NCBI RefSeq assembly: GCF_011745625.1 | Contig: NW_027191469.1 | Coordinates: 372,001-436,000 of the forward strand | Reading direction: 5' to 3' | Length of the DNA stretch: 64,000 nt | Origin: Cladosporium halotolerans | Taxonomy: Eukaryota | Shown: one piece after another, positions 1 through 64,000 of the stretch | How the letters are laid out: each line of letters starts with the position of its first letter | Position numbering within the stretch: the stretch's first letter is position 1 | The notes under the pieces: model-generated | Seen by the model: the letters and a program-made list of their open reading frames with translations, nothing else | Told to the model about the DNA's origin: nothing | Database searches by the model: none | Translations under genes and position numbers: made by a program

Positions 1-500
1 AAGAAATCGCACATGATCCACAAACTCAGGGCGCCCTTGCCCTGATTCTGCCCCCCCTGATCATTGCGAAGGTAGCCGAAGTTCTGCAATTTGTTCTCTC
101 TAACATCAATCCGCCTGCAGAGAAAGTGGCACCACGCGATCTCCGCGTCGCCGCTGGCCGTCGTCGAAGACCCAAAAGCGTGATTGACGCTGCGCATGCG
201 CTCGGCCAGAACCTCGGACGGGATCGAGTAGTGCCTGATCAGCTCTTTGTGCTCCTTGACGTCCGCAGGACTGCTCGACATGCAGCAGTTGGGCAGGAAG
301 GCGACTCTCAAGCGGCGAGGGACGGCGGAGTCGATGAGTTCCTTCGCACACTGAAACAAGACATCCTTCTCGCCATCCGGCACCTTCTCGCCCCACTGCA
401 AGCAGCGGATCAAAGGCGTCGTCTTCTCATCTCGCGGCTCTCCGAAGACGCCGTTCGGATACTCGCCGAGGTTGCGGCCGTTCTCGCAGAAGAGCGACAT
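1..500 (-). CDS. 5' part of a conserved fungal protein, possibly of the CorA-like membrane domain family; runs off the window edge
   Basis: Not in the ORF track because no stop lies inside the window. Minus-strand ATG at 500 opens an uninterrupted frame: MSLFCENGRNLGEYPNG...HYSIPSEVLAERMRSVNHAFG...AWCHFLCRR. The IP..ER..SV.H.FG..W.HFLC pattern resembles N-termini of fungal CorA-like proteins (from memory). Confidence 0.6.
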   Translation of the reverse strand, partial: MSLFCENGRNLGEYPNGVFGEPRDEKTTPLIRCLQWGEKVPDGEKDVLFQCAKELIDSAVPRRLRVAFLPNCCMSSSPADVKEHKELIRHYSIPSEVLAERMRSVNHAFGSSTTASGDAEIAWCHFLCRRIDVRENKLQNFGYLRNDQGGQNQGKGALSLWIMCDF

Positions 501-1488
501 GCTTGTTAGCGTCCTGCTTGGGACGGAATAACGAGATGAGACTCACGCATGGCGGGCGACATCAGCTTAGAAGTATGCCTTGTCCTAAGACGGGCGGCCG
601 TGCGTGGCCTGCACAGCTCTATCCTGCATCTGGTGAAGTGGCTGATTTTCAGCTCCTGCAGGAGGCCGGGCTACGGTCTGGCGTAGCGCCTCCGCGAGCC
701 TTGTATGGGCACTGATCATTGTGGGGCGCGGAGGCGGAACCTACGAGGGCGCAGGCGGCTCACACCACCTAGAAGATGCGCTGGACATTAAATTGGCGAC
801 ATTGCTCAAGTATTGATGACCGGCAGAGCAGGCGGAGCATTCGCCATGGCGCTGTTGCGGCTGAAAGCACGGTGCTTCACGGACGGGACAAAGTTCAAGC
901 CCTGGTCGTGTGGAAACCTGAATGCCTCAGGTGCAACTAATTCGCCAGAACAGGCATGGAAAGACCTCACTTCATCAGTACAGGACCAAAATTTAGGGAG
1001 CAAAGCGCATCGATTTCTTGACGATTCATAGCTAATGGCAAGGCGGATGTCAGCCAGACAAGCATTCTCCCACCGCCCCCTCGTATCGAACCTGGAGCGA
1101 GCTGGGGGTATTTCGAGCAGCGAAAGTTCAATCAAAAAGCAGGAAATTGGAAGGAGACCACCGGCCATGCTCCTGGCGCCGAGCCATGGCCGCGAGGCCT
1201 GGCAGAGCGGCGAAGCAGCGAAGAGCAATCTCGCGACGACCGGCGCACCCGACCCCTGCCACGGCGCAAAAAGGAAATGCATTCGGGTATTCAAGCGAGC
1301 CAAAGAGTAAGGAAAAAAGGGCTCCCAACGCCGGCCGCGCCCGCGCTATCTCGTCGCGAATCCTGTTGAAGAGATAGCCGTCAGGCTCTCCGTGATCCAG
1401 AACCGATACGCCCATGTAATCGTGAGCCGCTCTAATCGCCGTGCCATTGCGCCATTTGTGCCATATTCATGAGCGAGGACTTGGTCTC

Positions 1489-3303
1489 TCAGTCATTCTT
1501 CTCCACCACGGTCCCGTTGAATTCCGGGTAGCTGCCGATTGCGCCGCCCATGGTGTTGCCCAGGCTCTGGTCGATGTTGCTGTCCATTGTGTGATCGATG
1601 TTGCCCATGTTCATGTTGGTGCCCATGTGGCCCGTCATGGGCGCTTGGTCGGGTACTCTCTGGAGGCCCTGGGACGTGAGCTGCGACAGCGTATCTTCCA
1701 GGGACTTCATTCGCGCCTCTCGAGCGGAGTCGTTAGCTTCCATCCTGCGGATCCGCTCGTCTTTCTCAAGGTTGTCGGCCTTCAGGCGCTGCAGCTCCTG
1801 CTCGAGATCATCGCTGCTGCGCGGACTTGCGCCGTTGTCAAGGCGTCTGCGCTTGTTGAGATCAGGGTAGGGAGTTGAAGTGTTAAGTTCGTCAATTTCG
1901 CCAGTCTCTGAAAAGCGGGAAGCCGGGGTCTCGATCATGTCGGCGCCGGGGGCCGCATCGGCAGCAATTTGACGAAGATTCGAGGGATTCGTGGGATTCG
2001 AGGGGGCATCGGAGGTGATGCCGTGGACGCGGCGAAGATGCTCATTGAGGTTTTCTTTGCGCGTAAAGCCTTTGCCGTTGAAGCGCTTGCAGTGTGCAAC
2101 GTTGCATCTGAGCGCGTCCTTCGGGCCCCCGTGCTTGTTGTGAACTTCGCGCTCGTGGCGAAGCAAGCCACCGGAGTAGGTAAAACCCTGGAGTTTCGCG
2201 CACTGCGGCTGCTGGCACCTGTAGGGCCGATCATGCTTGTCCATGTGTTTGCTACAGAAGAAGTTAGCAATCAAGGCCGAGAAATAAGTCATGTGGCAAA
2301 GAATGCGACATACCTCCATTCGCACTTGCGGTCAAAATACAAGCCGGTACACTCCTGTGCGAAGTCGCAATAGTATTTGCCATCGTGAGCCTGAGGCGGT
2401 TCGCCGCGCTTGATCATGCGCTGCACCTTGTGCCCTTGCGAATCATCGACATTGCCGGGAGAGTTGCCATACGGCGACTCGTGCGGGCTCTGGTGATCGC
2501 CGGCGGGCATTTGCATTTGCTGGGGGCCTTGGGACATCTCGGAAAATGAGCGCTTGCGCACAGAAGTGTCGCCCATAGGTATGTGGGAGGGCGTGATCTG
2601 CCTGCTCATGGCTGGCTGATGGTCGCTAGTGGGCGACGCCAGGCCGTTGGTGCCGGTCGCCATTTGAGGGGGAATCACGTCGGCCATGTTGCGACCGTGC
2701 GGAGTTTGCACAGGGCGGCGCGTAACGGGGAGCGCGTAGTTGCTGCCTTCAAAGACGCCGTCCAGGCCGCCGAAGTTGTTCCTCCACGGCGCGTAGATGG
2801 ATGTCGCAGAGTTGCAATGAGAGTCCTGAGGCTGCACCTGCGAATCCGGAGTATATGGGTCGGCGGAGAAGGTGATGGTCGGGGTCAGCTGACGGGTCGC
2901 GCGTGGCAAAGTATGAGTCTGAACCGCAAGGCTGTCGCCGGCGTGCGCGAACTGCGGCTGCGAATATTGGTCGGGCAGACGCGTGGTGTGACTCGGATTG
3001 TGCCAGTGGCGACCTGCTGCCTGTGGTTGGTATGCGTTGTAACCTGCGGCCGCGCCCGGGCCCAGCGGAAAATTCGGCTCCTGAGGCAGCCAAGGAGTTT
3101 GGTCAGCTCCAGCCACCGCTGTGGCAAGAAGGTGTGGCGCAGCGGCCGCGAGCGCGGAGGGGGCGCGGCTGCGCGTCATCGTGGGAGGCCGGGGCTGCCG
3201 AGGCTGCTGCGAGATATGAGTTAGCGATTGATGTTCTTCCATCCTCCTTTCGTCAATATCAGACACTTACCGCGAAAGTCAGTCGTGTGCGGTTGTTGAA
3301 CAT
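1489..3303 (-). CDS. C2H2 zinc-finger transcription factor (3 fingers), spliced
   Basis: Intron 2252-2313 (GTATGT..GCTAAC..TAG) joins the two ORFs to give CEWS-KHMDKH. Fingers: YYCDFAQEC..KHMDKH, YRCQQPQC..RHEREVH, LRCNVAHC..EHLRRVH. Upstream intron 3207-3270 (GTAAGT..GCTAAC..CAG) links in frame to an ATG at 3303; alternative start at 3179. Confidence 0.88.
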
Positions 3304-4931
3304 CCAACGGAGAGCGGTGACCTTTGTGTTCTTTGTGACCGTCGAAAGGACACCCGGCCCAAGCTTGGGAGCAGTGCAAACGCGTTACTGTTCACCAGAG
3401 CAGGCGTGAAAAGCGGTTGAAGCGCGTTGAGGTCGCTCGAGAGGACAATGAATGCACGCTGCTTCACCGGTCTGACGTACTGACGGATGAAAGCAAACGC
3501 GGTGCTGAGGGTGAGAATGAGGTCGTTTTTGCAGTCAATGGCCGTCTTGACGCGGTGTTGTCGATACCAGTACTGACAAAGCAATCGATTGGTTCAGCAA
3601 TGACCTATGCGATGATCAGTCCTGGGTCTTGTCGCGATTGATGTTGCTGGAATAAGTGCGGTATACCTTTCACTCCTCAATTCGCTACAAGCCCCAACAC
3701 CCTCACTTCTAGCGTGCCTATCCTCACTCCTTCTCACTCAAAGCTCTGACTGTTCGCAAGCTTCTGCTTGTGACTAAGCTTTGGACTGATGGCTCAGGCA
3801 CACCTCTTGTTCAGGTCTCGGCAAAAGCCAAAGCCGATGGTGTTATCACTTGGTCAACCAGGACGTGCAAGTCTGCTCGCTTTCGGAACGGAGAGTTCAA
3901 CGATCAACTGTCAGATACAACGGTGACCTCGGCGTGGGCGGCGACGACGACGACGATGATGACGAGGACGACGTGGACGATGTGGGGGATCGCAGTAGGG
4001 CGAAAGGATTGAGTTCCAACGGCTTCAGGTAAAACAAAGAGCGCCAGACGACATTGGGGGGAGAGAACGGGTCCCAAGTTACTAAACATACACGACTTGA
4101 CTCGGCGGCGGATACCGGGCAGTGTCACGGTGCGTGTGAACGTTGGTCGACCGCAGCATTCAGAAGATTATACGGGCTTCAATGCTCGATGATGCGGTGG
4201 GCGACCGGGCGAACGACCCCCAAGGGCTGTGCTATGTACCGCCCACTGCTCATTGTACGTGCCTCCGCCGGTGTAAAACACCTCAGCTGCATAACCAACC
4301 GGTGAAGGAAGCGGGCGGAGTGCCCTTCTGCCTGGCGAAATGGCGCTATCGACTACAGAGGCTGGCGCGAAGGGAAAGCTGAGCCATGAAATATCTCTTT
4401 TCGTGTGGCGATTGTGCTGCGAGACAAGTGCAACAACGTACTCCGCCCCCCGTTCAGCCAGCACCGCCCTCTTGCACAGCGCGTAGGTGAGGGCGGAGTA
4501 TGCATGCTGTGGCTTGCTGCGGCTGAGGGGGCCGCAACTTCGCCCGTCGGAGCTCGCCTGGGGTCCTGTAACACCAAATTGCCTTGCATTAGAGCAAGAC
4601 TGACTGGGCTCTCATCGCCTTGGAGTCTCGGTGAGTCGTGGGAATGCTTGCAGCTGTGGCTGTACTTCAATGCGCAGGCTTACCTGCCAAGAGATTGAGA
4701 GCGCAGTTCAGAGGGTGCAAACGACTTGATGATCATACTATATCTCTGTGAGTACCCGTCGGGACCATCGCACAATGTTCACCCACCATCCAGAGCACCT
4801 CTGGGATTCATTGGGGGCAGTGAGGCAGCTAGGCAACCTTTAATTCACAGCCCTAAGCGATAAGGCGCAATCCAATCAGGGCCATCTGGACCGACATTTT
4901 ACGTTCATCCTCATATATTGAATTACAATCT

Positions 4932-5363
4932 TTAAGCGCCAATCTCCCTATTCATGTCCTTCTCTCCGCCATATCCCTCCGCCCTCCTACTCTGCACAGC
5001 GTCCGCCGTATCGCCCACCTGGTCCTGCTGTCGTCCGAAGCCCTCCTGCGCTCCAGTGCCCGAACTGGTCGAAGTATACCCGCCGGCACCTGCCTCTGAA
5101 ATCCCCTGACCGTATCGGATGTTCTCAGCCGTCTTCTCGCCCCTCTCGGCCTTCTCTTGTGCTGCGGCTTCGGGCTGGACGTCAACTGCAGTTTGGGGCT
5201 GGCCCATCTGGCCGCCGGACTTCTTGTGCGGGACCGTGTCGGTGTATGTGCTTTCGTATCTTGAAGAAAGCTGTTAGCATGTGCCTCAAAGGAAGGCTTC
5301 GTCCTAATTGACTGACTGGGTCTGCTCGCCGCCCTTTTCTGTGCTCATGAGGTTTGAAGACAT
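4932..5363 (-). CDS. small hydrophilic hypothetical protein (~124 aa), spliced
   Basis: ATG at 5363 in ACAATG context. Intron 5260-5316 (GTCAGT..GCTAAC..AAG) restores the frame: MSSNLMSTEKGGEQTQ-YESTYTDT...EKTAENIRYGQGISE...DMNREIGA. G/E/Q-rich composition. Confidence 0.7.
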
Positions 5364-5967
5364 TGTGGTTGTGTTGTGCTATGGACAATGGTGGGAGAGT
5401 CCAAGAAGCTTTGAACGCAAATACAATCAATCAACTGTAAGTCGAGTGAAGTTATCAATACTGACGGAAGTCAAGATATCACAGGACGCTTCTTCGCATT
5501 GTTTTTTAGCCCGAATAATCGCAGCATCACAGGTCTCCTTCTCCACAGCGATGATGCAAGCGGGGTGGGCGATCGCTGGCGACGTCAGATTTCGATGGGC
5601 ATGCCTGCAAGTGAGCAAACATGGGAATCTCAACTTCTCGGTACTATGCCGACAATCGCCTCAACCACATAATACTTTCTCGGCAACCGATCCAACTGCA
5701 GATCTTGTGAGCTATCAACTCTGGTGCCATTGCCGCCTTGACTTCTCTGAAGATCTCTGTGGACCTTGTCAATTGACATCTGATTGCGTTTTGCTCCGTC
5801 TCAATGCTTCTCGACGCAGGCGCTCACCTCCTCGGAGATGGCAGTGACTGACCCTATGGGTTTTATCTATGACGACGAGCCATCGTGCAGACATGAACCC
5901 ACCCAACAGCGAAAACAGCTGCGATAGATTACCTTGCACAACCAATCGCCCTCGTTCAATCATCTCT

Positions 5968-6921
5968 TTACGACCTCTCCACCCACGCCGGGCTCAACCC
6001 AGCATGCAAGCCCCCCGTAACCGGAAAATCTGCCCCCGTCGTAAACGCACTCGCATCACTAAGCAAATACGCCACAAGCGGCGTCAAATCCTCCGGCCGC
6101 CCAATCCGCCTCAGCGGCGGCGCATGGTGAAACATATCGACCAGCTTCGGATACTGAACTCCTAAGCCCTGCGTCATGGGCGAATCAATCACACCCGGCG
6201 AAATACTGTTCACCCGCACCCCAACCTCTCCCAGCTCCGCCGCCAGTGGACCCACGAGGCCTTTGACGGCCGCTTTGGACATGTTGTAGATGGAGAGGTT
6301 CTGCATAGGCAGCTTGATGCCCTGGGCTGCGACGGAGGCGATTAGGACGATGCTGCCGCCCTGCTTCTGGGCAGTCATGTGCTCCGCGGCGAGTTTGGCG
6401 GCCCAGAAAGTGCCCAGAACATTGACGGCCAGCACGCGCTGGCACTCGGCCCAGGTGTGGTCGAAAAAAGGCTTGTCGAGCGCGATTCCCGCGGCCGTAA
6501 CGCAACCTTGGATAGAGCTTGACTCCTTGATGATATTGTTGAAGCCAGTTTGGAGGGAGGATTCGTCGGTTACGTCGACTCGTTCGTAGAAGGCTTGAGT
6601 GCCGTAATCGGTTTTGAGGGTTTCAAACTCTGGTACTGGTTCAGGCAGGGCGTCTAGGACTGCGACGTTGCCGCCGAGCTGGGCGATGGCTTTGCAGATG
6701 GCGAATCCGATGCCTCGTCCACCGCCGGTGACTAGGACTGTTTTGCCTGCCATGCTTAGGCGGTCTGTGATTTTCGTGTCCGCGGTGCAGCCCTTGACAG
6801 ATACTGTTGAGGAGAATGATCTCCTGTATAACGATTGTGGTTGGGTATTCAGTTCATAGCGAGGGGCGGTTCTTGTGAAACCAGCCCGAGCACGTCGTCT
6901 GAGCATTCTTGGGAGCAGCAT
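5968..6921 (-). CDS. short-chain dehydrogenase/reductase (sugar-alcohol dehydrogenase-like)
   Basis: TGGGRGIG Rossmann motif, catalytic YNMSK, VRVNSISPG. The Arg/Ser-rich N-terminus resembles a mitochondrial presequence. Confidence 0.92.
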   Translation of the reverse strand: MLLPRMLRRRARAGFTRTAPRYELNTQPQSLYRRSFSSTVSVKGCTADTKITDRLSMAGKTVLVTGGGRGIGFAICKAIAQLGGNVAVLDALPEPVPEFETLKTDYGTQAFYERVDVTDESSLQTGFNNIIKESSSIQGCVTAAGIALDKPFFDHTWAECQRVLAVNVLGTFWAAKLAAEHMTAQKQGGSIVLIASVAAQGIKLPMQNLSIYNMSKAAVKGLVGPLAAELGEVGVRVNSISPGVIDSPMTQGLGVQYPKLVDMFHHAPPLRRIGRPEDLTPLVAYLLSDASAFTTGADFPVTGGLHAGLSPAWVERS

Positions 6922-7306
6922 ACTGGCTTACTAGAGACTTCAATTGATCGTGAGACCGATGCGGAGATGAGTTGAGTTATCATCGAAACGATTCGCAGTG
7001 ACGATTAACAAGTGTGAGGTGTCGTTCGGTTGCATGGTTCGCTTCAATTGTGTACAGCGGTTATATGATCAACCCCGCTTTGCGAGCAACACGGCTATCA
7101 TCAGCGTGACGGAGGCGATGGTGTCACAAGGAGAAGGGTCGATCAACGGATGATTTTTATTCAGATACAATACAGCAATTGTTCGCGTGAGCGTTAGCCG
7201 ACAACTCCAACGATAGTCCCACTGTACAGTTTCCAACGAAAAGCCCTGAACCAAAACCCGGACTCCCCGGCCTCGTCCATCGTATCATAGTGCCAATTCA
7301 TCAGTA

Positions 7307-10300
7307 TCAATGCGCCGGAGCAATCGGACTAGCCTCAATACTCTGCTTCGCCTCCGCCAGACTAATATTCCCAGACTCATTGATGAACTCCTGCGGGACC
7401 TTCTCACTCAAGTTGACCGCCAAGAAGCTCTTCGGCAACTTGACAGTGTGGAACTTCGCGCGCAGCGTCTCCAGAACCTCCTTCCACTGCCCATGGCTAG
7501 TCAGCGAGCGCCTCGGCGCGCATCCAATGCAGTGTTTGCTATCCAGCTGGACATCGAGCGGGTCGAAAGTGTGGCAGCCGGGCGAAAGGGTGATGCGGAT
7601 GGAGTAGTTGTAGTTCGTCTCCGGGTTCTCTGGGTCGATGTCGGCGGCCGCGTTCTCGGACTCGTACAGCTCGAAGCAGATCTGCGAAAGGTAGTCGAGC
7701 TCCGGAATGGCGTTGCGCGCAATCTTGGTCTGTACGCCACCCTCGAGGATGCAGTTCAAGAGAGTGTAGATGTGCGACTCTTTTGTGAAGTAGATGAAGG
7801 ACTTCGCGTCGTCGGAAGCTTGGACTAGAAGCGGGATTTTGTTAGTCTATGAAACGATCGATTATGGATTGGGTTTTGAGTCGCAGCTTACCTTCTTCAA
7901 TATCCTTAACGATCTCCTTCAGCAACGGCAAGCTCGTCAAGAGACCAATCTCCAGCTTCTCGGAGTCCGTGATACCATACTCTTGCGGGCCGATGAAATC
8001 GAAGAGGATCTTGCTGGAGCTGTAGAGCTCGTTCAACTTCTCAAGCCTCACGTCGTGCTTAACCTTGCTCTCCGGATGGTGCGCCTCATCCCAGCCCGTG
8101 AAGAGATTGAAGTACGACTGCGCAGGGTTGTTCTGCAGAGCCGGCGACGCGACAACATCGCGCGTGACAGAAGTGAGGTCGTAAGACTTCCTACGGAGAC
8201 CAACTCGCTCAGCCAAAGTAGGGATCTTATCCTTACTACCTTGAGGCGGCGAAGAGCCAGAGCTTGCCGCAGGCGTGTTCTTGTCGCTGGAAGGCTGGAC
8301 ACCCTCGTGGGTTTGCTGGAACTCAGCGCGGGCCTCTTGACTCTCGGTGCGATGCAGAGTGCTGTTCCTCTTGGATTCGCCCTCAAGCTCGGCGATCATG
8401 GCTTTGGAAGGAGTAAAGACCCATTCGAGGAACTGCCTATTGTGCAACGCGTCGAATTTCATGGTGTCGTAGAGCTCGCTGATCTTGCTAGGATCAACAC
8501 GTTCGGCATCCATGAACTCGTTGAAGAGCTTCTCCCAGCGCTCTTTGAAGAGCTCGGCATCCTCGCCGGTGCACCACCTAGCCTGTACGGCTGATGCTTG
8601 CGCCACTTGTGGGGTGGTAACGCTGCTGAGCGACTCATTGCTACTGTCCATCGCTTGCGGGTTGTTGATCTTGTCCTGCGACTTCGAAGCATCGGGAGGA
8701 AGCAGCTTGGCGAGGTTTGTGTGCATGACACGACGGTGGAACTTCATGAGCTCGACCACGTTGCGAACAACAAGGAAGGGTTCAGGAGTGCCATCTCTTG
8801 GCCATGCAAACTGTTCAGGCGCCTGGTGTCCCTTACGCAGCAGACCCTTGAGCTTCTTCTTGACCTTGTCCATTTCGTCCTTGGCGGCGTTGCTGTCATC
8901 AAGTAGATCCTTCCTCACACGAATCTGATCCTCGGCGATGGGCTTCTGATCCAAGAAAGCGCTTGCAAAGATCTGAGCCGAGGTCGTGACACGGCGCTCA
9001 GAAGAGGTGAAAATCGAAACATCATTGAGAACATCGCGGTTCATCAACAACAGATCATTACGCATGTTCTCACCCAGATCGGTTGCCTGGTACCTAGCCG
9101 AATGCGTCGGCTCACCGCCCCACTTCATGACTAGCTGCAACTTGTCGAGCACGAGGCTCTCCTCAGCAGCGGTAGCGCGAGACATGGTGACCTCAGAGAT
9201 GGAATCGCTTCGCTTCGACTTCTCATCTTCAGCAGCTTCCTTGAGTTTCTTCTCCTTCTTTTCCTTCTTGTCCTTCTTCCCCTCCTTTGAGGAAGCCTCC
9301 GCTTCAGATGCCAGCGCAGCTTCAGCCTCAGCCTTGATTTGCTTGGGCTTCTTGAACATGGGCTTGATCTGGACTTTCGTGCCAGCAAGGTGGCCCTTCT
9401 TCTCCAGAGCATTGCTCAGAGTGCGAAGCTTCGTCATGTCCTCCTCGCCCTCATTCATCGCCAGCTGAACGGCATGCTGCACACTATGCAGAGCCGCCTC
9501 GCCGACCAGCAAAACCTCCTCTTGATGCCCCTTAAGCAAATCGACGAAAGGCTTGGTGTGGAAGGTGAACTTAAACTTCTGCTTCGGCGTCCTGTCCGCG
9601 TGTCGAATGACCGCGACCATGCCCTTGAGCTTCCACTGACTCTTGGAAGCTGGCGCAGGGACGGCTTTTTGTGGCTCCTGCTCTTGCTGACCAAGCTCCT
9701 CGGCACTGGCGGATTGCTGGCTAGCTTCTGCACGGATATTCTCAATGTCCTTCGGCACGGCAGGAGGAGGCAGAACGTCATCCTTCGATTGTGGAATAGG
9801 CGGACGTCTCATCGGAATTCCACCACGTTCGAAACTTGGTGGCGAGGTGAGTGGACTGGTAGCTCCGCTGGGGCTGCGTTGACCGGCTGCGTTTCCGTGC
9901 CGGCTGGCAGCTTGTGAGACACTATCACGAAGCGCGGAAATGCTGCGGCTCCTGAACACGTCCTTAAAAGTGCTGCGGTGTCCCTGCTCTTTCTCGCGCG
10001 GGTTTGTCGACTGTCTCTTGATTCCGAGTCCGTCGGGTGGGAGTGACATGACAGCATCGTCGCCTTCGTAATCACTAGGCGTGGTGCTGCGTCCTTCCTT
10101 GCGCTGCTTCGCGGCGATAAACATGGCTCTGAGGATCTGAGCACTCCTGTCGTAGTACTCGTTGTTGTCCTTGACAAAGCTCCAACCGTTGACGTCAATC
10201 ACAAAGCTCTCCTTCTCCACGCGAAGAAGATCGAAGCCGCAAACTGCTTGGCCAAAGCCTTTCGCAATTTTCGCGGCCATGTCCTGTTCATTTTCAGAAA

Positions 10301-11957
10301 GTGGCGTCACGTAACGGATTTCTTTGCCATTCGGGTTACGCTTGACAACACCGTCGACGACAGGCGACTTCCTCGTTTCGGCGTGGCAGTATTCGGTGCC
10401 AACAGTGTACGCTTTCACATCTTCGGCATTCTCTACCTTCAAGAATTGCTCGTAGATGTAAGAAACGCTTGGCTCCAGGATAGCGCGGGGAATTGTGAGG
10501 CTTTCGTCTTTCTCGGAGCTCTTGTTGTTGATCTTCCTGAAAAGTCTTCGTCCTCCGCCACCCTGCGACTTCGGGTAGTAGATGTTGATGTTGTGATCTT
10601 CACCACTAACAGGCTTCTCCACAAAGGGCTTGCTCAGGCGCTGCCCGTCGACAACCAGGGTATCGTCGTCGTCTTCCATGTGGACATCGGTCGGAGCCTC
10701 CTCGCCTCCGCCTCTTCCATCATCGGAGCCATCGAGCTTCAGCCCTGTGAGCGACTCGACCCTCTTAGCAATGTCCGTGCTCAGCAGGACGGGCCCGCCG
10801 TCGCGGTTGACTGCCAAACGTTTCGGGGACGGAACCTCCAACTTATCAAGGATCCTAAGACACATACGGCGGTCCCAAAGAACAGTCTGCATTGGCAGAT
10901 CGTTGACGCAGAAGGGGTGCCTTAGCTTGACATACGCAATTGCTTTCTCCAGGGGGAAGCCGTCGCTGAAGAAGCTGATAAGGAAATCGCACACTGGCCA
11001 ATTTTCCACATTCTCGTCCAAGATGACTTTGTCGCCGAAGATGATGACTTTGAAGTCGCCATCTTTACCGACAAGTCGATTCAAAATATTACGCGAAGGT
11101 TTTGAACGAGCTTTGGAATCAAGGGCGCAAATGCCGATCGTGCCGATGAAGTTGGGGGATTCGGAAATGGTGGAGCGATCCTGAGATGGCGATGCTGAGC
11201 CTGGAACACTATTTCCCATGCGTCCGGAGCCTGGCAGAGCGCGGCCGCGGACTGTACGACCTGATCTGGTGGCATTTGCGCCTGGTGATGAAGGGGAAGT
11301 AGAAGGCACATGAGCTGGCTGAGCCGTGAGAGATGGCTCTCGAAGCGAGCCATTGAGCGAAGGTGACAGAGTACCGCTCTGGCTTGATGTGCCAGAGACA
11401 TTGTGAACAGATGCCGGGGCAGGATCAACGTCGGAGTTGCCAGCAATCGAGCCTGGGGCGCTGCCGTAAGCCTGTTTTGCGGCTGTGTACAAGCCAGTTC
11501 CGTAATTGTAGAGCGACGAAAAGCTCATGCGATTAGAGTCGAGGTCCGGCTCCGGAGGTCGCATATGACCAGAAACCGCAGCATCTGGGAGACTTGCTGG
11601 GGCTGGCACATTTTCCTTCTGAGAGCCAGAGATGGTTGGCGTGCTCTCGCTGAGCGACGGGTCGTCGCCCACGCCGGGATCCGCAGTCATCTGCTTATCA
11701 TCGGACATGTTGCCGATGGATGACCAGCCTTCACTTCTTCTGCCTCTGGGAGGTGAGGGTTGGTTGAAGGCAGATTCCTGATTTGGATTTGGTGGTGGCG
11801 GCATGGCTAGACTCGTCGGGTCGGTCTGCCCGCCCGTAGTGTCCGCGGCGGGCACAGACTGTGACGACGATGTGGAGCGAGGGCTTGAGACTGTGTTCAG
11901 ACGAGTATTTCCATCACCCGCAATACCGTCCGCCCCATTGCCAGGCGTGGACGCCAT
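7307..11957 (-). CDS. VIP1: inositol hexakisphosphate / diphosphoinositol-pentakisphosphate kinase (Vip1/Asp1/PPIP5K)
   Basis: ATP-grasp kinase motifs (CDFLISFFSDGFPLEKAI, EDHNINIYY, HAETRKSPVVDG, DVNGWSFVK) and histidine phosphatase RHADRTPKQK. Intron 7825-7891 (GTAAGC..ACTAAC..TAG) joins to the last exon with YFTKESHIYTLLN. Confidence 0.96.
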
Positions 11958-12371
11958 AATGGGGTCTGCGAAGAGTGAAAGGTGCAGAAGAGAGGGTTGC
12001 TGGCTTGAGACTAGAATTCATCAATGCACTGATATAGTAGTGCATTCAGTTGGGACAACTGCAAAGGATAAGCTTCTTGCGAAACAAACATTGAGCCATG
12101 CAAATCTAATTGCTGCCGGCTTTATCAATGCATTTGGCGAAACCAAACTCCTTTCGATGACCTTTGTAACTATCAAAAATGCTTGCGAAGATTGATAAGA
12201 GGGCAGCGACACACAACTCTAAAGCAGGTACGTCAGGCGGCGTGAAGCGGCATGGTGGCCTCAGGCATCCACAAGCTCGCTTCGAGGCAAAATTTCCCGA
12301 ACCCTCAAAGAATTTGGATTTATGATCTGGGTTTCGATAACAGGGCATTCGCTTGTCGCCCGTGAGTCGCA

Positions 12372-15300
12372 ATGATGGAGAACGAGGGCCGAGTTGTCAA
12401 GCGCCAGAAGCTCAGCAATGGCGTTGTCGGCCGCCCGCAGCGTACGCCTGGCGCATCGAGAATCTTCGCGCCCTACCGAACTGTAGGTTTGGTGTCGCCC
12501 ACCAGCGTCCCGTTCACCAGCGTTCCTCTCGGCAAGACGACCTTCCAAATTACGACCTCTGTTGGCCGCAGCCTTCAGACGTACGACTTGCGCCGAGGCC
12601 TCAACCTTGTCTTCATTACTCGGCCTCAAACTCCCGAAGTGATCACCGCAAGCACAGCCTGGAAGGACAAAGTTTTCGCAGCATGGGGAGGCGAGGGAAA
12701 GAAGGCGGCGAGGGGCGTGTGGACGTTCAAGAGAGGCAAGAAAGAGGCGGAACTGGAATTGCCTAAGGGATTGACCGAGAACGTCAAGTCTTTCTACGTC
12801 TTTGGATCTTGGATTGTTGGCGTATGCGATAAGCGTCTTTTGGTCTGGAAAGCCTCGACTTACGAACTTTACACGGTACTACGAGGAATCTCTCCCGAGA
12901 GCTTCACTGGCTGCATCGCCAGTCTGCCCACGTTCCTCAACAAAGTCGTGGTAGGTCGTCAAGATGGCAGTGTTGAAATTTGGAACGTTTCGTCCGCGAA
13001 GATGGTGTACACGATCATGCCGCCGTCAGCTACATACGGTGCCGTCACTGCTCTCGAGCCGACGCCTGCGCTTGGTTTGGTCGCTATTGCTTATGAGCAA
13101 GGCCCTGTCCTCATTCACGACGTCAAAGCCGACCAGACTGTCATCGCTCTGAACGCTTCTTCTGGATTGGCGGTCACATCGATCTCTTTCCGCACTGACG
13201 GCATGGGAGCTGGCGACGACGGCAGGAAGTCAGGCGTTATGGCTACAGCATCCACACAGTCTGGCGACATCACTCTCTGGGACTTGAACAATGGTGGCAG
13301 GAAAGCTGGTACTCTACGCGCAGCGCACGCGAACCCAAGCCCGAACTACGGAGGCGGCGTCAGCAAGGTCGAATTCCTGGCTGGACAGGCGGTGATTGTG
13401 ACCAGTGGAATGGACAACAGTCTCAAGACGTGGGTCTTCGACGCAGTGCCTTTCAGCCCTATCCCGCGCATTTTGCACCAACGTCAAGGCCACGGCGCGC
13501 CTATCACGAAACTCGATTTCTTGCCTTCAGCCTCTGACGGTTCGGACGATACCAACAAGTGGCTCATGTCTGGTAGCAAGGACCGCAGCTTGTGGGGATG
13601 GTCTCTACGTCGCGATGGACAAAGCACGGAGCTTAGTCAGGGTGCGATTCAAAGCAAAGCGAAGAAGCAAGGTCTGCTTGCGACTGGAAACAGGGACAGT
13701 CTGGAAGACCTCAAATGCCCTCCAATTACGGCCATGGCTTGTAGCCTGAACAGAGACGGCGGTATCGGTGCCATTCCTGGAAAGCACCCGATCTGGCAGG
13801 GCGCCAAGGGAAAGAAGGTCGATGCGGAAGTGAGCGCGATGACTGGTTGGGAGAGCGTTGTCACTGCTCACGAGAACGACAAGAAGGCTCGCACCTGGTT
13901 CTGGGGGCGGAAGCGAGCAGGCAGATGGGCGTTTGACTCTGGCGATGGCGGCAACGTCAGTGCTGTTGCCATGTCTCCCTGTGGCACATTTGCTGTCGTA
14001 GGTAGCGAGACTGGCAGCGTAGACATGTACAACCTGCAGTCAGGTCAGCATCGACAACGCTTCCCTGCTCGGCTTACCCCAAACCAAGCGAAGCAGCTTC
14101 AAACAGATATGGAGAAGCAAGGTCTTTTGGAAGAGGGTGATGGCAAGAAAAAGTTCTTCCGAGGACAAGGCAGGCATGCCACTGCTGTTGTTGGTTTGGC
14201 CGTTGACAACCTCAATAAGACGGTTGTCTCTGCTGGTTCTGACGGGAAGGTGAAGTTCTGGGATTTCAGCAGTGGTCTTTTGGTGCACCAGATCGACTGG
14301 TCATTGTCATGTCGCATCGGCTCGATGCGCTACCACAGAGGAACCGATTTGATCGCCCTGGCTTGCACTGACGGATGTGTCCGTGTGGTGGACATCGCAA
14401 CACACAAGCTCATTCGTGAACTCTGGCCCTCGCGACCGGTGATTCCTGAGCTTTCTGGCCGAACTGTTTCAGACTACGTCTTCTCTAGCGATGGCAACTG
14501 GATTGCAGCTGCCATGGGTGAGCTGGTCTTGCTCTGGGACCTTCCCACAGGCCATCTTGTCGACGCTTTCAAGCTCACAGCGCCATGCACCAGCCTGGCA
14601 TTCTCGCCTACCGGCGAATATCTCGCTACTTCTACCTCCGACAGCGTTGGTGTTGACATCTGGACCAACAAGACGCTATTCACACACGTCCCTACCCGCC
14701 ACATTGGAGCCACAGACCTCACCGCCATCCTCGCAAGTGGCGCCCAAGCGCCTACTGCCAGTGGAGAGGGTGGTCAGAATCTCATCGCTGCCGACAACGC
14801 TGAGGAGTCTGAAGACGAAGACATCGTCGACGCTCTTTCGGATGAAGCTACTCTCGATGCACTCTCTTCCGATCTCCTCTCCCTGTCACTCGTACCGCGC
14901 TCGCGCTGGCAAAACCTGCTCCACCTCGATCTCATTCGCCAACGCAACAAGCCCACTGAGGCTCCCAAGAAGCCCGAGAAGGCGCCATTTTTCCTGCCTT
15001 CTTTGCAAGATCAGCAGAAGGGCATCACGACCTCTGCTCAGAAAGCCTCGGAGGAAGCTAATCTGGCCCAGATCGAGCAGGAGCGCAGCCGTGTGCTTAA
15101 AAATGCGCGCGCAGGTACTCGCAGCCAATTCACGTCGCTACTGCAGGCAGCGGACATGAGTCCTACGGCTGATTACGGCGCGTTCGTTGCGCATCTCAAG
15201 ACGCTCAACCCTGCTGCTGCAGACATCGAGATCCGATCGTTGAGTGTTTCTGGCAATGAGCTCTCACTCTTCGTGCAGGCACTTGTTTGGTTGATGGAGC

Positions 15301-15500
15301 AGAGGCGCGACTTCGAGCTCGGACAGGCGTGGATGGCGGTCTTCCTCCGCTGCCACGGCGACTTAGTAGCGAATGACGAGAGCCTAAGAGCCGCTGTCGG
15401 CGAGTGGCAAGAGGGTCTGAGGAGAGAGAAGGAGAGAGTCGTGAAGCTCAGCGGGTATGCTGCTGGTATGGTCGGTTGGCTTAGAGCGGCGAGGGTGTAG
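12372..15500 (+). CDS. UTP21: U3 snoRNA-associated WD40 protein Utp21 (WDR36)
   Basis: SRIFAPYRTVG N-terminus, many WD repeats, C-terminal RWQNLLHLDLIRQRNKPTEAPKKPEKAPFFLP and DFELGQAWMAVFL motifs. Confidence 0.95.
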   Translation: MMENEGRVVKRQKLSNGVVGRPQRTPGASRIFAPYRTVGLVSPTSVPFTSVPLGKTTFQITTSVGRSLQTYDLRRGLNLVFITRPQTPEVITASTAWKDKVFAAWGGEGKKAARGVWTFKRGKKEAELELPKGLTENVKSFYVFGSWIVGVCDKRLLVWKASTYELYTVLRGISPESFTGCIASLPTFLNKVVVGRQDGSVEIWNVSSAKMVYTIMPPSATYGAVTALEPTPALGLVAIAYEQGPVLIHDVKADQTVIALNASSGLAVTSISFRTDGMGAGDDGRKSGVMATASTQSGDITLWDLNNGGRKAGTLRAAHANPSPNYGGGVSKVEFLAGQAVIVTSGMDNSLKTWVFDAVPFSPIPRILHQRQGHGAPITKLDFLPSASDGSDDTNKWLMSGSKDRSLWGWSLRRDGQSTELSQGAIQSKAKKQGLLATGNRDSLEDLKCPPITAMACSLNRDGGIGAIPGKHPIWQGAKGKKVDAEVSAMTGWESVVTAHENDKKARTWFWGRKRAGRWAFDSGDGGNVSAVAMSPCGTFAVVGSETGSVDMYNLQSGQHRQRFPARLTPNQAKQLQTDMEKQGLLEEGDGKKKFFRGQGRHATAVVGLAVDNLNKTVVSAGSDGKVKFWDFSSGLLVHQIDWSLSCRIGSMRYHRGTDLIALACTDGCVRVVDIATHKLIRELWPSRPVIPELSGRTVSDYVFSSDGNWIAAAMGELVLLWDLPTGHLVDAFKLTAPCTSLAFSPTGEYLATSTSDSVGVDIWTNKTLFTHVPTRHIGATDLTAILASGAQAPTASGEGGQNLIAADNAEESEDEDIVDALSDEATLDALSSDLLSLSLVPRSRWQNLLHLDLIRQRNKPTEAPKKPEKAPFFLPSLQDQQKGITTSAQKASEEANLAQIEQERSRVLKNARAGTRSQFTSLLQAADMSPTADYGAFVAHLKTLNPAAADIEIRSLSVSGNELSLFVQALVWLMEQRRDFELGQAWMAVFLRCHGDLVANDESLRAAVGEWQEGLRREKERVVKLSGYAAGMVGWLRAARV

Positions 15501-15620
15501 TGTAGTAGTAGTCACAGACAATTGTACAACAGCAGCACAGCACAGTGAGCAGACCGTGGTCCATTAATAGACTGCCTTACTGCGACCTTTCCAAGTCTTT
15601 CTGGCATCATGCAAGCAATA

Positions 15621-16136
15621 TCATGACCGACCATTAATCGCATTCCCTCCCAACCAAAACAACCTGCAACAAATGAAATTGCTCGTCCACCACAGCACGC
15701 CCCTCGCAAGACTTAATTCTGCCTTCTCAATAAAAACGTACGCCGCAGCATACGCGACTCTTACCAGCACGTACGCCAACGCGCTGCGATTAATCTCCGT
15801 CGTCTCCAGCCCCGCCACATGCGCCCAGATCAACGCGCCCACGAAGAACGGGAGGTGCTCGATGCTGTTGGCGTGCGCGCCCTCGATGCGGTGCAGGCGG
15901 TTCAGCTGCTTCTGCGTGAGCTTGCCGGCCGCGACGGCCGCAGGGCCGTATTTGGCCAGGTCCTGGCGCGGGCTGACGTTGTGGTCGATGCGGTAGTAGT
16001 TTTTGAGGGGGCGCGTGGAGATCGCGGCGTGGGCGAAGAGGAATTGGAAGATTATGGCTGTCGCTGCGTAGGATGGCGGTGGGGCGGTGTTCGGAGAGGG
16101 GCTTTGGAGGCCGAGGGCTGTGAGGAGGGCGGACAT
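15621..16136 (-). CDS. MAPEG family membrane protein
   Basis: IDHNVSPRQDL..RLHRIEGAHANSIEHLPFF..RVAYAAAY with hydrophobic helices. Likely start MSALL at 16136. Confidence 0.85.
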   Translation of the reverse strand: MSALLTALGLQSPSPNTAPPPSYAATAIIFQFLFAHAAISTRPLKNYYRIDHNVSPRQDLAKYGPAAVAAGKLTQKQLNRLHRIEGAHANSIEHLPFFVGALIWAHVAGLETTEINRSALAYVLVRVAYAAAYVFIEKAELSLARGVLWWTSNFICCRLFWLGGNAINGRS

Positions 16137-17078
16137 GGTTTGGTCTGGGAGTTCCGGTCGGTGATGGATGGTATATCTCACGGTGAAGCTTGGTCTAGTG
16201 TGTTGCCGGCTGTTCTGTCACAGACAGGAGAGTGGCACAACGGGCGCGGCTTTAGGACCATCTCCTAAGGCCAGCCTGATGGTGTGTCATGTGGCTGCCA
16301 ACAAGAGAGACTGCTGTCTGTAAGGTGCACTATATGCTGGTCTTTGAAGTCTGCACCTTTCCTGAGCCTTGCACGTGTTGATACAGACACCAGATTGCCA
16401 ACCCAAGAACCATGATGCTCGCCAGAACATCTCCAGACTCATCAAGCGATCTTCCACGAGACGATCAGTGGGCCGCCTGGCAGCACAGCTCCGAAAGCGG
16501 TGGCTTGTGCCGCCAGGTTGAATCCTTCGGGCTTCAGCCTCAGCACTGCCTTCTTGCATCGACACCTTTCGCTCCCCAGCATTAGCCCCGTCCATAGAGG
16601 GTTGTCGCGTGATCTAGCCAATGCAAGAACACGGCTCCCTTTCAGCGGCGCGATGCCGTTCTACCAGCCGCACCATCTCGTTGTCACGAGAGCCCCTCGC
16701 ACTGTGTGGCAGTGTTCTATTGCGGTCACACAAACACAGCCGTTTCTGCGATTGATGCTGATCGGTGACGATGTAGGATTCGGCTCAGCGTCAGGCTGAG
16801 TGCACCATGTCCAGTCTAGTCAAAGGTAGGCTGCTCTCAAGTGCACCTCAAATACCAGCCAGGTCGCTCTGGGGAACTGTTATCTTGTGCCTCAAACACA
16901 ACTTGCAATCAATCCAATCTCGTCAGGACGCGCTCCTCACCACCCCACTTCTTCCTTCTTGAGTACAAAGAAATACACTGTGACCGTTCCTTCTCCTGCG
17001 CCTTGCTGAGGCACTGCACTTCTCGAGCTCGTATCTGGCCCTGACGCCTTTCCCTACTGGCTAATCGAAACAATCACC

Positions 17079-18047
17079 ATGGCACACTACTCCGGGGGGA
17101 CTGTCCACGTGCAGCCCTTTCAACACTTTCAGGCAGGACATTGTTTGAACCAGGCACCTATGCAGCAGCAGTCATGGCCTCCGCCTTACTACGATGCGAG
17201 CTCATATATATCGCCCATGGCCTCGCACAACCAGCCATCCAATCTTTCACAATACAACAGCACACCGACACCACTCCCAATCCAACCAGATCCTCTCCCA
17301 CCACATTCGCATCCTGAGAAGCTTTCACCAACGCAGGCGTACGCGTTCCAAGGCCCCATGCCTGTCCAACCGCTTCGGCTTGGGAAGCACGATGTCCTGG
17401 ATCCTAAGACAAACACTCCCATCCTCGCCATTTCCAGGGATGCAGTCCACATGCCGTCCTTCCTCTCCAGCAAGCCCCTCCTGACGATCACCAAATGTTC
17501 GACCGTCGCCCGCGTCGGCACCATCCGCTTCCACAATATGACCACCTCCGACATCGAGTTGACTATCAACGGCCAACAGACCATCCTCTCCAGCTCCGGC
17601 ATAATGCACAGGCGATGGACTTTCAAACCTCTGACGACCAAAGCACCCCAGCCATGGTACTGGCAGCGAGACAAAGTCTACAAGCGCCATCTCGTTCTTA
17701 CGGACGCGAAGAAGAACGGAAACATCATCGCTCGCATGAAGCGAGACACGCTTACTTTCGAATCAGTGGGGCTGAGTGAAGAGACGCTGGACGAAATCGT
17801 CATGACTGCCGTCGCGTTGGCGGAGTATGCTAGGAGGCGCACCAAGTCGGGCGAGGTTGCTGACGTTTCTGGCTTCCTGGTGGACGGAGGAGGAACTGCT
17901 TATTCCTCATCCGGTTCCTCTGGAGGTCATCATCATGGTGCGTACGTTGGTGGCGGAGGGTTTGGGTTTGGAGGCGATGGGGGCGGATGCAGTGGAGGTG
18001 GAGGGGGAGGCGACGGTGGCGGAGGAGGAGGAGGTGGTGGATGTTGA
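17079..18047 (+). CDS. hypothetical protein: P/Q-rich N-terminus, putative tubby/LURP-one-like beta domain, Gly-rich tail
   Basis: 322-aa ORF with ACCATG start. Alternating beta-strands followed by a hydrophobic helix (LDEIVMTAVAL). Paralogous to 20171-20959. Fold call is inference. Confidence 0.7.
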   Translation: MAHYSGGTVHVQPFQHFQAGHCLNQAPMQQQSWPPPYYDASSYISPMASHNQPSNLSQYNSTPTPLPIQPDPLPPHSHPEKLSPTQAYAFQGPMPVQPLRLGKHDVLDPKTNTPILAISRDAVHMPSFLSSKPLLTITKCSTVARVGTIRFHNMTTSDIELTINGQQTILSSSGIMHRRWTFKPLTTKAPQPWYWQRDKVYKRHLVLTDAKKNGNIIARMKRDTLTFESVGLSEETLDEIVMTAVALAEYARRRTKSGEVADVSGFLVDGGGTAYSSSGSSGGHHHGAYVGGGGFGFGGDGGGCSGGGGGGDGGGGGGGGGC

Positions 18048-18750
18048 GCTGGGCATTGGCTTGCAGCAAAATTTGACGGCCGGGAATTGTATTGTTATAT
18101 CAAAGTCTTACGTGTTAACGATTTCGCATTCTCGCACCGCAGAACTCAATCGATTTGTGTAAATGCCATTTGCTTCACATGGGTCTCAAGTAATCATCAT
18201 TCGTCATTCTAGGGTCAAGTAGTGTCTTCCTGCAGTGACTTCGTGGCGGAAAGCACAGCGTCTGGAAAGCTAAGGGAGGATCTGGCCTCGAAATACAACC
18301 GTCAACATGCCAAAATTCAACGCAACAAATGTTGGGAGGACCAAGCCTCAGATTCACAGCTTCGAACCATGAGTTCTACTACCTGTACTAGCGTAATTAC
18401 AAATCCTTGCTATCCACAAGCTCACTCGACCGTTATTGAACAGCCATTGAGATGACATCATACGCAGCTAATAGCAGCCAACATCAGGGGCAATCGCCAC
18501 GGCGTAGAAATGTCGCGAATAGTGTGCCGTGGTGCACATGTGACACCAGAGATGGCTCAAAGCAGTCGAGAATGCCGATCGAAACGCCTACCTGTCCAGT
18601 CACAGGATGGATTCCAAGCTTAGACTAAGCGGCTAACTCCTCGATGATCTGAACAATTGAACGATCGATGAACGTAGGAGCTTCAACTCGGAGCCTCTTT
18701 TTGGACATTCAATCTCCATCGCATCACTGCGCAGTACTTCATACAAAGAG

Positions 18751-19827
18751 ATGGTCGAACCGAAAGGAAAGGACAAATCTTTTCAATTCGTCAACTATTC
18801 AAGCCTTGGCGACACCCCAAATGGCGAGGTTCGGAGACAAGTGCGGTCTCAAGCAACTAGGTGGCGGCACAGTCAGTCACGGGCAAGGCTGCGAAGTACA
18901 GCGCAATCACTCATTCCGGATGCCCCAAGACGCATAGACAGTGTAGTCGAGCGATCATATCGATCGACAGTGCCCCGGACGCCACATCCACGGGGTAGAA
19001 CAACAATCCCAGCTCGATCTCCTGCGTATTACAACAGCTATGCCGATCAAGCAACCGAAGACGAGTATATCAACCCCGACACCGACGAGACCAAAGCAGA
19101 AGCAACATTCTTTTCTCCGGATGCATGCCGAATCGCCAGCAGCGGCTTGACCAAGTCTTTCTCGCAAGGAGCAATGGCATTCAAAACGATCGCTCTTCAA
19201 GACTCGGCGAACATCGTTGGCCTCAGCCTTCATGACATGCGACTTGAACTGTCCAGCGTCATGAGTCTGTACCGGAGCATATGCGAGATGCAAGCCGTCG
19301 ACTTCTCTCAACAATACGCTATCAAGGGTGACGCATCGTCCTGGGGCAGGTTCTGCTCCTTCGTATTCACCGACCCAATCCTCCTATCCACGGCTGTTCT
19401 ACTAGGCGTGCGCAATCAACTTGATGTCACAGCCAGGTGCATTGAAGGACAAACCTTTGCCGGCGTGCTCCACATCGAACAATTCCTGATGCGCAGCATC
19501 TCCGAAGCACTCGGCGATCCAGTCCGCGGGATATCTGACCAGATGCTTATAGCAGTCGCCCTGTGTGCTGCTTATGAGATCAAGCATGGTTCCGGAGCTT
19601 GCTACCACGTCCACATGCAGGGCTTGGTACAGATGGTCAACCTTCGAGGCGGACTAGTCGCCATCGGTAGCCCCGACCCGTACATTGTACGTTTGCTCGT
19701 CTGGATTGACGTCAACACCTCGAGGCTTGCTGGTTGTAGGCCGTATTTCGAAGGAAAGGTCCATGGACTGACCGCGCATCCACGCGCGAATACTCCTACG
19801 TTCAGGACAAAGGGCATCGCCGCTTGA
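18751..19827 (+). CDS. fungal-specific transcription-factor-domain protein lacking a Zn2Cys6 cluster
   Basis: FQFVN..RRQVRSQA N-terminus; helical domain with ISDQMLIAV and HMQGLVQMVNLRGGL, typical of this fungal family. Confidence 0.8.
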   Translation: MVEPKGKDKSFQFVNYSSLGDTPNGEVRRQVRSQATRWRHSQSRARLRSTAQSLIPDAPRRIDSVVERSYRSTVPRTPHPRGRTTIPARSPAYYNSYADQATEDEYINPDTDETKAEATFFSPDACRIASSGLTKSFSQGAMAFKTIALQDSANIVGLSLHDMRLELSSVMSLYRSICEMQAVDFSQQYAIKGDASSWGRFCSFVFTDPILLSTAVLLGVRNQLDVTARCIEGQTFAGVLHIEQFLMRSISEALGDPVRGISDQMLIAVALCAAYEIKHGSGACYHVHMQGLVQMVNLRGGLVAIGSPDPYIVRLLVWIDVNTSRLAGCRPYFEGKVHGLTAHPRANTPTFRTKGIAA

Positions 19828-20170
19828 AGTCAATGGAAACCAGAAGGATGGCAAGCATTGAAAACTGGTACTTCAACTGGTCTCTGAGACGCCCTTCAGT
19901 GAGATTTCTCTCTGATCCGAGTTTGTGTCTTCATCTGGTAAGCTTGCTCAGCCGCAGCAGCTGCATTTGATCCTTCGCAGGCACTGACCAATGAAACTGC
20001 AATACCAATCTGCGATCATCGTTCAGCGGCGCAAATGTCCAAAAAGAGTAGGAGTTGCAATGCGGCGATGCTGACAACAGTGCCGTACCTACGCGACCAT
20101 AAAAGGCTTTAAGAAATGCCATTTCGCCAGCGTTCGAAAAAGCATTACCTCATTCGGTTGCAATATCAAA

Positions 20171-20959
20171 ATGGCATATTCGTACAGCAAGAATAGCGGA
20201 CCGGCACCAACGAACATGTCTTATCAGACAATGAGTGCATATCGTCCGCATCCACCACCGGGCAGTTTTTCAGGAAGTCAAGATCTAGGCTTTCTCCATC
20301 CGCAAACACAATATCACCTACCTCCATGCCCACCTCCCGCCTACCCAAACCTCCTTAACCCCTACGCGAGCCCAGAAATGCCACATTGTCTTACAGTGCG
20401 ATCACCAGCACCTCCTCACGCTCCACCAGCAACCACACAGGCGCCTCCAGCCATGAAGATTTCCGGCAATACGATCTGCAACCTCACCACCGGCCAAATC
20501 ATCTACACAATCTCCAACAACAGCACATCAAGCTTCACCGGCTCCTCGTCACAGCTCAGCCTAGTGCACGCCTGGACCGGCTCCACGATCGCCCAAGCCC
20601 GCAGACACACGCTATCAAGCAACGTGATCACCGTCAACGGTCTCTCGTCGAAGCTCAAACACGACGACGCCTCCTTCAGCGAGCGCTGGGCCTACCAACC
20701 GACATGGACGAATGGGGCCGTCAAGTGGTATTTCAAGAATCCACGGAAGAGCGAGCTCCGGCTTGTGGATGCGAAGCGTGGTGGGAGAGAGATCTTGACG
20801 GTCCAGGGCGACGAGGTGATCTTTCTGGACCAGAGATTAAGATTGGAGCAGGTGGGCGAGTTGCTCTTGGCGGTGGTTCTGCTGCGTGAGGATTTAAAGG
20901 AGGGAAAAGAGGCGGAGGGAGAAGTTGCGCAAGCGGTCTTGGAGGCAGTTCTCGCGTGA
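20171..20959 (+). CDS. hypothetical protein: Pro-rich N-terminus plus putative tubby/LURP-one-like domain
   Basis: 262-aa ORF with AAAATG start. C-terminal half aligns by eye with 17079-18047. Confidence 0.7.
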   Translation: MAYSYSKNSGPAPTNMSYQTMSAYRPHPPPGSFSGSQDLGFLHPQTQYHLPPCPPPAYPNLLNPYASPEMPHCLTVRSPAPPHAPPATTQAPPAMKISGNTICNLTTGQIIYTISNNSTSSFTGSSSQLSLVHAWTGSTIAQARRHTLSSNVITVNGLSSKLKHDDASFSERWAYQPTWTNGAVKWYFKNPRKSELRLVDAKRGGREILTVQGDEVIFLDQRLRLEQVGELLLAVVLLREDLKEGKEAEGEVAQAVLEAVLA

Positions 20960-21128
20960 TGGGCTCGTCTCAAAGAATTGTAAGGGCTGGCTTCGGGAAT
21001 TGGGGCACGTATTGTTAGTATTATCGTTCTGATCCAACTCACGCTCTGCCTCAATGAAATAGAGCATGTTGATCTTGTGAAATCTTTCGTCCATTGCCGT
21101 ATTACCACTAATCCGTCAGCCTCGTACA

Positions 21129-22685
21129 CTAAACCACCCTACGGGTCAGTCTCCTGTTCTCTCTCTGTCGCTGCTGCTTCTTGGCCTCCTTTCTCTTCTT
21201 CTTCCACGCGCGATTGTTTTCGCCTCTGTGCTCATAGAACCACTTTCTGAAGTCGCTCTCGTCTTTGTGCTCCCCATCTGCAGTAGTGGTATTAGCACCA
21301 GCGTTGGTTGGTGCAGCATCCCGCATTTCTTCGTCCTCGTCTATATCACTCTGCTCGTGATCTTCGTCGTCCATGGCGAATCGAAACCTCTTTCCTAGTC
21401 CCGCTGTGTCTGGCGTGGGAGCTGCAGAGCGGAGAGCACGCCACTCCAAGTCCTGCTTGGTATGGGGAGTCTGAGGCGGGTGAGCAGGCACAGAGGCTAT
21501 TTCTTCTTCGTCCTCTTCGATATCGTCCGGGTTGAAGAAGCTGAAGGAGGTGTTGATGGGCGGAAGATTATGCTTTGCACCACCAGCCTCGGCTGTAGGA
21601 GCGCGCTTGTAGAGAGCCTCAAGCGGGTGGACTTCTCTTTCAGATTCAGGGACAGGAGTTGCAAGTTTCTCTTTCGTCACTTCATCTTCGGAGGGGGCCG
21701 CACCAGCTGCTGTCGTGGTCGATTGCTGCTTGTTTGGTTGCTCTTCTTCGTCACTGTCTTCATCGTCAGATGCCGAGGAAGCGCTTTCGCCAGCATCGTC
21801 TGAAGGAGGATCTTCGTCGTCTGATGAGACATCGGCTACGCTGTCTGCATCTTCCGGAACGTCCATCTCCATTGATTCCTGGGCTTGGCGGATCTCCTCT
21901 TGAGCCCGTCTTGCCTCCTCCGCGACACGGATTGCCTCATCTTTCGCTCTCTGTCTCCTCACAGAAAGTGGTTCGGCTTCAATAACCTCTCCGTCCTCAT
22001 TACACCAGCCCTTGCCTTCCACGTACTCCAATGCGCCCTTTGAATCGGTCTCAGCGGTGATGATGTACGGCTTCTTCTTGGTAAACTCCTCCACTACCTT
22101 GGGCGTTTTGTGGCTTTTCTTCTCACTGTCCTTGGAAGAGTCTTTCTTCGCTTTCTTGTCCTTCGACTTGCTCTTCTTCTTTTCATCTTCCAAAGGCATC
22201 GCGTTGGGCGGGACCATAGTCTTGAATCGCATCTTCTTCCCTTCCTTGGACTTCTTGTCCTTGCCTTCGCTCCATCCGCGCTTCACGTGTCTGCCCTCTT
22301 CAAGTTCATGCCCAGGAATTACGCCTTCCTCCCGCTTAGCCTTCTTCGCTTTCTTCGCCCTCTTCCTTTCCTTCCTCTCTTCCTCAGTCTCGTCCCTCTC
22401 AGCCTTGCGCTTCTTCTCGGGCCTAGCCTCCTCCACCCGCACTTTCGATCCCTTCAGAGTCGTCCCGTGCATTTTCTTTTTGAGCTTCTCGGCTTCCGCT
22501 TTCGGCAACTCAACGTATCCAAACCCGCGCTCCGGCTGAGTCTGGACGGCGTGGAAAGACACTCCAGTCGCAGCGGCTTTGGCTGACGCCGAGACGACGC
22601 GCTCGTACAGGTCCGGATTGAAAGGCGTGATGTGGAGGCGCACGCGATCAGAAGCGGTAGCGGCAGGCTGGGGAGCTGGTGGCAT
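21129..22685 (-). CDS. nucleolar RRM protein (Nop8/NOL8- or Srp40-like), K/E/D-rich
   Basis: N-terminal RRM (RLHITPF..RGFGYVEL..KGSKVRVEEARP), acidic and lysine tracts, C-terminal FRKWFYEHRGENNRAWKKKR. Likely start MPPAP at 22685. Confidence 0.8.
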   Translation of the reverse strand: MPPAPQPAATASDRVRLHITPFNPDLYERVVSASAKAAATGVSFHAVQTQPERGFGYVELPKAEAEKLKKKMHGTTLKGSKVRVEEARPEKKRKAERDETEEERKERKRAKKAKKAKREEGVIPGHELEEGRHVKRGWSEGKDKKSKEGKKMRFKTMVPPNAMPLEDEKKKSKSKDKKAKKDSSKDSEKKSHKTPKVVEEFTKKKPYIITAETDSKGALEYVEGKGWCNEDGEVIEAEPLSVRRQRAKDEAIRVAEEARRAQEEIRQAQESMEMDVPEDADSVADVSSDDEDPPSDDAGESASSASDDEDSDEEEQPNKQQSTTTAAGAAPSEDEVTKEKLATPVPESEREVHPLEALYKRAPTAEAGGAKHNLPPINTSFSFFNPDDIEEDEEEIASVPAHPPQTPHTKQDLEWRALRSAAPTPDTAGLGKRFRFAMDDEDHEQSDIDEDEEMRDAAPTNAGANTTTADGEHKDESDFRKWFYEHRGENNRAWKKKRKEAKKQQRQRENRRLTRRVV

Positions 22686-22968
22686 TTTCTGTTCCCCAAG
22701 GCGACGACCAGAACCCACTATTGCGACATTGTAGTAAGTCGCAAAGGGTCTGGTGGAATTATTTCGATGTCGATCGGCAGCAAATTGATTCAAAAGTCAG
22801 CAAATTCTGGGTCAATCGAGGCTGAACCCCACAGAAGCTCAGCAGCGGAAGCCAGGGCAGGGACCTTGTCCGTGCGAGTCCTCGAGCTTGCGCATGTGAC
22901 AACCGACGGACGTGATTTGTAGACCAGACTAGATTCATACTGTCGCAATCGCGATAGCACCAGTCGTC

Positions 22969-23480
22969 ATGGCTAGACTCAATTGGCGCCATACCCTCTT
23001 GTTCTTTGCCTTCCTATCCCTCTCTCTCGCAGCCTGTAGGTCCACCTTCCGGCTCATCCACTCGTACACCTCACTAACGCCAATGCCTCAGCACCAACAT
23101 CCTTCTGCAAATGCACCTGCTTCTCGAACAGCACCATAATACCCCTCTCCAGCACATCCTCCGACCGTCCCAAAACACCCGCGAAGCCTCCCTCGTTCTT
23201 CTCCCGCGCCGATTCCGAGGACAAGAAGAAGAAGCCGGCGCACCGCACGTGCTCAGACTGCACCAAGCAGTTCTGCCTGTCGTACAATCTGCCCATTTGC
23301 TCCACTGCCAAGGAGGAGGACGTGTTCACAACGTGTTTTCAGAGGGATAGCACGAAGGATCAGGCGGTGGTGTTCTTGTTCATTGGCGCGACGGTGAGCT
23401 TGTTGGTCTGGTCGGGCGTCAAGCCGGCTTATGACAGGTGGAGGGAGGGGAGGGGGTATGCTAGTCTTGGGAGTGGGTAG
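22969..23480 (+). CDS. small Cys-rich type I membrane protein (151 aa), spliced; missed by the ORF track
   Basis: Signal peptide MARLNWRHTLLFFAFLSLSLAA. Intron 23036-23091 (GTAGGT..ACTAAC..CAG). Then SFCKCTCFSNST..CSDCTKQFCLSYNLPIC..CFQRDSTKDQ and a TM helix VVFLFIGATVSLLVW. Stop ends at 23480. Confidence 0.85.
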
Positions 23481-23644
23481 AGGTGCAATATGGCAAATCT
23501 TTGATCAATATGGCGTTACTCGCTCTTTGTTGTCATTCCCTATGGAAGCTACTGTCCGGGCCATTCTCTGGTCAAAAGCCTCATCACGGAGAGACGACCG
23601 CTTAACACATCTGGAGCCCCAGGCACAGTCACAATGGATCCGAC

Positions 23645-24514
23645 TCAATCTCGATAAAGAGCTTCTAAATGGCCGACCATCTTACGCTTGAGCTCCAGCA
23701 TCTCAGTTTCGGTCAGCAGCCCGCTCCACTTCGGATAAGATGCAGACGGTACCGCGTTCGTAGCTTTCTGATCTTCCCCAACGATCAACTCGGAATTTGT
23801 GCCAAAGAAAGGCACGCCGAGGCCTTTAAGCTCCGCCGTCATCGCCGCGTCCATGTCCTGCAGAGCGGCATAGACCTTGCGGTCGAAACGCGCCAATTCA
23901 GCCTGCTTGTCCTCCTCCGACTGCGGCTCGACAGCAGAGCCAGTGGCGCCCTGGTTGAGTGATCGCAGGATCGACGACGCTTTGGCTGCTGAGTATGCCC
24001 GGCTGACCTGAGCGTGCTTAAGCGCCTGGCGCTCCTGGTACCAGCGCATTTCGTGCGCACGCTGGTCTTTGATCATCTACGTAGGAAAGAAAGGTCAATT
24101 GGCCCACGTACAATACAGAGAGAACCATTTCAAGCAGCTTACTCTACGGATACTGGCCTCGAACATTTTGTTCTGGGCAGCGATCTTAGTCACGCACCTC
24201 AACCCGTCTTGCCAGACCGTGATGGTGGCAGGGTCGATGATCGAAGGCGCCTGTGGTTGTGGAAGAGCCTGTGCGTGAGAAGGAGTGACAGATCGACTCT
24301 GGGTTCGGCCTCTCAAACGAGGATCGGTTGGAATGGCGTCGGCATTAGAATTCCGAGTTGCAGCAACTGTGTTGTTCTGCACTGCAACAGAAGCTGCACT
24401 GTCCAGCGCGTTTCCTTGCTCATTTGGAGCTGGTGGCGGTGCCTGAATAGATGCATTCTGCGAGTATTGAGCAAGGGTGGCCAGGATCGACTGCAGATCA
24501 GGTTGTTGTGCCAT
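23645..24514 (-). CDS. conserved fungal protein (DUF2458-like), spliced
   Basis: Intron 24077-24142 (GTAAGC..TTGAC..TAG) joins DPATITVWQDGLRCV..SIRR to MIKDQRAHEMRWYQER..ELKGLGVPFFG. Confidence 0.8.
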
Positions 24515-24854
24515 GACAACTCGAAGATGCAATGAAATCTTGCAATGTTGATTATTTTGGTCAATCAGAAAATATATCGCGTTGAAATCTTGCAATCCTT
24601 GAGTGCAGGTGCCGGGAGGTAGTCCGTTCCGCAAAGTGATTGCTGCCACTCCTAGGCGTTCGCCGATGTTGTGAAGCGCATCTCGGGGGTCCAAAATGCC
24701 AAGGCCGGCCAGAGGCAGGAAGCATCATCGGCGAAACTTTAGGAGGGACAGAGACAGCCAGGGCGTGCCATTGGAGGCCGTGAGAATCCATGACCAGCAA
24801 CACCGGCATCCTGACCTATACATATCCCAGGGAGCGACATCCGAAATAATCATC

Positions 24855-25661
24855 ATGCCGCGCTCACCATCAGATGCAACGCGCTTCACCTCCAACGGCC
24901 CTCCAAACGCAGCGCCCTCAGTAAATTCCGCCGGCTCGAGAATCAACTTCGGCGAGGCACCTCCGAACGAAACCGCACAGCAAAAGATCGCCCGTCTGCG
25001 CGCGGCGGCGGCCAACTCAAAGCGTGGGAAAGAAACTGGTTTCGATACTGTCGTACGAGTCGGCAGAGTATGGGCTGACCGCGCTCACAAGGCGACGGCC
25101 TTCGGCCTGATCGGGTTGACGATCGTGGCAGGTGTCGTGGCGACGGCGGGTATCACAGACATGTTGATGCACAACCGAAGAAGAAGGAATGAGTGGTTGG
25201 CCGAGAAGCGGGCGCAGAGTGCGGCCGAGCTGCTGGAAGCGAGGAGGGCACAGAGCGTTGGCACTGTCACTGAGGACCAGATGCTTTTGATCAATAGGGA
25301 GCGCGTGAGGGAGGAGGCGGAAGCAGAGAAGAAGAACCAGCCTGGCATGTTCAAGCGTGCTGGAAGTTATCTGTTTGGTGGGCTGGAGAAGGAAGAGCAG
25401 AAGGGCGGCAAGCTTGGTGCGGCGGCGGCGAAGGCAGGAGAAGCAGTGCAGCCTGTGAAGGAGCAACTCTTGGGCCAAAATGAGGATCCTGGTGTGCTGA
25501 AGTCCGTGGAGCAGAAAATTGAATCGAACAGGAGGCAGGGTGAACACATTGAGGAAATGATCAAGCCTCTAGGTGGACCTCTGGACCGACAAGCAGAATC
25601 AGCGGTCCAAGCAGCCACGAGCAGTGGGAAGAGCTGGACCAGCTGGCTTACCGGCCGATGA
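24855..25661 (+). CDS. cytochrome c oxidase assembly (COX14-like domain) protein
   Basis: MPRSPSDATRF start; GRVWADRAHKATAFGLIGLT TM segment followed by HNRRRRNEWL, as in filamentous-fungal COX14-domain proteins. Confidence 0.7.
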   Translation: MPRSPSDATRFTSNGPPNAAPSVNSAGSRINFGEAPPNETAQQKIARLRAAAANSKRGKETGFDTVVRVGRVWADRAHKATAFGLIGLTIVAGVVATAGITDMLMHNRRRRNEWLAEKRAQSAAELLEARRAQSVGTVTEDQMLLINRERVREEAEAEKKNQPGMFKRAGSYLFGGLEKEEQKGGKLGAAAAKAGEAVQPVKEQLLGQNEDPGVLKSVEQKIESNRRQGEHIEEMIKPLGGPLDRQAESAVQAATSSGKSWTSWLTGR

Positions 25662-26258
25662 ACGCAATATCGGAGGGCAATTTGAAAAGCGAAACGGCTG
25701 ACGATGGCTTGTAGCAGTGGCTGCTGCAGAACGATGTGTCTATACATCTCACTTCACGCATGGCGAGGCGCATGTAAGCATAGATCTTTTGTAAAATAGT
25801 TGACTGTACAGAACAGTGATGATCTAGTGTACAGGTATTGAAGAAATCGGTCTCTCTATTCAAAGAAATTCGCTGGGAATGTCAAGGTCTTCATGCGTCT
25901 CCAAGGCTTGTGTCGAAGCTGATAGTCCTTTTGTGCTTCGACGTCGGAATTCTCTACCTTACCATGTCCATGGTGTTCAGGCCTCCAGTCTTCTGGGACT
26001 ATGCTTGGACGATCTCGACAAGACCGCAGGCTTCTAGGTGCGCCTTTTCCCCTTATGCAAACTTCCTCTGGCTCTCGATCGACTGTCTCCGTTTGACATA
26101 AATTCGCAGCCTGTATCAGCTTTCACTCTGACCTTTTTCTCGCCACTACCTATCCCACACTCACCACATCCCAGCAGCACATTCAACCAGCATACCCCTC
26201 ACACATAATTGTTCAATCTATCATATTCAGGCTTCTATCAGGACTCGAACAAGGCATC

Positions 26259-28605
26259 ATGCCGACACAAACAATGGCCGGCCAAAGGTTTGCCATGATT
26301 CTCGTGAATATTACTCTCATAGTGGGACTCGTGTGCTTACTTGCTTCCCTATCACACCTTCTCTTGTCCAGTGGCAATCATGGCGTCTCTACGAAGATTT
26401 CGGTGCGCAGCACTGAGATCAACGAAACTGCCAGACTGGATTTCTTCGAGGCTCATAGCGACAGATTGAGTCTTACTGGCATAGCGAAGCGAGCGCTCAT
26501 TGCCCGCGATGGTACTGATTCAGAAGAAGACTCCGAAAGCTCTCAAGATGAGAAAATGCCTGATGCTCCGCCAGCGACTCCAGCAGGGCAGGGCAAAGAC
26601 ACCAAAAGCTCATCAGACGTGGAAATGCCCGACGCTCCTCAAGCGACTCCTCCAGGACAGGGCAATGCGCCCTCTTCTAGTGCTCCGAACCCCTCAGGAC
26701 AGCCTGGCTGGGTCAACCCCTTCGGACCTTTCCAGGGGGGCCCTCCGTCGGCCCTTGGAGTACCTTATGGGCAGCAGCGGGCCCCTCCTGGTTCGATTCC
26801 CGCGGGTCACCAACAAGGCTCCTATCGCTCGATGGAGAATCCCCAGCAGATCCCAGATTATTCCTTTTCCGGAGACCCAGGTCCCTCTTTTGATGACGGT
26901 TACACGGGTCCTCGTTTGCCATCTGAACTGGGTCTCACTGGACACCAAATACCTCCCTACGGTTACAATGATCCAAGGCTTCAGGCAGTGGCTCCCAACT
27001 TTCAATCGATTGCTGCTTCTGCGAGGCCTCTTGTTTATAATCCACAGCCTTTCATGGTAGGCTACCATTCCTGGTGTCACGCGGATCCCATGAATCAAGG
27101 GGCGCCTACTGGAGCTCAGCCAATGCCTGCGTATCCACCGCCCCAAGGCCGGGGAGTTCCTCATATGGCATCGGGAGCGCCTCCTGGAACCCAGCCCATG
27201 CCCGCATATCCACCACCTCAAGGGCGGGGAGTCCCCCATATGGCATCGGGAGCGCCTCCCGGGGCTCAACCAATGCCTGCACATCCACCGCCCCAAGCCC
27301 AGATAATCCCTCCCACCGTAGTAGGAGCTCCACCGCAAGCGGTCGCCATCGGCCAGAATGTACCTGCCAGCCCTCCCGCATCCTGGGTTCAGCTTGTCTT
27401 CCTGACCTGGAAGACGTATATCCCACTGATGTATGCAGACATCCAGGCAGCGAATCAAGCAATGACGGATCTCAAAAGGAGAAATGCCCCTCCTGGTGGT
27501 TGGCAAAAAGATAACTTGATGTGGTACCACACTGTTGAGTTAATGCGCAACAACCCTCACAAATCATACAAGTGGCGACAAGTACTTTGGGTTCAGTCGC
27601 AACCGCCTGGCGTTAGTTTGAGACCAGTCCAAGCTGCGCTCTCAAGGCTACGCCTACCGAATACAAACCAGCAGATCCATGTTCAGTCTTCGCTTGCTTC
27701 CCCAAAGATTTTGTGGCAGCAACAGCACCAATGGACCCTTCGGGTCAGTCCACAGCAGTTCGTAAGTTGATTTGAGAATTCAAAGGCCAGAGCCCCTGTG
27801 TTCCGGCGACATTATGCTGACATTTCCTTTCCAGCCGCCCACATATGCCAATCATCTTTTGGCATACGACCACGACAACGGAATAATTATTGTTTGTGAA
27901 AGACAAAGCATGAATCATATTGCCAATGGAATGCCACAGATAAAAGGCTTCATGGCCCAACATAGCTATGCGGGAAGGATCGATGATTGGCTTCCCCCCG
28001 CGTGGGATGAAGCAGTGCTCATTGCTTACGACTGGGAGCGTTTGCGCTTGGAAAAGTACCCCCAAGGTTCCGAACTACGCCAGCCTTTCTCTGAAGTTGC
28101 TCCGCTGCACTATATTGTGTTCCAATCGGTCCAACTCAGTGAAGATTCTCTTGGGGTTATCAAAGCGCTGCTCGAAAGTGCGTGTGGAAAAAACCAGAAC
28201 ACTATTCTCGCTGGGCCCCAAGGTGCCGTCTTTCGAATTGGGGACTATCAACACAGTGCGATTCTTGCCCTACCAGAGTTCGACTGGTTGATGCGGCTGC
28301 TGGTTGATCGAAAGACACAATTTGGCAGGAAGGTCTTATCAGAAGTTAGGATGTTCATTGGCGAAGGCGACAACGGAGACACGCCTAGCTTCATCTGGAC
28401 TCTCAGACAATCTGTTGACGTTAGTCTCAACGATGCTGCAATGCGGCATTACATGTTCATGAAAACGGCTCTGGAGAAGAAGATCGTTGACCAGGATACT
28501 TTTAATCAAGACCCAACGATGATGAGCATCTACAGAGAGGAACAAAAATTTATCAGGGAAGGCGGTCAAGCGTTTGATGGAATTCCACTTCCTGGAGTAG
28601 ATTGA
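26259..28605 (+). CDS. secreted or membrane-anchored hypothetical protein with Pro-rich tandem repeats and a globular C-terminal domain, spliced
   Basis: Hydrophobic N-terminus and a KR site. Phase-0 intron 27762-27834 (GTAAGT..GCTGAC..CAG) fuses the 503-aa and 277-aa ORFs (PQQF-PPTYAN). Confidence 0.75.
27100..27300 (+). repeat. 75-bp (25-aa) coding tandem repeat, ~2.7 copies
   Basis: GAP[TP]G[AT]QPMPA[YH]PPPQGRGVPHMAS repeated, with synonymous differences between copies. Confidence 0.9.
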
Positions 28606-31541
28606 CGGGCGGCATTCGGGAAATGATTGTGATTCTGGGGGGTTTTAGAGGCTTGATCTGCTTTCTCATGTACTATTTCAACATCAAACTCTCCCTTCTT
28701 CCTCCATCTCAAAATCTAAGAATCCGGTGCTGTACTCTCCTACATGTGTGCAAGCATGAATTGCCACTGGGAGAGACAGTTTTGGTGGGCTCGGAAAAGA
28801 GCATATAATCTCCCATCTCTCCGCTTTGCGAACCTCAACATAAGTGCTGCCTTCTCCTCGCAACTTGCAGCCTGGGAAAAACAACGTCATCAGACTTTCA
28901 CATGCGCATCAAAGCTTCTGCAGCTCCGATTTGAAAATTCAAAATGAGGTGCTACCTTCTCCTTCCGCACTCTGAACGCGCATTTTGGTTGGGAGAGACG
29001 AGCCGTCGCGAGTTCGGAACAAGCATGAAATACGCTTTCTCTAATTGAGCTGAGTCGAAGCCAGCATTCTCCGTCAAGCCTCTAGGGATAGACTTGGCTC
29101 TGGCAAAGCTGGTAGATTTGGTGTCTCTGAGTCCGTCTTGAGAACGAACATCTGGAAGCTCTGACGATCTCCTCTTTCCCTGTCCGAACATGCCTTACGA
29201 AACAGCCTGTTATCTTCTTCACTGTCTTGATGAGAAGAATTTCGTCCGCAGAGCCGACAGTCCCTGAGCCTTGATTGTAAATGAAAACAAAGGCTCGAAA
29301 ACGCCGTCACACTTTCTTTTCTCCAACTCGTAATCAAACCGTCAGCGGTATCATGCTACCTCCTACACTTGATGCCTCGCGATAGATTTCCATTGGCCAA
29401 ACAGAGACGTCAGGCTTCATATTGCACGAAATAAAGTTGTGTACCAGTTCCTGATCAAGGCGGGACAGCTGCCGATGACACACAGAATACCATGTGATTT
29501 GGTGATCAATGACTGCAAGCCCTCTGCCAGACTATTAGACAGGCTCGTTGCAACGCTAACGGATGTCTGCAGCGGCAAGTAAAGGCATCCGATATTTCAT
29601 TACTTGCGTGTCCCGAAAGCACGACCGAAGGTCTTTCTGTCAATCTTTTGGCGAACACAATCAGGCAGAGCTTGATCAACCTCGATTTCCGAGCGCGAAA
29701 CACTTGGACTCTATACAAGCGATACCCACGAGGTGGGTGACGAGCGAACTTCTTTGTAGTCCGTTGCCGTAGCACATGGCTCTCGGAGTTAGTAAACAGT
29801 ATGTTACGTTTGTCTCCAAAAAAAGTCTCATCATTCGGTTGATGAAAGCTCATGGCCCTCGGACTGCCTACGAGGATCTGTAGGTGGGCGTGGAAGAGTA
29901 CAGACTAGCCGCCACTTGTCTTCGTACGTCACAGGCAGGCGGCATTCCGCTCAAATATGCTCGTAGAAGACACGCAGATGATTGTGCACAACAGTTACAA
30001 AACTAACGTTTGGTCGCAGACCCCACTACTTATGGTCAAAGAGCTCTCATCGTTGGATGGGTAGTTTATTTTCGCAATTACCTATACAGCTCATTGGGAG
30101 GGCAGATCGGTGATGAAAGTATGAGGCCAACCGTTTATCTATGCATCAGTCTCCGCACCCCCAAACCGGAGCATGTTATGGTCTGTTAGGCTGGTCTGAA
30201 GGGATGGTTGATGACAGCAAGCCATGGTCGGTCACTCCGGTGCTGACAGTTCTGGGCTTAGCAGTGTGTCGTAATGGAGTTCTGCATGGGTCACGAATCC
30301 GACTTTTATGTGCTTGGTAGTGCGTGTGATGCCTCTAAACCCCCACGTAAAGTCGAATTCGACCATACATAAACTTGCATACCAGACCGTACAACAGAAT
30401 TGCCAACAGCCGCTAGCGTGGCAACCAGCCCGTACAATGGCAGCGTAAGAAAAGTACCAAGCGTGAATCTGATCTGGAGTACCAATGAAGATCTTACGGT
30501 CATCCGAGGTGAGGCAGAAACTGAGGGGTGCCCGGTGTCCTCTCATTTCGTCTCTCACTTCACAAACCATTGAAGTCAGGGATGATGCAATCGACAACTC
30601 ATACACACATACAGTTGACATCGGCGACAACGAAAAATGATCTGTCGGTGTCTTCTGTTGCACATCTCGCACTGAAATCCTGTTCCATAGCCACCAGAAA
30701 TTCTGTTGAATTACTTCCTCCCGCGATGTTCGCGCGCTTCGACACTTCTTAACTGGATCCGGGTTTCGGCGATACGCCGGTCGCTGAACACGCCTGATCT
30801 CAAAAAGGTCTCTCGAATCAGATGTGATCTAGGATTGTAATTCTAAGCAAAGGAGTGGATTGGGTCACCTTGCTTGCACAGCTCATTGCTTATGCGGCCG
30901 CTCAGCCTTGGAATACATTCACAAGGCAGCTGAGCTGACACACAGCTCTATGCGGGGTAGCAACATGCGGAGTAGTCGTGGCTCGGAACTGATGAATACT
31001 GTATAGTAGTTCTAGCGTTGAGGCCGATCAAGTCAGCTGCGATAGGGTCTATGCCGTCGTGCCTACGCCAGTCCATTTAAACAGAACATTTTGCAGACAA
31101 GCTCGACATAAGCCAGACAGCAAAGGTGAATTCATGGAACCTTAGTAAGTTTGGATATCTTCTGCCATTAATCAGCCTGACAGTAGACTCGGCATGTGAG
31201 CAAGCGCTGAACTCTCCAATGTTGTTTGCGCGAGCATCCTGGCCCCTACCCCTAGAGCATCACCAGTATTGCCGAGATGCACGCTGTGGCTGTTCGCTAA
31301 AGCGAGAAAAGTCAATACAGCTGTGTACCTTTGGTAGCTCTGATAGTTGGACATCGTCTATTGGAGCTCATGACATGGATAGAATTTACGTTTGATGCAA
31401 CCCTGGGTGTGTGAGGGACGCGAATTGCATTCGCAAGGCGGTTTGACCGATCGATCCGATCACTCCTCTTACCTCCAACCTACCAATACCTGGTGAGCTA
31501 TACTAAATGTGTAGCACGTAGCTGTCTGCGTCCGTGAATGC

Positions 31542-32927
31542 ATGATCTCCTGTCCCGCAACTCCGCTTACTGTTTTCATGGGGCAAAACGAACGTTCGAT
31601 CAAGACAAGAGTACTGCGAGACATGGCATCTACCAGACGAAGATTGTTGCCAGTCTTCTCTTTCATGCGCTTCATCAGTTGGCTAGTACCTTGGTCTTGG
31701 ATTCGTGATCCACGGGGCTACAGTCAGGGCCCAAAGGAGACCTCCACCCACCTAGAATCCGCGGCGTTGGACGAACAGACTGACGGGTATCTATCAGTGA
31801 GCAACGATGATCTGGAATATCTTACTCGAGGAGAGGCTGAGCAAATCATTGAACGGTTCAAGGAGATACCGCAAAGCTATGACAGATTGTTATTCTGGAC
31901 CGGCATTCCCAGAGAATGGGTCCAGCAATGGGCAGATGATCATGGCATGTTGACATTTACTTCGGCGATGGGCTACTTGATGGACCGTACGGACCCACGG
32001 TGTTTGAAGAGGGTTAAAAAGCTAAAACAATGGAGCAAGTATGTCAGAGGTGCATCTGGAATCTTTGCACGTTTTGCCTGCGGGCGTGGTATCATCAGAG
32101 TGTTGACGTTACCTCCTTCTTGGGCAGGATTCATTCGACCCCAGTCGACATATCGCACCATAGAGGAGCCTGTACTGAAAGGAACATCGGGATGCTGCTG
32201 TGCTGTGCAAATCAATACAGTGCATCTTTTGACAACGCTGGAGCAGCTAGAATATCAGACCTGGCCGGAGAATCACATACCAGAGGGGCTCAGATCTCCG
32301 GGAACAGGATCTTTCGACTTCAGAATTCCAAGATGGATTCGAAAAGCTGTGAAGGCTGCCACCGAGAGCTTGCGATCCAACGTTGTGAGGTTTACAGCTT
32401 TTCCAACTCCCAAGCCGGCCAATGCCAATATTGTGTCGGGCGGATCAGTCAGAAAGACTAGCGAAACACAGTCAGCTAAGCAACCGAAGGATGGCAAGCA
32501 ATCAGCGAGCAAGCCCAATGCACAAGGTAGTCTACAGCTGCAGAGCCAGCAACCACAGAGCAAGATACAGCAGCCGCTGAACCAGCAATCGTCGAGCAAA
32601 ACGCAGGAGCCGCGAAACCAGCAGCCGAAGAGCAAGAAGCAGTCGCAGAGTTCGCAGGTGCAGCGGCACTCGCAGAGTCAACAGCCGCAGAGCACAAAGC
32701 AACCACCACAGAGCAAGAAGCAACAGCCGCAAAACCAACAGCCGCAAAACCAACAGCCGCAAAACCAACAGCCGCAAAACCAACAGCCGCAAAACCATCA
32801 GCCGCAAACCCAACGGCCGCAAACCCCACGGCCGCAGAGCACAAAGCAACTACCACCGGCGAAGAAGCAAAAGCCGCAAAATCAACAGCCACAGAGCAAG
32901 AAGCAGCAGTCACAGAACCAGCGGTAA
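31542..32927 (+). CDS. putative ADP-ribosyl cyclase (CD38/ARC)-like domain protein with a Gln-rich repeat tail
   Basis: 461-aa ORF. The motifs LLFWTG, MLTFTSAMGYLMD, ASGIFARFAC, IIRVL and STYRTIE occur in the same order as CD38 motifs. C-terminus is Q/P/S/K/N repeats. Start codon uncertain; function inferred by eye. Confidence 0.65.
   Translation: MISCPATPLTVFMGQNERSIKTRVLRDMASTRRRLLPVFSFMRFISWLVPWSWIRDPRGYSQGPKETSTHLESAALDEQTDGYLSVSNDDLEYLTRGEAEQIIERFKEIPQSYDRLLFWTGIPREWVQQWADDHGMLTFTSAMGYLMDRTDPRCLKRVKKLKQWSKYVRGASGIFARFACGRGIIRVLTLPPSWAGFIRPQSTYRTIEEPVLKGTSGCCCAVQINTVHLLTTLEQLEYQTWPENHIPEGLRSPGTGSFDFRIPRWIRKAVKAATESLRSNVVRFTAFPTPKPANANIVSGGSVRKTSETQSAKQPKDGKQSASKPNAQGSLQLQSQQPQSKIQQPLNQQSSSKTQEPRNQQPKSKKQSQSSQVQRHSQSQQPQSTKQPPQSKKQQPQNQQPQNQQPQNQQPQNQQPQNHQPQTQRPQTPRPQSTKQLPPAKKQKPQNQQPQSKKQQSQNQR
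32721..32840 (+). repeat. 15-bp coding minisatellite (CAACAGCCGCAAAAC, QQPQN)
   Basis: Five perfect copies at 32721-32795, then three variants. Confidence 0.95.
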
Positions 32928-33345
32928 TCGAGTAGTACGACACAGCAGTCGCAAAGCCGACAGCTGCAGAGTAAGAAACAGCAGTCACAGAGCCAGCTAC
33001 CGCAGCCGCAGAGCAGGAAACAACCATCACGGAGCACCGGGTTTTGACCATTGAGCAGCAGACAGCCTCAACAGAGTGAACAGCAACAAAGCAGTAAGAA
33101 ATTGAGTTTCAAAGTCATAGAATAGCTGGAGAAGGAACCAAAGATGTATTTGCACCCAGGGAGGATCGGTAGGTGAGTCGTCAAAGCGAGTCGTTTATGG
33201 AGAAGCAGATATTGGCAGAAAGGCAATCTCACGCCCACCCCCCCGAGTCAACCGACCCACCAATCCCACGCCAGCACCGACCCTCCCGCCGCACGACTTG
33301 CCTGCCCCACACCAAGCGCCTCTTCTCGCACCACCACCCCAAACC

Positions 33346-34389
33346 ATGCCGTCCGACCATCACAACAACAACCACCACCACCACCACCACCACCACCACC
33401 ACCACCACACCTCCCGCTCCACGCGCCGCTCGCGCTCGCGCTCACCCCGCGACCGCCACCGCGACCACGATGTGAAACCCCGGCACCGCTCGCGCTCCCC
33501 GCGCGACCGCGAACGACGACACCACAACTCCCACCACCACACCTCCTCCTCCTCCAAAACCCACCAACCCGCCCTCCCCTTCTCCCAGTCCCCCCTCCGC
33601 CGCCACCACCTCCCGCGCTACCGCGCCCTCTTCGCCTCCTACCTCGAGCTGCAAAAGAACCTCGACATCTACACGCTAAGCGAGACAGAACTCAAAGGCC
33701 GCTGGAAGAGCTTCGTCGGCAAGTGGAACCGCGGCGAGCTGGCGGAGGGGTGGTACGAGCCTGGGACGAAAGAGCGCGCGGACGAGCGCGCGCGGGAATT
33801 CGAGCCTGTCGAGAGGGAGGCTGCGCCGGAGAGGAGGGTAGAGGCTGCGCCTGCAGAGGAAGACGAAGACGAGGACGACGAGGACGGTTTCGGCCCCGCG
33901 CTGCCGGCTGGCCAGAGGACGGGGCCTTCGGCGCCCACGAGGCAGGATCTGCGAGAGAGGGAGGAGGCGGCTGGGGAGGAGCGGGCGGCGGCTAGGGCGG
34001 ATGTGCGATTTGAGCGGAAAGCTGACCGACGGGCGCAGAGAGAGCGGTTGGAGGAGCTGGTGCCGAGGGCGGAGCCGGGGTCGCGGGAGAGGCAGCTGGA
34101 GAAGAAGCGGGATGCTGCGGCGGCGAATAGGGCGTTTGCGGAGGGGAGGGAGGCGGGCGGGGCGGCGGAGGTGCCGGAGGCGGATGTCATGGGGGGTGGG
34201 GATGGGGTTGAGGAGTATAAGAAGCAGGTGGGCGAGAGGCAGAGGGCGAAGAATGAGCGGGAGGTGAGGAAGGAGGAGCAGTTGAGGGCGAGGGAGGTGG
34301 AGAGGGAGGAGAGGTTGGCGGAGCATAGGAGGAAGGAGGATAAGACGATGGAGATGTTGAGGGCGTTGGCGCAGCAGAGGTATGGGTGA
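33346..34389 (+). CDS. conserved fungal RS/His-rich, charged nuclear protein (possibly splicing-associated)
   Basis: RSRSP repeats and poly-His, conserved-looking WKSFVGKWNRGELAEGWY and ERLEELVPRAEPGSRERQLEKK, ending LRALAQQRYG. Likely ATG at 33346. Confidence 0.85.
   Translation: MPSDHHNNNHHHHHHHHHHHHTSRSTRRSRSRSPRDRHRDHDVKPRHRSRSPRDRERRHHNSHHHTSSSSKTHQPALPFSQSPLRRHHLPRYRALFASYLELQKNLDIYTLSETELKGRWKSFVGKWNRGELAEGWYEPGTKERADERAREFEPVEREAAPERRVEAAPAEEDEDEDDEDGFGPALPAGQRTGPSAPTRQDLREREEAAGEERAAARADVRFERKADRRAQRERLEELVPRAEPGSRERQLEKKRDAAAANRAFAEGREAGGAAEVPEADVMGGGDGVEEYKKQVGERQRAKNEREVRKEEQLRAREVEREERLAEHRRKEDKTMEMLRALAQQRYG
33371..33408 (+). repeat. (CAC)n microsatellite encoding poly-His
   Basis: About 12 CAC units seen directly. 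Confidence 0.9.
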
Positions 34390-34614
34390 GGGAGGGTGGT
34401 ATTGATATTGAGCAGATTGTTCTTATCGAAGTGTACAGTATTCCTGCCGGCAGCATCGCATTTCACAGCATCGTCCACCGATAACCTGCCCACGAACATT
34501 TTCTCATTGAGGTAAATGTCATCCAGACTCCGAAGTCCTCGCCACTCCCTCCCCCGCGCCGCTCGACAGACTAGGCTCATCAGTCAACGACCATCCGCAC
34601 CCTTCTCCCAGCTC

Positions 34615-35055
34615 TCAAACACCAAAATCTCCTCCCTTAACCCTCCTCCACCTCCTCCTCCGCCTCCTCCCTCCGTCAACAGCCTCGAAAAGAACGCCAC
34701 CATCACTCCTACCCTTTCTCCTCTTCCTCCCCCTCCCCATCTCCCGTCTAGTAACAACCTCGCAAAGAACCCCACACTCCCCCACGACCCTCGCCACCTC
34801 CGCAAGCGCCTCTCTCGCTTCCCGCCGCACAATCTTCCGCAGCTCGCGAGCTTCCTGCGCAGTGTAGGGCATGTATTGCAGGACTGCCAGGCGGGAGGCT
34901 GTGGCGGAGAGGAAGGTTGCGAGGGATGTTGTTTTTTGCAGGAGGAATCGCAACGGCGTCATGCGAAAGGGGAGGGGCGGCGTGCTGGCGGTGGGAGGAG
35001 GGATTGAGGGGTTGGGCGGAGGGGCGAGGCGGAGGCGGAGGCGGAGGGTGGGCAT
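34615..35055 (-). CDS. possible small basic hypothetical protein
   Basis: MPTLRLRLRL..ARELRKIVRREAREALAEVARVV. C-rich start and G-rich end on the coding strand, like neighbouring genes. No family recognised. Confidence 0.3.
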   Translation of the reverse strand: MPTLRLRLRLAPPPNPSIPPPTASTPPLPFRMTPLRFLLQKTTSLATFLSATASRLAVLQYMPYTAQEARELRKIVRREAREALAEVARVVGECGVLCEVVTRREMGRGRKRRKGRSDGGVLFEAVDGGRRRRRRWRRVKGGDFGV

Positions 35056-36523
35056 CTTCGAGGGTTCGGGATGTTCGCTTTCTGTGGTTTGGGGGTTGGC
35101 GTTTTGGCGCTTTTGGGGGGGGGCTTGTAGTTTGTGGCTGTTTGGCGCGGTTTGAGTGGATGGTTGAGATGGATCTCGGGCCTCGCTGCGTTCGGTGAGG
35201 GCCTTGGTGCTTTGGTGGCGTGGTGGTTGGTTTGGTCTTTCTTGGTGCCGTGAAGTTCGTGTGGTGAACGGATGTAGACACGAGTGGCGAAAGACAAGAG
35301 GCGACGACTGCGCCCAGCAGGTAGGCAGGCTATTTAACACGCCGCAAGCGTTGTGGAGTCGCCAGCTCCTCTCATCATGCTGACTCTTGAGCACGTGTGA
35401 CCTTTTCTCTACTCCAGAAACCACAGCTGGTGATGACCTTTCGCAGAAGCCAGCGAGCAGGAAGAGTGACATGTGGGCTTTAGAGTTTGGGGAGCCACGT
35501 GCGACGCCTACTTTTCCTCCGGATACAGTAATAAGATAAATGTGGGTAGTGACCTTGTTAGCTACCTAGGAGATTCGGATCATGGGATTAAAGGAAGGAA
35601 GCATGTGGATTGCCAAAGAGTGCAATACGTGATTTTGAGGGACATCATGCGCGGAGGCTCGTGTGAAGTCGTCTGCTGAATATCGCCTGGCATAAGGAGG
35701 ACCCGGCCGAGCGGGTGTCACTGTACGTACTCCAATGCAGTTATGTCAGCAACTCCCAAGTCTCCTCTCACATCGACCCGGTCTCTTGAAAGGGATCTTG
35801 CGAATCAACGTGCTGTTGTAGTTGCTTAGGTGGCCAGACAACGACATCAAGGCTGATCATCATTGGCGATGTCTCGCCGCAGAGCGCGAAAAGTGGCACC
35901 AGTCCAAATACTCATCATCTTTAGCACAGCAGATCGTGAAGACGATCATGCCGATTACATGATGCATCGGAGCATTTCTGCGACAAAATTACGATTCGTC
36001 CAGGCGTTGGCGCAGGCTGGAACGCCGTGTCTGAGAAATGTCCAACGGTGGGTGGTGTGTGCTGTGCTCGTGAGCGGTGAGCATCACAACTTGTATTGGT
36101 AGAATTACTTTAGACCAGAATGCATCGCTCGATTTATTCTTGACAGTCACACACAAGGGACGCGGTGCACGTGACCATAGAGCCAACGCGCGCAGTCTTT
36201 GTGCTCCTCAATCGCGCCATCCACGCTTCTCGAAGCAGGGCGAAGAACTTCAGCAGAACAGATGAAGGAGATGCAACAGTAACAATTACACTAAAGATCT
36301 ACAGTTTCGGCTTACATAGTTAGCATCCAACGCTCGCTCGCGGACCGCGGCAAACCCCCTAGACGGACATAAAGCGTGTCGTCACGGCGTGCGCTGAAGG
36401 AGGAAAGTCAACAGGGGAGATCGGAGGTGGGTAGTGGGGAGAGCGAGCGTGGGACGCGCAACGGTGGCATAGACGAGTCTTGGGAGGGCAGGCTAGTGCT
36501 GTGCTGTGGTAGCGATGCCGAAG

Positions 36524-36541
36524 CGAGAGAGAGAGAGAGAG
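36524..36541 (+). repeat. (GA)n microsatellite
   Basis: GAGAGAGAGAGAGAGAG seen directly. Confidence 0.85.
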
Positions 36542-37584
36542 GTGGATGCAGCTGAGATTTGTATGCGGCGGTAGCGATTTTGCTATTATTACTGTCGGAG
36601 TTGAGACGATAAAGATGGCCGGGTGTGGATGCTGCGCGCGCGCGTGTGGCGGCAGGGCACGCAGGTGGTCAGGGCCACGCTTTTACAGTGGGATGGGGTG
36701 AGCAGAAATGCTTAGCTGGCGGGAGGGCGATACACAGCAGCGGTGCGGCGCATGTGGCACGAGCACGTCACGGGAATGGCGCAAGGACGGGTGTAACGGG
36801 GCGGTGGTGACATCTCTGGTACTCGACGTACTGCATGCACAAGCAGTATGAGCGTGCCACTGGCCAGCACCAGACGACAGCAGCGAACGAGTGCGTGGGA
36901 CAGACAGGAGGGAGGCAGGTATCAAGTAGACGACAGGCACTGACAGGGCAGAGCAGCGTTCGTCAGCAGTCTCACAACCCACTGCCGGCAACGGGCGATG
37001 GTGCGACAGGCCGCGTTGGACGTGGCTCGCGCGCGACGGGATCGCCACCCACGGACTGCGCGGACTGTCGTGGATGCCTGAGTAGTGCCTCAGTAGTGCC
37101 TCCCACGGCCTCCCACGCGGTGGCCTCAGCGCCTGGAGAGCCTCGACTCTTTGCGGTATGGACGAGGATTGGCGCTGACGGGCACCCGCCGGAAGCTCAG
37201 CCTGCGCCGTCGGGAATGGCTCGAAAAATACGTGAGGCGTACGTTCCCCGGCAGTGATGACGGCGAGAGCCACGCACACGTACCGTACGGCTACTGACAC
37301 CCGACTTTTCTTCGGCCTGCGGGCAAAAGTCTAATGCGGGTGCAGTCGTCGTCGTCGCGGCAGGGCTCCAGGGCTCTGGGGCTCGGGGCTCCTGGCAGCG
37401 CTGGCGGCGGACGGCGGCGATGGCCCAATTGCGCGTCCTGTCAATCTCCCACCACGACGCTCGGCCCTGCCTCCATTCAACCCCCAAAGCCCGCCCAATC
37501 GCAGCGCGATCGCGCTCAATCGCCAAATCATCGCCGCAATCACCACCTTTTCTCCCCGCCGAACCCTGCGCTGCCCATGCTCTC

Positions 37585-37618
37585 CTCTGCCTCTGCCTCT
37601 GCCTCTGCCTCTCTGCCT
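37585..37618 (+). repeat. (CCTCTG)n hexamer repeat in the pyrimidine-rich upstream region of the DUF3405 gene
   Basis: About 5 copies seen directly. Confidence 0.8.
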
Positions 37619-37974
37619 CCTTAGTCCTCGCGAGTTCTGCACTGCATCACCGCCTCTGTTCTCCCTACCCTCCACCAACCCTCTGCAGCTGCACGGCCAG
37701 CCCATCCTGCCGGTCGACAAAGCCCGCGCTATAACCACCGCCCTCGCTAATCTCGCCGCCCACCACTCGCAATCCTAGCGCACTCCGCCTCCTTCTAGAC
37801 CACTTGCGACTCCTTTGCGTCGCCTGCCATCCTCCACCGCCAAAACACCCTCTCCAAAACACTTTCTCGACACTCGCAACCCTGGCTGAGACTCCCGATT
37901 GGACGACTGATAGCAGTCGGTCCTCAGATGTTGAGAACGAGAAGTTCGACCGCCATCCCATTCCCCGAAGGACA

Positions 37975-40083
37975 ATGAACTCGCTCCGCCTCCGCGACTT
38001 CAATCCTCTGCGATTACTCCACACAAACTTCTCCTACCAGTCACTACCCAACAGCGAGAGCCGGAGCGCCTCGCCCTCAGGGTCCTATCGCCGGCGATGG
38101 CTCCCTGACAAGCTCAGGTTCGGCCGCCTGTCGCTCACAAAGCTGCTCGCGCTGGCCATAGCGGGCTTCGTGTGCCTTGCTTTGATGGCCGGCGGAGGCT
38201 ACAGACAAGTCCGGGAAGAAGTCCAGAACCAGGAGCCTGCAGAGCAGCCGCCTCCTTTTTACTGGCAGGTCTTTCCCCGATTGAACGGCTACTACAACGG
38301 CATCCGGACCCTGGTGCCCTACAAGGACGTCCAGCAGGAGAACAGATACAATGCGTCGGAACCGCCCAAATACGAGAAGCCCAGAGACCTGCCCAAGCAG
38401 CCTCCCATGGAGCCGATCAAATACGACCCATACCCCGACTACAAGTCCAGCGAATACCTGGAGAAGCACCACGAAGTCCACGAGTGCTTCGTGGACGACG
38501 AAGACACCATTCCCGTCCCCGACGTGTACGCCTACCCCGGTGTTCCTGCCGTCTACCCTGAGCCTTTCTACGGCTCCTACTCTGCTCTCGGCATGCGCGA
38601 GGACGTCTGCTGGGACAGATTCGGCCGTCTCGCCGCTTACGGCTACGGAGACTCCAAGGGCACCAATCACGGCCTCGGCATGAAGTCTGAGAAGACTGGT
38701 GCTCACAAGATCTTCGAGAAGGTCGGCCACACCGATTACAGCAAGGTCGACTGGGGCAAGGCGCAGAAGAAATGCTACGAGAAGAACAAGGCCAGATTCG
38801 CCCAAGAGCAACCCGAAGGCAAGGAGCGCGTGAAGCGCCACGCCTACGTCTTGAGAACCTGGACCGGCTTCAAGTACACCGACCACCACATCATGACCCT
38901 GCGCGCCCAGATCAACGAGCTCGCGCTCAAGAGCGGCGGCGAGTACGACGTGCACTTCCTCGTCCACGTCAAGGACGACAGCATCCCCATCTGGGCCGAC
39001 GAGGACATCTACCGCCAGGTGATCGAGGAGAACGTCCCCGAAGAGTTCTGGGGCCTCGCGACCCTCTGGTCCGAGAAGCAGATGGAGATGTACTACCCGG
39101 ACCCCTTCCCCAACAACTTCATCAACATGGCCGGCTCCTCCATCCACGGCGTCTACCGCTCCGCCCACTTCGCCATCCAGTGGTTCAGCCAGGAATTCAA
39201 AGAATACGACTTCGTCTGGAACTGGGAGATGGACCTCCGCTACACCGGCCACTACTACGAGTTCAACAACCGCATCGGCGAATGGGGCAAGGCCCAGCCC
39301 CGCAAGGGTCTCTGGGAGCGTGCCGAGCGCTTCTACATCCCCGGCATCCACGGCAGCTACGAGAACTTCACCAAGTTCGTCGGCGAAGAGATGAAGACCC
39401 GCGACATCCCGCTCAACGACCCCGTCGCCCAAGGCCCACACCCCGTCTGGGGCCCCGTCAACACCTTCCCGAACAACGGCCTCCTCCCCGCCCCCGAAGG
39501 CACCACCCCGCCCCACTCGTACTCCCGCGACAACTACGAATGGGGCGTCGGCGAAGACGCCGACATCCTCACCTTCAACCCCATCTTCGACCCCTCCAAG
39601 ACAAACTGGGTCTTCCGCGAAGACGTCACCGGCTACGACAACACGCTGCCCGTCCCGCCCCGCCGCGTCGCCATCATCACTGTCGCCCGCCTCTCCCGCC
39701 GCCTGCTCGACACCATGCACGAGGAAACCTGGGCCATGCGCCACAGCATGTTCCCGGAGATGTGGCCGCCCAGCGTGGCCCTACACCACGGCCTCAAAGC
39801 CGCTTACGTCCCGCACCCGGTCTACTTCGACCGCGACTGGGACCTCCCCTACATGGACCAGGTCTTCAACTACCCGGAGACGAAAGAGGCGAGCACGTTC
39901 GGCTGGGGCGAGCATAACATGCTGGGGAGCAGCTTCTACTACAATGCTGGTTTCAGCGGCGCGCTGTGGAGAAGGTGGCTGGGCGAGGCGGAGAACGGGG
40001 AGGGTGGCAGGCGCGAGGAGGAGAGCGGCACGGGCAGGATGTGTTTGAGGCCGGTGCTGCATCATCCTATTAAGGGCGAGTGA
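37975..40083 (+). CDS. DUF3405 family type II membrane protein
   Basis: N-terminal TM helix; motifs VLRTWTG, ELALKSGGEYDVHFLVHVK, YDFVWNWEMDLRYTGHYY, ARLSRRLL, EMWPPSVALHHGLKA, CLRPVLHHPIK. Strong C-ending codon bias. Confidence 0.88.
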   Translation: MNSLRLRDFNPLRLLHTNFSYQSLPNSESRSASPSGSYRRRWLPDKLRFGRLSLTKLLALAIAGFVCLALMAGGGYRQVREEVQNQEPAEQPPPFYWQVFPRLNGYYNGIRTLVPYKDVQQENRYNASEPPKYEKPRDLPKQPPMEPIKYDPYPDYKSSEYLEKHHEVHECFVDDEDTIPVPDVYAYPGVPAVYPEPFYGSYSALGMREDVCWDRFGRLAAYGYGDSKGTNHGLGMKSEKTGAHKIFEKVGHTDYSKVDWGKAQKKCYEKNKARFAQEQPEGKERVKRHAYVLRTWTGFKYTDHHIMTLRAQINELALKSGGEYDVHFLVHVKDDSIPIWADEDIYRQVIEENVPEEFWGLATLWSEKQMEMYYPDPFPNNFINMAGSSIHGVYRSAHFAIQWFSQEFKEYDFVWNWEMDLRYTGHYYEFNNRIGEWGKAQPRKGLWERAERFYIPGIHGSYENFTKFVGEEMKTRDIPLNDPVAQGPHPVWGPVNTFPNNGLLPAPEGTTPPHSYSRDNYEWGVGEDADILTFNPIFDPSKTNWVFREDVTGYDNTLPVPPRRVAIITVARLSRRLLDTMHEETWAMRHSMFPEMWPPSVALHHGLKAAYVPHPVYFDRDWDLPYMDQVFNYPETKEASTFGWGEHNMLGSSFYYNAGFSGALWRRWLGEAENGEGGRREEESGTGRMCLRPVLHHPIKGE

Positions 40084-43000
40084 AGAAAGAGGTCAGTGGG
40101 GGAGGTTTGATCTAGCGCTGATTTTTTCTGTTTCGCTGCCGCGAAGAGCAAGAGGGGGAAGAGGGGGTGGGTCACAAGAACCGAGCCGCCACAGCCTCGA
40201 CGCGGATTTTCTTTTTTGTTTTTTTCTGCTTTTTGCTGTACACATCTCCTTTCTTCCTTTTTTGCGTTGTGTTGCATACGTCCGGCGAGAAAAAGGCGTA
40301 CATGGGAGTCCTTTTTGTGTCTTCCGCTTTCGATTCTTGGATGTCGCGCTTTCGAACAGTTGCAAGACCTGAGGATGAGTGTGCGGGGCGATAAGTTTCC
40401 TTGTGTAAAATACCTCGACTACTACTACTAAACGCATGGCATTGGGAAATCTTGAGGGATTGGGATCCGGTCCGGGAGGGGAGGTTGTGGGATTCATTTA
40501 TGGGAGGATGAGGATTGCATATATGCAGATATTTTTGTCGAGGAAACATACCTACCGTTTCATACGAGAGATTTTTTTTTTCTGGACTTTCTTGCTTCGA
40601 GTTTCGGGGTTTGGGTGTTGTTTTGCGCTCCTGGGCCGGTGGGTAGGGGGTTTTTTCTTGCTTTGGATTGTCTTGTCTGCTTTGTAGACGGCGGGCAACT
40701 CGATGAGTTGGGTAGATGTCAGTGTTATTAGTGAAGGGGAGTGAACATCTTCACCGTTTCGCAGGCTTCTTAAAGTCATGGCTGTTGTGATGTGGAGGTC
40801 GATGACATTGTTTGATGCTGGGAGCTGTTGTTTTCATTTCAAGTTCATCAATTGATATCTTAATAGTGAAAGAGAGAATCTAGACCGCGTGAGCCGCGTG
40901 ATGGTCTTGGGGGGCACAGCTTCTTCTGATGATTTCGACTTGATTCTGGGGTGTTTATCAGACTATTAATTACTTCATGCATATAAGATTATTTAGGCCA
41001 GTCGATGAATCTCTCGAGGACGTGTAATGGTTGTCGCGAAGTGCGTGAGCTGGGAGTCGGTCGTAGGATTGATTGCAGTGGGTCAGCTGCTGAACTCGAT
41101 TTCTGTGCCATATGGAAAATGATAAGATCATTCGATACCCTCTCTCATGCCTCATGGCCAAACTACAGGAAGCATTTCAGTGCAATTTTCATGCCACACA
41201 CCGGTCCATCCAATCCCATGTTTCACGAGTCGGTTCGTGCTACCATCAACACCATCCACGCGGCCCCTTGATGACGTACGTCAAGCCGCCAATCAGGTTC
41301 ACACCTGGTCGACGAGAACGACTGTCCTGTTCACGACCACTTGTTGTTTCGTCGTCGGCCCTGTTGCTGCTCACAACAAAACGCACGTCCATCACCGGCG
41401 TCGTCAGTCGCCAATCAATAATAGTCCCCATCTTCGGCTCTCTCCACCCGAATCAGATGGCTTGCCGGGCCAAGGACTGCCCGCTGAGGTCATCGCGCAT
41501 GCTCCTGTCAGGGTTTTCCCTTCACGCCGACGGGCGGCGGACGTCACTTTGCGGCAGGATAATCACCTTTGAGTTTTTGGTGAGAGCGTGCTGCGGCGCA
41601 GGGGAATGGAGGGACGGGATGTCTTGGGCTGACGTGCCGAAAGCCCGGGCTCGTTTCGCTGGGCTGTTCTCTGTTTTGGTGCTGCAATATTAGAGCGGCC
41701 CCGGTATATGTCTGCACTCTGCGCGCGCACATGGTCGATTGGCCGTTGAGAGACCCTGCCCGGTGCCCTGGAGGGGATGACGTGCGCTAATCCTACGCCC
41801 TCGTCGTGCTTGGGATTTGCTGGCCGCGGAATCATGGCCTTCGCCGCCATTGGTGAAATGGCCGGCTACTGCCAGACGCGCCAGAGCGTGCATGCATGCT
41901 GTACGTTCGGAGGGCCGCGGGAGCCCTGCGTCTGTCGTTGGACGCCTCTGCTGGGCTAGGATATACTTCGTTTCTTTTTTGAGTCAGACAGGCGTCTAGT
42001 ACACGCGGTAGTCTTTTTCTAAGTGGCCGTCTGGAATCGCCGCTGCACTCCAGCGTGACGGCTCGTAGTATGATCCATGGTCGTTGAAGTGCTCTCGTCG
42101 CCTCTCCCGTGCGCTACTGGCAACGTGGGCGGGTCGCGGAATGGCGAGGGCATGGCGCCATGATGTACGTGCCTCACCAAAACGTCTCGCTGTGCCGCCG
42201 CCTCCGCCGCCAGAAGCTGACTGAGCTTGGATGCTCGATGGCTTTCGTGATATCAGTCAGTGCCGCTCCACGCCGCCGTGCTCCGCCGCCTCCTTCATAG
42301 CCTCCGCCCTGTCACTGTCTTCTCGTCTGCACAACACTCGTGACCTGCACAAGCCCTCCCATCGTCGACCGCCTACACTACAGCTTACCCACTTCGTACG
42401 CTCGGGACCGAACCGATTAACAGGCGAGCCAACCGTCACCCAGCACAGCCCCGGTCCGCATTCCCCCGGCCGCGACTCGTAGGATCATCGTCAATCTATC
42501 GCCCCCGCCGGACAGCTTTGTGCATCATCGCTTCGTGCAAGTGGTGTGGAGGAGCACCACGGTGACGCAGGATCTCGAGATCCAAACGCTGCACGCACCC
42601 AGGCGTCTTGCCGACTACCTCATCGCCCGTCATCCGCCCCACGGCATCTCGAAAGCGGCAGCCTCGCAGACGCCTCGCCGCGCAGCAGGATGGTGTCCAT
42701 GTGGAAGATAGAGGTGAGTCTCGATGCGCGCTCCAGATCGCGGCGCCGCCAGCCACCGGAACGGCACATGGCATGATGATATACGGCGGGCGCTACACTT
42801 TGCTTACGGCGCACGGCGCACCCCTGGCGGCGCAAGATCGTCGCGGCGGCGTCCCTGGCACGCCTGGCCGTGGCCTGGTGTGGGCTGGGGAATTGGCCTG
42901 CGATTGCGTCGCCAATTCTGCGCTGCTCCCCTCCCACCCCAGGCATGACGTCGCTATGCGTCGATTCACTTTTCCTCCCACCTCCCCTTCGCTCTTGGTC

Positions 43001-43261
43001 ATCGGTGGCCGCACCTCCTCCGCACCTCACCACCCCGACCAACCGCTCATCTTCCCGCATTCGCACTGCTCTGCTTTGCTTTGCCCTGTCACCCAACCTC
43101 ACCTCGTCCCTTTCGCATCCCCCGAAACATCACCTTATCTCTTTCCCTGTTTCCCGATCTTACACCTCACTTCACCCCTCTGACACACCCCACCCCGCCG
43201 CCGCACGCCTCGGCCGTACACGCACATTCTAGTGCCGCCATCCGTTAAGGCGATTCTGACC

Positions 43262-45517
43262 ATGTCGACGATCCAGAACCTCAAGAACTTCATACGGCAC
43301 GGCAAGCAGGCCCGCGAAGCCCGCTCGCCCCAAGACCAAGCCACAACACACGTCTCCAATGTCCACGCGCAGCAACATCGCGGCGGAAACCAGGGCTTCC
43401 ACGCCGCCGCCAGCGAGCCCAACGTCGCGCCACACAAGCCCCTGCAGGGCCAGGCACAGCACCGAGAGGATTTCTCCGCCGCCCCGGTAGATAACAAGAA
43501 TCAGGCCGCCAAGGCCGGCCACGCCGCCGCCAATGCGGTCGACGACAGGCAGAAACGCGAGCGCCAGCAGAAGGAGCAGGATAACTCGGTGCTCGAGCGT
43601 ATTGTTGCCGAAGAGCGTGAGAGCAAGGGCAAGCTGCCCCGCTATCCTGGACTGGAGCGGTACACACTCATTGAGAAGATGGGCGATGGCGCTTTCAGCA
43701 ACGTCTACCGCGCGAAGGACAGCGAGGGCCAACACGGCGAGGTCGCCATCAAGGTCGTCCGCAAGTTCGAGATGAACTCGACACAGGTATGTTGGACACC
43801 CCTCTGAGCACCGCGTTCTTTTTCCCCCGCAACAGCTCCAAGGCCGTTTCGTCGTTCGTCGTTCTGTTCTGCAATCCACCTTCAAGAAGACATGCCAACC
43901 AGTGGCGACCAAACAGACAGGAACCAAGAACGTGATGAAACCCACAGAGGTGCGCCGGTGCTCGTTTACTACTTTCTGCCCCCTTGCTGCGTTCCGCCAT
44001 GCCAGGTGCACCAAGTCCACGTCGATTCGCCTCACAAGTGGACTCCTGCTGACGTAACCTACCCAACAGAGAGCGAACATCCTCAAGGAAGTCCAAATTA
44101 TGCGCAACCTCGACCACCCCAATATCGTCCAGCTCATCGAATTTTCCGAGTCCAAGCAATATTACTATATCGTCCTGGAGCTCTGTCCCGGTGGCGAACT
44201 TTTCCACCAGATTGTTCGCCTGACTTACTTCAGCGAGGACCTTTCACGACACGTCATTAAGCAGGTCGCCGACTCATTGCTGTACCTGCACGAAGAGGCT
44301 GGTGTTGTGCATCGGTATGTCGGTTCGATATTTTGCATGTTTGCGTGATGATGATGCTAACTTTGTGCAGTGACATCAAGCCTGAAAACCTGCTGTTCTA
44401 CCCCACTCCTTTCATTCCTTCCAAGAACCCCAAGCCTAAACAGCCTGGCGATGAGGACAAGGAAGACGAGGGCGAGTTCGTCAAGGGCAAGGGCTCTGGT
44501 GGTATCGGCTTGGTAAAGATTGCAGACTTCGGTCTCTCCAAGGTCATCTGGGATCACCAGACCATGACCCCCTGCGGTACCGTCGGCTACACTGCTCCCG
44601 AAATCGTCAGGGACGAACGCTACTCGAAGTCTGTCGACATGTGGGCTCTTGGCTGTGTCCTTTACACATTGCTTTGCGGTTTCCCTCCTTTCTACGATGA
44701 GAGCATTCAGGTTCTGACGGAGAAGGTCGCTCGTGGCCAGTACACTTTCCTCTCGCCTTGGTGGGATGAGATCTCCAAGAGTGCTCAGGACCTGGTTTCG
44801 CATCTTCTTACCGTCGACCCCGAAAAGCGTTACGACATTCAGCAATTCTTGGATCACCCCTGGATTCGCCAGAGCGACGAGCCTACATACTCCGCTGCCG
44901 ACGCACCTCCTCTCGCCACTCCTCTTGCCACTCGTCAAGCCCCGCTGTCTGCCGGTTCTGGTCAAGATCCCATTCAGCAGAACTTCGCTCACCTCAACGA
45001 TGGCAACAAGCCCGACGACTTCCGTTCCCCCGGTGCCGTTAACCTTCGCGAGGTTTTCGACGTCAGCTACTCGGTGCATAGGCAGGAGGAAGAGGGCAAG
45101 CGCCGCAAGAACTTCACTCAGGGCTACCGCGGTGCTGCCCCCATGAACGCTCTCAACCCCCTCGACGAGGAGTACGACGACGAGCAGGACGAGGGCGTTT
45201 CCGCTCCTTACAACGCCAACTCTTCGGATCCCCCTGCCAAACTCCCCAAGGCCGGCGCACCTGATGTTGGCGGCGTGGAGAAGCAGATGCGCAACACGTC
45301 CTTGTCCGCCGCGGCTCAGGCACGACAGGCCAACGCCCCCAGGCAGTCTCAGCCGGCAGCTAGGGGCTACGGCCAGCACAGCCCTGAGGTCGCCGCGGCT
45401 GCGAGAAAGCAGGTCCGCAACAAGGGCGCTTTCGAGCTCAGTCTCGATAACGCCACCCTCCTCGGCAGACGCGGCAAGAAGGGCCCGAGCAACCTGCGCG
45501 AGCAGATGGTGCAGTAA
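43262..45517 (+). CDS. srk1: CAMK-family MAPK-activated protein kinase (Srk1/Rck2/SrkA orthologue), spliced
   Basis: MSTIQNLKNFIRHGKQA, GDGAFSNV, VAIK, HRDIKPEN (across intron 44315-44370), DFG, TPCGTVGYTAPE. Intron 43787-44069 joins NSTQ to RANILKEVQIM. Confidence 0.93.
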
Positions 45518-46306
45518 GCCTGTCGCTCCCATCGCAGTGGGGCTTCGATAATCTCGTTTCGCCTCGTCAAATCAGCATTTCCATACGCGAACGCGTTGTC
45601 TCTCGCATCGCGTCCTCATCTGTCGGCAGCTCTGGCTACTGTCCCGTAATCAACGAAAAGCAGGACCAACGGCGTCGGAGCTGCTCGCACGCTTTCAACT
45701 GTCTTTATGCGGAACGATTATCAGCATTCTGGGCGTTTTGTTTTTCTAGTATCACTATTGCGATCATGGAGGGTTCTTTGAGATTCTTTGAGGCCAGACG
45801 CCACGCGGGTTGCGAGAGGCGTTGTCTCGTTTTCCTTTTTTAGATTACTACTAGTAGTCAATGGTCGCCGTTTTGTGTGCGACGCGACTGTTGCTACTGG
45901 CGAGCTCGGGTAGCTGGCTGTAAACTCATCAGTTTTGAATGTCTCCCTTTTCGTTTTGATGTGATAATCTCTGTGGTGGATTGATCGTGATTGAATCATG
46001 TTCATCGTGGCCCCCCCTTTTCTGGCGTTAGTACCGCGAGTGTGCGCGTTCGATTTGTTGCTGATGACGTACGACACGTGATGGTCGTGCGCTGTGAGGT
46101 TTACCCCAGCTTGGACCCTGCAACCTGCAAGCAGCGGTTGGGGCTTGTTTGGAGCTTCGCTGAACGACCGCTTCGATTAAGCAACGACTCTTCACTCGAT
46201 TCTCCACTCACATCACACCTCTACGCGAAACTTTCGACCAGATCCTTTTTCGACCAGAAGCGATTAACACTCGACTACTGATTACGACCAACAACACATC
46301 CTCACA

Positions 46307-47890
46307 ATGGCCCGCAACGCCAACGACTTGCTGGCCGACCTTGATCAGCTCGGCGTTGAAGAGAAGGCTGGCTCGCAGTCTAATAAACCCAGCAAGACCA
46401 CCCCAAAACCCGCGAAAGACTCCAGCAACAAGCCTTCCAACAATGACGACGACCCATTCGGAGACCCCCAGGCCCAGCTCGCCGCGAAGGCCCAGCCCAC
46501 ATCGCGCCCCGCGACCCCACGCATGTCCAGCTCAGCCACCAGCGCAAACAACAAGTCGCCCAAGCGCGCAGAACACACGCCTGCTTCCTCCGGTCCTCCG
46601 AGCGGCCGCACCAGTAGCGAGGATAAGATCCGAAGCAACACATCTGCAGCCCCCGTGAGGAAGAGCGGCGAGAGCGCCCGCGGCTACCACCAGGGCGTGA
46701 CCCCCGACGACAAGAGCGAAGAGAAGCCCGCACAGTCCGACACCAGCAAGGCACAAACCTCCCCCGCCCCAGCATCCGGTGGCGGCTGGTGGGGCAGCAT
46801 GTACAGCGCCGCAACAGCAGCCGTCAAGCAGGCCGAAACGCTCGCGAAGGAAATCAGCGGAAACGAAGAAGCCCAGCGCTGGGCCGGCCAGGTGCGCGCC
46901 ATCGGCGGCAAGAACCTGACCAACCTGCAACACCTCAGCACCGACCTCCGCTCACGCGCCCTGCCCACCTTCACCACCTTGCTCCAGCACATCGCGCCCC
47001 CGATCTCCGCCCACGAGCGCCTGCAGATCCACACCACCCACGACATCCTCAACTACCCCGGGCTCGACCCCCTCATCTACCAAGTCTTCTCGCGCACCAT
47101 GGCGCAGGTCGAAGGCGGCGACCTCATGGTCATTCAGCGCGGCACCGAGCAGCGCAGCCGCGCCTCCGCCTCCGAAGACCCGCAGGGCTACCGCGGCGGC
47201 GTGCTCGGCTCCTCCGGCGGCGGCTGGAGCGATGGCCCCTGGTGGCGCGAGGGCGGCGTCACGCGCTCGCTGGGCACCGTCCCCGGGCTCAAGGAGGGCT
47301 CGCGGCTCGCGCGCGTGGGCGCCGAGGCGTACGCGAGGGAGTTCTTCGACGCGAAGGGCGGCGTCGAGGAGGCCGCGAAGCAGGCGACGCAGACGCTCTC
47401 GGAGACGAACCCCGTCCGCAGCTCGGACATCTTCCTGGCCATCCAGGCGATCAGCTACGAGGACGACGCGGGGCTGTTCGCGGACGACGGGCGCAAGGAG
47501 CAGAGCGGCGACGGCAGCGTCGCGGAGCCCGCGCCCGAGAAGGCCGAGTCCGTCGTCTTTGCGATTTACCTGCACGACCCGATCCACAGCCTGTCGTTCT
47601 CGACGCTCTCGCAGCCCTTCCCGGCCAAGTGGGCTTCGTGGCTCGACGCGAGCGCGGGCGAGAGTCAATCGGGCCTGCCGGACTCGATCCAGGAGATCAT
47701 TGCCGCGGGCGGGCTGGATCCGCGCGAGTGGGTTGCGGAGTGGATGGAGGAGACGCTGAGTTTGGCGGTGGGCGTGGTGGCGCAGAGGTATGTGGCGCGC
47801 AGGATGGGGGTTGGGGAGGGCGGGTTGGGGAGGGGCAAGAAGAGGGTTGAGGAGGAGGGGATGGGGGGTGAGGCTGCCAGGGCTATTTGA
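46307..47890 (+). CDS. MTC1: maintenance of telomere capping protein 1-like (DUF5427)
   Basis: GGGWWGS, IAPPISAHERLQIHTTHD, VFSRTMAQVEGGDL, SDIFLAIQ, LHDPIHSLSFSTLSQ, DPREWVAEW..VVAQRYVARRM. Confidence 0.85.
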   Translation: MARNANDLLADLDQLGVEEKAGSQSNKPSKTTPKPAKDSSNKPSNNDDDPFGDPQAQLAAKAQPTSRPATPRMSSSATSANNKSPKRAEHTPASSGPPSGRTSSEDKIRSNTSAAPVRKSGESARGYHQGVTPDDKSEEKPAQSDTSKAQTSPAPASGGGWWGSMYSAATAAVKQAETLAKEISGNEEAQRWAGQVRAIGGKNLTNLQHLSTDLRSRALPTFTTLLQHIAPPISAHERLQIHTTHDILNYPGLDPLIYQVFSRTMAQVEGGDLMVIQRGTEQRSRASASEDPQGYRGGVLGSSGGGWSDGPWWREGGVTRSLGTVPGLKEGSRLARVGAEAYAREFFDAKGGVEEAAKQATQTLSETNPVRSSDIFLAIQAISYEDDAGLFADDGRKEQSGDGSVAEPAPEKAESVVFAIYLHDPIHSLSFSTLSQPFPAKWASWLDASAGESQSGLPDSIQEIIAAGGLDPREWVAEWMEETLSLAVGVVAQRYVARRMGVGEGGLGRGKKRVEEEGMGGEAARAI

Positions 47891-49736
47891 GATTCTGGTG
47901 TTTTGATCGAGAGGTTTGAAAAGGGTTTGACTGCTGAGCTGGATGGAGCTTCTCTATGGACTGAACGAGGAGTCATGAGCCGAGTTGAGAGAATCGACAT
48001 GGCAAGGGAGAGGTGCTTTTTTGACGGCTTGTATTAATGGAACATTGGTCATGGGATGGGCTGGGATTGAGGATTGCCGAGTGAGCATCAAATACTGCAT
48101 GAATGCCAAGTTGCAACTTCGGTTTCTCCATGTTGGTCTGTGGTTTGCTATTGGCTTTATGGTGAGTGCCTGCACACGGGTGACAACTTGTCGTTGATAC
48201 CACCGCTTGTCCGCTCTGGTTCCGTCATTCACCTCTCGCCAGGTCTGGATTCTGTCGTCGTCTGTCGCTTTACGTATCATACCCGTTCGTTATCGTCGCA
48301 GGATGCTTTGCCTGGTAGTCAATGCTTATGTGGTATGATGACACAGCTCTTCTGATTCTTTTGTTGCTCTGCGCTGTCTAATTGCACGGACTTGTCGAAG
48401 GTCATCGCTTTTGATACGCATCGCAAGATAACTTCAAGAATCGTGTGACGCAAGTTTGCAGCAAGGGAGCCGCCCATCAACATTGTAATCGACAGAGCCG
48501 TCGCTAGACAGGCCGTTTCGATATTACCAGTCGACTGCTGTTGGCACCTTTTCGGTTTTTAAGGAAATGGCGAGGTTTTGGTATTGCTCTGATCACCTGC
48601 TGATCGTGGGATTTCGTCCTGGAACGAAATGACCGTCCAATGCCCAGATAGCGGTGCGTGACGGTCCCGCAATGGCGCAAGATTTTTTCCATTCAAAGGG
48701 CTCGTTATGCCGGTTATCATAACCAACTACTCATTGCTTAGCCTCATTTGTAAATTGATGCTTGTTGATGGCTCAGGAGCCATGCGTGACAGTTCCACAT
48801 CAGCGCATCATCACGCCGTTCACCTGTTTCGAATCCCGTGTAGCGTCACCGTCGTTCGCCCCAGCTGAGTGACTTCGACCATCTTTTACGCGACGTTCCT
48901 TCCATATCCGATATCTCTTCCCGATCCCATGAACTCAACTTTACTATTCGTATCCGCCATCTGCTCAGGCCCACAACATCTCCAGTTTCGAATCGCACTC
49001 CGCTCCGGGAGACGATCAACCATCAAATCTAACTTCGTCGACGTTGTTTGGTTTAAGGCGGCATTCAGTTTGCAACGAGTCAGTCGACGCTACCGTCGAA
49101 TCGCTTACGGAGATGATGCAGGTTCTGGAGCACAAGCTCACCAAGTGCGTCACAGAGTTCGTATTTCGTGGGCCTTGATTTCGAGCCGCTTGGGCGTCTA
49201 CGGGTGCCCGTTGCGGGCCGGCTGGGGATCGCAGCTGGTTCCGACCATGTCCGGTCGCTTTCAATGACAAGCATCTGAATATTTTCGGAACGTGGTCGGC
49301 AAGAGTGTGATCAACGAATCTGGATGAGGATACTCAAGAGAGCTGTGGTGCAGGCGACGCGACCAGGATCTGAGAGGGACAACGAGGCTGGCGCGCAGAA
49401 GCCCCCATCTGGCGGACTGGTTCAAAGCGAAGAAGCTGCCGAAATGGTAACCTAGCATTCGCACCGCTACTGATCCACGGCGTCTCCTGCTAGAAACTTT
49501 AACCTTGCCTTGTTTGTGCAAGTTCCACACACGGTACACACTGTAGCATTGAGCCATCCAAGAACCGTTGGCGGCGGATGCTTAAGATGACCTATGAATA
49601 GAAACGTGACATTACGGAACCCTTCAGAAAAGATGACATATAAAGCACCGGCTAAGCAGATCAAGTGCTCTCTACATTTCATTGAGCGCCCCCAGCAAGC
49701 AAACAACCCTTACACATCAACCACCAAACAGCAACC

Positions 49737-50282
49737 ATGTTCCGCAGCACCCTTGCCATCGCCGCCACCCTGGCCACCGCAACCAACGCCCTTTACTTCC
49801 AACTTGAACCCTTCCGCGCCACCGACATCCGCATCCCCTCCGAGAGCCACAGCGTGAGCTTCACCGTCTCCGCACCTGAGAACGTCTACGAGCAAGGCGG
49901 CAGCCAGCCCGCCAATTGCACCATCCAGTGGACCGAGGACGCTCCCACCTGCTTCCAGCCCTGCGGCGACAACACTGGCTACTACGCCCGTATCACACCG
50001 GACTCTTACGCTTTCGCTGGCGACTTTAGCATCGATATCTGGCAATCGTACGTCTACGAGATCGGCAACCACAACAACGCCACCCTCACGCTTTCTGAGG
50101 GCAACAACAACTTCAGCTGCTCGCGTGGCGGTCAGTCTACCATCTGTGAGCTCAGGAGCGATAGCCTGAAGGTCGACGAGGAGCAGCACTTTGGGTGAGT
50201 TTGGAACGAATTGCTGGACATCTGACGCCCGTACTGACTTTGATGCAGCGGTGCCGACCCGTCCGATGTCTGCTCTGCTTAA
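49737..50282 (+). CDS. small secreted Cys-rich protein (Alt a 1/AA1-like beta fold candidate), spliced
   Basis: TATAAA near 49640; signal peptide MFRSTLAIAATLATATNA. Intron 50195-50248 (GTGAGT..ACTGAC..CAG) adds GADPSDVCSA, giving 6 Cys. Confidence 0.8.
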
Positions 50283-53200
50283 ATATCCTTCCCAAAGGAA
50301 ACTTGGATTTGAATATTTAGCTGCATAACATACATGAAGTAAATACATGAAAAATACATAAAAGAACGGGAGCACACCGAGCAGCGGTCAAACCTGCTTC
50401 GGATACTTGATCCTGCAGACCCACACAACGACGATCACTACCATTCATGCTGTACCCGTCGCTGCCCTCGCAGGGCTACCTGCAAAGACATGCACTGAAT
50501 CGCCTCATGATTCTCAGGAGCAAGCCCCTGCGGCATCAGGACCGGAATCTCTGCCCTCGCTCTTAGTATCTCTTCGTGATCTACAGCCTCTCCGTCCGGT
50601 CCGAAGATGTCGCAATTTGAGACCATTACCAAGGTGGATATCGTAGTCGTGATAGCGAGGAGGAGGTCCAGTCTGTAGAGAGTCCAGAGCGAGCTGCCGC
50701 CTAGGCACCCGCCACGCCGGTTCGTCCGTCAGGAATGCGGCGTGAGTCGTCGGCGGTGGTATTGAAAGACGACGATCATCGCTCAAGCTTCTTATTGTTG
50801 GAAGTTCTGGATCGGTTTGATGATCAACTTATCCTGCAGCGCCGTTGCTCCCATTACCTCCCTTAGTATCAAGACTGCGACTCCCTAGAGATCTTGTATT
50901 CGCGATCTTTGGACGTCACTGCGTCAACTCGACGATGTCCCTCAACTGGCGGCGAAGCTGCGGTCTTGGTATATCGGTCTCCGAGGCAAGTTGTAACTCT
51001 TCGCTAGTTGTGAAGCCGATCAGAAGTCTCTTGGTGTTATTGGACCTAATTGACGCAAGGTCCAAGGCTCCTGTGATTGCAATCGTGTCGGTGATCTCTT
51101 GATGTTCTCGTGCAGTGTTGACGGTATCTACAATTGCTGGCATATGTCCGGTGTTTGCACGCTGACTGAGGGCTCCGCATCGCCCATGCGCCAATCTGCT
51201 TGTGCATCCATCTGCGACTTCTTGATGTCATTAAGCTGATGCGACGATGCTTGCTTTCGTCAGTTGACGGCGTCGACGCGAATGGTTGAACAGCCGCTGC
51301 TGTTTTTGCGCAACGGCGATGGTATCTGTGTTCGCTAGCGATTTTGGAGTATCCGATCATCTTTCGGAAGCTTCTGAGCCTCTCTGCAAAGATGTGCCGA
51401 AGCTTGCGTCTGTCGGGGCTGTCGGGTTGTTTGTGAGACTTGCCGGTGTTTGTGTAATCCGTTGACGATGATTCGATCAATCGGAGAGGTTTCCAATGTT
51501 TATACATTGTCTCAAGGACTCATGGCAATTAGACTGCTGAGCTGTCATGTATGGAGGTTCTCTGCAGCCCTGTTTCAAGTTTCAATTCAAGAAACGCGAC
51601 TCGTACATGGCGGCAATATTGTCGCCTCAATCAGGTCTCATCGAAGGATGATGTGCTTTGGAGGGCTCCGGTCGCCTCATTGGCGAAGCGACCCCTGCGC
51701 GACAATGCCCCTGTCTCCCGCACATGAACTGAGACATCATTTGAGCTTCGGACATAATGCCTCACGCGACTCGTGTTACCGTCAGATTGCCTTATGATGA
51801 GAGGCTTGATGATTCGCTTGCCATCGATCAGTATTCACTCCTGCGCGCTCTCATCGCCCTTTCGAAGTTGTCGTTGCCGCATAGCGATTTCATGATCTCT
51901 GGTTGATGGATGAGAATGCTTTCTGAACTTTTGGTGACCCTTTGACCCAGTGGATGGTACATTTTGCTTACTGAGCCACGATGGCTCGTTTGTCACACTC
52001 GAATGGCTACCCACCTCCGGCTCTGATTGTCCCGTTGCCTCCACGAGATGTCAGTGTCTCTGTAGATAGACTTGGGTATGATCTGAGCTCCGATGTCCTT
52101 GTGAAATCTACTACATCTGTTTGCAGCCATTGAGATGTCGTAGGTTGATTGAGCCTCCGCATGTCATGTGCCAATGATCGTCTGCACAGAGCTCTTGCCG
52201 CCCCACCAACGACTCCGTCTATCAACGACGACGGTGATTGCTCATGAACTGAGGTGTGGCTTGAGAGACGAAGTGTGGCAGTCACTGCTAATGAGCTGCT
52301 ACGATCATGCGGTGATCTGCTTGGCAGTGATCCTGAGATGCAGACGGCTGTCCCCTATCACGCGTAGAAGCACCTTGTGTTTCACGACATCCTGCGAACA
52401 CCTCGCGTGTCCTCCGTAATCTGTCTGCTCGATCATCACGATGATGCAACAATTCTAAAGCAACCCCAAAGCATTCCCCTTACAGCGAACTCAACCTTTT
52501 CGCATCCCACTCATGACCGCATGTAGATCTTCTCTCTGAGCCACCGCTTTAGCCTCTAAAGGCGACTCGAGAAGCTTCCCTAGTATCCTAATCGTGCTCG
52601 GGCTTCTCAGAATCCTCATTGTTCTCCGCCCCTTCGGCCTCTTTGGCCTTCAGAGCCTGCTCGGCTGTCTCAACTTTCTCCTTCGCATACTTTTTTTTGG
52701 CTCACGTAGGGAGTCGGTCTTGGCCCGCAAGGTAGTGAAGACCAAGCCATCTCTCTATCTCTCCGTCATCACTGCCTCGTCATTTGCAGAGGTATGTCGG
52801 ACATATTGAGGTGGCGTGAGATGGTTTGGCATCCCTTTGCCCTGAGCGGTCGATCATCCGCATGGGCGAATTGCTGCCCCCTTGACAATTTTATGGTTCT
52901 GCTGTAACTCATTGATCGCGAGTGAAGCACCTAGAGCACTATCAGACATCGTTACAAGCGGGCGAACGTTGGGGTGTGGCTTTGATTCGCATAGATTTGG
53001 TTCGGGAGAGGGTCACCTAGGATGGGCGATCGATGGTTTGGGTGACCTCTTTGCAAGTCACTGGGATCGGTTTCGAATTGTGCGGCGGATCCAACTGAGT
53101 ACGTAAACCTGAAAGACATCTACTGCTTTTTGAGATCCATGACCCTGTAGGATGGAATAGGTTGCTAAGCTCCGCGCTGGATTTCCAGAATTGATTGTCT

Positions 53201-53459
53201 AAGCCGGGAGCTTTTGTTCTGCAAACTTTTGGGTGGATGGTGTGAGCTGTCACATCAAGGCTCTACTGATCGCTGTAATCTCCGATCTGGTGAGCTCTAG
53301 TAGGCTTGTACCGCTCTGAAATCCCCGGGATCGTTTGTTTACTCGGAGGACCTATGTCTTGGGTCATGCAAATATGCGCATAGAAGTGCGGAAATTTCAG
53401 GCACCCATGAGCTAGCTTGAAGGGTTTCTACTTGGATACTCTTATCTGTCCAAATATCG

Positions 53460-54485
53460 TAAGCTGTTACCCTCCGCTCCAACCTGTACGACCGAACGAG
53501 GCCTATTGACGCTGAGAGCCTGGTGTCCCATGCCTTACAGACCTTTGCGCGAGGGCTATCGTATACCGCTGAACCGGAAGATCCAATGTTTTGGATTCTC
53601 TGCGTTTGTGATGTGTCTTCCACTGCTATCTTGGGCTCTAGACCTCTGCAATCGGTCATTGACGTGGGAAGTGTTTCTTGTTCCTTGTCCAAAACATTCG
53701 CTAGGGGCTGTCACGTGCCGAGAAGCCTCCACTCAGGTTCTCGGGGTCTGTGTAGTATTGTGAGCTGCTACCCTCCACTCCAGACCTGTACGATCGATTA
53801 TTAACGCGAAGAGGATCCTGCAAGCTTCAGTTTGGGGGCCGTGATATGCGAATTCTTGCTCCTGTGAAGTATTATGAGCTGCTATCCTCCGCTCTAGACC
53901 TGAACGATCGGATATTGACGTAGGGAGAGTCGCAGAAACTGTCGCTGGGGGGCAGTCACATTCGGAGAAGACTTCACTTTGGATTTCCTTTCCTTTGTGG
54001 TACTACAAGCTGCTACCATCCGCTCTAGAGTAATATGATCGATTGATCACGGGGAGAGAGCACTGCAATTCTTCACTGGGGCGCTCTCACATGTTGAGAA
54101 GCGCCAGTAGGATTTCCCGATCTTTTTAAATCTGATAAGCTGCTACCATCCGCTCTAGACTAGTATGATTGATTCCTCAAGGGGAGAGAGACCTGCAAAC
54201 TCTGGCTGCGGGCTGTCACATGCCGAGGAGGTTCCACTTGTGTTCTCCGATCTTTTGAAGTATTTTGAGCTGCTATCATCCGCTCTAGCCCAATGTGATC
54301 AATTATTCAAGCGGAGAGACACCCAAAAGCTTTCACTAGAGGCTGTCACATGCCGAGAAGATTCCACTGTGCTCTCCGACATGTAAAAGCAATATAAGCT
54401 GCTATCCTCCGCTCTAGACTAGTATGATTGATTATTTACGCGGAGAGAAGCACCTACAAACTTTCACTGGGGGCTGTCACATGTG
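53460..54485 (+). repeat. degenerate tandem array, ~130-bp unit, ~8 copies
   Basis: Core AGCTGCTA[CT]C[AC]TCCGCTCTAGAC at 53462, 53622, 53763, 53877, 54008, 54138, 54268 and 54397. The better-preserved copies continue with GGAGAG and GGCTGTCACATG. Confidence 0.92.
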
Positions 54486-54551
54486 CCGCTCGCTAGCGTT
54501 GCCACCTGAGGAATCGCCAGCGCGCTTGGCCCGTGCTCGCGACCTGCTAAA

Positions 54552-57500
54552 ATGAACCTCCCACCACTCCACCACTCCACCACTCCAACATCCGACAACC
54601 GACCATTGCGGGTGACGAAGATGGACGCCTACGGCCATCATCGTGGTGTTAAGAGACGTCGCGCTGACGGCGAGCGCACGGGCCCACTCCCCGCACGGTC
54701 AATGTCTAACCTATCCTCCTCCTCAACTTCATCCGACATCCTCGTCGCCTCCGCACATCCCTCCACACATACCCACACTCTACACACCTACTCCACACAT
54801 ACTCACCCTAGACCCACGAACGATAACACGATGCCGGTGACGGCGGTCGTTATTCAAGGTCGACTCGTCGTCAGAGGCATTCCCGGCGACATGTTGACTG
54901 GCTTGAACGACCGCGATACCCGCCCTAATAGCCAAAATATTGCGACCGGTCAATCCTCTAGGCGCGGCGAACGATTCTCCGACGATGCCGCGTATCGCAG
55001 GGCAACCTTCAACTCGTTCAACGACAACTCAGCTCTCAACGACGACGACGAGGGGCCTAACCATAAAGGCACCTACTCCAAAACTCACATTCTCAAGCAC
55101 CCGGAGACGCAATGGGTCCACCGTGGTCAAGGTAGATACCTACCAATCTCAGCACTTCTCAATCAAGAACCGAACCGTTCACGCTCAGCATTCACTCCTC
55201 GAACCAAGCTCGCCTCCACGGCTCGGTCCTCGGGTAGATCATCACTTCGCCGTCAGAGTGGCGATGTCGACATGTCCGCCGACGACGACGCGGATCATCA
55301 CTTCATCTCGCAAAAATCACTTCCATCGAAGCGCTCGTCAGACGCTTCGTATTTACTACGTCGCAGGCAGTCTGAAGTCGACCCACTAACACCTGGTGAG
55401 TTGCGTTCTGCTCGCCGCGAACGGCGATCCGGACAACTCGCCTCTTTCGGATACGACGACGACCCCGAAGCCGACTCGGAGGACGAAGATAATCGGACCT
55501 ACACTCGGTTTGATATCGAGACTATGCCTGAATTCGATTGGCGTCATGTTGGTAACGGCTACTATAAGAAACGGTTCCCTCCCGTCGCACCGGTATCTCC
55601 CTCGAGTAGCCGTCGCGGATCTAACCGCTCCTATATGAAGGACGACTCCGAGTCACAGGATGCCGTCGGACCTAAGCGCTTCCACTCCTCTGAGCTCTCG
55701 AATTACCCGAGCGATACGTTCATCCATTGCGGGAATGGCTGGTACAGGCGCGACTCAACCGGCCAGGCGCTAAACGATCAATCAGCGATTGAGAGTAGCG
55801 ATGATGAGCCGCAGACAGACCCGACAAATTCGAAATTCTCCAAGGAGGAGTTGATCGCCTATAAGAACCTACACCCTGATGCTGGGTTCATCCACAAAGG
55901 CAACGGCAGGTACGTCCTGAACGACGACTTCGACAACTCGATTCCAAGCATTCCAGCTACAGCCTCGAATGAGCACCCGGGCCAGACTTACTCCAAATCG
56001 TATGTCATGTCGCACCCCAACGAGCCATTCTATCATGCTGGCTCTGGTCGGTGGCGTCGTGGCTCTCGCCCGACCAGAACGTCGGAATCAAGGCGCAAGT
56101 CAGACAGTCATCGGCCCCTCGTCGACGATGCTAATGTCAGCCCGAATGGGCTTGTGAACAAACAATACGTTCTCCAACACCCGGAGCTCGAGTTCCATCA
56201 CCGTGGCCAGGGTCGTTACGCTTTCGGTCCGAGACCTCAGGAAACGCCTGCTGTGCCTGCACCTCCTGCTCCAATGAGGGTGGCCAGCCCAACAACCTCC
56301 GATGCTGAGCTCGTGGACACTGCATACGTTAAGGCGCACCCGAACCAAACCTTCCACCATCGCGGCCAGGGACGCTGGGCCCGCGGTCTGCCGCCGCCGG
56401 GCAGCAGCAACAAGACCGCAGTCCGTGGTCCACTGGCCACCCAAACCAAGCCTTCAACTACCCCATCACAGCCGCCCGCCGAGGACCTTCCCGGCTTGGA
56501 CGAGCTTGTCATCAGATCGGAAGGCCCCGACAAATTCCCAGCGCTTGACTGGGTATACCGCGGCGGTGGCAAATGGGCTCGTACACCTAAGAAGAAGGAG
56601 CCTGCCGTTGCCAAGCCGTCCCGCGCGCGTACTTCCAGAGGCAGGAACACGGCAAGGCACTCCGACTTGCGAGATGACTGGGGCGCTGATGAAGAGCAAG
56701 ATTTCGAATACTCAGATGATGACTATCAGGCCATCAACGGCGATGGTTTCCAGGAAGCTCCTCAAGACAGCCATCGCTCAAGCATGAACCCCATGGAGGC
56801 TGCTGCCCGTGTCGGCTTGATACAAGGTTCCGGACGCTCAGCCTTCACGCTTGATGATGACGATGCTCAGAGACCGAACTTCAAGAGGTCGAGGAATGAG
56901 TCGCCGAGACCGGAGAGGGTCACTTTGGAGGTAGACAGGCTCAGTGATGAAGAGAATTACCCTGCTCTTTACGCCAGTGCCTGGCCCGCGCCCAGCAGAG
57001 ACGAGCCTGTCGACAAGGCGGCTCGCCTCATGCGTTCTCTCTACAAGCCTCTCAACAGCTCCGAGAAATTCATCAATGCGTTGACGAGACGCGATCCGGC
57101 AACGCGCCCTAAAGAGGTCCTCCAGGCCACGACCGACCATATGTCGAGGCTGCTGCGAGAGCTTCAGGATGAGTATCTGGAACTGGACAAGATCACCGCA
57201 CCACACGCACGCATTGCCCGCAAGCCGGCCAGAGGCGGCAGGGTGCCCGTTGACGATGCCGTCTACGAGGACAAGAAGGAAGCGGACCTCTACGACTACA
57301 CTTTCGACAGCCGCAAGATCGGCTTCCAGAATCCAGAGTTGCAGAAGATCGTTCGCGATGCTGAGGGCCGCGAGCTCAGGAAGCGTCGTCGTGCTCGCGA
57401 AGCAATCGAAACCGAGGCCGCTGCAACTCCAGGCGGTGAAGAAAATGCTGCGTTGGCGCCGAGACGTGCCGTGAAGCCAGTCAGCCGCTTCGATGCGATC

Positions 57501-58007
57501 GCTACCACCTCTACGCGCAAGAAGCGTACTACGACCGGAGCCGAGAAGGCCGCGAGCGAGACGCCCGATCCCACCACTGCTGCCTCTGGCTCGCAGTCGC
57601 AGGTCCTGCCTGGTGGTTACGTCGTGCGCAAGGTCGGGCGCTGGAAGAACCACATCCCCAAGCGTATCCGCGAGCTGCGCGGAGACAGCGTGAACGCCAC
57701 CCAGCCCAACGGCGCAGCATCCGCTACCGTTGACGAGGGCGCCGCCAGATCGGACACACCTGGCGCCGTTTCGGACTCGCCGACTCTCGAGGGCTCGCCT
57801 GGTCCAGTCCGCAAAGGCCGCCCGAAAGGTAGCAAGAACCTGCACAAGCGGCGCGATGCCGGCATTCCCAAAGGACCTCGCAAGCCGAAGGTTGTTGCCT
57901 CGATTGAGAGCACGGCTGCTCCACCGGCGCCTTCAGCTCCGTTCTACAGGGACCCGATTCTCGCTCAGGCCAACCCATTTGGCGGGTTCGGAGGCCGATT
58001 CGGCTGA
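54552..58007 (+). CDS. hypothetical nuclear protein with 8 HxGxG[RWY] repeat modules and a C-terminal AT-hook-like motif
   Basis: 1151-aa intact ORF with repeated ~26-aa modules, basic NLS-like tracts (ELRKRRR) and RKGRPKGSK. Confidence 0.85.
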   Translation: MNLPPLHHSTTPTSDNRPLRVTKMDAYGHHRGVKRRRADGERTGPLPARSMSNLSSSSTSSDILVASAHPSTHTHTLHTYSTHTHPRPTNDNTMPVTAVVIQGRLVVRGIPGDMLTGLNDRDTRPNSQNIATGQSSRRGERFSDDAAYRRATFNSFNDNSALNDDDEGPNHKGTYSKTHILKHPETQWVHRGQGRYLPISALLNQEPNRSRSAFTPRTKLASTARSSGRSSLRRQSGDVDMSADDDADHHFISQKSLPSKRSSDASYLLRRRQSEVDPLTPGELRSARRERRSGQLASFGYDDDPEADSEDEDNRTYTRFDIETMPEFDWRHVGNGYYKKRFPPVAPVSPSSSRRGSNRSYMKDDSESQDAVGPKRFHSSELSNYPSDTFIHCGNGWYRRDSTGQALNDQSAIESSDDEPQTDPTNSKFSKEELIAYKNLHPDAGFIHKGNGRYVLNDDFDNSIPSIPATASNEHPGQTYSKSYVMSHPNEPFYHAGSGRWRRGSRPTRTSESRRKSDSHRPLVDDANVSPNGLVNKQYVLQHPELEFHHRGQGRYAFGPRPQETPAVPAPPAPMRVASPTTSDAELVDTAYVKAHPNQTFHHRGQGRWARGLPPPGSSNKTAVRGPLATQTKPSTTPSQPPAEDLPGLDELVIRSEGPDKFPALDWVYRGGGKWARTPKKKEPAVAKPSRARTSRGRNTARHSDLRDDWGADEEQDFEYSDDDYQAINGDGFQEAPQDSHRSSMNPMEAAARVGLIQGSGRSAFTLDDDDAQRPNFKRSRNESPRPERVTLEVDRLSDEENYPALYASAWPAPSRDEPVDKAARLMRSLYKPLNSSEKFINALTRRDPATRPKEVLQATTDHMSRLLRELQDEYLELDKITAPHARIARKPARGGRVPVDDAVYEDKKEADLYDYTFDSRKIGFQNPELQKIVRDAEGRELRKRRRAREAIETEAAATPGGEENAALAPRRAVKPVSRFDAIATTSTRKKRTTTGAEKAASETPDPTTAASGSQSQVLPGGYVVRKVGRWKNHIPKRIRELRGDSVNATQPNGAASATVDEGAARSDTPGAVSDSPTLEGSPGPVRKGRPKGSKNLHKRRDAGIPKGPRKPKVVASIESTAAPPAPSAPFYRDPILAQANPFGGFGGRFG

Positions 58008-58349
58008 TTTGAGCTCCGTGTTGCTGTCCACTGGGAGGAAACTGACGATTCCTCATTCCTTTTGACTTCAGATTTTGAATAAACATTGGCCTTTGGGGGG
58101 CATCAAATGGCTCGATGGACAGCGGAAAGCACAGACGGGGTTGTTCTGGCTATGCTTGTTATGCGGAGTTTGGCTTTTTCTCATTCCTTGATTGTATTAC
58201 TGAGCACGAAATAGGTGCATTTTTGATGACTTTCAGGATGATAGCACTGAAATTGGCTAGAAATGAGTACTTGGAGTGTAGCTAGCCAGAGAAATGACAA
58301 TCCCGTCTCACTGCCCATTTCCCTGTATCTCCGGATTGATAATTTCACA

Positions 58350-59475
58350 TGTGCTGCTACCATCAGCTCCAGGCTACTGAAATGCAATTTTGACGCGGAG
58401 AGAGCACGAGATCCTGGCCATATTTCTCTAAGTCACCTCGTCTCACGAACACCTTAAGCTGCTACCGTCGGCTTTAGCCTACTGAAATGCAATTGTTACA
58501 CGGGGAGGGCACAAAATTGAGGCCGCTTTTTGCTGAGTCTGTCATCTCACGAACGCTTATGAGCTGCTACCATCAAGCTCAGCCTATTGAGGTGCAATTT
58601 TTGCTCGGAGAGAGTACGAAAACGCGGCCGATTATCGCAAAGTACCTCATCTCCGGAACGCCCTTAAGCTGCTTCCATCGGCTTCAGCCTACTAATTACA
58701 TGTGATTTTTGCTCGGAGAGAGCTCGAGATCCCGGCTATCATTCGCTAAGTCTTTCATCTCGCCAACGCTTACGAGCTGCTACCATCGGCTTCAGACTAC
58801 CAAGACGGTATGTTTTTGGTGGAGAGGCCTTTAGAAATCCTAGCTTTTCCCTCGAAGTCACTCATCCCCGGAGCACATATGAGCCGCTACCATCGCCTCT
58901 GGACTATTGACACGTAATTTTTCGGCGGAAGAGACCATTTAGAACCTTAGCTTTTTTTTCCCCAATTTGCCCGGTACCTCATCTCACGGGTGCCTCTGAG
59001 CTGCTACGATCGCCCCTAGACTCCTGAGAACGCATTTTGAAGGGAGAGATCTCTGGATTCTCAGTAGTCTTTCCTCTCTAAGTACTTTGTCTCCCGAACG
59101 TGTATGAGCTACTATCATCGCCTCTGGACTACAGGGAAGCCACTATTCCGCAGAGATGTTATCACATGCAAGCCGACTAAATCATTCATCTCACGAACGA
59201 TTGTACGCTGCTACAATCACCCATATAATATTTATGGATAATCTTTTGGACGGAGAGACTACTCAACATTACGTGAGTCTATCTCCAAGTGATTTATCTC
59301 CCAAACGGATAAACACTACTACCATCACCTATGAACTATTGAATAGTATCTTCTATCAGGGGAAACCTATTTAATACATGGCTAAGTTTGTCTAAATAGT
59401 TAATCTCACGATCGTACATAAGCTACTAAAATCACCTGTAGCCTATCCAGAAACGCGTTTCCATAGAGAGAACGT
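58350..59475 (+). repeat. degenerate tandem array, ~106-bp unit, ~11 copies
   Basis: Core (A)GCTGCTACCATC at 58352, 58457, 58562, 58667, 58775, 58882, 58999, 59107, 59206, 59314 and 59421. Most copies continue with GGAGAG and ATCTC[AC]CGAAC-like motifs. Confidence 0.92.
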
Positions 59476-61492
59476 AGATAATTGAGTTCCTCAGTTATAG
59501 CTATACATTTTCTTGTAATTCGTAGGTAATTCTATGGATGAATATTCAACAATCTGGCATTCCAAGTAAAAGAGAGTAGATTCAATCTAGACAAGATCGG
59601 ATAGGATGATAAAGATTACTGGAATGCTACTATTTTTGACAATACTTCGCGAATTAATTCATTAGCAAATTGAGCTGCGAGTTGTCTCACAGCTTGCCTC
59701 CTTTCGAGCATGATGGGATTCACGGAAGAGTCTGCACTGCCACCGCCGTCTCCAGACTACTACGAGCAGCCTTCCTTTTGAGATGCCATCACCTCCAAGC
59801 ATTGAAATATCTCCGATTCCACGTGCGGACTCGAAATATTGCCATGGCCTTCGGACTATCGAAGGGGTGGTTTTCACTCTGAATTGCAAGCCTTACCTCA
59901 AACTCGCTCCTTTCACAAATGTCTTTGACTCTGCGAGCGTATAAGAGGTCGCTACTATTGCCTCCGGCCTAGCGAAACGTGTTCCTTTCTCTAAGAGGGC
60001 CCAATTGCTTCCCATCCCTCTTCGAAGAATGGCAAAGACGACTCCAACTGCCATAGCGACGTACACGGAAAATACATCGGCGGCGGCGCGACGGAGAAGC
60101 ATCGGAGGCTGGACCTAAAGAACCGACCACCGCTTCGATGGCCCAAGATGGCCAGGACGATGAAGATCAACCCAATGAAGAACAATCGTGAATTGGTGGC
60201 TTCAGAGATCAGTGCATCCAGCTCAATGATCAATGAATGTGATATGCGTCGGTATAGAGCTCCTCTGACAGACTTGGACTGTTCCCAAGGACAAGTCCTT
60301 CACAGAATTGAAGGGCTGTCAGGTCAGCCACTCCTTTGATCACACTCACGATAGCATACAGCTGTCAAAATATAAGAGCACCTCGATTCCAGATGTCTCC
60401 AGGCCGAGGGAGAAATTTGTCCCGCAATCACCTTTGGTTCCTCCCCCAGCCTACTGCATATGGTGACTTTCAACAAGACAGAACACTGCTGGACCATTCA
60501 TCTTGAGCACTTGCAAACGATCAACGGAGGGCATTTCGAACTGCACACAATCCTGCAAGCAGCCGCTAGCGGTGTACCGACTGTGTCCAATCATTCGCCC
60601 GGCATCTGCGAGTGTCGATGGACAAGGCGATCCATCTGCCGGGCATACAGATGGAAACTGGCGCGCTGTGCCGACGTCCTTAAAGGGCTTTGCGAGCCTG
60701 AGCACCTATGCGGAAACGCTTTCACCTTCGTTGCATCAAGCCAATCAGACCGTTCCTCTGAGGGTGCTGACAGGAAGACTTCCATGGCTGCAGCGATAAA
60801 TATGGAGGACTAAGGCTGAACAGGCACAGGCAGCAAACGAACTTCCACCAGTACTGCAAAATTCGACAGATTTGAATGCTTTCTGGGCAGGATGCTAGCG
60901 TGACAGGGTGGCAACCTCCTCGGAGGCGCGGATCGACCGAAAGACACCAGCTAGTGGTGTAACGCGTTCTTCCCATGGTCTGCATTGTCTCCGGCAAACC
61001 AGCGAGGCGAAGACCAACTACGGAGTCAAAGCCTCTGCTAGGCAAACAACGTATACATGAGCCACCGCGTTCGCGCCTGCGATTAGTCTTGTCACCTCAG
61101 ACTCAATCCATTTCCTGTTGCGGGCTGTGAGGGCAGCCCTGCGGAAGGACGGGGTGGTGATTTGCTGATTGTGCGCGCGATCTGTGTTAGTCTGATATCG
61201 CTTTTGCATGTTTCACCTGCAACACAACAGTCCATCAGCGATTGGAACTGGAGACTTTGAGAGAAAGCCAGCGCAAGGTAATGAATAATGGTATAATGTC
61301 CGTTACATAACATGAAAGCAAGTCCGGGTCTCCAAGCGCACGGCAAATCCAGCTATGCGCGACCAGTCCGTCCCTCAAATCCGTCGACGAGCTTTGCCAA
61401 GCTCAACCTTATTAAAACTCCGCGAACGCCTCGCTGTGTGAATCGTATCCTGCTGTCCGCCGCATCTTTGAAGATGTTTCCATGGGAGGTGC

Positions 61493-63575
61493 CTAAGCAG
61501 CGGGAGGGCCTCCGGCATTCTCTCCACCGCCGGCGAGCTCCGTGTCGGCCTCGGCCTGAGCGTCCTCGGCGCTGCGCTCCATGATGCCTTCTTCACGCTT
61601 CTCGGCTGCTGCCTCTGACATCTCGACATCCTGACCAGCTGTTGATGCGGGAGGGGCGGTGCCGGTGGCGCCTGGTGCCTCGGTGGCTGGGACGTCTGCA
61701 TTGGGCGCGGGAGATTTTGGTGGGGTTCCAGTTTGGGCAGGTGTGGGCTCAGCGGGAGCTTCCGATGTGGTCTGCTCAGCGGGTGCAGATGTTTGGGGAG
61801 CTGGTGCTGGTGCATCGATTTGCATCTCATCGTTTGAAGGTTCGTCGCCGGCGCCAGCAGAGGACTTTTCGCTCGCAGTCACATCGGGCTTAGTCTCCAG
61901 AGCCGGAGACTTGGAAGCTGCCTTTGCCTCAAGCAAGCTTTCTTGGGCTGCTGCATTCGCCGCGCGGGTGTCATGTGTGCCATCAAGCGCGGTTGTGTCG
62001 TTGCCAGAGGTCTGTGCATCACCGTTAAGACTCCTGGCATCGTCGTCCATGGGAGTGTTTGTGCCACTCTCATCGGCTGGCGCGTGTGGGTTCTGGTAGT
62101 CCATGATACCGCGGCGTTTCCGGCGGCCGGGCTGGACTTTGACGCCATTCGCCTCCGCCATCTCTTCGTCTTCAGACTCGCTCAATTCATCCTCGCGCTC
62201 GGTCTTCTTGTCCCAGGCACGTTGCGTGTAACGGCGGTCTTTGTTCGTCTCGTCGTCGGCATCTTCATCGTCAAGGCGAGCTTCCTCTTCGTCAAGGGTC
62301 TCGTCCATGCCGACATCTCCGCGAGGTACTTCTTGCATCTGAACGGAAGGCACGGCTTGAGTTCTTCGAAGATTCTCCAGGACAGTCTGCTTGATCTTCT
62401 CCAGATATTCAGGGCTGTTCGCGTTGTCCATATTGCTGGGCTTTACGTCGAGCTCGAAGTCCGGTGCGTAGTACTCATAGTAGTCGGTGAAGGGAAGATC
62501 GGAACGCATATCCTGTCCAACGAGCTGGCCAGTCTCAAAGGCCCAGGTACGGGCGACGTTGCGCATGGTGTATCCACCGCCGCCGAGGACCAAAGTTGGC
62601 AACCCAAAAGACTTGACGAAGTTGACACAGTTTGCATGACCACGCATGGACAAGTTGAAGCAACCCAACCTGTCGCCCGAAAGGGAGTCACCACCGCACT
62701 GAAGCACGACTGCAGTCGGCTTGTAGTATTCCATGACGCCATTGATCACAGGTTCAAAGATGCTCTTGTAACTGGTGTCGTTGATGCCGTCACGGAGCGG
62801 GAAGTTGACAGCGTGATGCTTTCCGTTGCTAACGCCGATGTCCCTAAGTTCGCCAGTGCCAGGGAAGTACTCTCCGTATTTGTGGAAGGAAACGGTCATG
62901 ACGCGATCGGTGCTGTAGAAGGCTTCTTCCACACCATCACCATGGTGCACATCGATGTCAATGTAGAGCACACGCGGGTGAAAACGAAGAAGCTCGATGA
63001 TGCCTAGAACAATATCTGATAAATGTTAGCCAATGACCGACAGAAATCGCAATGAAGCTCAGCAACATACCGTTGATGTAACAGAAGCCGCTCGCTTCGC
63101 TCTTTTTAGCGTGATGCAGGCCGCCAGCCCAGTTGACAGCGATGTCGCATTTGCCGCGGTTCAACCTTGCAGCGCCCTCCATGCTTCCACCCGCGCTGAT
63201 GCCACAGAATTCAAATAAACCGTCGAACACCGGACAATCATCACCGACGTTGTATTTGCCTTGCTCCTTGCCGAAGTTATCCATGTTGTCAGGTGTGACG
63301 CGCTGCAAGAAGTCGACGTACTCGTCGGTGTGGAACTGTGTCATCTCGTACTTGGAGGCTGGTTTGGCGCGATAGATCTCGAGGTTCTTGTACAGCCCGT
63401 AGTTCATGATAAGCGAGTGGGCCATTCGTATGCGATGAGGCTTCATGGGGTGGCCGGCATTGTAAGCATAGTTGCCGACATCGCTGTCGTAGAAGTAGGC
63501 GACCTTCTTTGGCTGCGAAGATGCAGCGTTGATGCCAGCACCAGGTGCATCCAAGGGCGCAAGAGAGTTGGCCAT
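61493..63575 (-). CDS. RPD3: class I histone deacetylase Rpd3, spliced
   Basis: [27 protein letters not shown]. Intron 63016-63070 (GTATGT..GCTAAC..CAG) gives YIND-IVLG. Also [30 protein letters not shown] and an acidic tail. Confidence 0.97.
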
Positions 63576-64000
63576 GATTGTGAAATAATCTGAGGAATCA
63601 AAATCCGTGCTGGACTAGCTGTCGTCTTCAAGAGGACGTGAAGCTGTCACAGAGCTCGTTGTCGCGTCAATGCAGTTGAAAGTCGATGTTGTAAGATTGA
63701 CAGAGGCAGGAGGAGATTATTTGCTGTAGTCCCCTCACATGCCCGAAACGTAAGAGATCAATGCGTCCTCAGCGACTGAGAATGGTTCTGGGTATGCGAT
63801 CGTGGGTGTGGTTAAAGTGTGCGATGGAAGCGGTTTGAGACGGATTGATCGCGGCGCAGATGTCCAGAGCTGGGGCGCGGAGAGCGATGGTAGGGAAGCT
63901 CTGCCGAGCAAAGTGCGGAACAGGCCCGGCGGAGCTTTGACGCAGACCGGAGGTCGCGTTGTCTCTAAGCACATGGGCATCATCATCATCAAGCACGACT

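Follow-up and report, generated by a model that had tools for sequence, protein, structure and literature searches.

The gene, its surroundings and its dispersed copies

In a 64 000-nucleotide stretch of Cladosporium halotolerans DNA (GCF_011745625.1, NW_027191469.1:372001-436000), hereafter the window, a first-pass annotation had marked positions 31884-32230 as a fungal CD38/ADP-ribosyl cyclase-like (Tox-ARC-like) domain. This interval corresponds to residues 115-229 of an intron-less ORF, and the features placed on and around it are collected in Table 1. The protein has three parts, a featureless N-terminal stretch of 81 residues, a conserved core of about 165-180 residues, and a tail of 198 residues. 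Beside the 15-bp tandem repeat, the tail also contains looser repeats of 21, 27 and 36 bp. The tails of the relatives are K/Q-rich as well, but they differ from that of the window protein. It is speculative that the basic tail may steer the protein to the nucleus or to nucleic acid. An antisense ORF of 191 aa with Ala/Val/Ser/Gly repeats (32476..33051, minus strand) was rejected as a gene, as it mirrors the composition of the CAG/CAA-rich tail repeat.

Table 1. Features of the gene unit, residues of the predicted active site, and flanks of related copies. Positions are those of the window unless a locus is given.
Feature	Coordinates	Strand	Description
Conserved upstream stretch, ~390 nt	31155..31541	+	Common to dispersed copies with otherwise unrelated flanks
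Whole ORF	31542..32927	+	461 aa; intron not required; M1 (MISCPAT...) kept in paralogous copies
ARC-like (CD38/Tox-ARC-fold) domain	31785..32330	+	aa 82-263; four beta-strands and five main helices
W119 (TGG)	31896..31898	+	First active-site Trp equivalent; W 74/75; pairs with the Trp of the toxins' FWSG; followed by T120, G121
T140	31959..31961	+	Second-Glu position; T 61, S 8, A 3, V/K/I 1 each (of 75)
89-nt stretch in the catalytic core	32039..32127	+	GT..AG ends, GTATGT 5' end, TTGAC branch-like site, pyrimidine tract
V168	32043..32045	+	Second-Trp position; I 28, V 27, M 19, L 1 (of 75)
S172	32055..32057	+	Ser of the W-x3-S helix motif; S 74/75; pairs with the toxins' Ser
E208 (GAG)	32163..32165	+	Predicted catalytic Glu; E 74/75; pairs with the Glu of the toxins' W-H-N-x-E; followed by E209-P210
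H228	32223..32225	+	Family-specific, near-invariant; H 74/75
C-terminal low-complexity tail	32331..32924	+	aa 264-461; Gln-, Pro-, Ser- and Lys-rich; pI 12.0
15-bp tandem repeat within the tail	32721..32836	+	7.7 copies, QQPQN units
L092 flank	L092:1-2597		NB-ARC + TPR (NLR-type) gene, OrsD-domain protein
L096 flank	L096:2551-3219		Ankyrin repeats
L087 flank	L087:578-3626		PDDEXK_12 nuclease, APH-type kinase
L098 flank	L098:3061-3726		Kinase-like ORF
L090 flank	L090:3272-7776		Amine oxidase, PIG-V mannosyltransferase

Where in the cell would the protein reside? The hydrophobic N-terminal segment LPVFSFMRFISWLVPWSWI (aa 36-54) was considered as a membrane anchor and rejected, its Kyte-Doolittle score of 1.18 being too low. 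This value is the maximum 19-residue mean of the window protein, in which no strongly hydrophobic N-terminal segment was found. Furthermore, many relatives begin right at the core. Metazoan CD38-type ectoenzymes carry conserved disulfides. The cysteines of the fungal family are not kept in pairs, with a single position fairly conserved (C154 in 56/75 relatives, C180 in 20/75). Given the lack of a strongly hydrophobic N-terminus, the relatives that start at the core, and the absence of conserved Cys pairs, the best reading is that the protein is intracellular and non-secreted.

The neighbouring genes (window positions 7842-15500, 24696-25661 and 37975-40083) are ordinary, encoding a kinase-phosphatase of the PPIP5K/Vip1 type, Utp21, and COX14-domain and DUF3405 proteins. 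Pfam matches nothing in the ORFs at 21129-22685, 26259-27770 and 27814-28605. Another ORF, at 33346-34389 (plus strand, 347 aa), begins with a His run and an Arg/Ser-rich stretch, continues as Glu/Arg/Lys-rich sequence, and likewise matches no Pfam family (E up to 0.001). The 3 kb upstream hold no notable ORF, and a tblastn search of the window revealed no further copy of the gene. A RIP-affected or AT-rich island was also considered and rejected, with TpA/ApT at 0.40-0.93 and no index within the RIP range. The suggestion in the first-pass annotation that the gene lies in an accessory island is not supported for the window, given its ordinary neighbours and the lack of a RIP signature.

The gene family, however, does look accessory. 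Three metagenome assemblies supplied fourteen related loci (L085-L098), ten of which belong to a single assembly, and the DNA similarity of these loci to the window is restricted to the gene unit, from about 31150 to 32790. Eight of the 11 copies examined have an open domain and three are broken, L092 and L093 by one in-frame stop each and L096 by a frameshift, with 4 stops. In L091 and L094, Cys replaces S172. Because the copies lie in unrelated contexts (Table 1) and 3/11 are broken, the family looks accessory-like, dispersed and sometimes broken.

The upstream stretch of about 390 nt contains long invariant blocks (L085, L086, L090, L097, L092, L089). Its homology ends sharply at about 31155 in the four loci that reach further upstream, and at about 31183 in L092 and L089. 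At about 21-30%, this stretch has a lower raw divergence than the ORF has at synonymous sites (dS 0.56-0.70). It is probably the promoter and 5' UTR, or else it could be the edge of a duplicated unit. Against 7 intact related copies, at the same dS, the core has a dN/dS of 0.14-0.24, which indicates that it is under purifying selection.

Is the ORF transcribed? Contigs of three runs that were guessed to be RNA span most of it, and the gaps in this contig cover carry no meaning. The only run on record as RNA, X14, gave one identical contig of 231 nt, which is no proof of transcription. Taken together, these data are suggestive of a transcribed ORF. One contig of run X3 (guessed to be RNA; depth 2.78) joins 32038 to 32128 and so omits the 89-nt stretch in Table 1. 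The omitted segment has good splice signals for a fungus. It encodes Y167-A195, including S172, and its removal shifts the frame, with a stop following after 11 codons. In X1 and X4, the contigs retain 32039-32127. The 3' half of the stretch is near-identical in 10/10 related copies, at many synonymous sites as well, and the strong 5' site GTATGT is found in only 3 of 11 sequences, those of the window, L087 and L089.

Family members and relation to ARC enzymes

In animals, the calcium messengers cADPR and NAADP are products of ARC enzymes. In bacteria, ARC enzymes were recognised in 2025 as widespread NAD-depleting toxins. Direct sequence searches did not point to either group. Pfam gave only SpoVAD and TFIIA noise on the whole ORF and no match to PF02267 (Rib_hydrolayse), and NCBIfam gave nothing relevant. 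A phmmer search of the PDB returned lipases, at E of at least 0.67. A profile of 18 relatives had no match among PDB sequences at E up to 10, and a 75-sequence profile found only low-complexity proteins, matched through the tails. The ESM Atlas search returned unnamed clusters only, plus one 21% match to a DNA_methylase.

The protein does belong to a large fungal family. A word-indexed search gave 88 relatives at E <= 0.001 among 510 candidates, including proteins of Cladosporium sp. NU13 and C. fusiforme, and an exhaustive HMMER search gave 279 representative clusters (50% identity) at E <= 0.001, with 207 at E <= 1e-10. When 20 relatives were looked up exactly, seven were labelled, namely Colletotrichum simmondsii, C. 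fructicola and C. incanum, Hirsutella minnesotensis, a Chaetothyriales species, and two entries called 'hypothetical protein'. The named members thus place the family in Dothideomycetes, Sordariomycetes and Eurotiomycetes, three classes of Pezizomycotina, and plant-associated genera are among them. No informative Pfam domain falls on the core in the 75 members scanned (E <= 0.01). That scan returned 8 families in one member each, none of them ARC, and one member with C2H2 zinc fingers. The precomputed Pfam annotation of 18 longer relatives (462-2000 aa) lists no domain at all, which speaks weakly against fused forms. The PF02267 gathering cut-off of 25 bits was not reached by any relative, the best scoring 14.5 bits (E 0.023), and sub-threshold matches appeared in only 2/18 and 1/75 relatives.

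The core (aa 82-263) was modelled by AlphaFold2 from the 75-sequence alignment, with a mean pLDDT of 90 and a pTM of 0.87. The four strands and five main helices of the model form the two-lobed alpha/beta arrangement of the ARC fold, in which a four-stranded sheet is capped by helices. A Foldseek search of the PDB gave three matches at E <= 0.001, all of them bacterial ARC toxins (9ro8_A at 4.8e-5, 9ouf at 1.8e-4 and 9ro8_B at 6.3e-4). CD38, CD157 and the Vibrio RDTND NADase occupy ranks 4 to 50 among the matches listed. The ARC/CD38-like fold proposed by the first-pass annotation is thus borne out by a confident model and by fold searches that ARC structures top.

Bacterial ARC domains were collected for a comparison of profiles. 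When 401 genomes from a single bacterial order were searched with PF02267, L082 was the one good locus, and its domain recruited 48 bacterial relatives. Four of these carry a precomputed PF02267 label, and one (P0251) scores 26.4 bits, against the cut-off of 25. Two other candidates were discarded, L083 (MnmC-like, 670 aa) as a false PF02267 lead and L084 (211 aa), which aligns with the fungal profile only at E 0.59. At L082 (699-1310 and 1312-3273, both on the minus strand), a 203-aa ORF without a Pfam match lies directly downstream, in the position of an immunity gene.

When the 75 fungal cores were aligned with the 48 bacterial ARC toxin domains by hhalign in global mode, the result was Prob 97.2% and E 8.4e-11 over 165 columns, and in local mode the same two alignments gave 96.5% and E 8.9e-10. 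The controls, 2 reversed and 20 column-shuffled alignments, gave E values of 0.023-0.87 with Prob <= 2.1%. The relation to the bacterial Tox-ARC toxins suggested by the first-pass annotation is well supported by this difference. Furthermore, the weak PF02267 matches of individual fungal proteins are colinear with the hhalign register: residues 43-102 of P0166 match profile positions 50-109 (E 0.097), and residues 74-134 of P0098 match positions 118-176 (E 0.023). The first Trp of both the fungal P0166 and the bacterial P0251 falls at about position 71 of the PF02267 profile. The hhalign score relative to the controls, the ARC-topped fold searches and the colinear weak PF02267 matches put the resemblance far beyond chance, and the window protein is almost certainly an ARC-superfamily homologue.

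The active site

The residue register was tested indirectly, by profile comparison with the bacterial ARC domains; the pairings given here are from hhalign against the 48 bacterial domains, and the conservation counts are from 75 fungal relatives. The first-pass annotation had quoted five motifs, LLFWT, MLTFTSAMGYLMD, YVRGASGIFARFAC, IIRVL and PQSTYRTIE, and had paired them with human CD38. All five are present in the ORF translation, and the register of the five pairings is recovered both in the hhalign alignment with the bacterial domains and in the colinear PF02267 matches. We take W125, W189 and S193 to be the CD38 equivalents of W119, V168 and S172.

The segment LLFW119TG pairs with AVFWSG of the toxins, and position 120 is T or S in 72/75 relatives, so that the first Trp is followed by [ST], as in ARC enzymes. 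S172 lies four residues past the second-Trp position, where ARC enzymes have their conserved Ser. Toward the end of the core, S-T-Y-R-T-I-E208 pairs with T-I-W-H-N-K-E, and E208 is thereby equivalent to E226 of CD38, which is named in PDB titles, E573 of Tac1, and E356 of ARCtox. The first-pass annotation had placed the catalytic Glu at exactly this codon, and the alignment agrees. The adjacent E209 is E in 61/75.

The two other positions are different. The segment T138-F-(gap)-T140 pairs with T-L-E-T, and the Glu of the toxins falls opposite a gap when the 48-domain profile is used. With the single L082 sequence (E 8.6e-5, 47 columns), T140 falls directly on this Glu. The second Glu is E516 in Tac1, E299 in ARCtox and E146 in CD38, the last being named in PMC12356396. 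No relative has D or E at any of positions 139-142 (0/75). Likewise, position 168, which corresponds to W323 of ARCtox, is aromatic in 0/75, while the aromatic residues W164 (70/75) and Y167 (73/75) are next to it on the S172 helix. The substitution of the E146 and W189 equivalents by T and V, read by the first-pass annotation from the single protein, is thus a property of the family. As aligned, the predicted set of the fungal family is W-T-V-E versus W-E-W-E in CD38 and the toxins.

In addition to H228, the family has near-invariant positions of its own at Y238 (73/75), W241 (73/75) and P242 (74/75), and E98 is also family-specific (E in 70/75). The window protein itself deviates at three near-invariant family positions, with F for L139 (2/75), Y for P145 (P 61/75) and G for W249 (W 68/75).

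How does the fungal protein compare with the known ARC systems? CD38, CD157/BST-1 and Aplysia cyclase (PF02267) are ectoenzymes of about 250 aa, and metazoan ARC enzymes have a larger N-terminal helical lobe with seven helices, as described in PMC12356396. In contrast, the alignment of the fungal domain is confined to the core of CD38 (residues 101-282), the domain stays below the PF02267 cut-off, and the protein shows neither the membrane anchoring or secretion nor the extended N-terminal lobe of the CD38/CD157 ectoenzymes. Unlike PANA_2924 ARCtox of Pantoea ananatis (9ro8) and Tac1 of Streptococcus parasanguinis (9ouf), the fungal gene is eukaryotic and stand-alone. Its protein has no trafficking domain such as PAAR, LXG or Rhs, and no trafficking module was found by Pfam outside the core. 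No adjacent gene was recognised as an immunity gene. Instead of the second Glu and second Trp of the bacterial toxins, it has other residues, and it carries the 198-aa basic disordered tail.

Fungal Tox-ARC domains have been described computationally. In the survey of Zhang et al. 2012 (PMC3482391), Tox-ARC domains were tabulated in ascomycete and basidiomycete fungi, with the signature [ST], [DE], S, E, and were proposed to have been acquired from bacterial toxins, independently of animals. Our family can be matched to that set by description only, and it lacks the [DE] of the signature. The fungal model is nearer to the bacterial structures than to CD38, which fits the bacterial origin proposed in that survey. 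Fungi are not mentioned in the 2025 papers on bacterial ARC toxins, and no experimentally characterised fungal ARC member was found in full-text literature searches on Tox-ARC and on fungal or Ascomycota ADP-ribosyl cyclase. Other NAD(P)+-cleaving enzymes of fungi, the TNT-type surface NADases of Aspergillus fumigatus and Neurospora crassa, are described in PMC7955114 as secreted and glycosylated, with no cyclase activity. These are unrelated in fold and mechanism and are not relatives of the present family, which we would class, from its sequences, as a divergent, Pfam-unannotated fungal ARC branch that has an altered active site, is read as intracellular and bears a basic disordered tail.

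Predicted activity and alternative readings

Studies of the bacterial enzymes give differing views of which active-site residues are needed. Replacing any one of the four residues of the Pantoea toxin by alanine made it non-toxic (PMC12605009). For Tac1, PMC12356396 states that each cleft substitution profoundly lowered hydrolysis, that only the change of the catalytic Glu abolished activity, and that most cleft variants were still toxic. According to the same paper, the second Glu, corresponding to Glu146 of CD38, promotes hydrolysis of the cyclic intermediate, and its Ala variant releases cADPr. It also describes Nac1 of Actinophytocola oryzae, a natural non-toxin ARC protein with Ala at the second-Glu site, whose products are cADPr and ADPR in roughly equal shares and whose purification needs no immunity protein. 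Like Nac1, the fungal protein is outside a toxin system and has a small non-acidic residue for the second Glu, and Nac1 is thus a precedent for cADPr release. In a comparison by description, Nac1 has a predicted signal peptide and the Ala, whereas the fungal protein has Thr and no strongly hydrophobic N-terminus. By the precedent of Tac1 and Nac1, the fungal family would retain the one indispensable residue and would be without the residue that destroys cADPr.

We consider it likely that the window protein is an intracellular fungal member of the ARC superfamily, an NAD(P)+ cyclase/glycohydrolase, possibly biased towards cyclisation, with a basic disordered tail. That it acts on NAD(P)+ through E208 is, on balance, probable; that it is cyclase-biased is a more tentative prediction, somewhat short of probable. 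In the proposed mechanism, NAD+ or NADP+ would be held in the cleft that separates the four-stranded sheet from the helical cap. There, E208 would promote the departure of nicotinamide, and the ADP-ribosyl intermediate would then be either cyclised or hydrolysed. Because the second Glu, which drives hydrolysis of the cyclic intermediate in CD38 and Tac1, is Thr here, cyclic ADP-ribose may be released as a substantial product, as it is by the natural Ala variant Nac1. The aliphatic residue at the second-Trp site would weaken the nucleotide-stacking site, and turnover is for this reason predicted to be slower than that of the toxins and tolerable in the cell. The disordered Gln/Pro/Ser/Lys tail, on a more speculative note, probably determines localisation or partners.

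Several observations count against an enzyme, since the family lacks two of the four residues regarded as key, 3/11 metagenomic copies have stops or frameshifts, and in one transcript-like contig the catalytic core is spliced out. The protein might then be a pseudoenzyme, a nucleotide-binding or scaffolding domain that has kept the ARC fold and lost NAD+ turnover. The second Glu and the second Trp are missing in all 75 relatives, the Pantoea ARC toxin needs each of them for toxicity (PMC12605009), and some copies are decaying. However, the catalytic Glu that is indispensable in Tac1 is kept in nearly every relative, as are W119 and S172, Nac1 is active without the second Glu, and the low dN/dS of the core also speaks against a lost function, so that we regard a pseudoenzyme as unlikely. 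Another reading, which we think very unlikely, is an active N-glycosidase or transferase of the same fold that works on some other substrate, such as NAD-capped RNA or a different nucleotide, and whose basic tail binds nucleic acid. A chance or generic Rossmann-like resemblance, with an ORF that is no ARC relative, is hardly credible, since the top fold matches are exclusively ARC and well above the rest, the profile score (E 8.4e-11) is far from that of the 22 controls (E of at least 0.023), and the five motifs keep the same order on corresponding secondary-structure elements.

Returning to the NAD(P)+ cyclase/glycohydrolase, what might such an enzyme mean for fungi? The fold assignment is solid, and the function is what we infer. 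The presence of the ARC domain in fungi had been noted in the 2012 computational survey, and what is new is a fungal ARC branch with a modified active site. Since this active site keeps the indispensable Glu and is without the Glu that destroys cADPR, it yields a concrete biochemical prediction, the release of cADPR. If this prediction is true, it opens the question of nucleotide second messengers, or of NAD-based self-destruction, in fungi. A wider proposal, which we think distinctly unlikely in its full form, is that filamentous ascomycetes have a large family of intracellular ARC enzymes, dispersed and evolving by birth and death, bacterial NAD-depleting toxins rewired into cADPR producers. 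These could serve signalling or a regulated NAD-based cell-death or defence response, with 'exitron' splicing of the catalytic core gating the output in at least some copies. If the reading as rewired toxins were true, fungi would have in these proteins their first candidate cADPR synthases.

Follow-up and report, generated by a model that had tools for sequence, protein, structure and literature searches.

Tandem copies of factor-binding sites are known in fungal promoters: TR34, TR46 and TR53 at cyp51A of Aspergillus fumigatus and a 126-bp repeat of Penicillium digitatum are all tandem promoter repeats, and the TR34 copy duplicates factor sites and raises expression (PMC4954732). In Meloidogyne, satellite families with divergent monomers share two conserved elements, Box 1 and Box 2 (PMC3694981, PMC8097292), which have been proposed as protein sites or recombination points (PMC3694981). 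Clustered sites lie on both sides of the fission yeast mat2/3 locus, in the elements IR-L and IR-R (PMC4502379), and HINE/DINE-1 Helentrons and MITE-derived satellites combine dispersal and lineage specificity with short inverted repeats and tandem arrays (PMC4067079, PMC9659126).

Here we analyze a stretch of 64,000 nucleotides from Cladosporium halotolerans (the window), in which a 1151-codon ORF, P0001, is flanked by an upstream (U) and a downstream (D) array, and a third (T) array lies at an unrelated locus. The U array, like the cyp51A TR34 type, consists of head-to-tail segment copies of similar size directly upstream of a gene; however, the TR34 type represents recent duplications at one promoter, whereas the units here are old (39-78% alike) and their module is also present on the gene's 3' side and at loci unrelated to it. 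Like the Meloidogyne satellites, the U and D arrays are families of divergent monomers that keep a short conserved box, but those satellites are long and have higher-order repeats, whereas here arrays of 3-11 units, with three boxes at fixed spacing, occupy the ends of genes in gene-rich DNA, and the three arrays show no great length, higher-order repeats or junctions of different monomers. The parallel with IR-L and IR-R lies in the clustered sites on both sides of a locus, where in our case the enclosed protein shares a module of ~30 aa with TFIIIC subunits; the IR elements, in contrast, are inverted and hold five B-boxes, while the U and D arrays are co-oriented and hold none. Compared with HINE/DINE-1 and MITE satellites, the inverted repeats, read from decayed copies, appear shorter, and no 3' stem-loop, no target duplication by eye and no autonomous partner in the flanks was seen. 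In the main text of openly accessible papers, we found no description of the module, the protein or the array. The reading we prefer, to which we give about an even chance, is that of a lineage-specific, dispersed protein-docking module that was locally multiplied at a promoter and a terminator.

Two co-oriented arrays of a three-box module

The U array (53435..54486, forward strand) comprises 8 units with a period of mostly 129-131 bp (114-159 bp for outer units), with box 1 starting at 53462, ~53621, 53763, 53877, 54008, 54138, 54268 and 54397. It ends 66 nt from the ATG at 54552, in agreement with an earlier note on this DNA that reported eight ~130-bp copies ending ~70 bp before this codon. 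A ninth, strongly decayed unit lies at 53161..53289 on the same strand (E 3e-6 with the U-unit profile; PWM score 18.8 versus a null maximum of 8.9). The D array (58327..59511, forward strand) has 11 units with a period of 99-117 bp, mostly 105-108 bp, and box 1 runs from 58352, a start 345 nt after the stop codon, to 59421; eleven ~106-bp copies had been placed ~340 bp past the stop. Further out on the same strand are two decayed outlying units, one at 59921..60004 (E 0.004-0.005) and a weaker one at 59720-59799.

Both arrays share a module of ~78 bp composed of box 0 (YTCTCCG, at -25), box 1 (AGCTGCTACCATC) and box 2 (CGGAGAG, at +45). Boxes 0 and 2 are reverse complements of each other and form a 6-8-bp inverted repeat; box 0 comes in addition to the two boxes noticed earlier. 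With up to 2 mismatches, the 13-nt core matches 18 times in the window, always on the forward strand and 16 times inside the U and D arrays; chance predicts a mean of 1.62 for the window, and 100 shuffles never gave as many. With up to 1 mismatch allowed, GGAGAG begins exactly at +46 in 10 of 22 units and between +45 and +47 in 15 of them. Both the common orientation and the shared core with its GGAGAG box, as first described, are thus borne out. The position of box 0 in the first D unit is -25, as in U, and about -18 in the remaining ones.

U units, 61-78% identical to one another, consist of this module plus a U-specific linker of ~52 bp, and D units, 39-69% identical, of the same module plus a D-specific linker of ~36 bp; the two linkers are unrelated, their best match being 11 positions, and box 2 is separated from the following box 0 by 36-55 bp. 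What lies between the boxes had been described as strongly variable; it is in fact homologous rather than free spacer, the U and D consensus having the same letter at 45 of 57 positions. Each array contains a single unit type (8-9 units in U, 11 in D, 3 in T), and each forms its own group in a tree of units (98/97 for U, 99/99 for T), as expected from local amplification.

Box 1 has 87% identity between arrays, versus 43% for the middle. In D it has mismatches at 15 of 143 positions, versus 350 of 1005 elsewhere, and none of 5000 best-window simulations was equally low: box 1 of the D array is conserved beyond what a uniformly decaying satellite would show. In U alone, the excess (6/78 versus 127/645; Fisher p 0.008) is not significant once windows are scanned (best-window p 0.20-0.27).

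The claim that copies decay outward from the gene holds by an independent yardstick, namely the identity of D units to the U consensus, which over 54 positions falls going outward as 38, 35, 34, 30, 30, 30, 29, 22, 25, 23 (Spearman -0.95; unit 58667 excluded for an insertion). This decay looks partly mutational: the four distal D units have a GC content of 0.39 versus 0.49 in the four proximal ones, and 15 versus 5 CpA-to-TpA changes. RIP as the only cause was rejected, its indices being mild and the U array having no GC drop. Stepwise duplication of neighbors was rejected on the U array, which shows no distance effect (Mantel p 0.36); the effect found in D (Mantel p 0.0002) is confounded with the outward decay.

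That the unit might be transcribed and processed to a small RNA, or be part of a repeat-spacer guide array, would fit its length of 100-130 nt and the ability of boxes 0 and 2 to close a 6-bp stem. The structural analyses lend this no support. RNAalifold gives no consensus structure for the forward strand and only a 4-bp hairpin of -1.4 kcal/mol for the reverse strand, the covariation term for the stem is about 0, and folding z-scores of six modules range from -2.1 to +2.1. The units, moreover, are homologous over their whole length and align end to end, and therefore contain no independent spacers. Rfam yielded no match up to E 5 within 51500-60500 and, elsewhere, two chance-level matches outside the T units, while a tRNA scan and A/B-box patterns returned nothing. 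GWTCRANNC, which we take to be the B-box pattern, has 0 matches in either array and 32 in the first 47.9 kb. We consider an RNA array very improbable. A separate candidate, introners or tandem introns, was discarded, as the arrays contain no joints in run X5 and no splice signals by eye.

Dispersal of the module and synteny of the gene

The T array (28699..28999, forward strand) holds three units (box 1 at 28725, 28842 and 28947; periods 117 and 105 bp) ~90 bp 3' of an unrelated ORF, and keeps the box spacing of U and D. Its unit 28947, on which the matrix was not trained, reaches a PWM score of 30.4, whereas 40 Markov sequences, each 57 kb long, give at most 8.9. The best T unit is the farthest from the adjacent upstream gene. 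On another contig (run X1), a further unit has box 0 at -26 and box 2 at +45, with 35 of 40 letters identical to unit 58352 by eye. This comparison at 80% likeness, which shows dispersal and yields no locus count, is insensitive, because none of 60 U-by-D unit pairs reaches 32 identical letters out of 40. A pattern scan of viral contigs gave 0 matches; a looser tandem pattern retrieved 28 prokaryote and 120 viral stretches, which matched the unit profile at no more than 21 positions (best E 0.044).

Orthologues present the reverse picture of an old gene and missing arrays. None of 23 orthologue loci carries the module, so that the proposed check of whether orthologues are also array-flanked has a negative answer, and the flanks of orthologues that have 7-8 protein modules and are 53-57% identical are free of arrays of whatever type. 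Nor do orthologue flanks consistently contain the module, or just box 1, as a single copy, L002 being the only locus to reach the 99th percentile of the null. The module being present at other loci and absent beside orthologues, the self-contained protein-plus-array system that had been suggested is not supported. The accompanying preference for selected binding sites over a neutral satellite has support from the excess conservation of box 1.

The gene itself lies between a DUF5427 gene and a histone deacetylase gene in all five loci that span both sides (L002, L003, L005, L007 and L012). The notion of a mobile cassette, made up of the gene and terminated by the two arrays, draws on the co-oriented repeats on both sides and on a 10-mer, TCACATGTGC, found on the forward strand only at 54477 and 58345, the inner edges of the two arrays. 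This 10-mer is, however, largely in register with the unit sequence at both edges, no recombinase is found nearby, the flanks contain no transposase family of Pfam, long terminal inverted repeats are missing (among the best 25 of 148 inverted pairs, the longest are 24-25 nt at 71-79%), and the synteny places the gene at its ancestral site and largely refutes the notion, which we regard as barely credible.

The flanks are longer than in relatives, with 6.7 and 3.5 kb versus about 1.1-1.5 and 0.7-1.4 kb. These enlarged flanks hold a decayed gene copy; for the decayed upstream gene, no named relative was found. A short motif at 54517..54551 (forward strand), shared by eye with four orthologue loci (L002, L003, L005 and L007), is probably the core promoter or start region, and the U array ends 31 nt ahead of it.

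The enclosed protein and its ~30-aa module

P0001 (54552..58007, forward strand) is intronless, encodes 1151 aa, and is syntenic and conserved in Cladosporiales/Mycosphaerellales. Its ATG at 54552 is not kept in relatives, and the true start is likely 54621 or 54831. Contigs of X5, a spliced, RNA-like run, cover 54643 to 58299 and end 28 nt short of the D array. Across the U array the depth in X5 is 0-1, and it is 0 from 58548 to 59415, in contigs that are blind to small or non-polyadenylated RNA, so these values are not evidence of absence.

The repeated modules announced for this protein are eight in number (55056..56588, forward strand), each of ~30 aa with the consensus (T/S)YxKxYVxxHPxExFxHxGxGRYxRG and a predicted small strand-helix-hairpin fold, on disordered linkers. 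They are followed by a central helical domain (56889..57341, about aa 780-930), which is kept in distant homologues that have no modules, and by a basic RKGRP-containing motif (57810..57881), in which at least 90% of 40 rows keep K1088-P1091. The RKGRP motif, which we presume to be AT-hook-like, has no Pfam hit. The protein as a whole gave no Pfam match and contains no B-block, winged-helix or TPR domain, and PDB sequence searches and the Atlas gave no usable match to its regions. In fold searches, the best hit of the module region had Z 4.1 (rmsd 6.4, 52 aligned), for a multi-module query that is no proof of a new fold, and that of the central domain Z 4.8 (rmsd 3.7, 71 aligned), again not a usable match.

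The ~30-aa module, which has no Pfam or PDB match, occurs also in 26 B-block subunits of TFIIIC and in a single Tfc4 and a single Scm3/Myb/forkhead protein; the fungal Tfc3 proteins among the matches carry 1-8 copies, in linkers, and the Tfc4 carries one. The repeats treated in PMC3945056 are those of the B-block domain and are distinct from this module. P0001 thus has the same module as TFIIIC tau138 (Tfc3/Sfc3) and tau131 (Tfc4); lacking B-block, winged-helix and TPR, it is by sequence no TFIIIC subunit. Since the other proteins with this module are nuclear and DNA-binding, its distribution points to a nuclear role for P0001, which is probably a chromatin-type protein, and to that extent the interpretation in the earlier note is supported. 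This module may prove the more durable result: a small predicted fold of varying copy number, shared by a nuclear protein that is conserved in fungi and the TFIIIC subunit that binds DNA, whose ligand would show what these fungi have added to TFIIIC.

In this lineage the protein, alone or with TFIIIC, could bind the arrays, regulate or insulate its own gene and act at other module loci. The two largest arrays of the window do bracket this gene with their best copies next to it, an AT-hook-like motif accompanies the eight small folded modules of the protein, the ~30-aa module recurs in TFIIIC subunits, and in fission yeast boundary function is exerted by TFIIIC sites (PMC4502379). Yet orthologues with just as many or nearly as many modules have array-free flanks, the arrays contain no B-box, and DNA binding by the module is only putative, so we hold self-binding to be improbable. 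In a bolder version, again for this lineage, the three-box module would serve at the ends of genes as a boundary or docking element that needs no B-box and is read by the ~30-aa module of P0001 and of tau138/tau131, with the gene fenced by its own product and other module loci as further targets. We rate it as a long shot; if true, it would reveal a boundary system independent of the B-box.

Docking module or mobile element

In our preferred reading of a docking module, the arrays would be locally multiplied copies of the ~78-bp module, from a family dispersed in this fungal lineage. Each module would be a docking site for DNA-binding proteins, consisting of a central 13-bp site and, at fixed distances from it, two half-sites that contain CGG and are inverted. 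An old gene that stayed in place would have received copies on either side, and each of these would have multiplied by ordinary tandem duplication along with the sequence flanking it locally; this would explain why one module occurs in units of different lengths (130, 106 and 117 bp). The copies next to the gene would tune transcription or the chromatin nearby from within the proximal promoter and from immediately beyond the 3' end, and selection would for this reason retain them and box 1; a protein other than the enclosed one could be the reader. In favor of this reading are the common module with unrelated linkers, the separate grouping of each array, the box spacing repeated in T and on the other contig, the conservation of box 1, the closeness of the U array to the promoter-like motif and of the D array to the end of the X5 contigs, and the tandem factor sites known from fungal promoters (PMC4954732). 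Against it count the gene-distal position of the best T unit, the partly mutational decay in D, the excess of box 1 in U that is not significant after scanning, the lack of a consistent single copy of the module in orthologue flanks, and the inverted boxes 0 and 2, which are also compatible with a small transposon.

Such a transposon, of which the module would be an end or the whole, would be non-autonomous (MITE-like, or a rolling-circle element of the HINE/Helentron type) and would have hopped locally and grown head to tail; box conservation would then reflect what the mobilizing enzyme needs at each copying step, with no benefit to the host. The module is indeed lineage-specific and dispersed, an inverted repeat of 6-8 bp encloses it, and both flanks are enlarged relative to relatives and include a decayed gene copy. 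The linker of 36-55 bp is close to the 38-60 bp from the 3' subTIR to the end in HINE (PMC4067079), and satellites that derive from MITEs and Helitrons are well documented (PMC9659126). However, the linkers have no conserved 3' hairpin (1 of 16 below z -2; mean z +0.4), and the inverted boxes, read from decayed copies, appear shorter than the 12-15 bp of HINE. By eye, no constant target-site duplication flanks the units, and a six-frame search of the flanks revealed no transposase or Rep-helicase remnant. Box 1 is, moreover, conserved in D units that are otherwise 39-69% alike. We consider a transposon origin unlikely, though the likeliest of the rivals.

If the docking reading is true, the locus is a clear case of a lineage-specific family of rigidly spaced cis-elements that spreads and is amplified at both ends of genes in a compact mould genome, and a testable example of new regulatory DNA arising around an unchanged gene. 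Two minor observations complete the description. Weakly in favor of the docking reading, a single 370-nt D piece in run X3 differs at 19 places (5%), against 39-45 of 490 and 71 of 944 in the upstream spacer. SYGGRG, presumably a factor-site pattern, has a density of 10.3 and 5.8 per kb in the arrays versus 6.0 in the first 47.9 kb.

Structure of the arrays

The analysis confirmed the two arrays that the earlier note placed on either side of P0001, a 1151-aa ORF called at 54552-58007 (+), and showed more structure in them than the note had described, yet they are not self-contained. The upstream array U (53435-54486) has 8 units, with a decayed ninth outside these limits; the downstream array D (58327-59511) has 11, with two outliers. 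The core of the unit matches the window at 18 places, where chance predicts 1.62. The two consensuses are alike at 45 of 57 positions, gap-free, and unrelated beyond that. The sequence between the boxes, which had been called strongly variable, is thus homologous in the two arrays; across them the 13-nt core (box 1) is 87% identical, the middle of the unit 43%. A third box (box 0, YTCTCCG) is the reverse complement of box 2 (CGGAGAG). Its position is -25 in the first D unit and in the two U units nearest the gene, and about -18 in all other D units. Consensus agreement and third box together define the shared part as a three-box module of ~78 bp; the linker behind it measures about 52 bp in U and 36 bp in D.

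In D, box 1 has 15 mismatches in 143 positions against 350 in 1005 elsewhere, and an equally clean window arose in none of 5000 uniform-rate simulations; the corresponding contrast in U (6/78 against 127/645) loses significance when every window is considered (p 0.20-0.27). The outward decay reported at first is borne out in D, where the unit nearest the gene agrees with the U consensus at 38 of 54 positions and those at the far end at 22-25 (Spearman -0.95; 10 units, one omitted for an insertion). Distal D units are richer in AT and in CpA-to-TpA change, so this gradient may be partly mutational. The stretch 59000-59650, over the distal D units, is AT-rich (GC 0.41-0.44, TpA/ApT up to 1.04) with a mild RIP-like signal. 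The 10-mer TCACATGTGC (+) occurs only at 54477-54486 and 58345-58354, the inner edges of U and D, and may represent junction microhomology or chance.

Inverted CGG half-sites are characteristic of Zn2Cys6 factors. The reading we favour, with about an even chance of being right, is that the module is a protein docking site, copies of which would have multiplied at both ends of a gene that did not itself move, those closest to promoter and terminator being best preserved. Such a system would be functionally closest to repeats in fungal promoters, TR34 for instance (PMC4954732); in appearance it resembles the conserved-box satellites of Meloidogyne (PMC3694981). Tandem repeats abound in a related genome (PMC4522978). 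A transposon origin of the module, without host function, is possible though distinctly less probable: short inverted boxes and linker lengths match HINEs (PMC4067079), whereas a 3' hairpin of the HINE type is absent from the module linkers. No description of the DNA module or of the protein was found in the literature searched, supplements aside, and sequence-based look-ups were likewise empty.

The P0001 gene and its orthologues

Genes for a Vip1-type kinase, Utp21, DUF3405, DUF5427 and a histone deacetylase mark the window as fungal. All 91 homologues of P0001 are unnamed or hypothetical proteins; those of named source come nearly all from Cladosporium, Teratosphaeriaceae and Mycosphaerellaceae, Cladosporium fusiforme ranking first. 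The ATG at 54552 lacks conservation; in relatives the start is at a position equivalent to 54621 or 54831. The order DUF5427 gene, P0001 gene, deacetylase gene recurs in five of five two-sided loci (L002, L003, L005, L007 and L012, of which L003 and L012 are near-copies), and by this comparison of gene order the P0001 gene is one that stayed at its ancestral place. A mobile cassette of gene plus arrays, proposed earlier, is disfavoured by the same synteny and scarcely credible. The spacers beside the gene measure 6.7 and 3.5 kb here, against about 1.1-1.5 and 0.7-1.4 kb in relatives.

Contigs from the spliced, RNA-like run X5 (same sample as run X1; library type not on record) span 54643 to 58299 at a depth of about 50, which, with a GT-AG joint in the run, indicates that the gene is expressed. 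A motif common to four orthologues (54517-54551, read by eye) begins 31 nt past the end of U. The two arrays occupy the places expected of promoter and terminator, which is a hint only, since contigs cannot fix RNA ends. That they serve as RNA arrays is very unlikely.

Flanking arrays are absent from the 23 orthologue loci examined (256,527 bases, many with short flanks): we found no core clusters, no non-coding tandem arrays beside the gene by TRF or k-mer autocorrelation, no unit-profile match better than E 3.6 and no PWM score above 8. Single box-1-like sites in orthologue flanks fall inside the null except in L002. There (7331-7344, -), and at the corresponding position in L007, a 12-bp word similar to box 1 is conserved on the opposite strand, some 640 bp before the orthologue; it exceeds the null in L002 only and could be an ancestral single site. 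In the viral contig L073, sixteen pattern matches follow one another about every 240 bp from 2743 onwards; they bear no relation to the unit profile.

Further upstream in the window, a small spliced gene (49737-50250, +) has a signal-peptide-like start, four or more cysteines and no Pfam match above cut-off; it is missing from the relatives' syntenic spacer and has very high X5 contig depth. A decayed gene copy with stops and frameshifts (approximately 50450-52900, -) matched no family. One piece of it, 63 nt long (52290-52352), has a match on a different contig in each of the four runs, the RNA-like one included, making an intact paralogue elsewhere probable; a core-like match at 52294 falls inside this copy by coincidence.

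Dispersal and age of the module

The proposal of a self-contained protein-plus-array system does not survive the finding of the module elsewhere. A unit at 28947 with its three boxes in register scores 30.4 with a PWM trained on U and D, against a null maximum of 8.9 across 40 sequences of 57 kb. Two further decayed units precede it in this third array, T (28699-28999; periods 117 and 105 bp), whose linker differs. T lies directly behind two adjacent ORFs (26259-28605, +) that have no Pfam match and probably belong to a single spliced gene; its start is hydrophobic, and it contains Pro/Gly-rich coding repeats of 69 and 75 bp. A 461-aa ORF (31542-32927, +), also without Pfam match, has a Gln/Pro-rich end with 15-bp and 36-bp repeats.

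Run X1, from which the window may derive, has a further contig on which 35 of 40 letters agree with unit 58352; inspected by eye, the loose ends of this contig place box 0 at -26 and box 2 at +45 within different flanks. A related unit was also seen in run X3. Further module loci are likely, because none of the 60 U-by-D unit pairs would reach the contig-match threshold. The units of U cluster together with support in a tree, and so do those of T, as expected of amplification in place. X3 gives depth in 30 of 30 bins; one listed D piece has 19 differences in 370 places, and several variants in X3 bring the spacing back to the consensus. Being common to other strains, the arrays predate those strains; in the loci sampled so far they are either more recent than the split from relatives at 53-57% protein identity or were lost after it.

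The repeated module of the protein

P0001 has no Pfam match, and its parts found no fold or sequence match in the PDB. Its eight ~30-aa modules (aa 169-679) are each predicted by AlphaFold as strand-helix-hairpin (pLDDT near 90) between disordered linkers, with a pTM of 0.25. The central helical domain (mean pLDDT 81) and an RKGRP motif are kept in distant homologues with a module count of 0 (L017, L019, L021-L023; P0090-P0092), and RGG-rich tracts occur in L017, L022 and L023, the distant homologues read; family members carry 0 to 13 modules.

A module profile run against 1.84 billion representatives gave 162 matches, 150 of them listed and 42 scanned with Pfam. A TFIIIC B-block domain is present in 26 of the 42, and three more have only DUF6581, its companion. 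Among scanned matches, fungal TFIIIC tau138 proteins carry one to eight copies inserted in linkers; the module also occurs once in a Tfc4 (P0226; E 2e-43 to tau131), once in a PHD protein (P0279) and in two copies in P0186, a Scm3/GATA/Myb/forkhead protein that may be a fused gene model. Other scanned matches have no family or are repetitive false matches, and many short matches are fragments of the P0001 family.

The company kept by the module points to a nuclear, chromatin-related role of P0001. That P0001 itself binds the arrays is a prediction we hold improbable. Neither U nor D contains a B-box, which sets them apart from TFIIIC B-box boundaries (PMC4502379). Of all these results, the protein module common to P0001 and TFIIIC most deserves further study. 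The flank GLPPP of the P0001 family's last canonical module recurs in some Tfc3 copies (8 of 76 modules, near forms included), which suggests exchange between P0001-family and Tfc3 genes.
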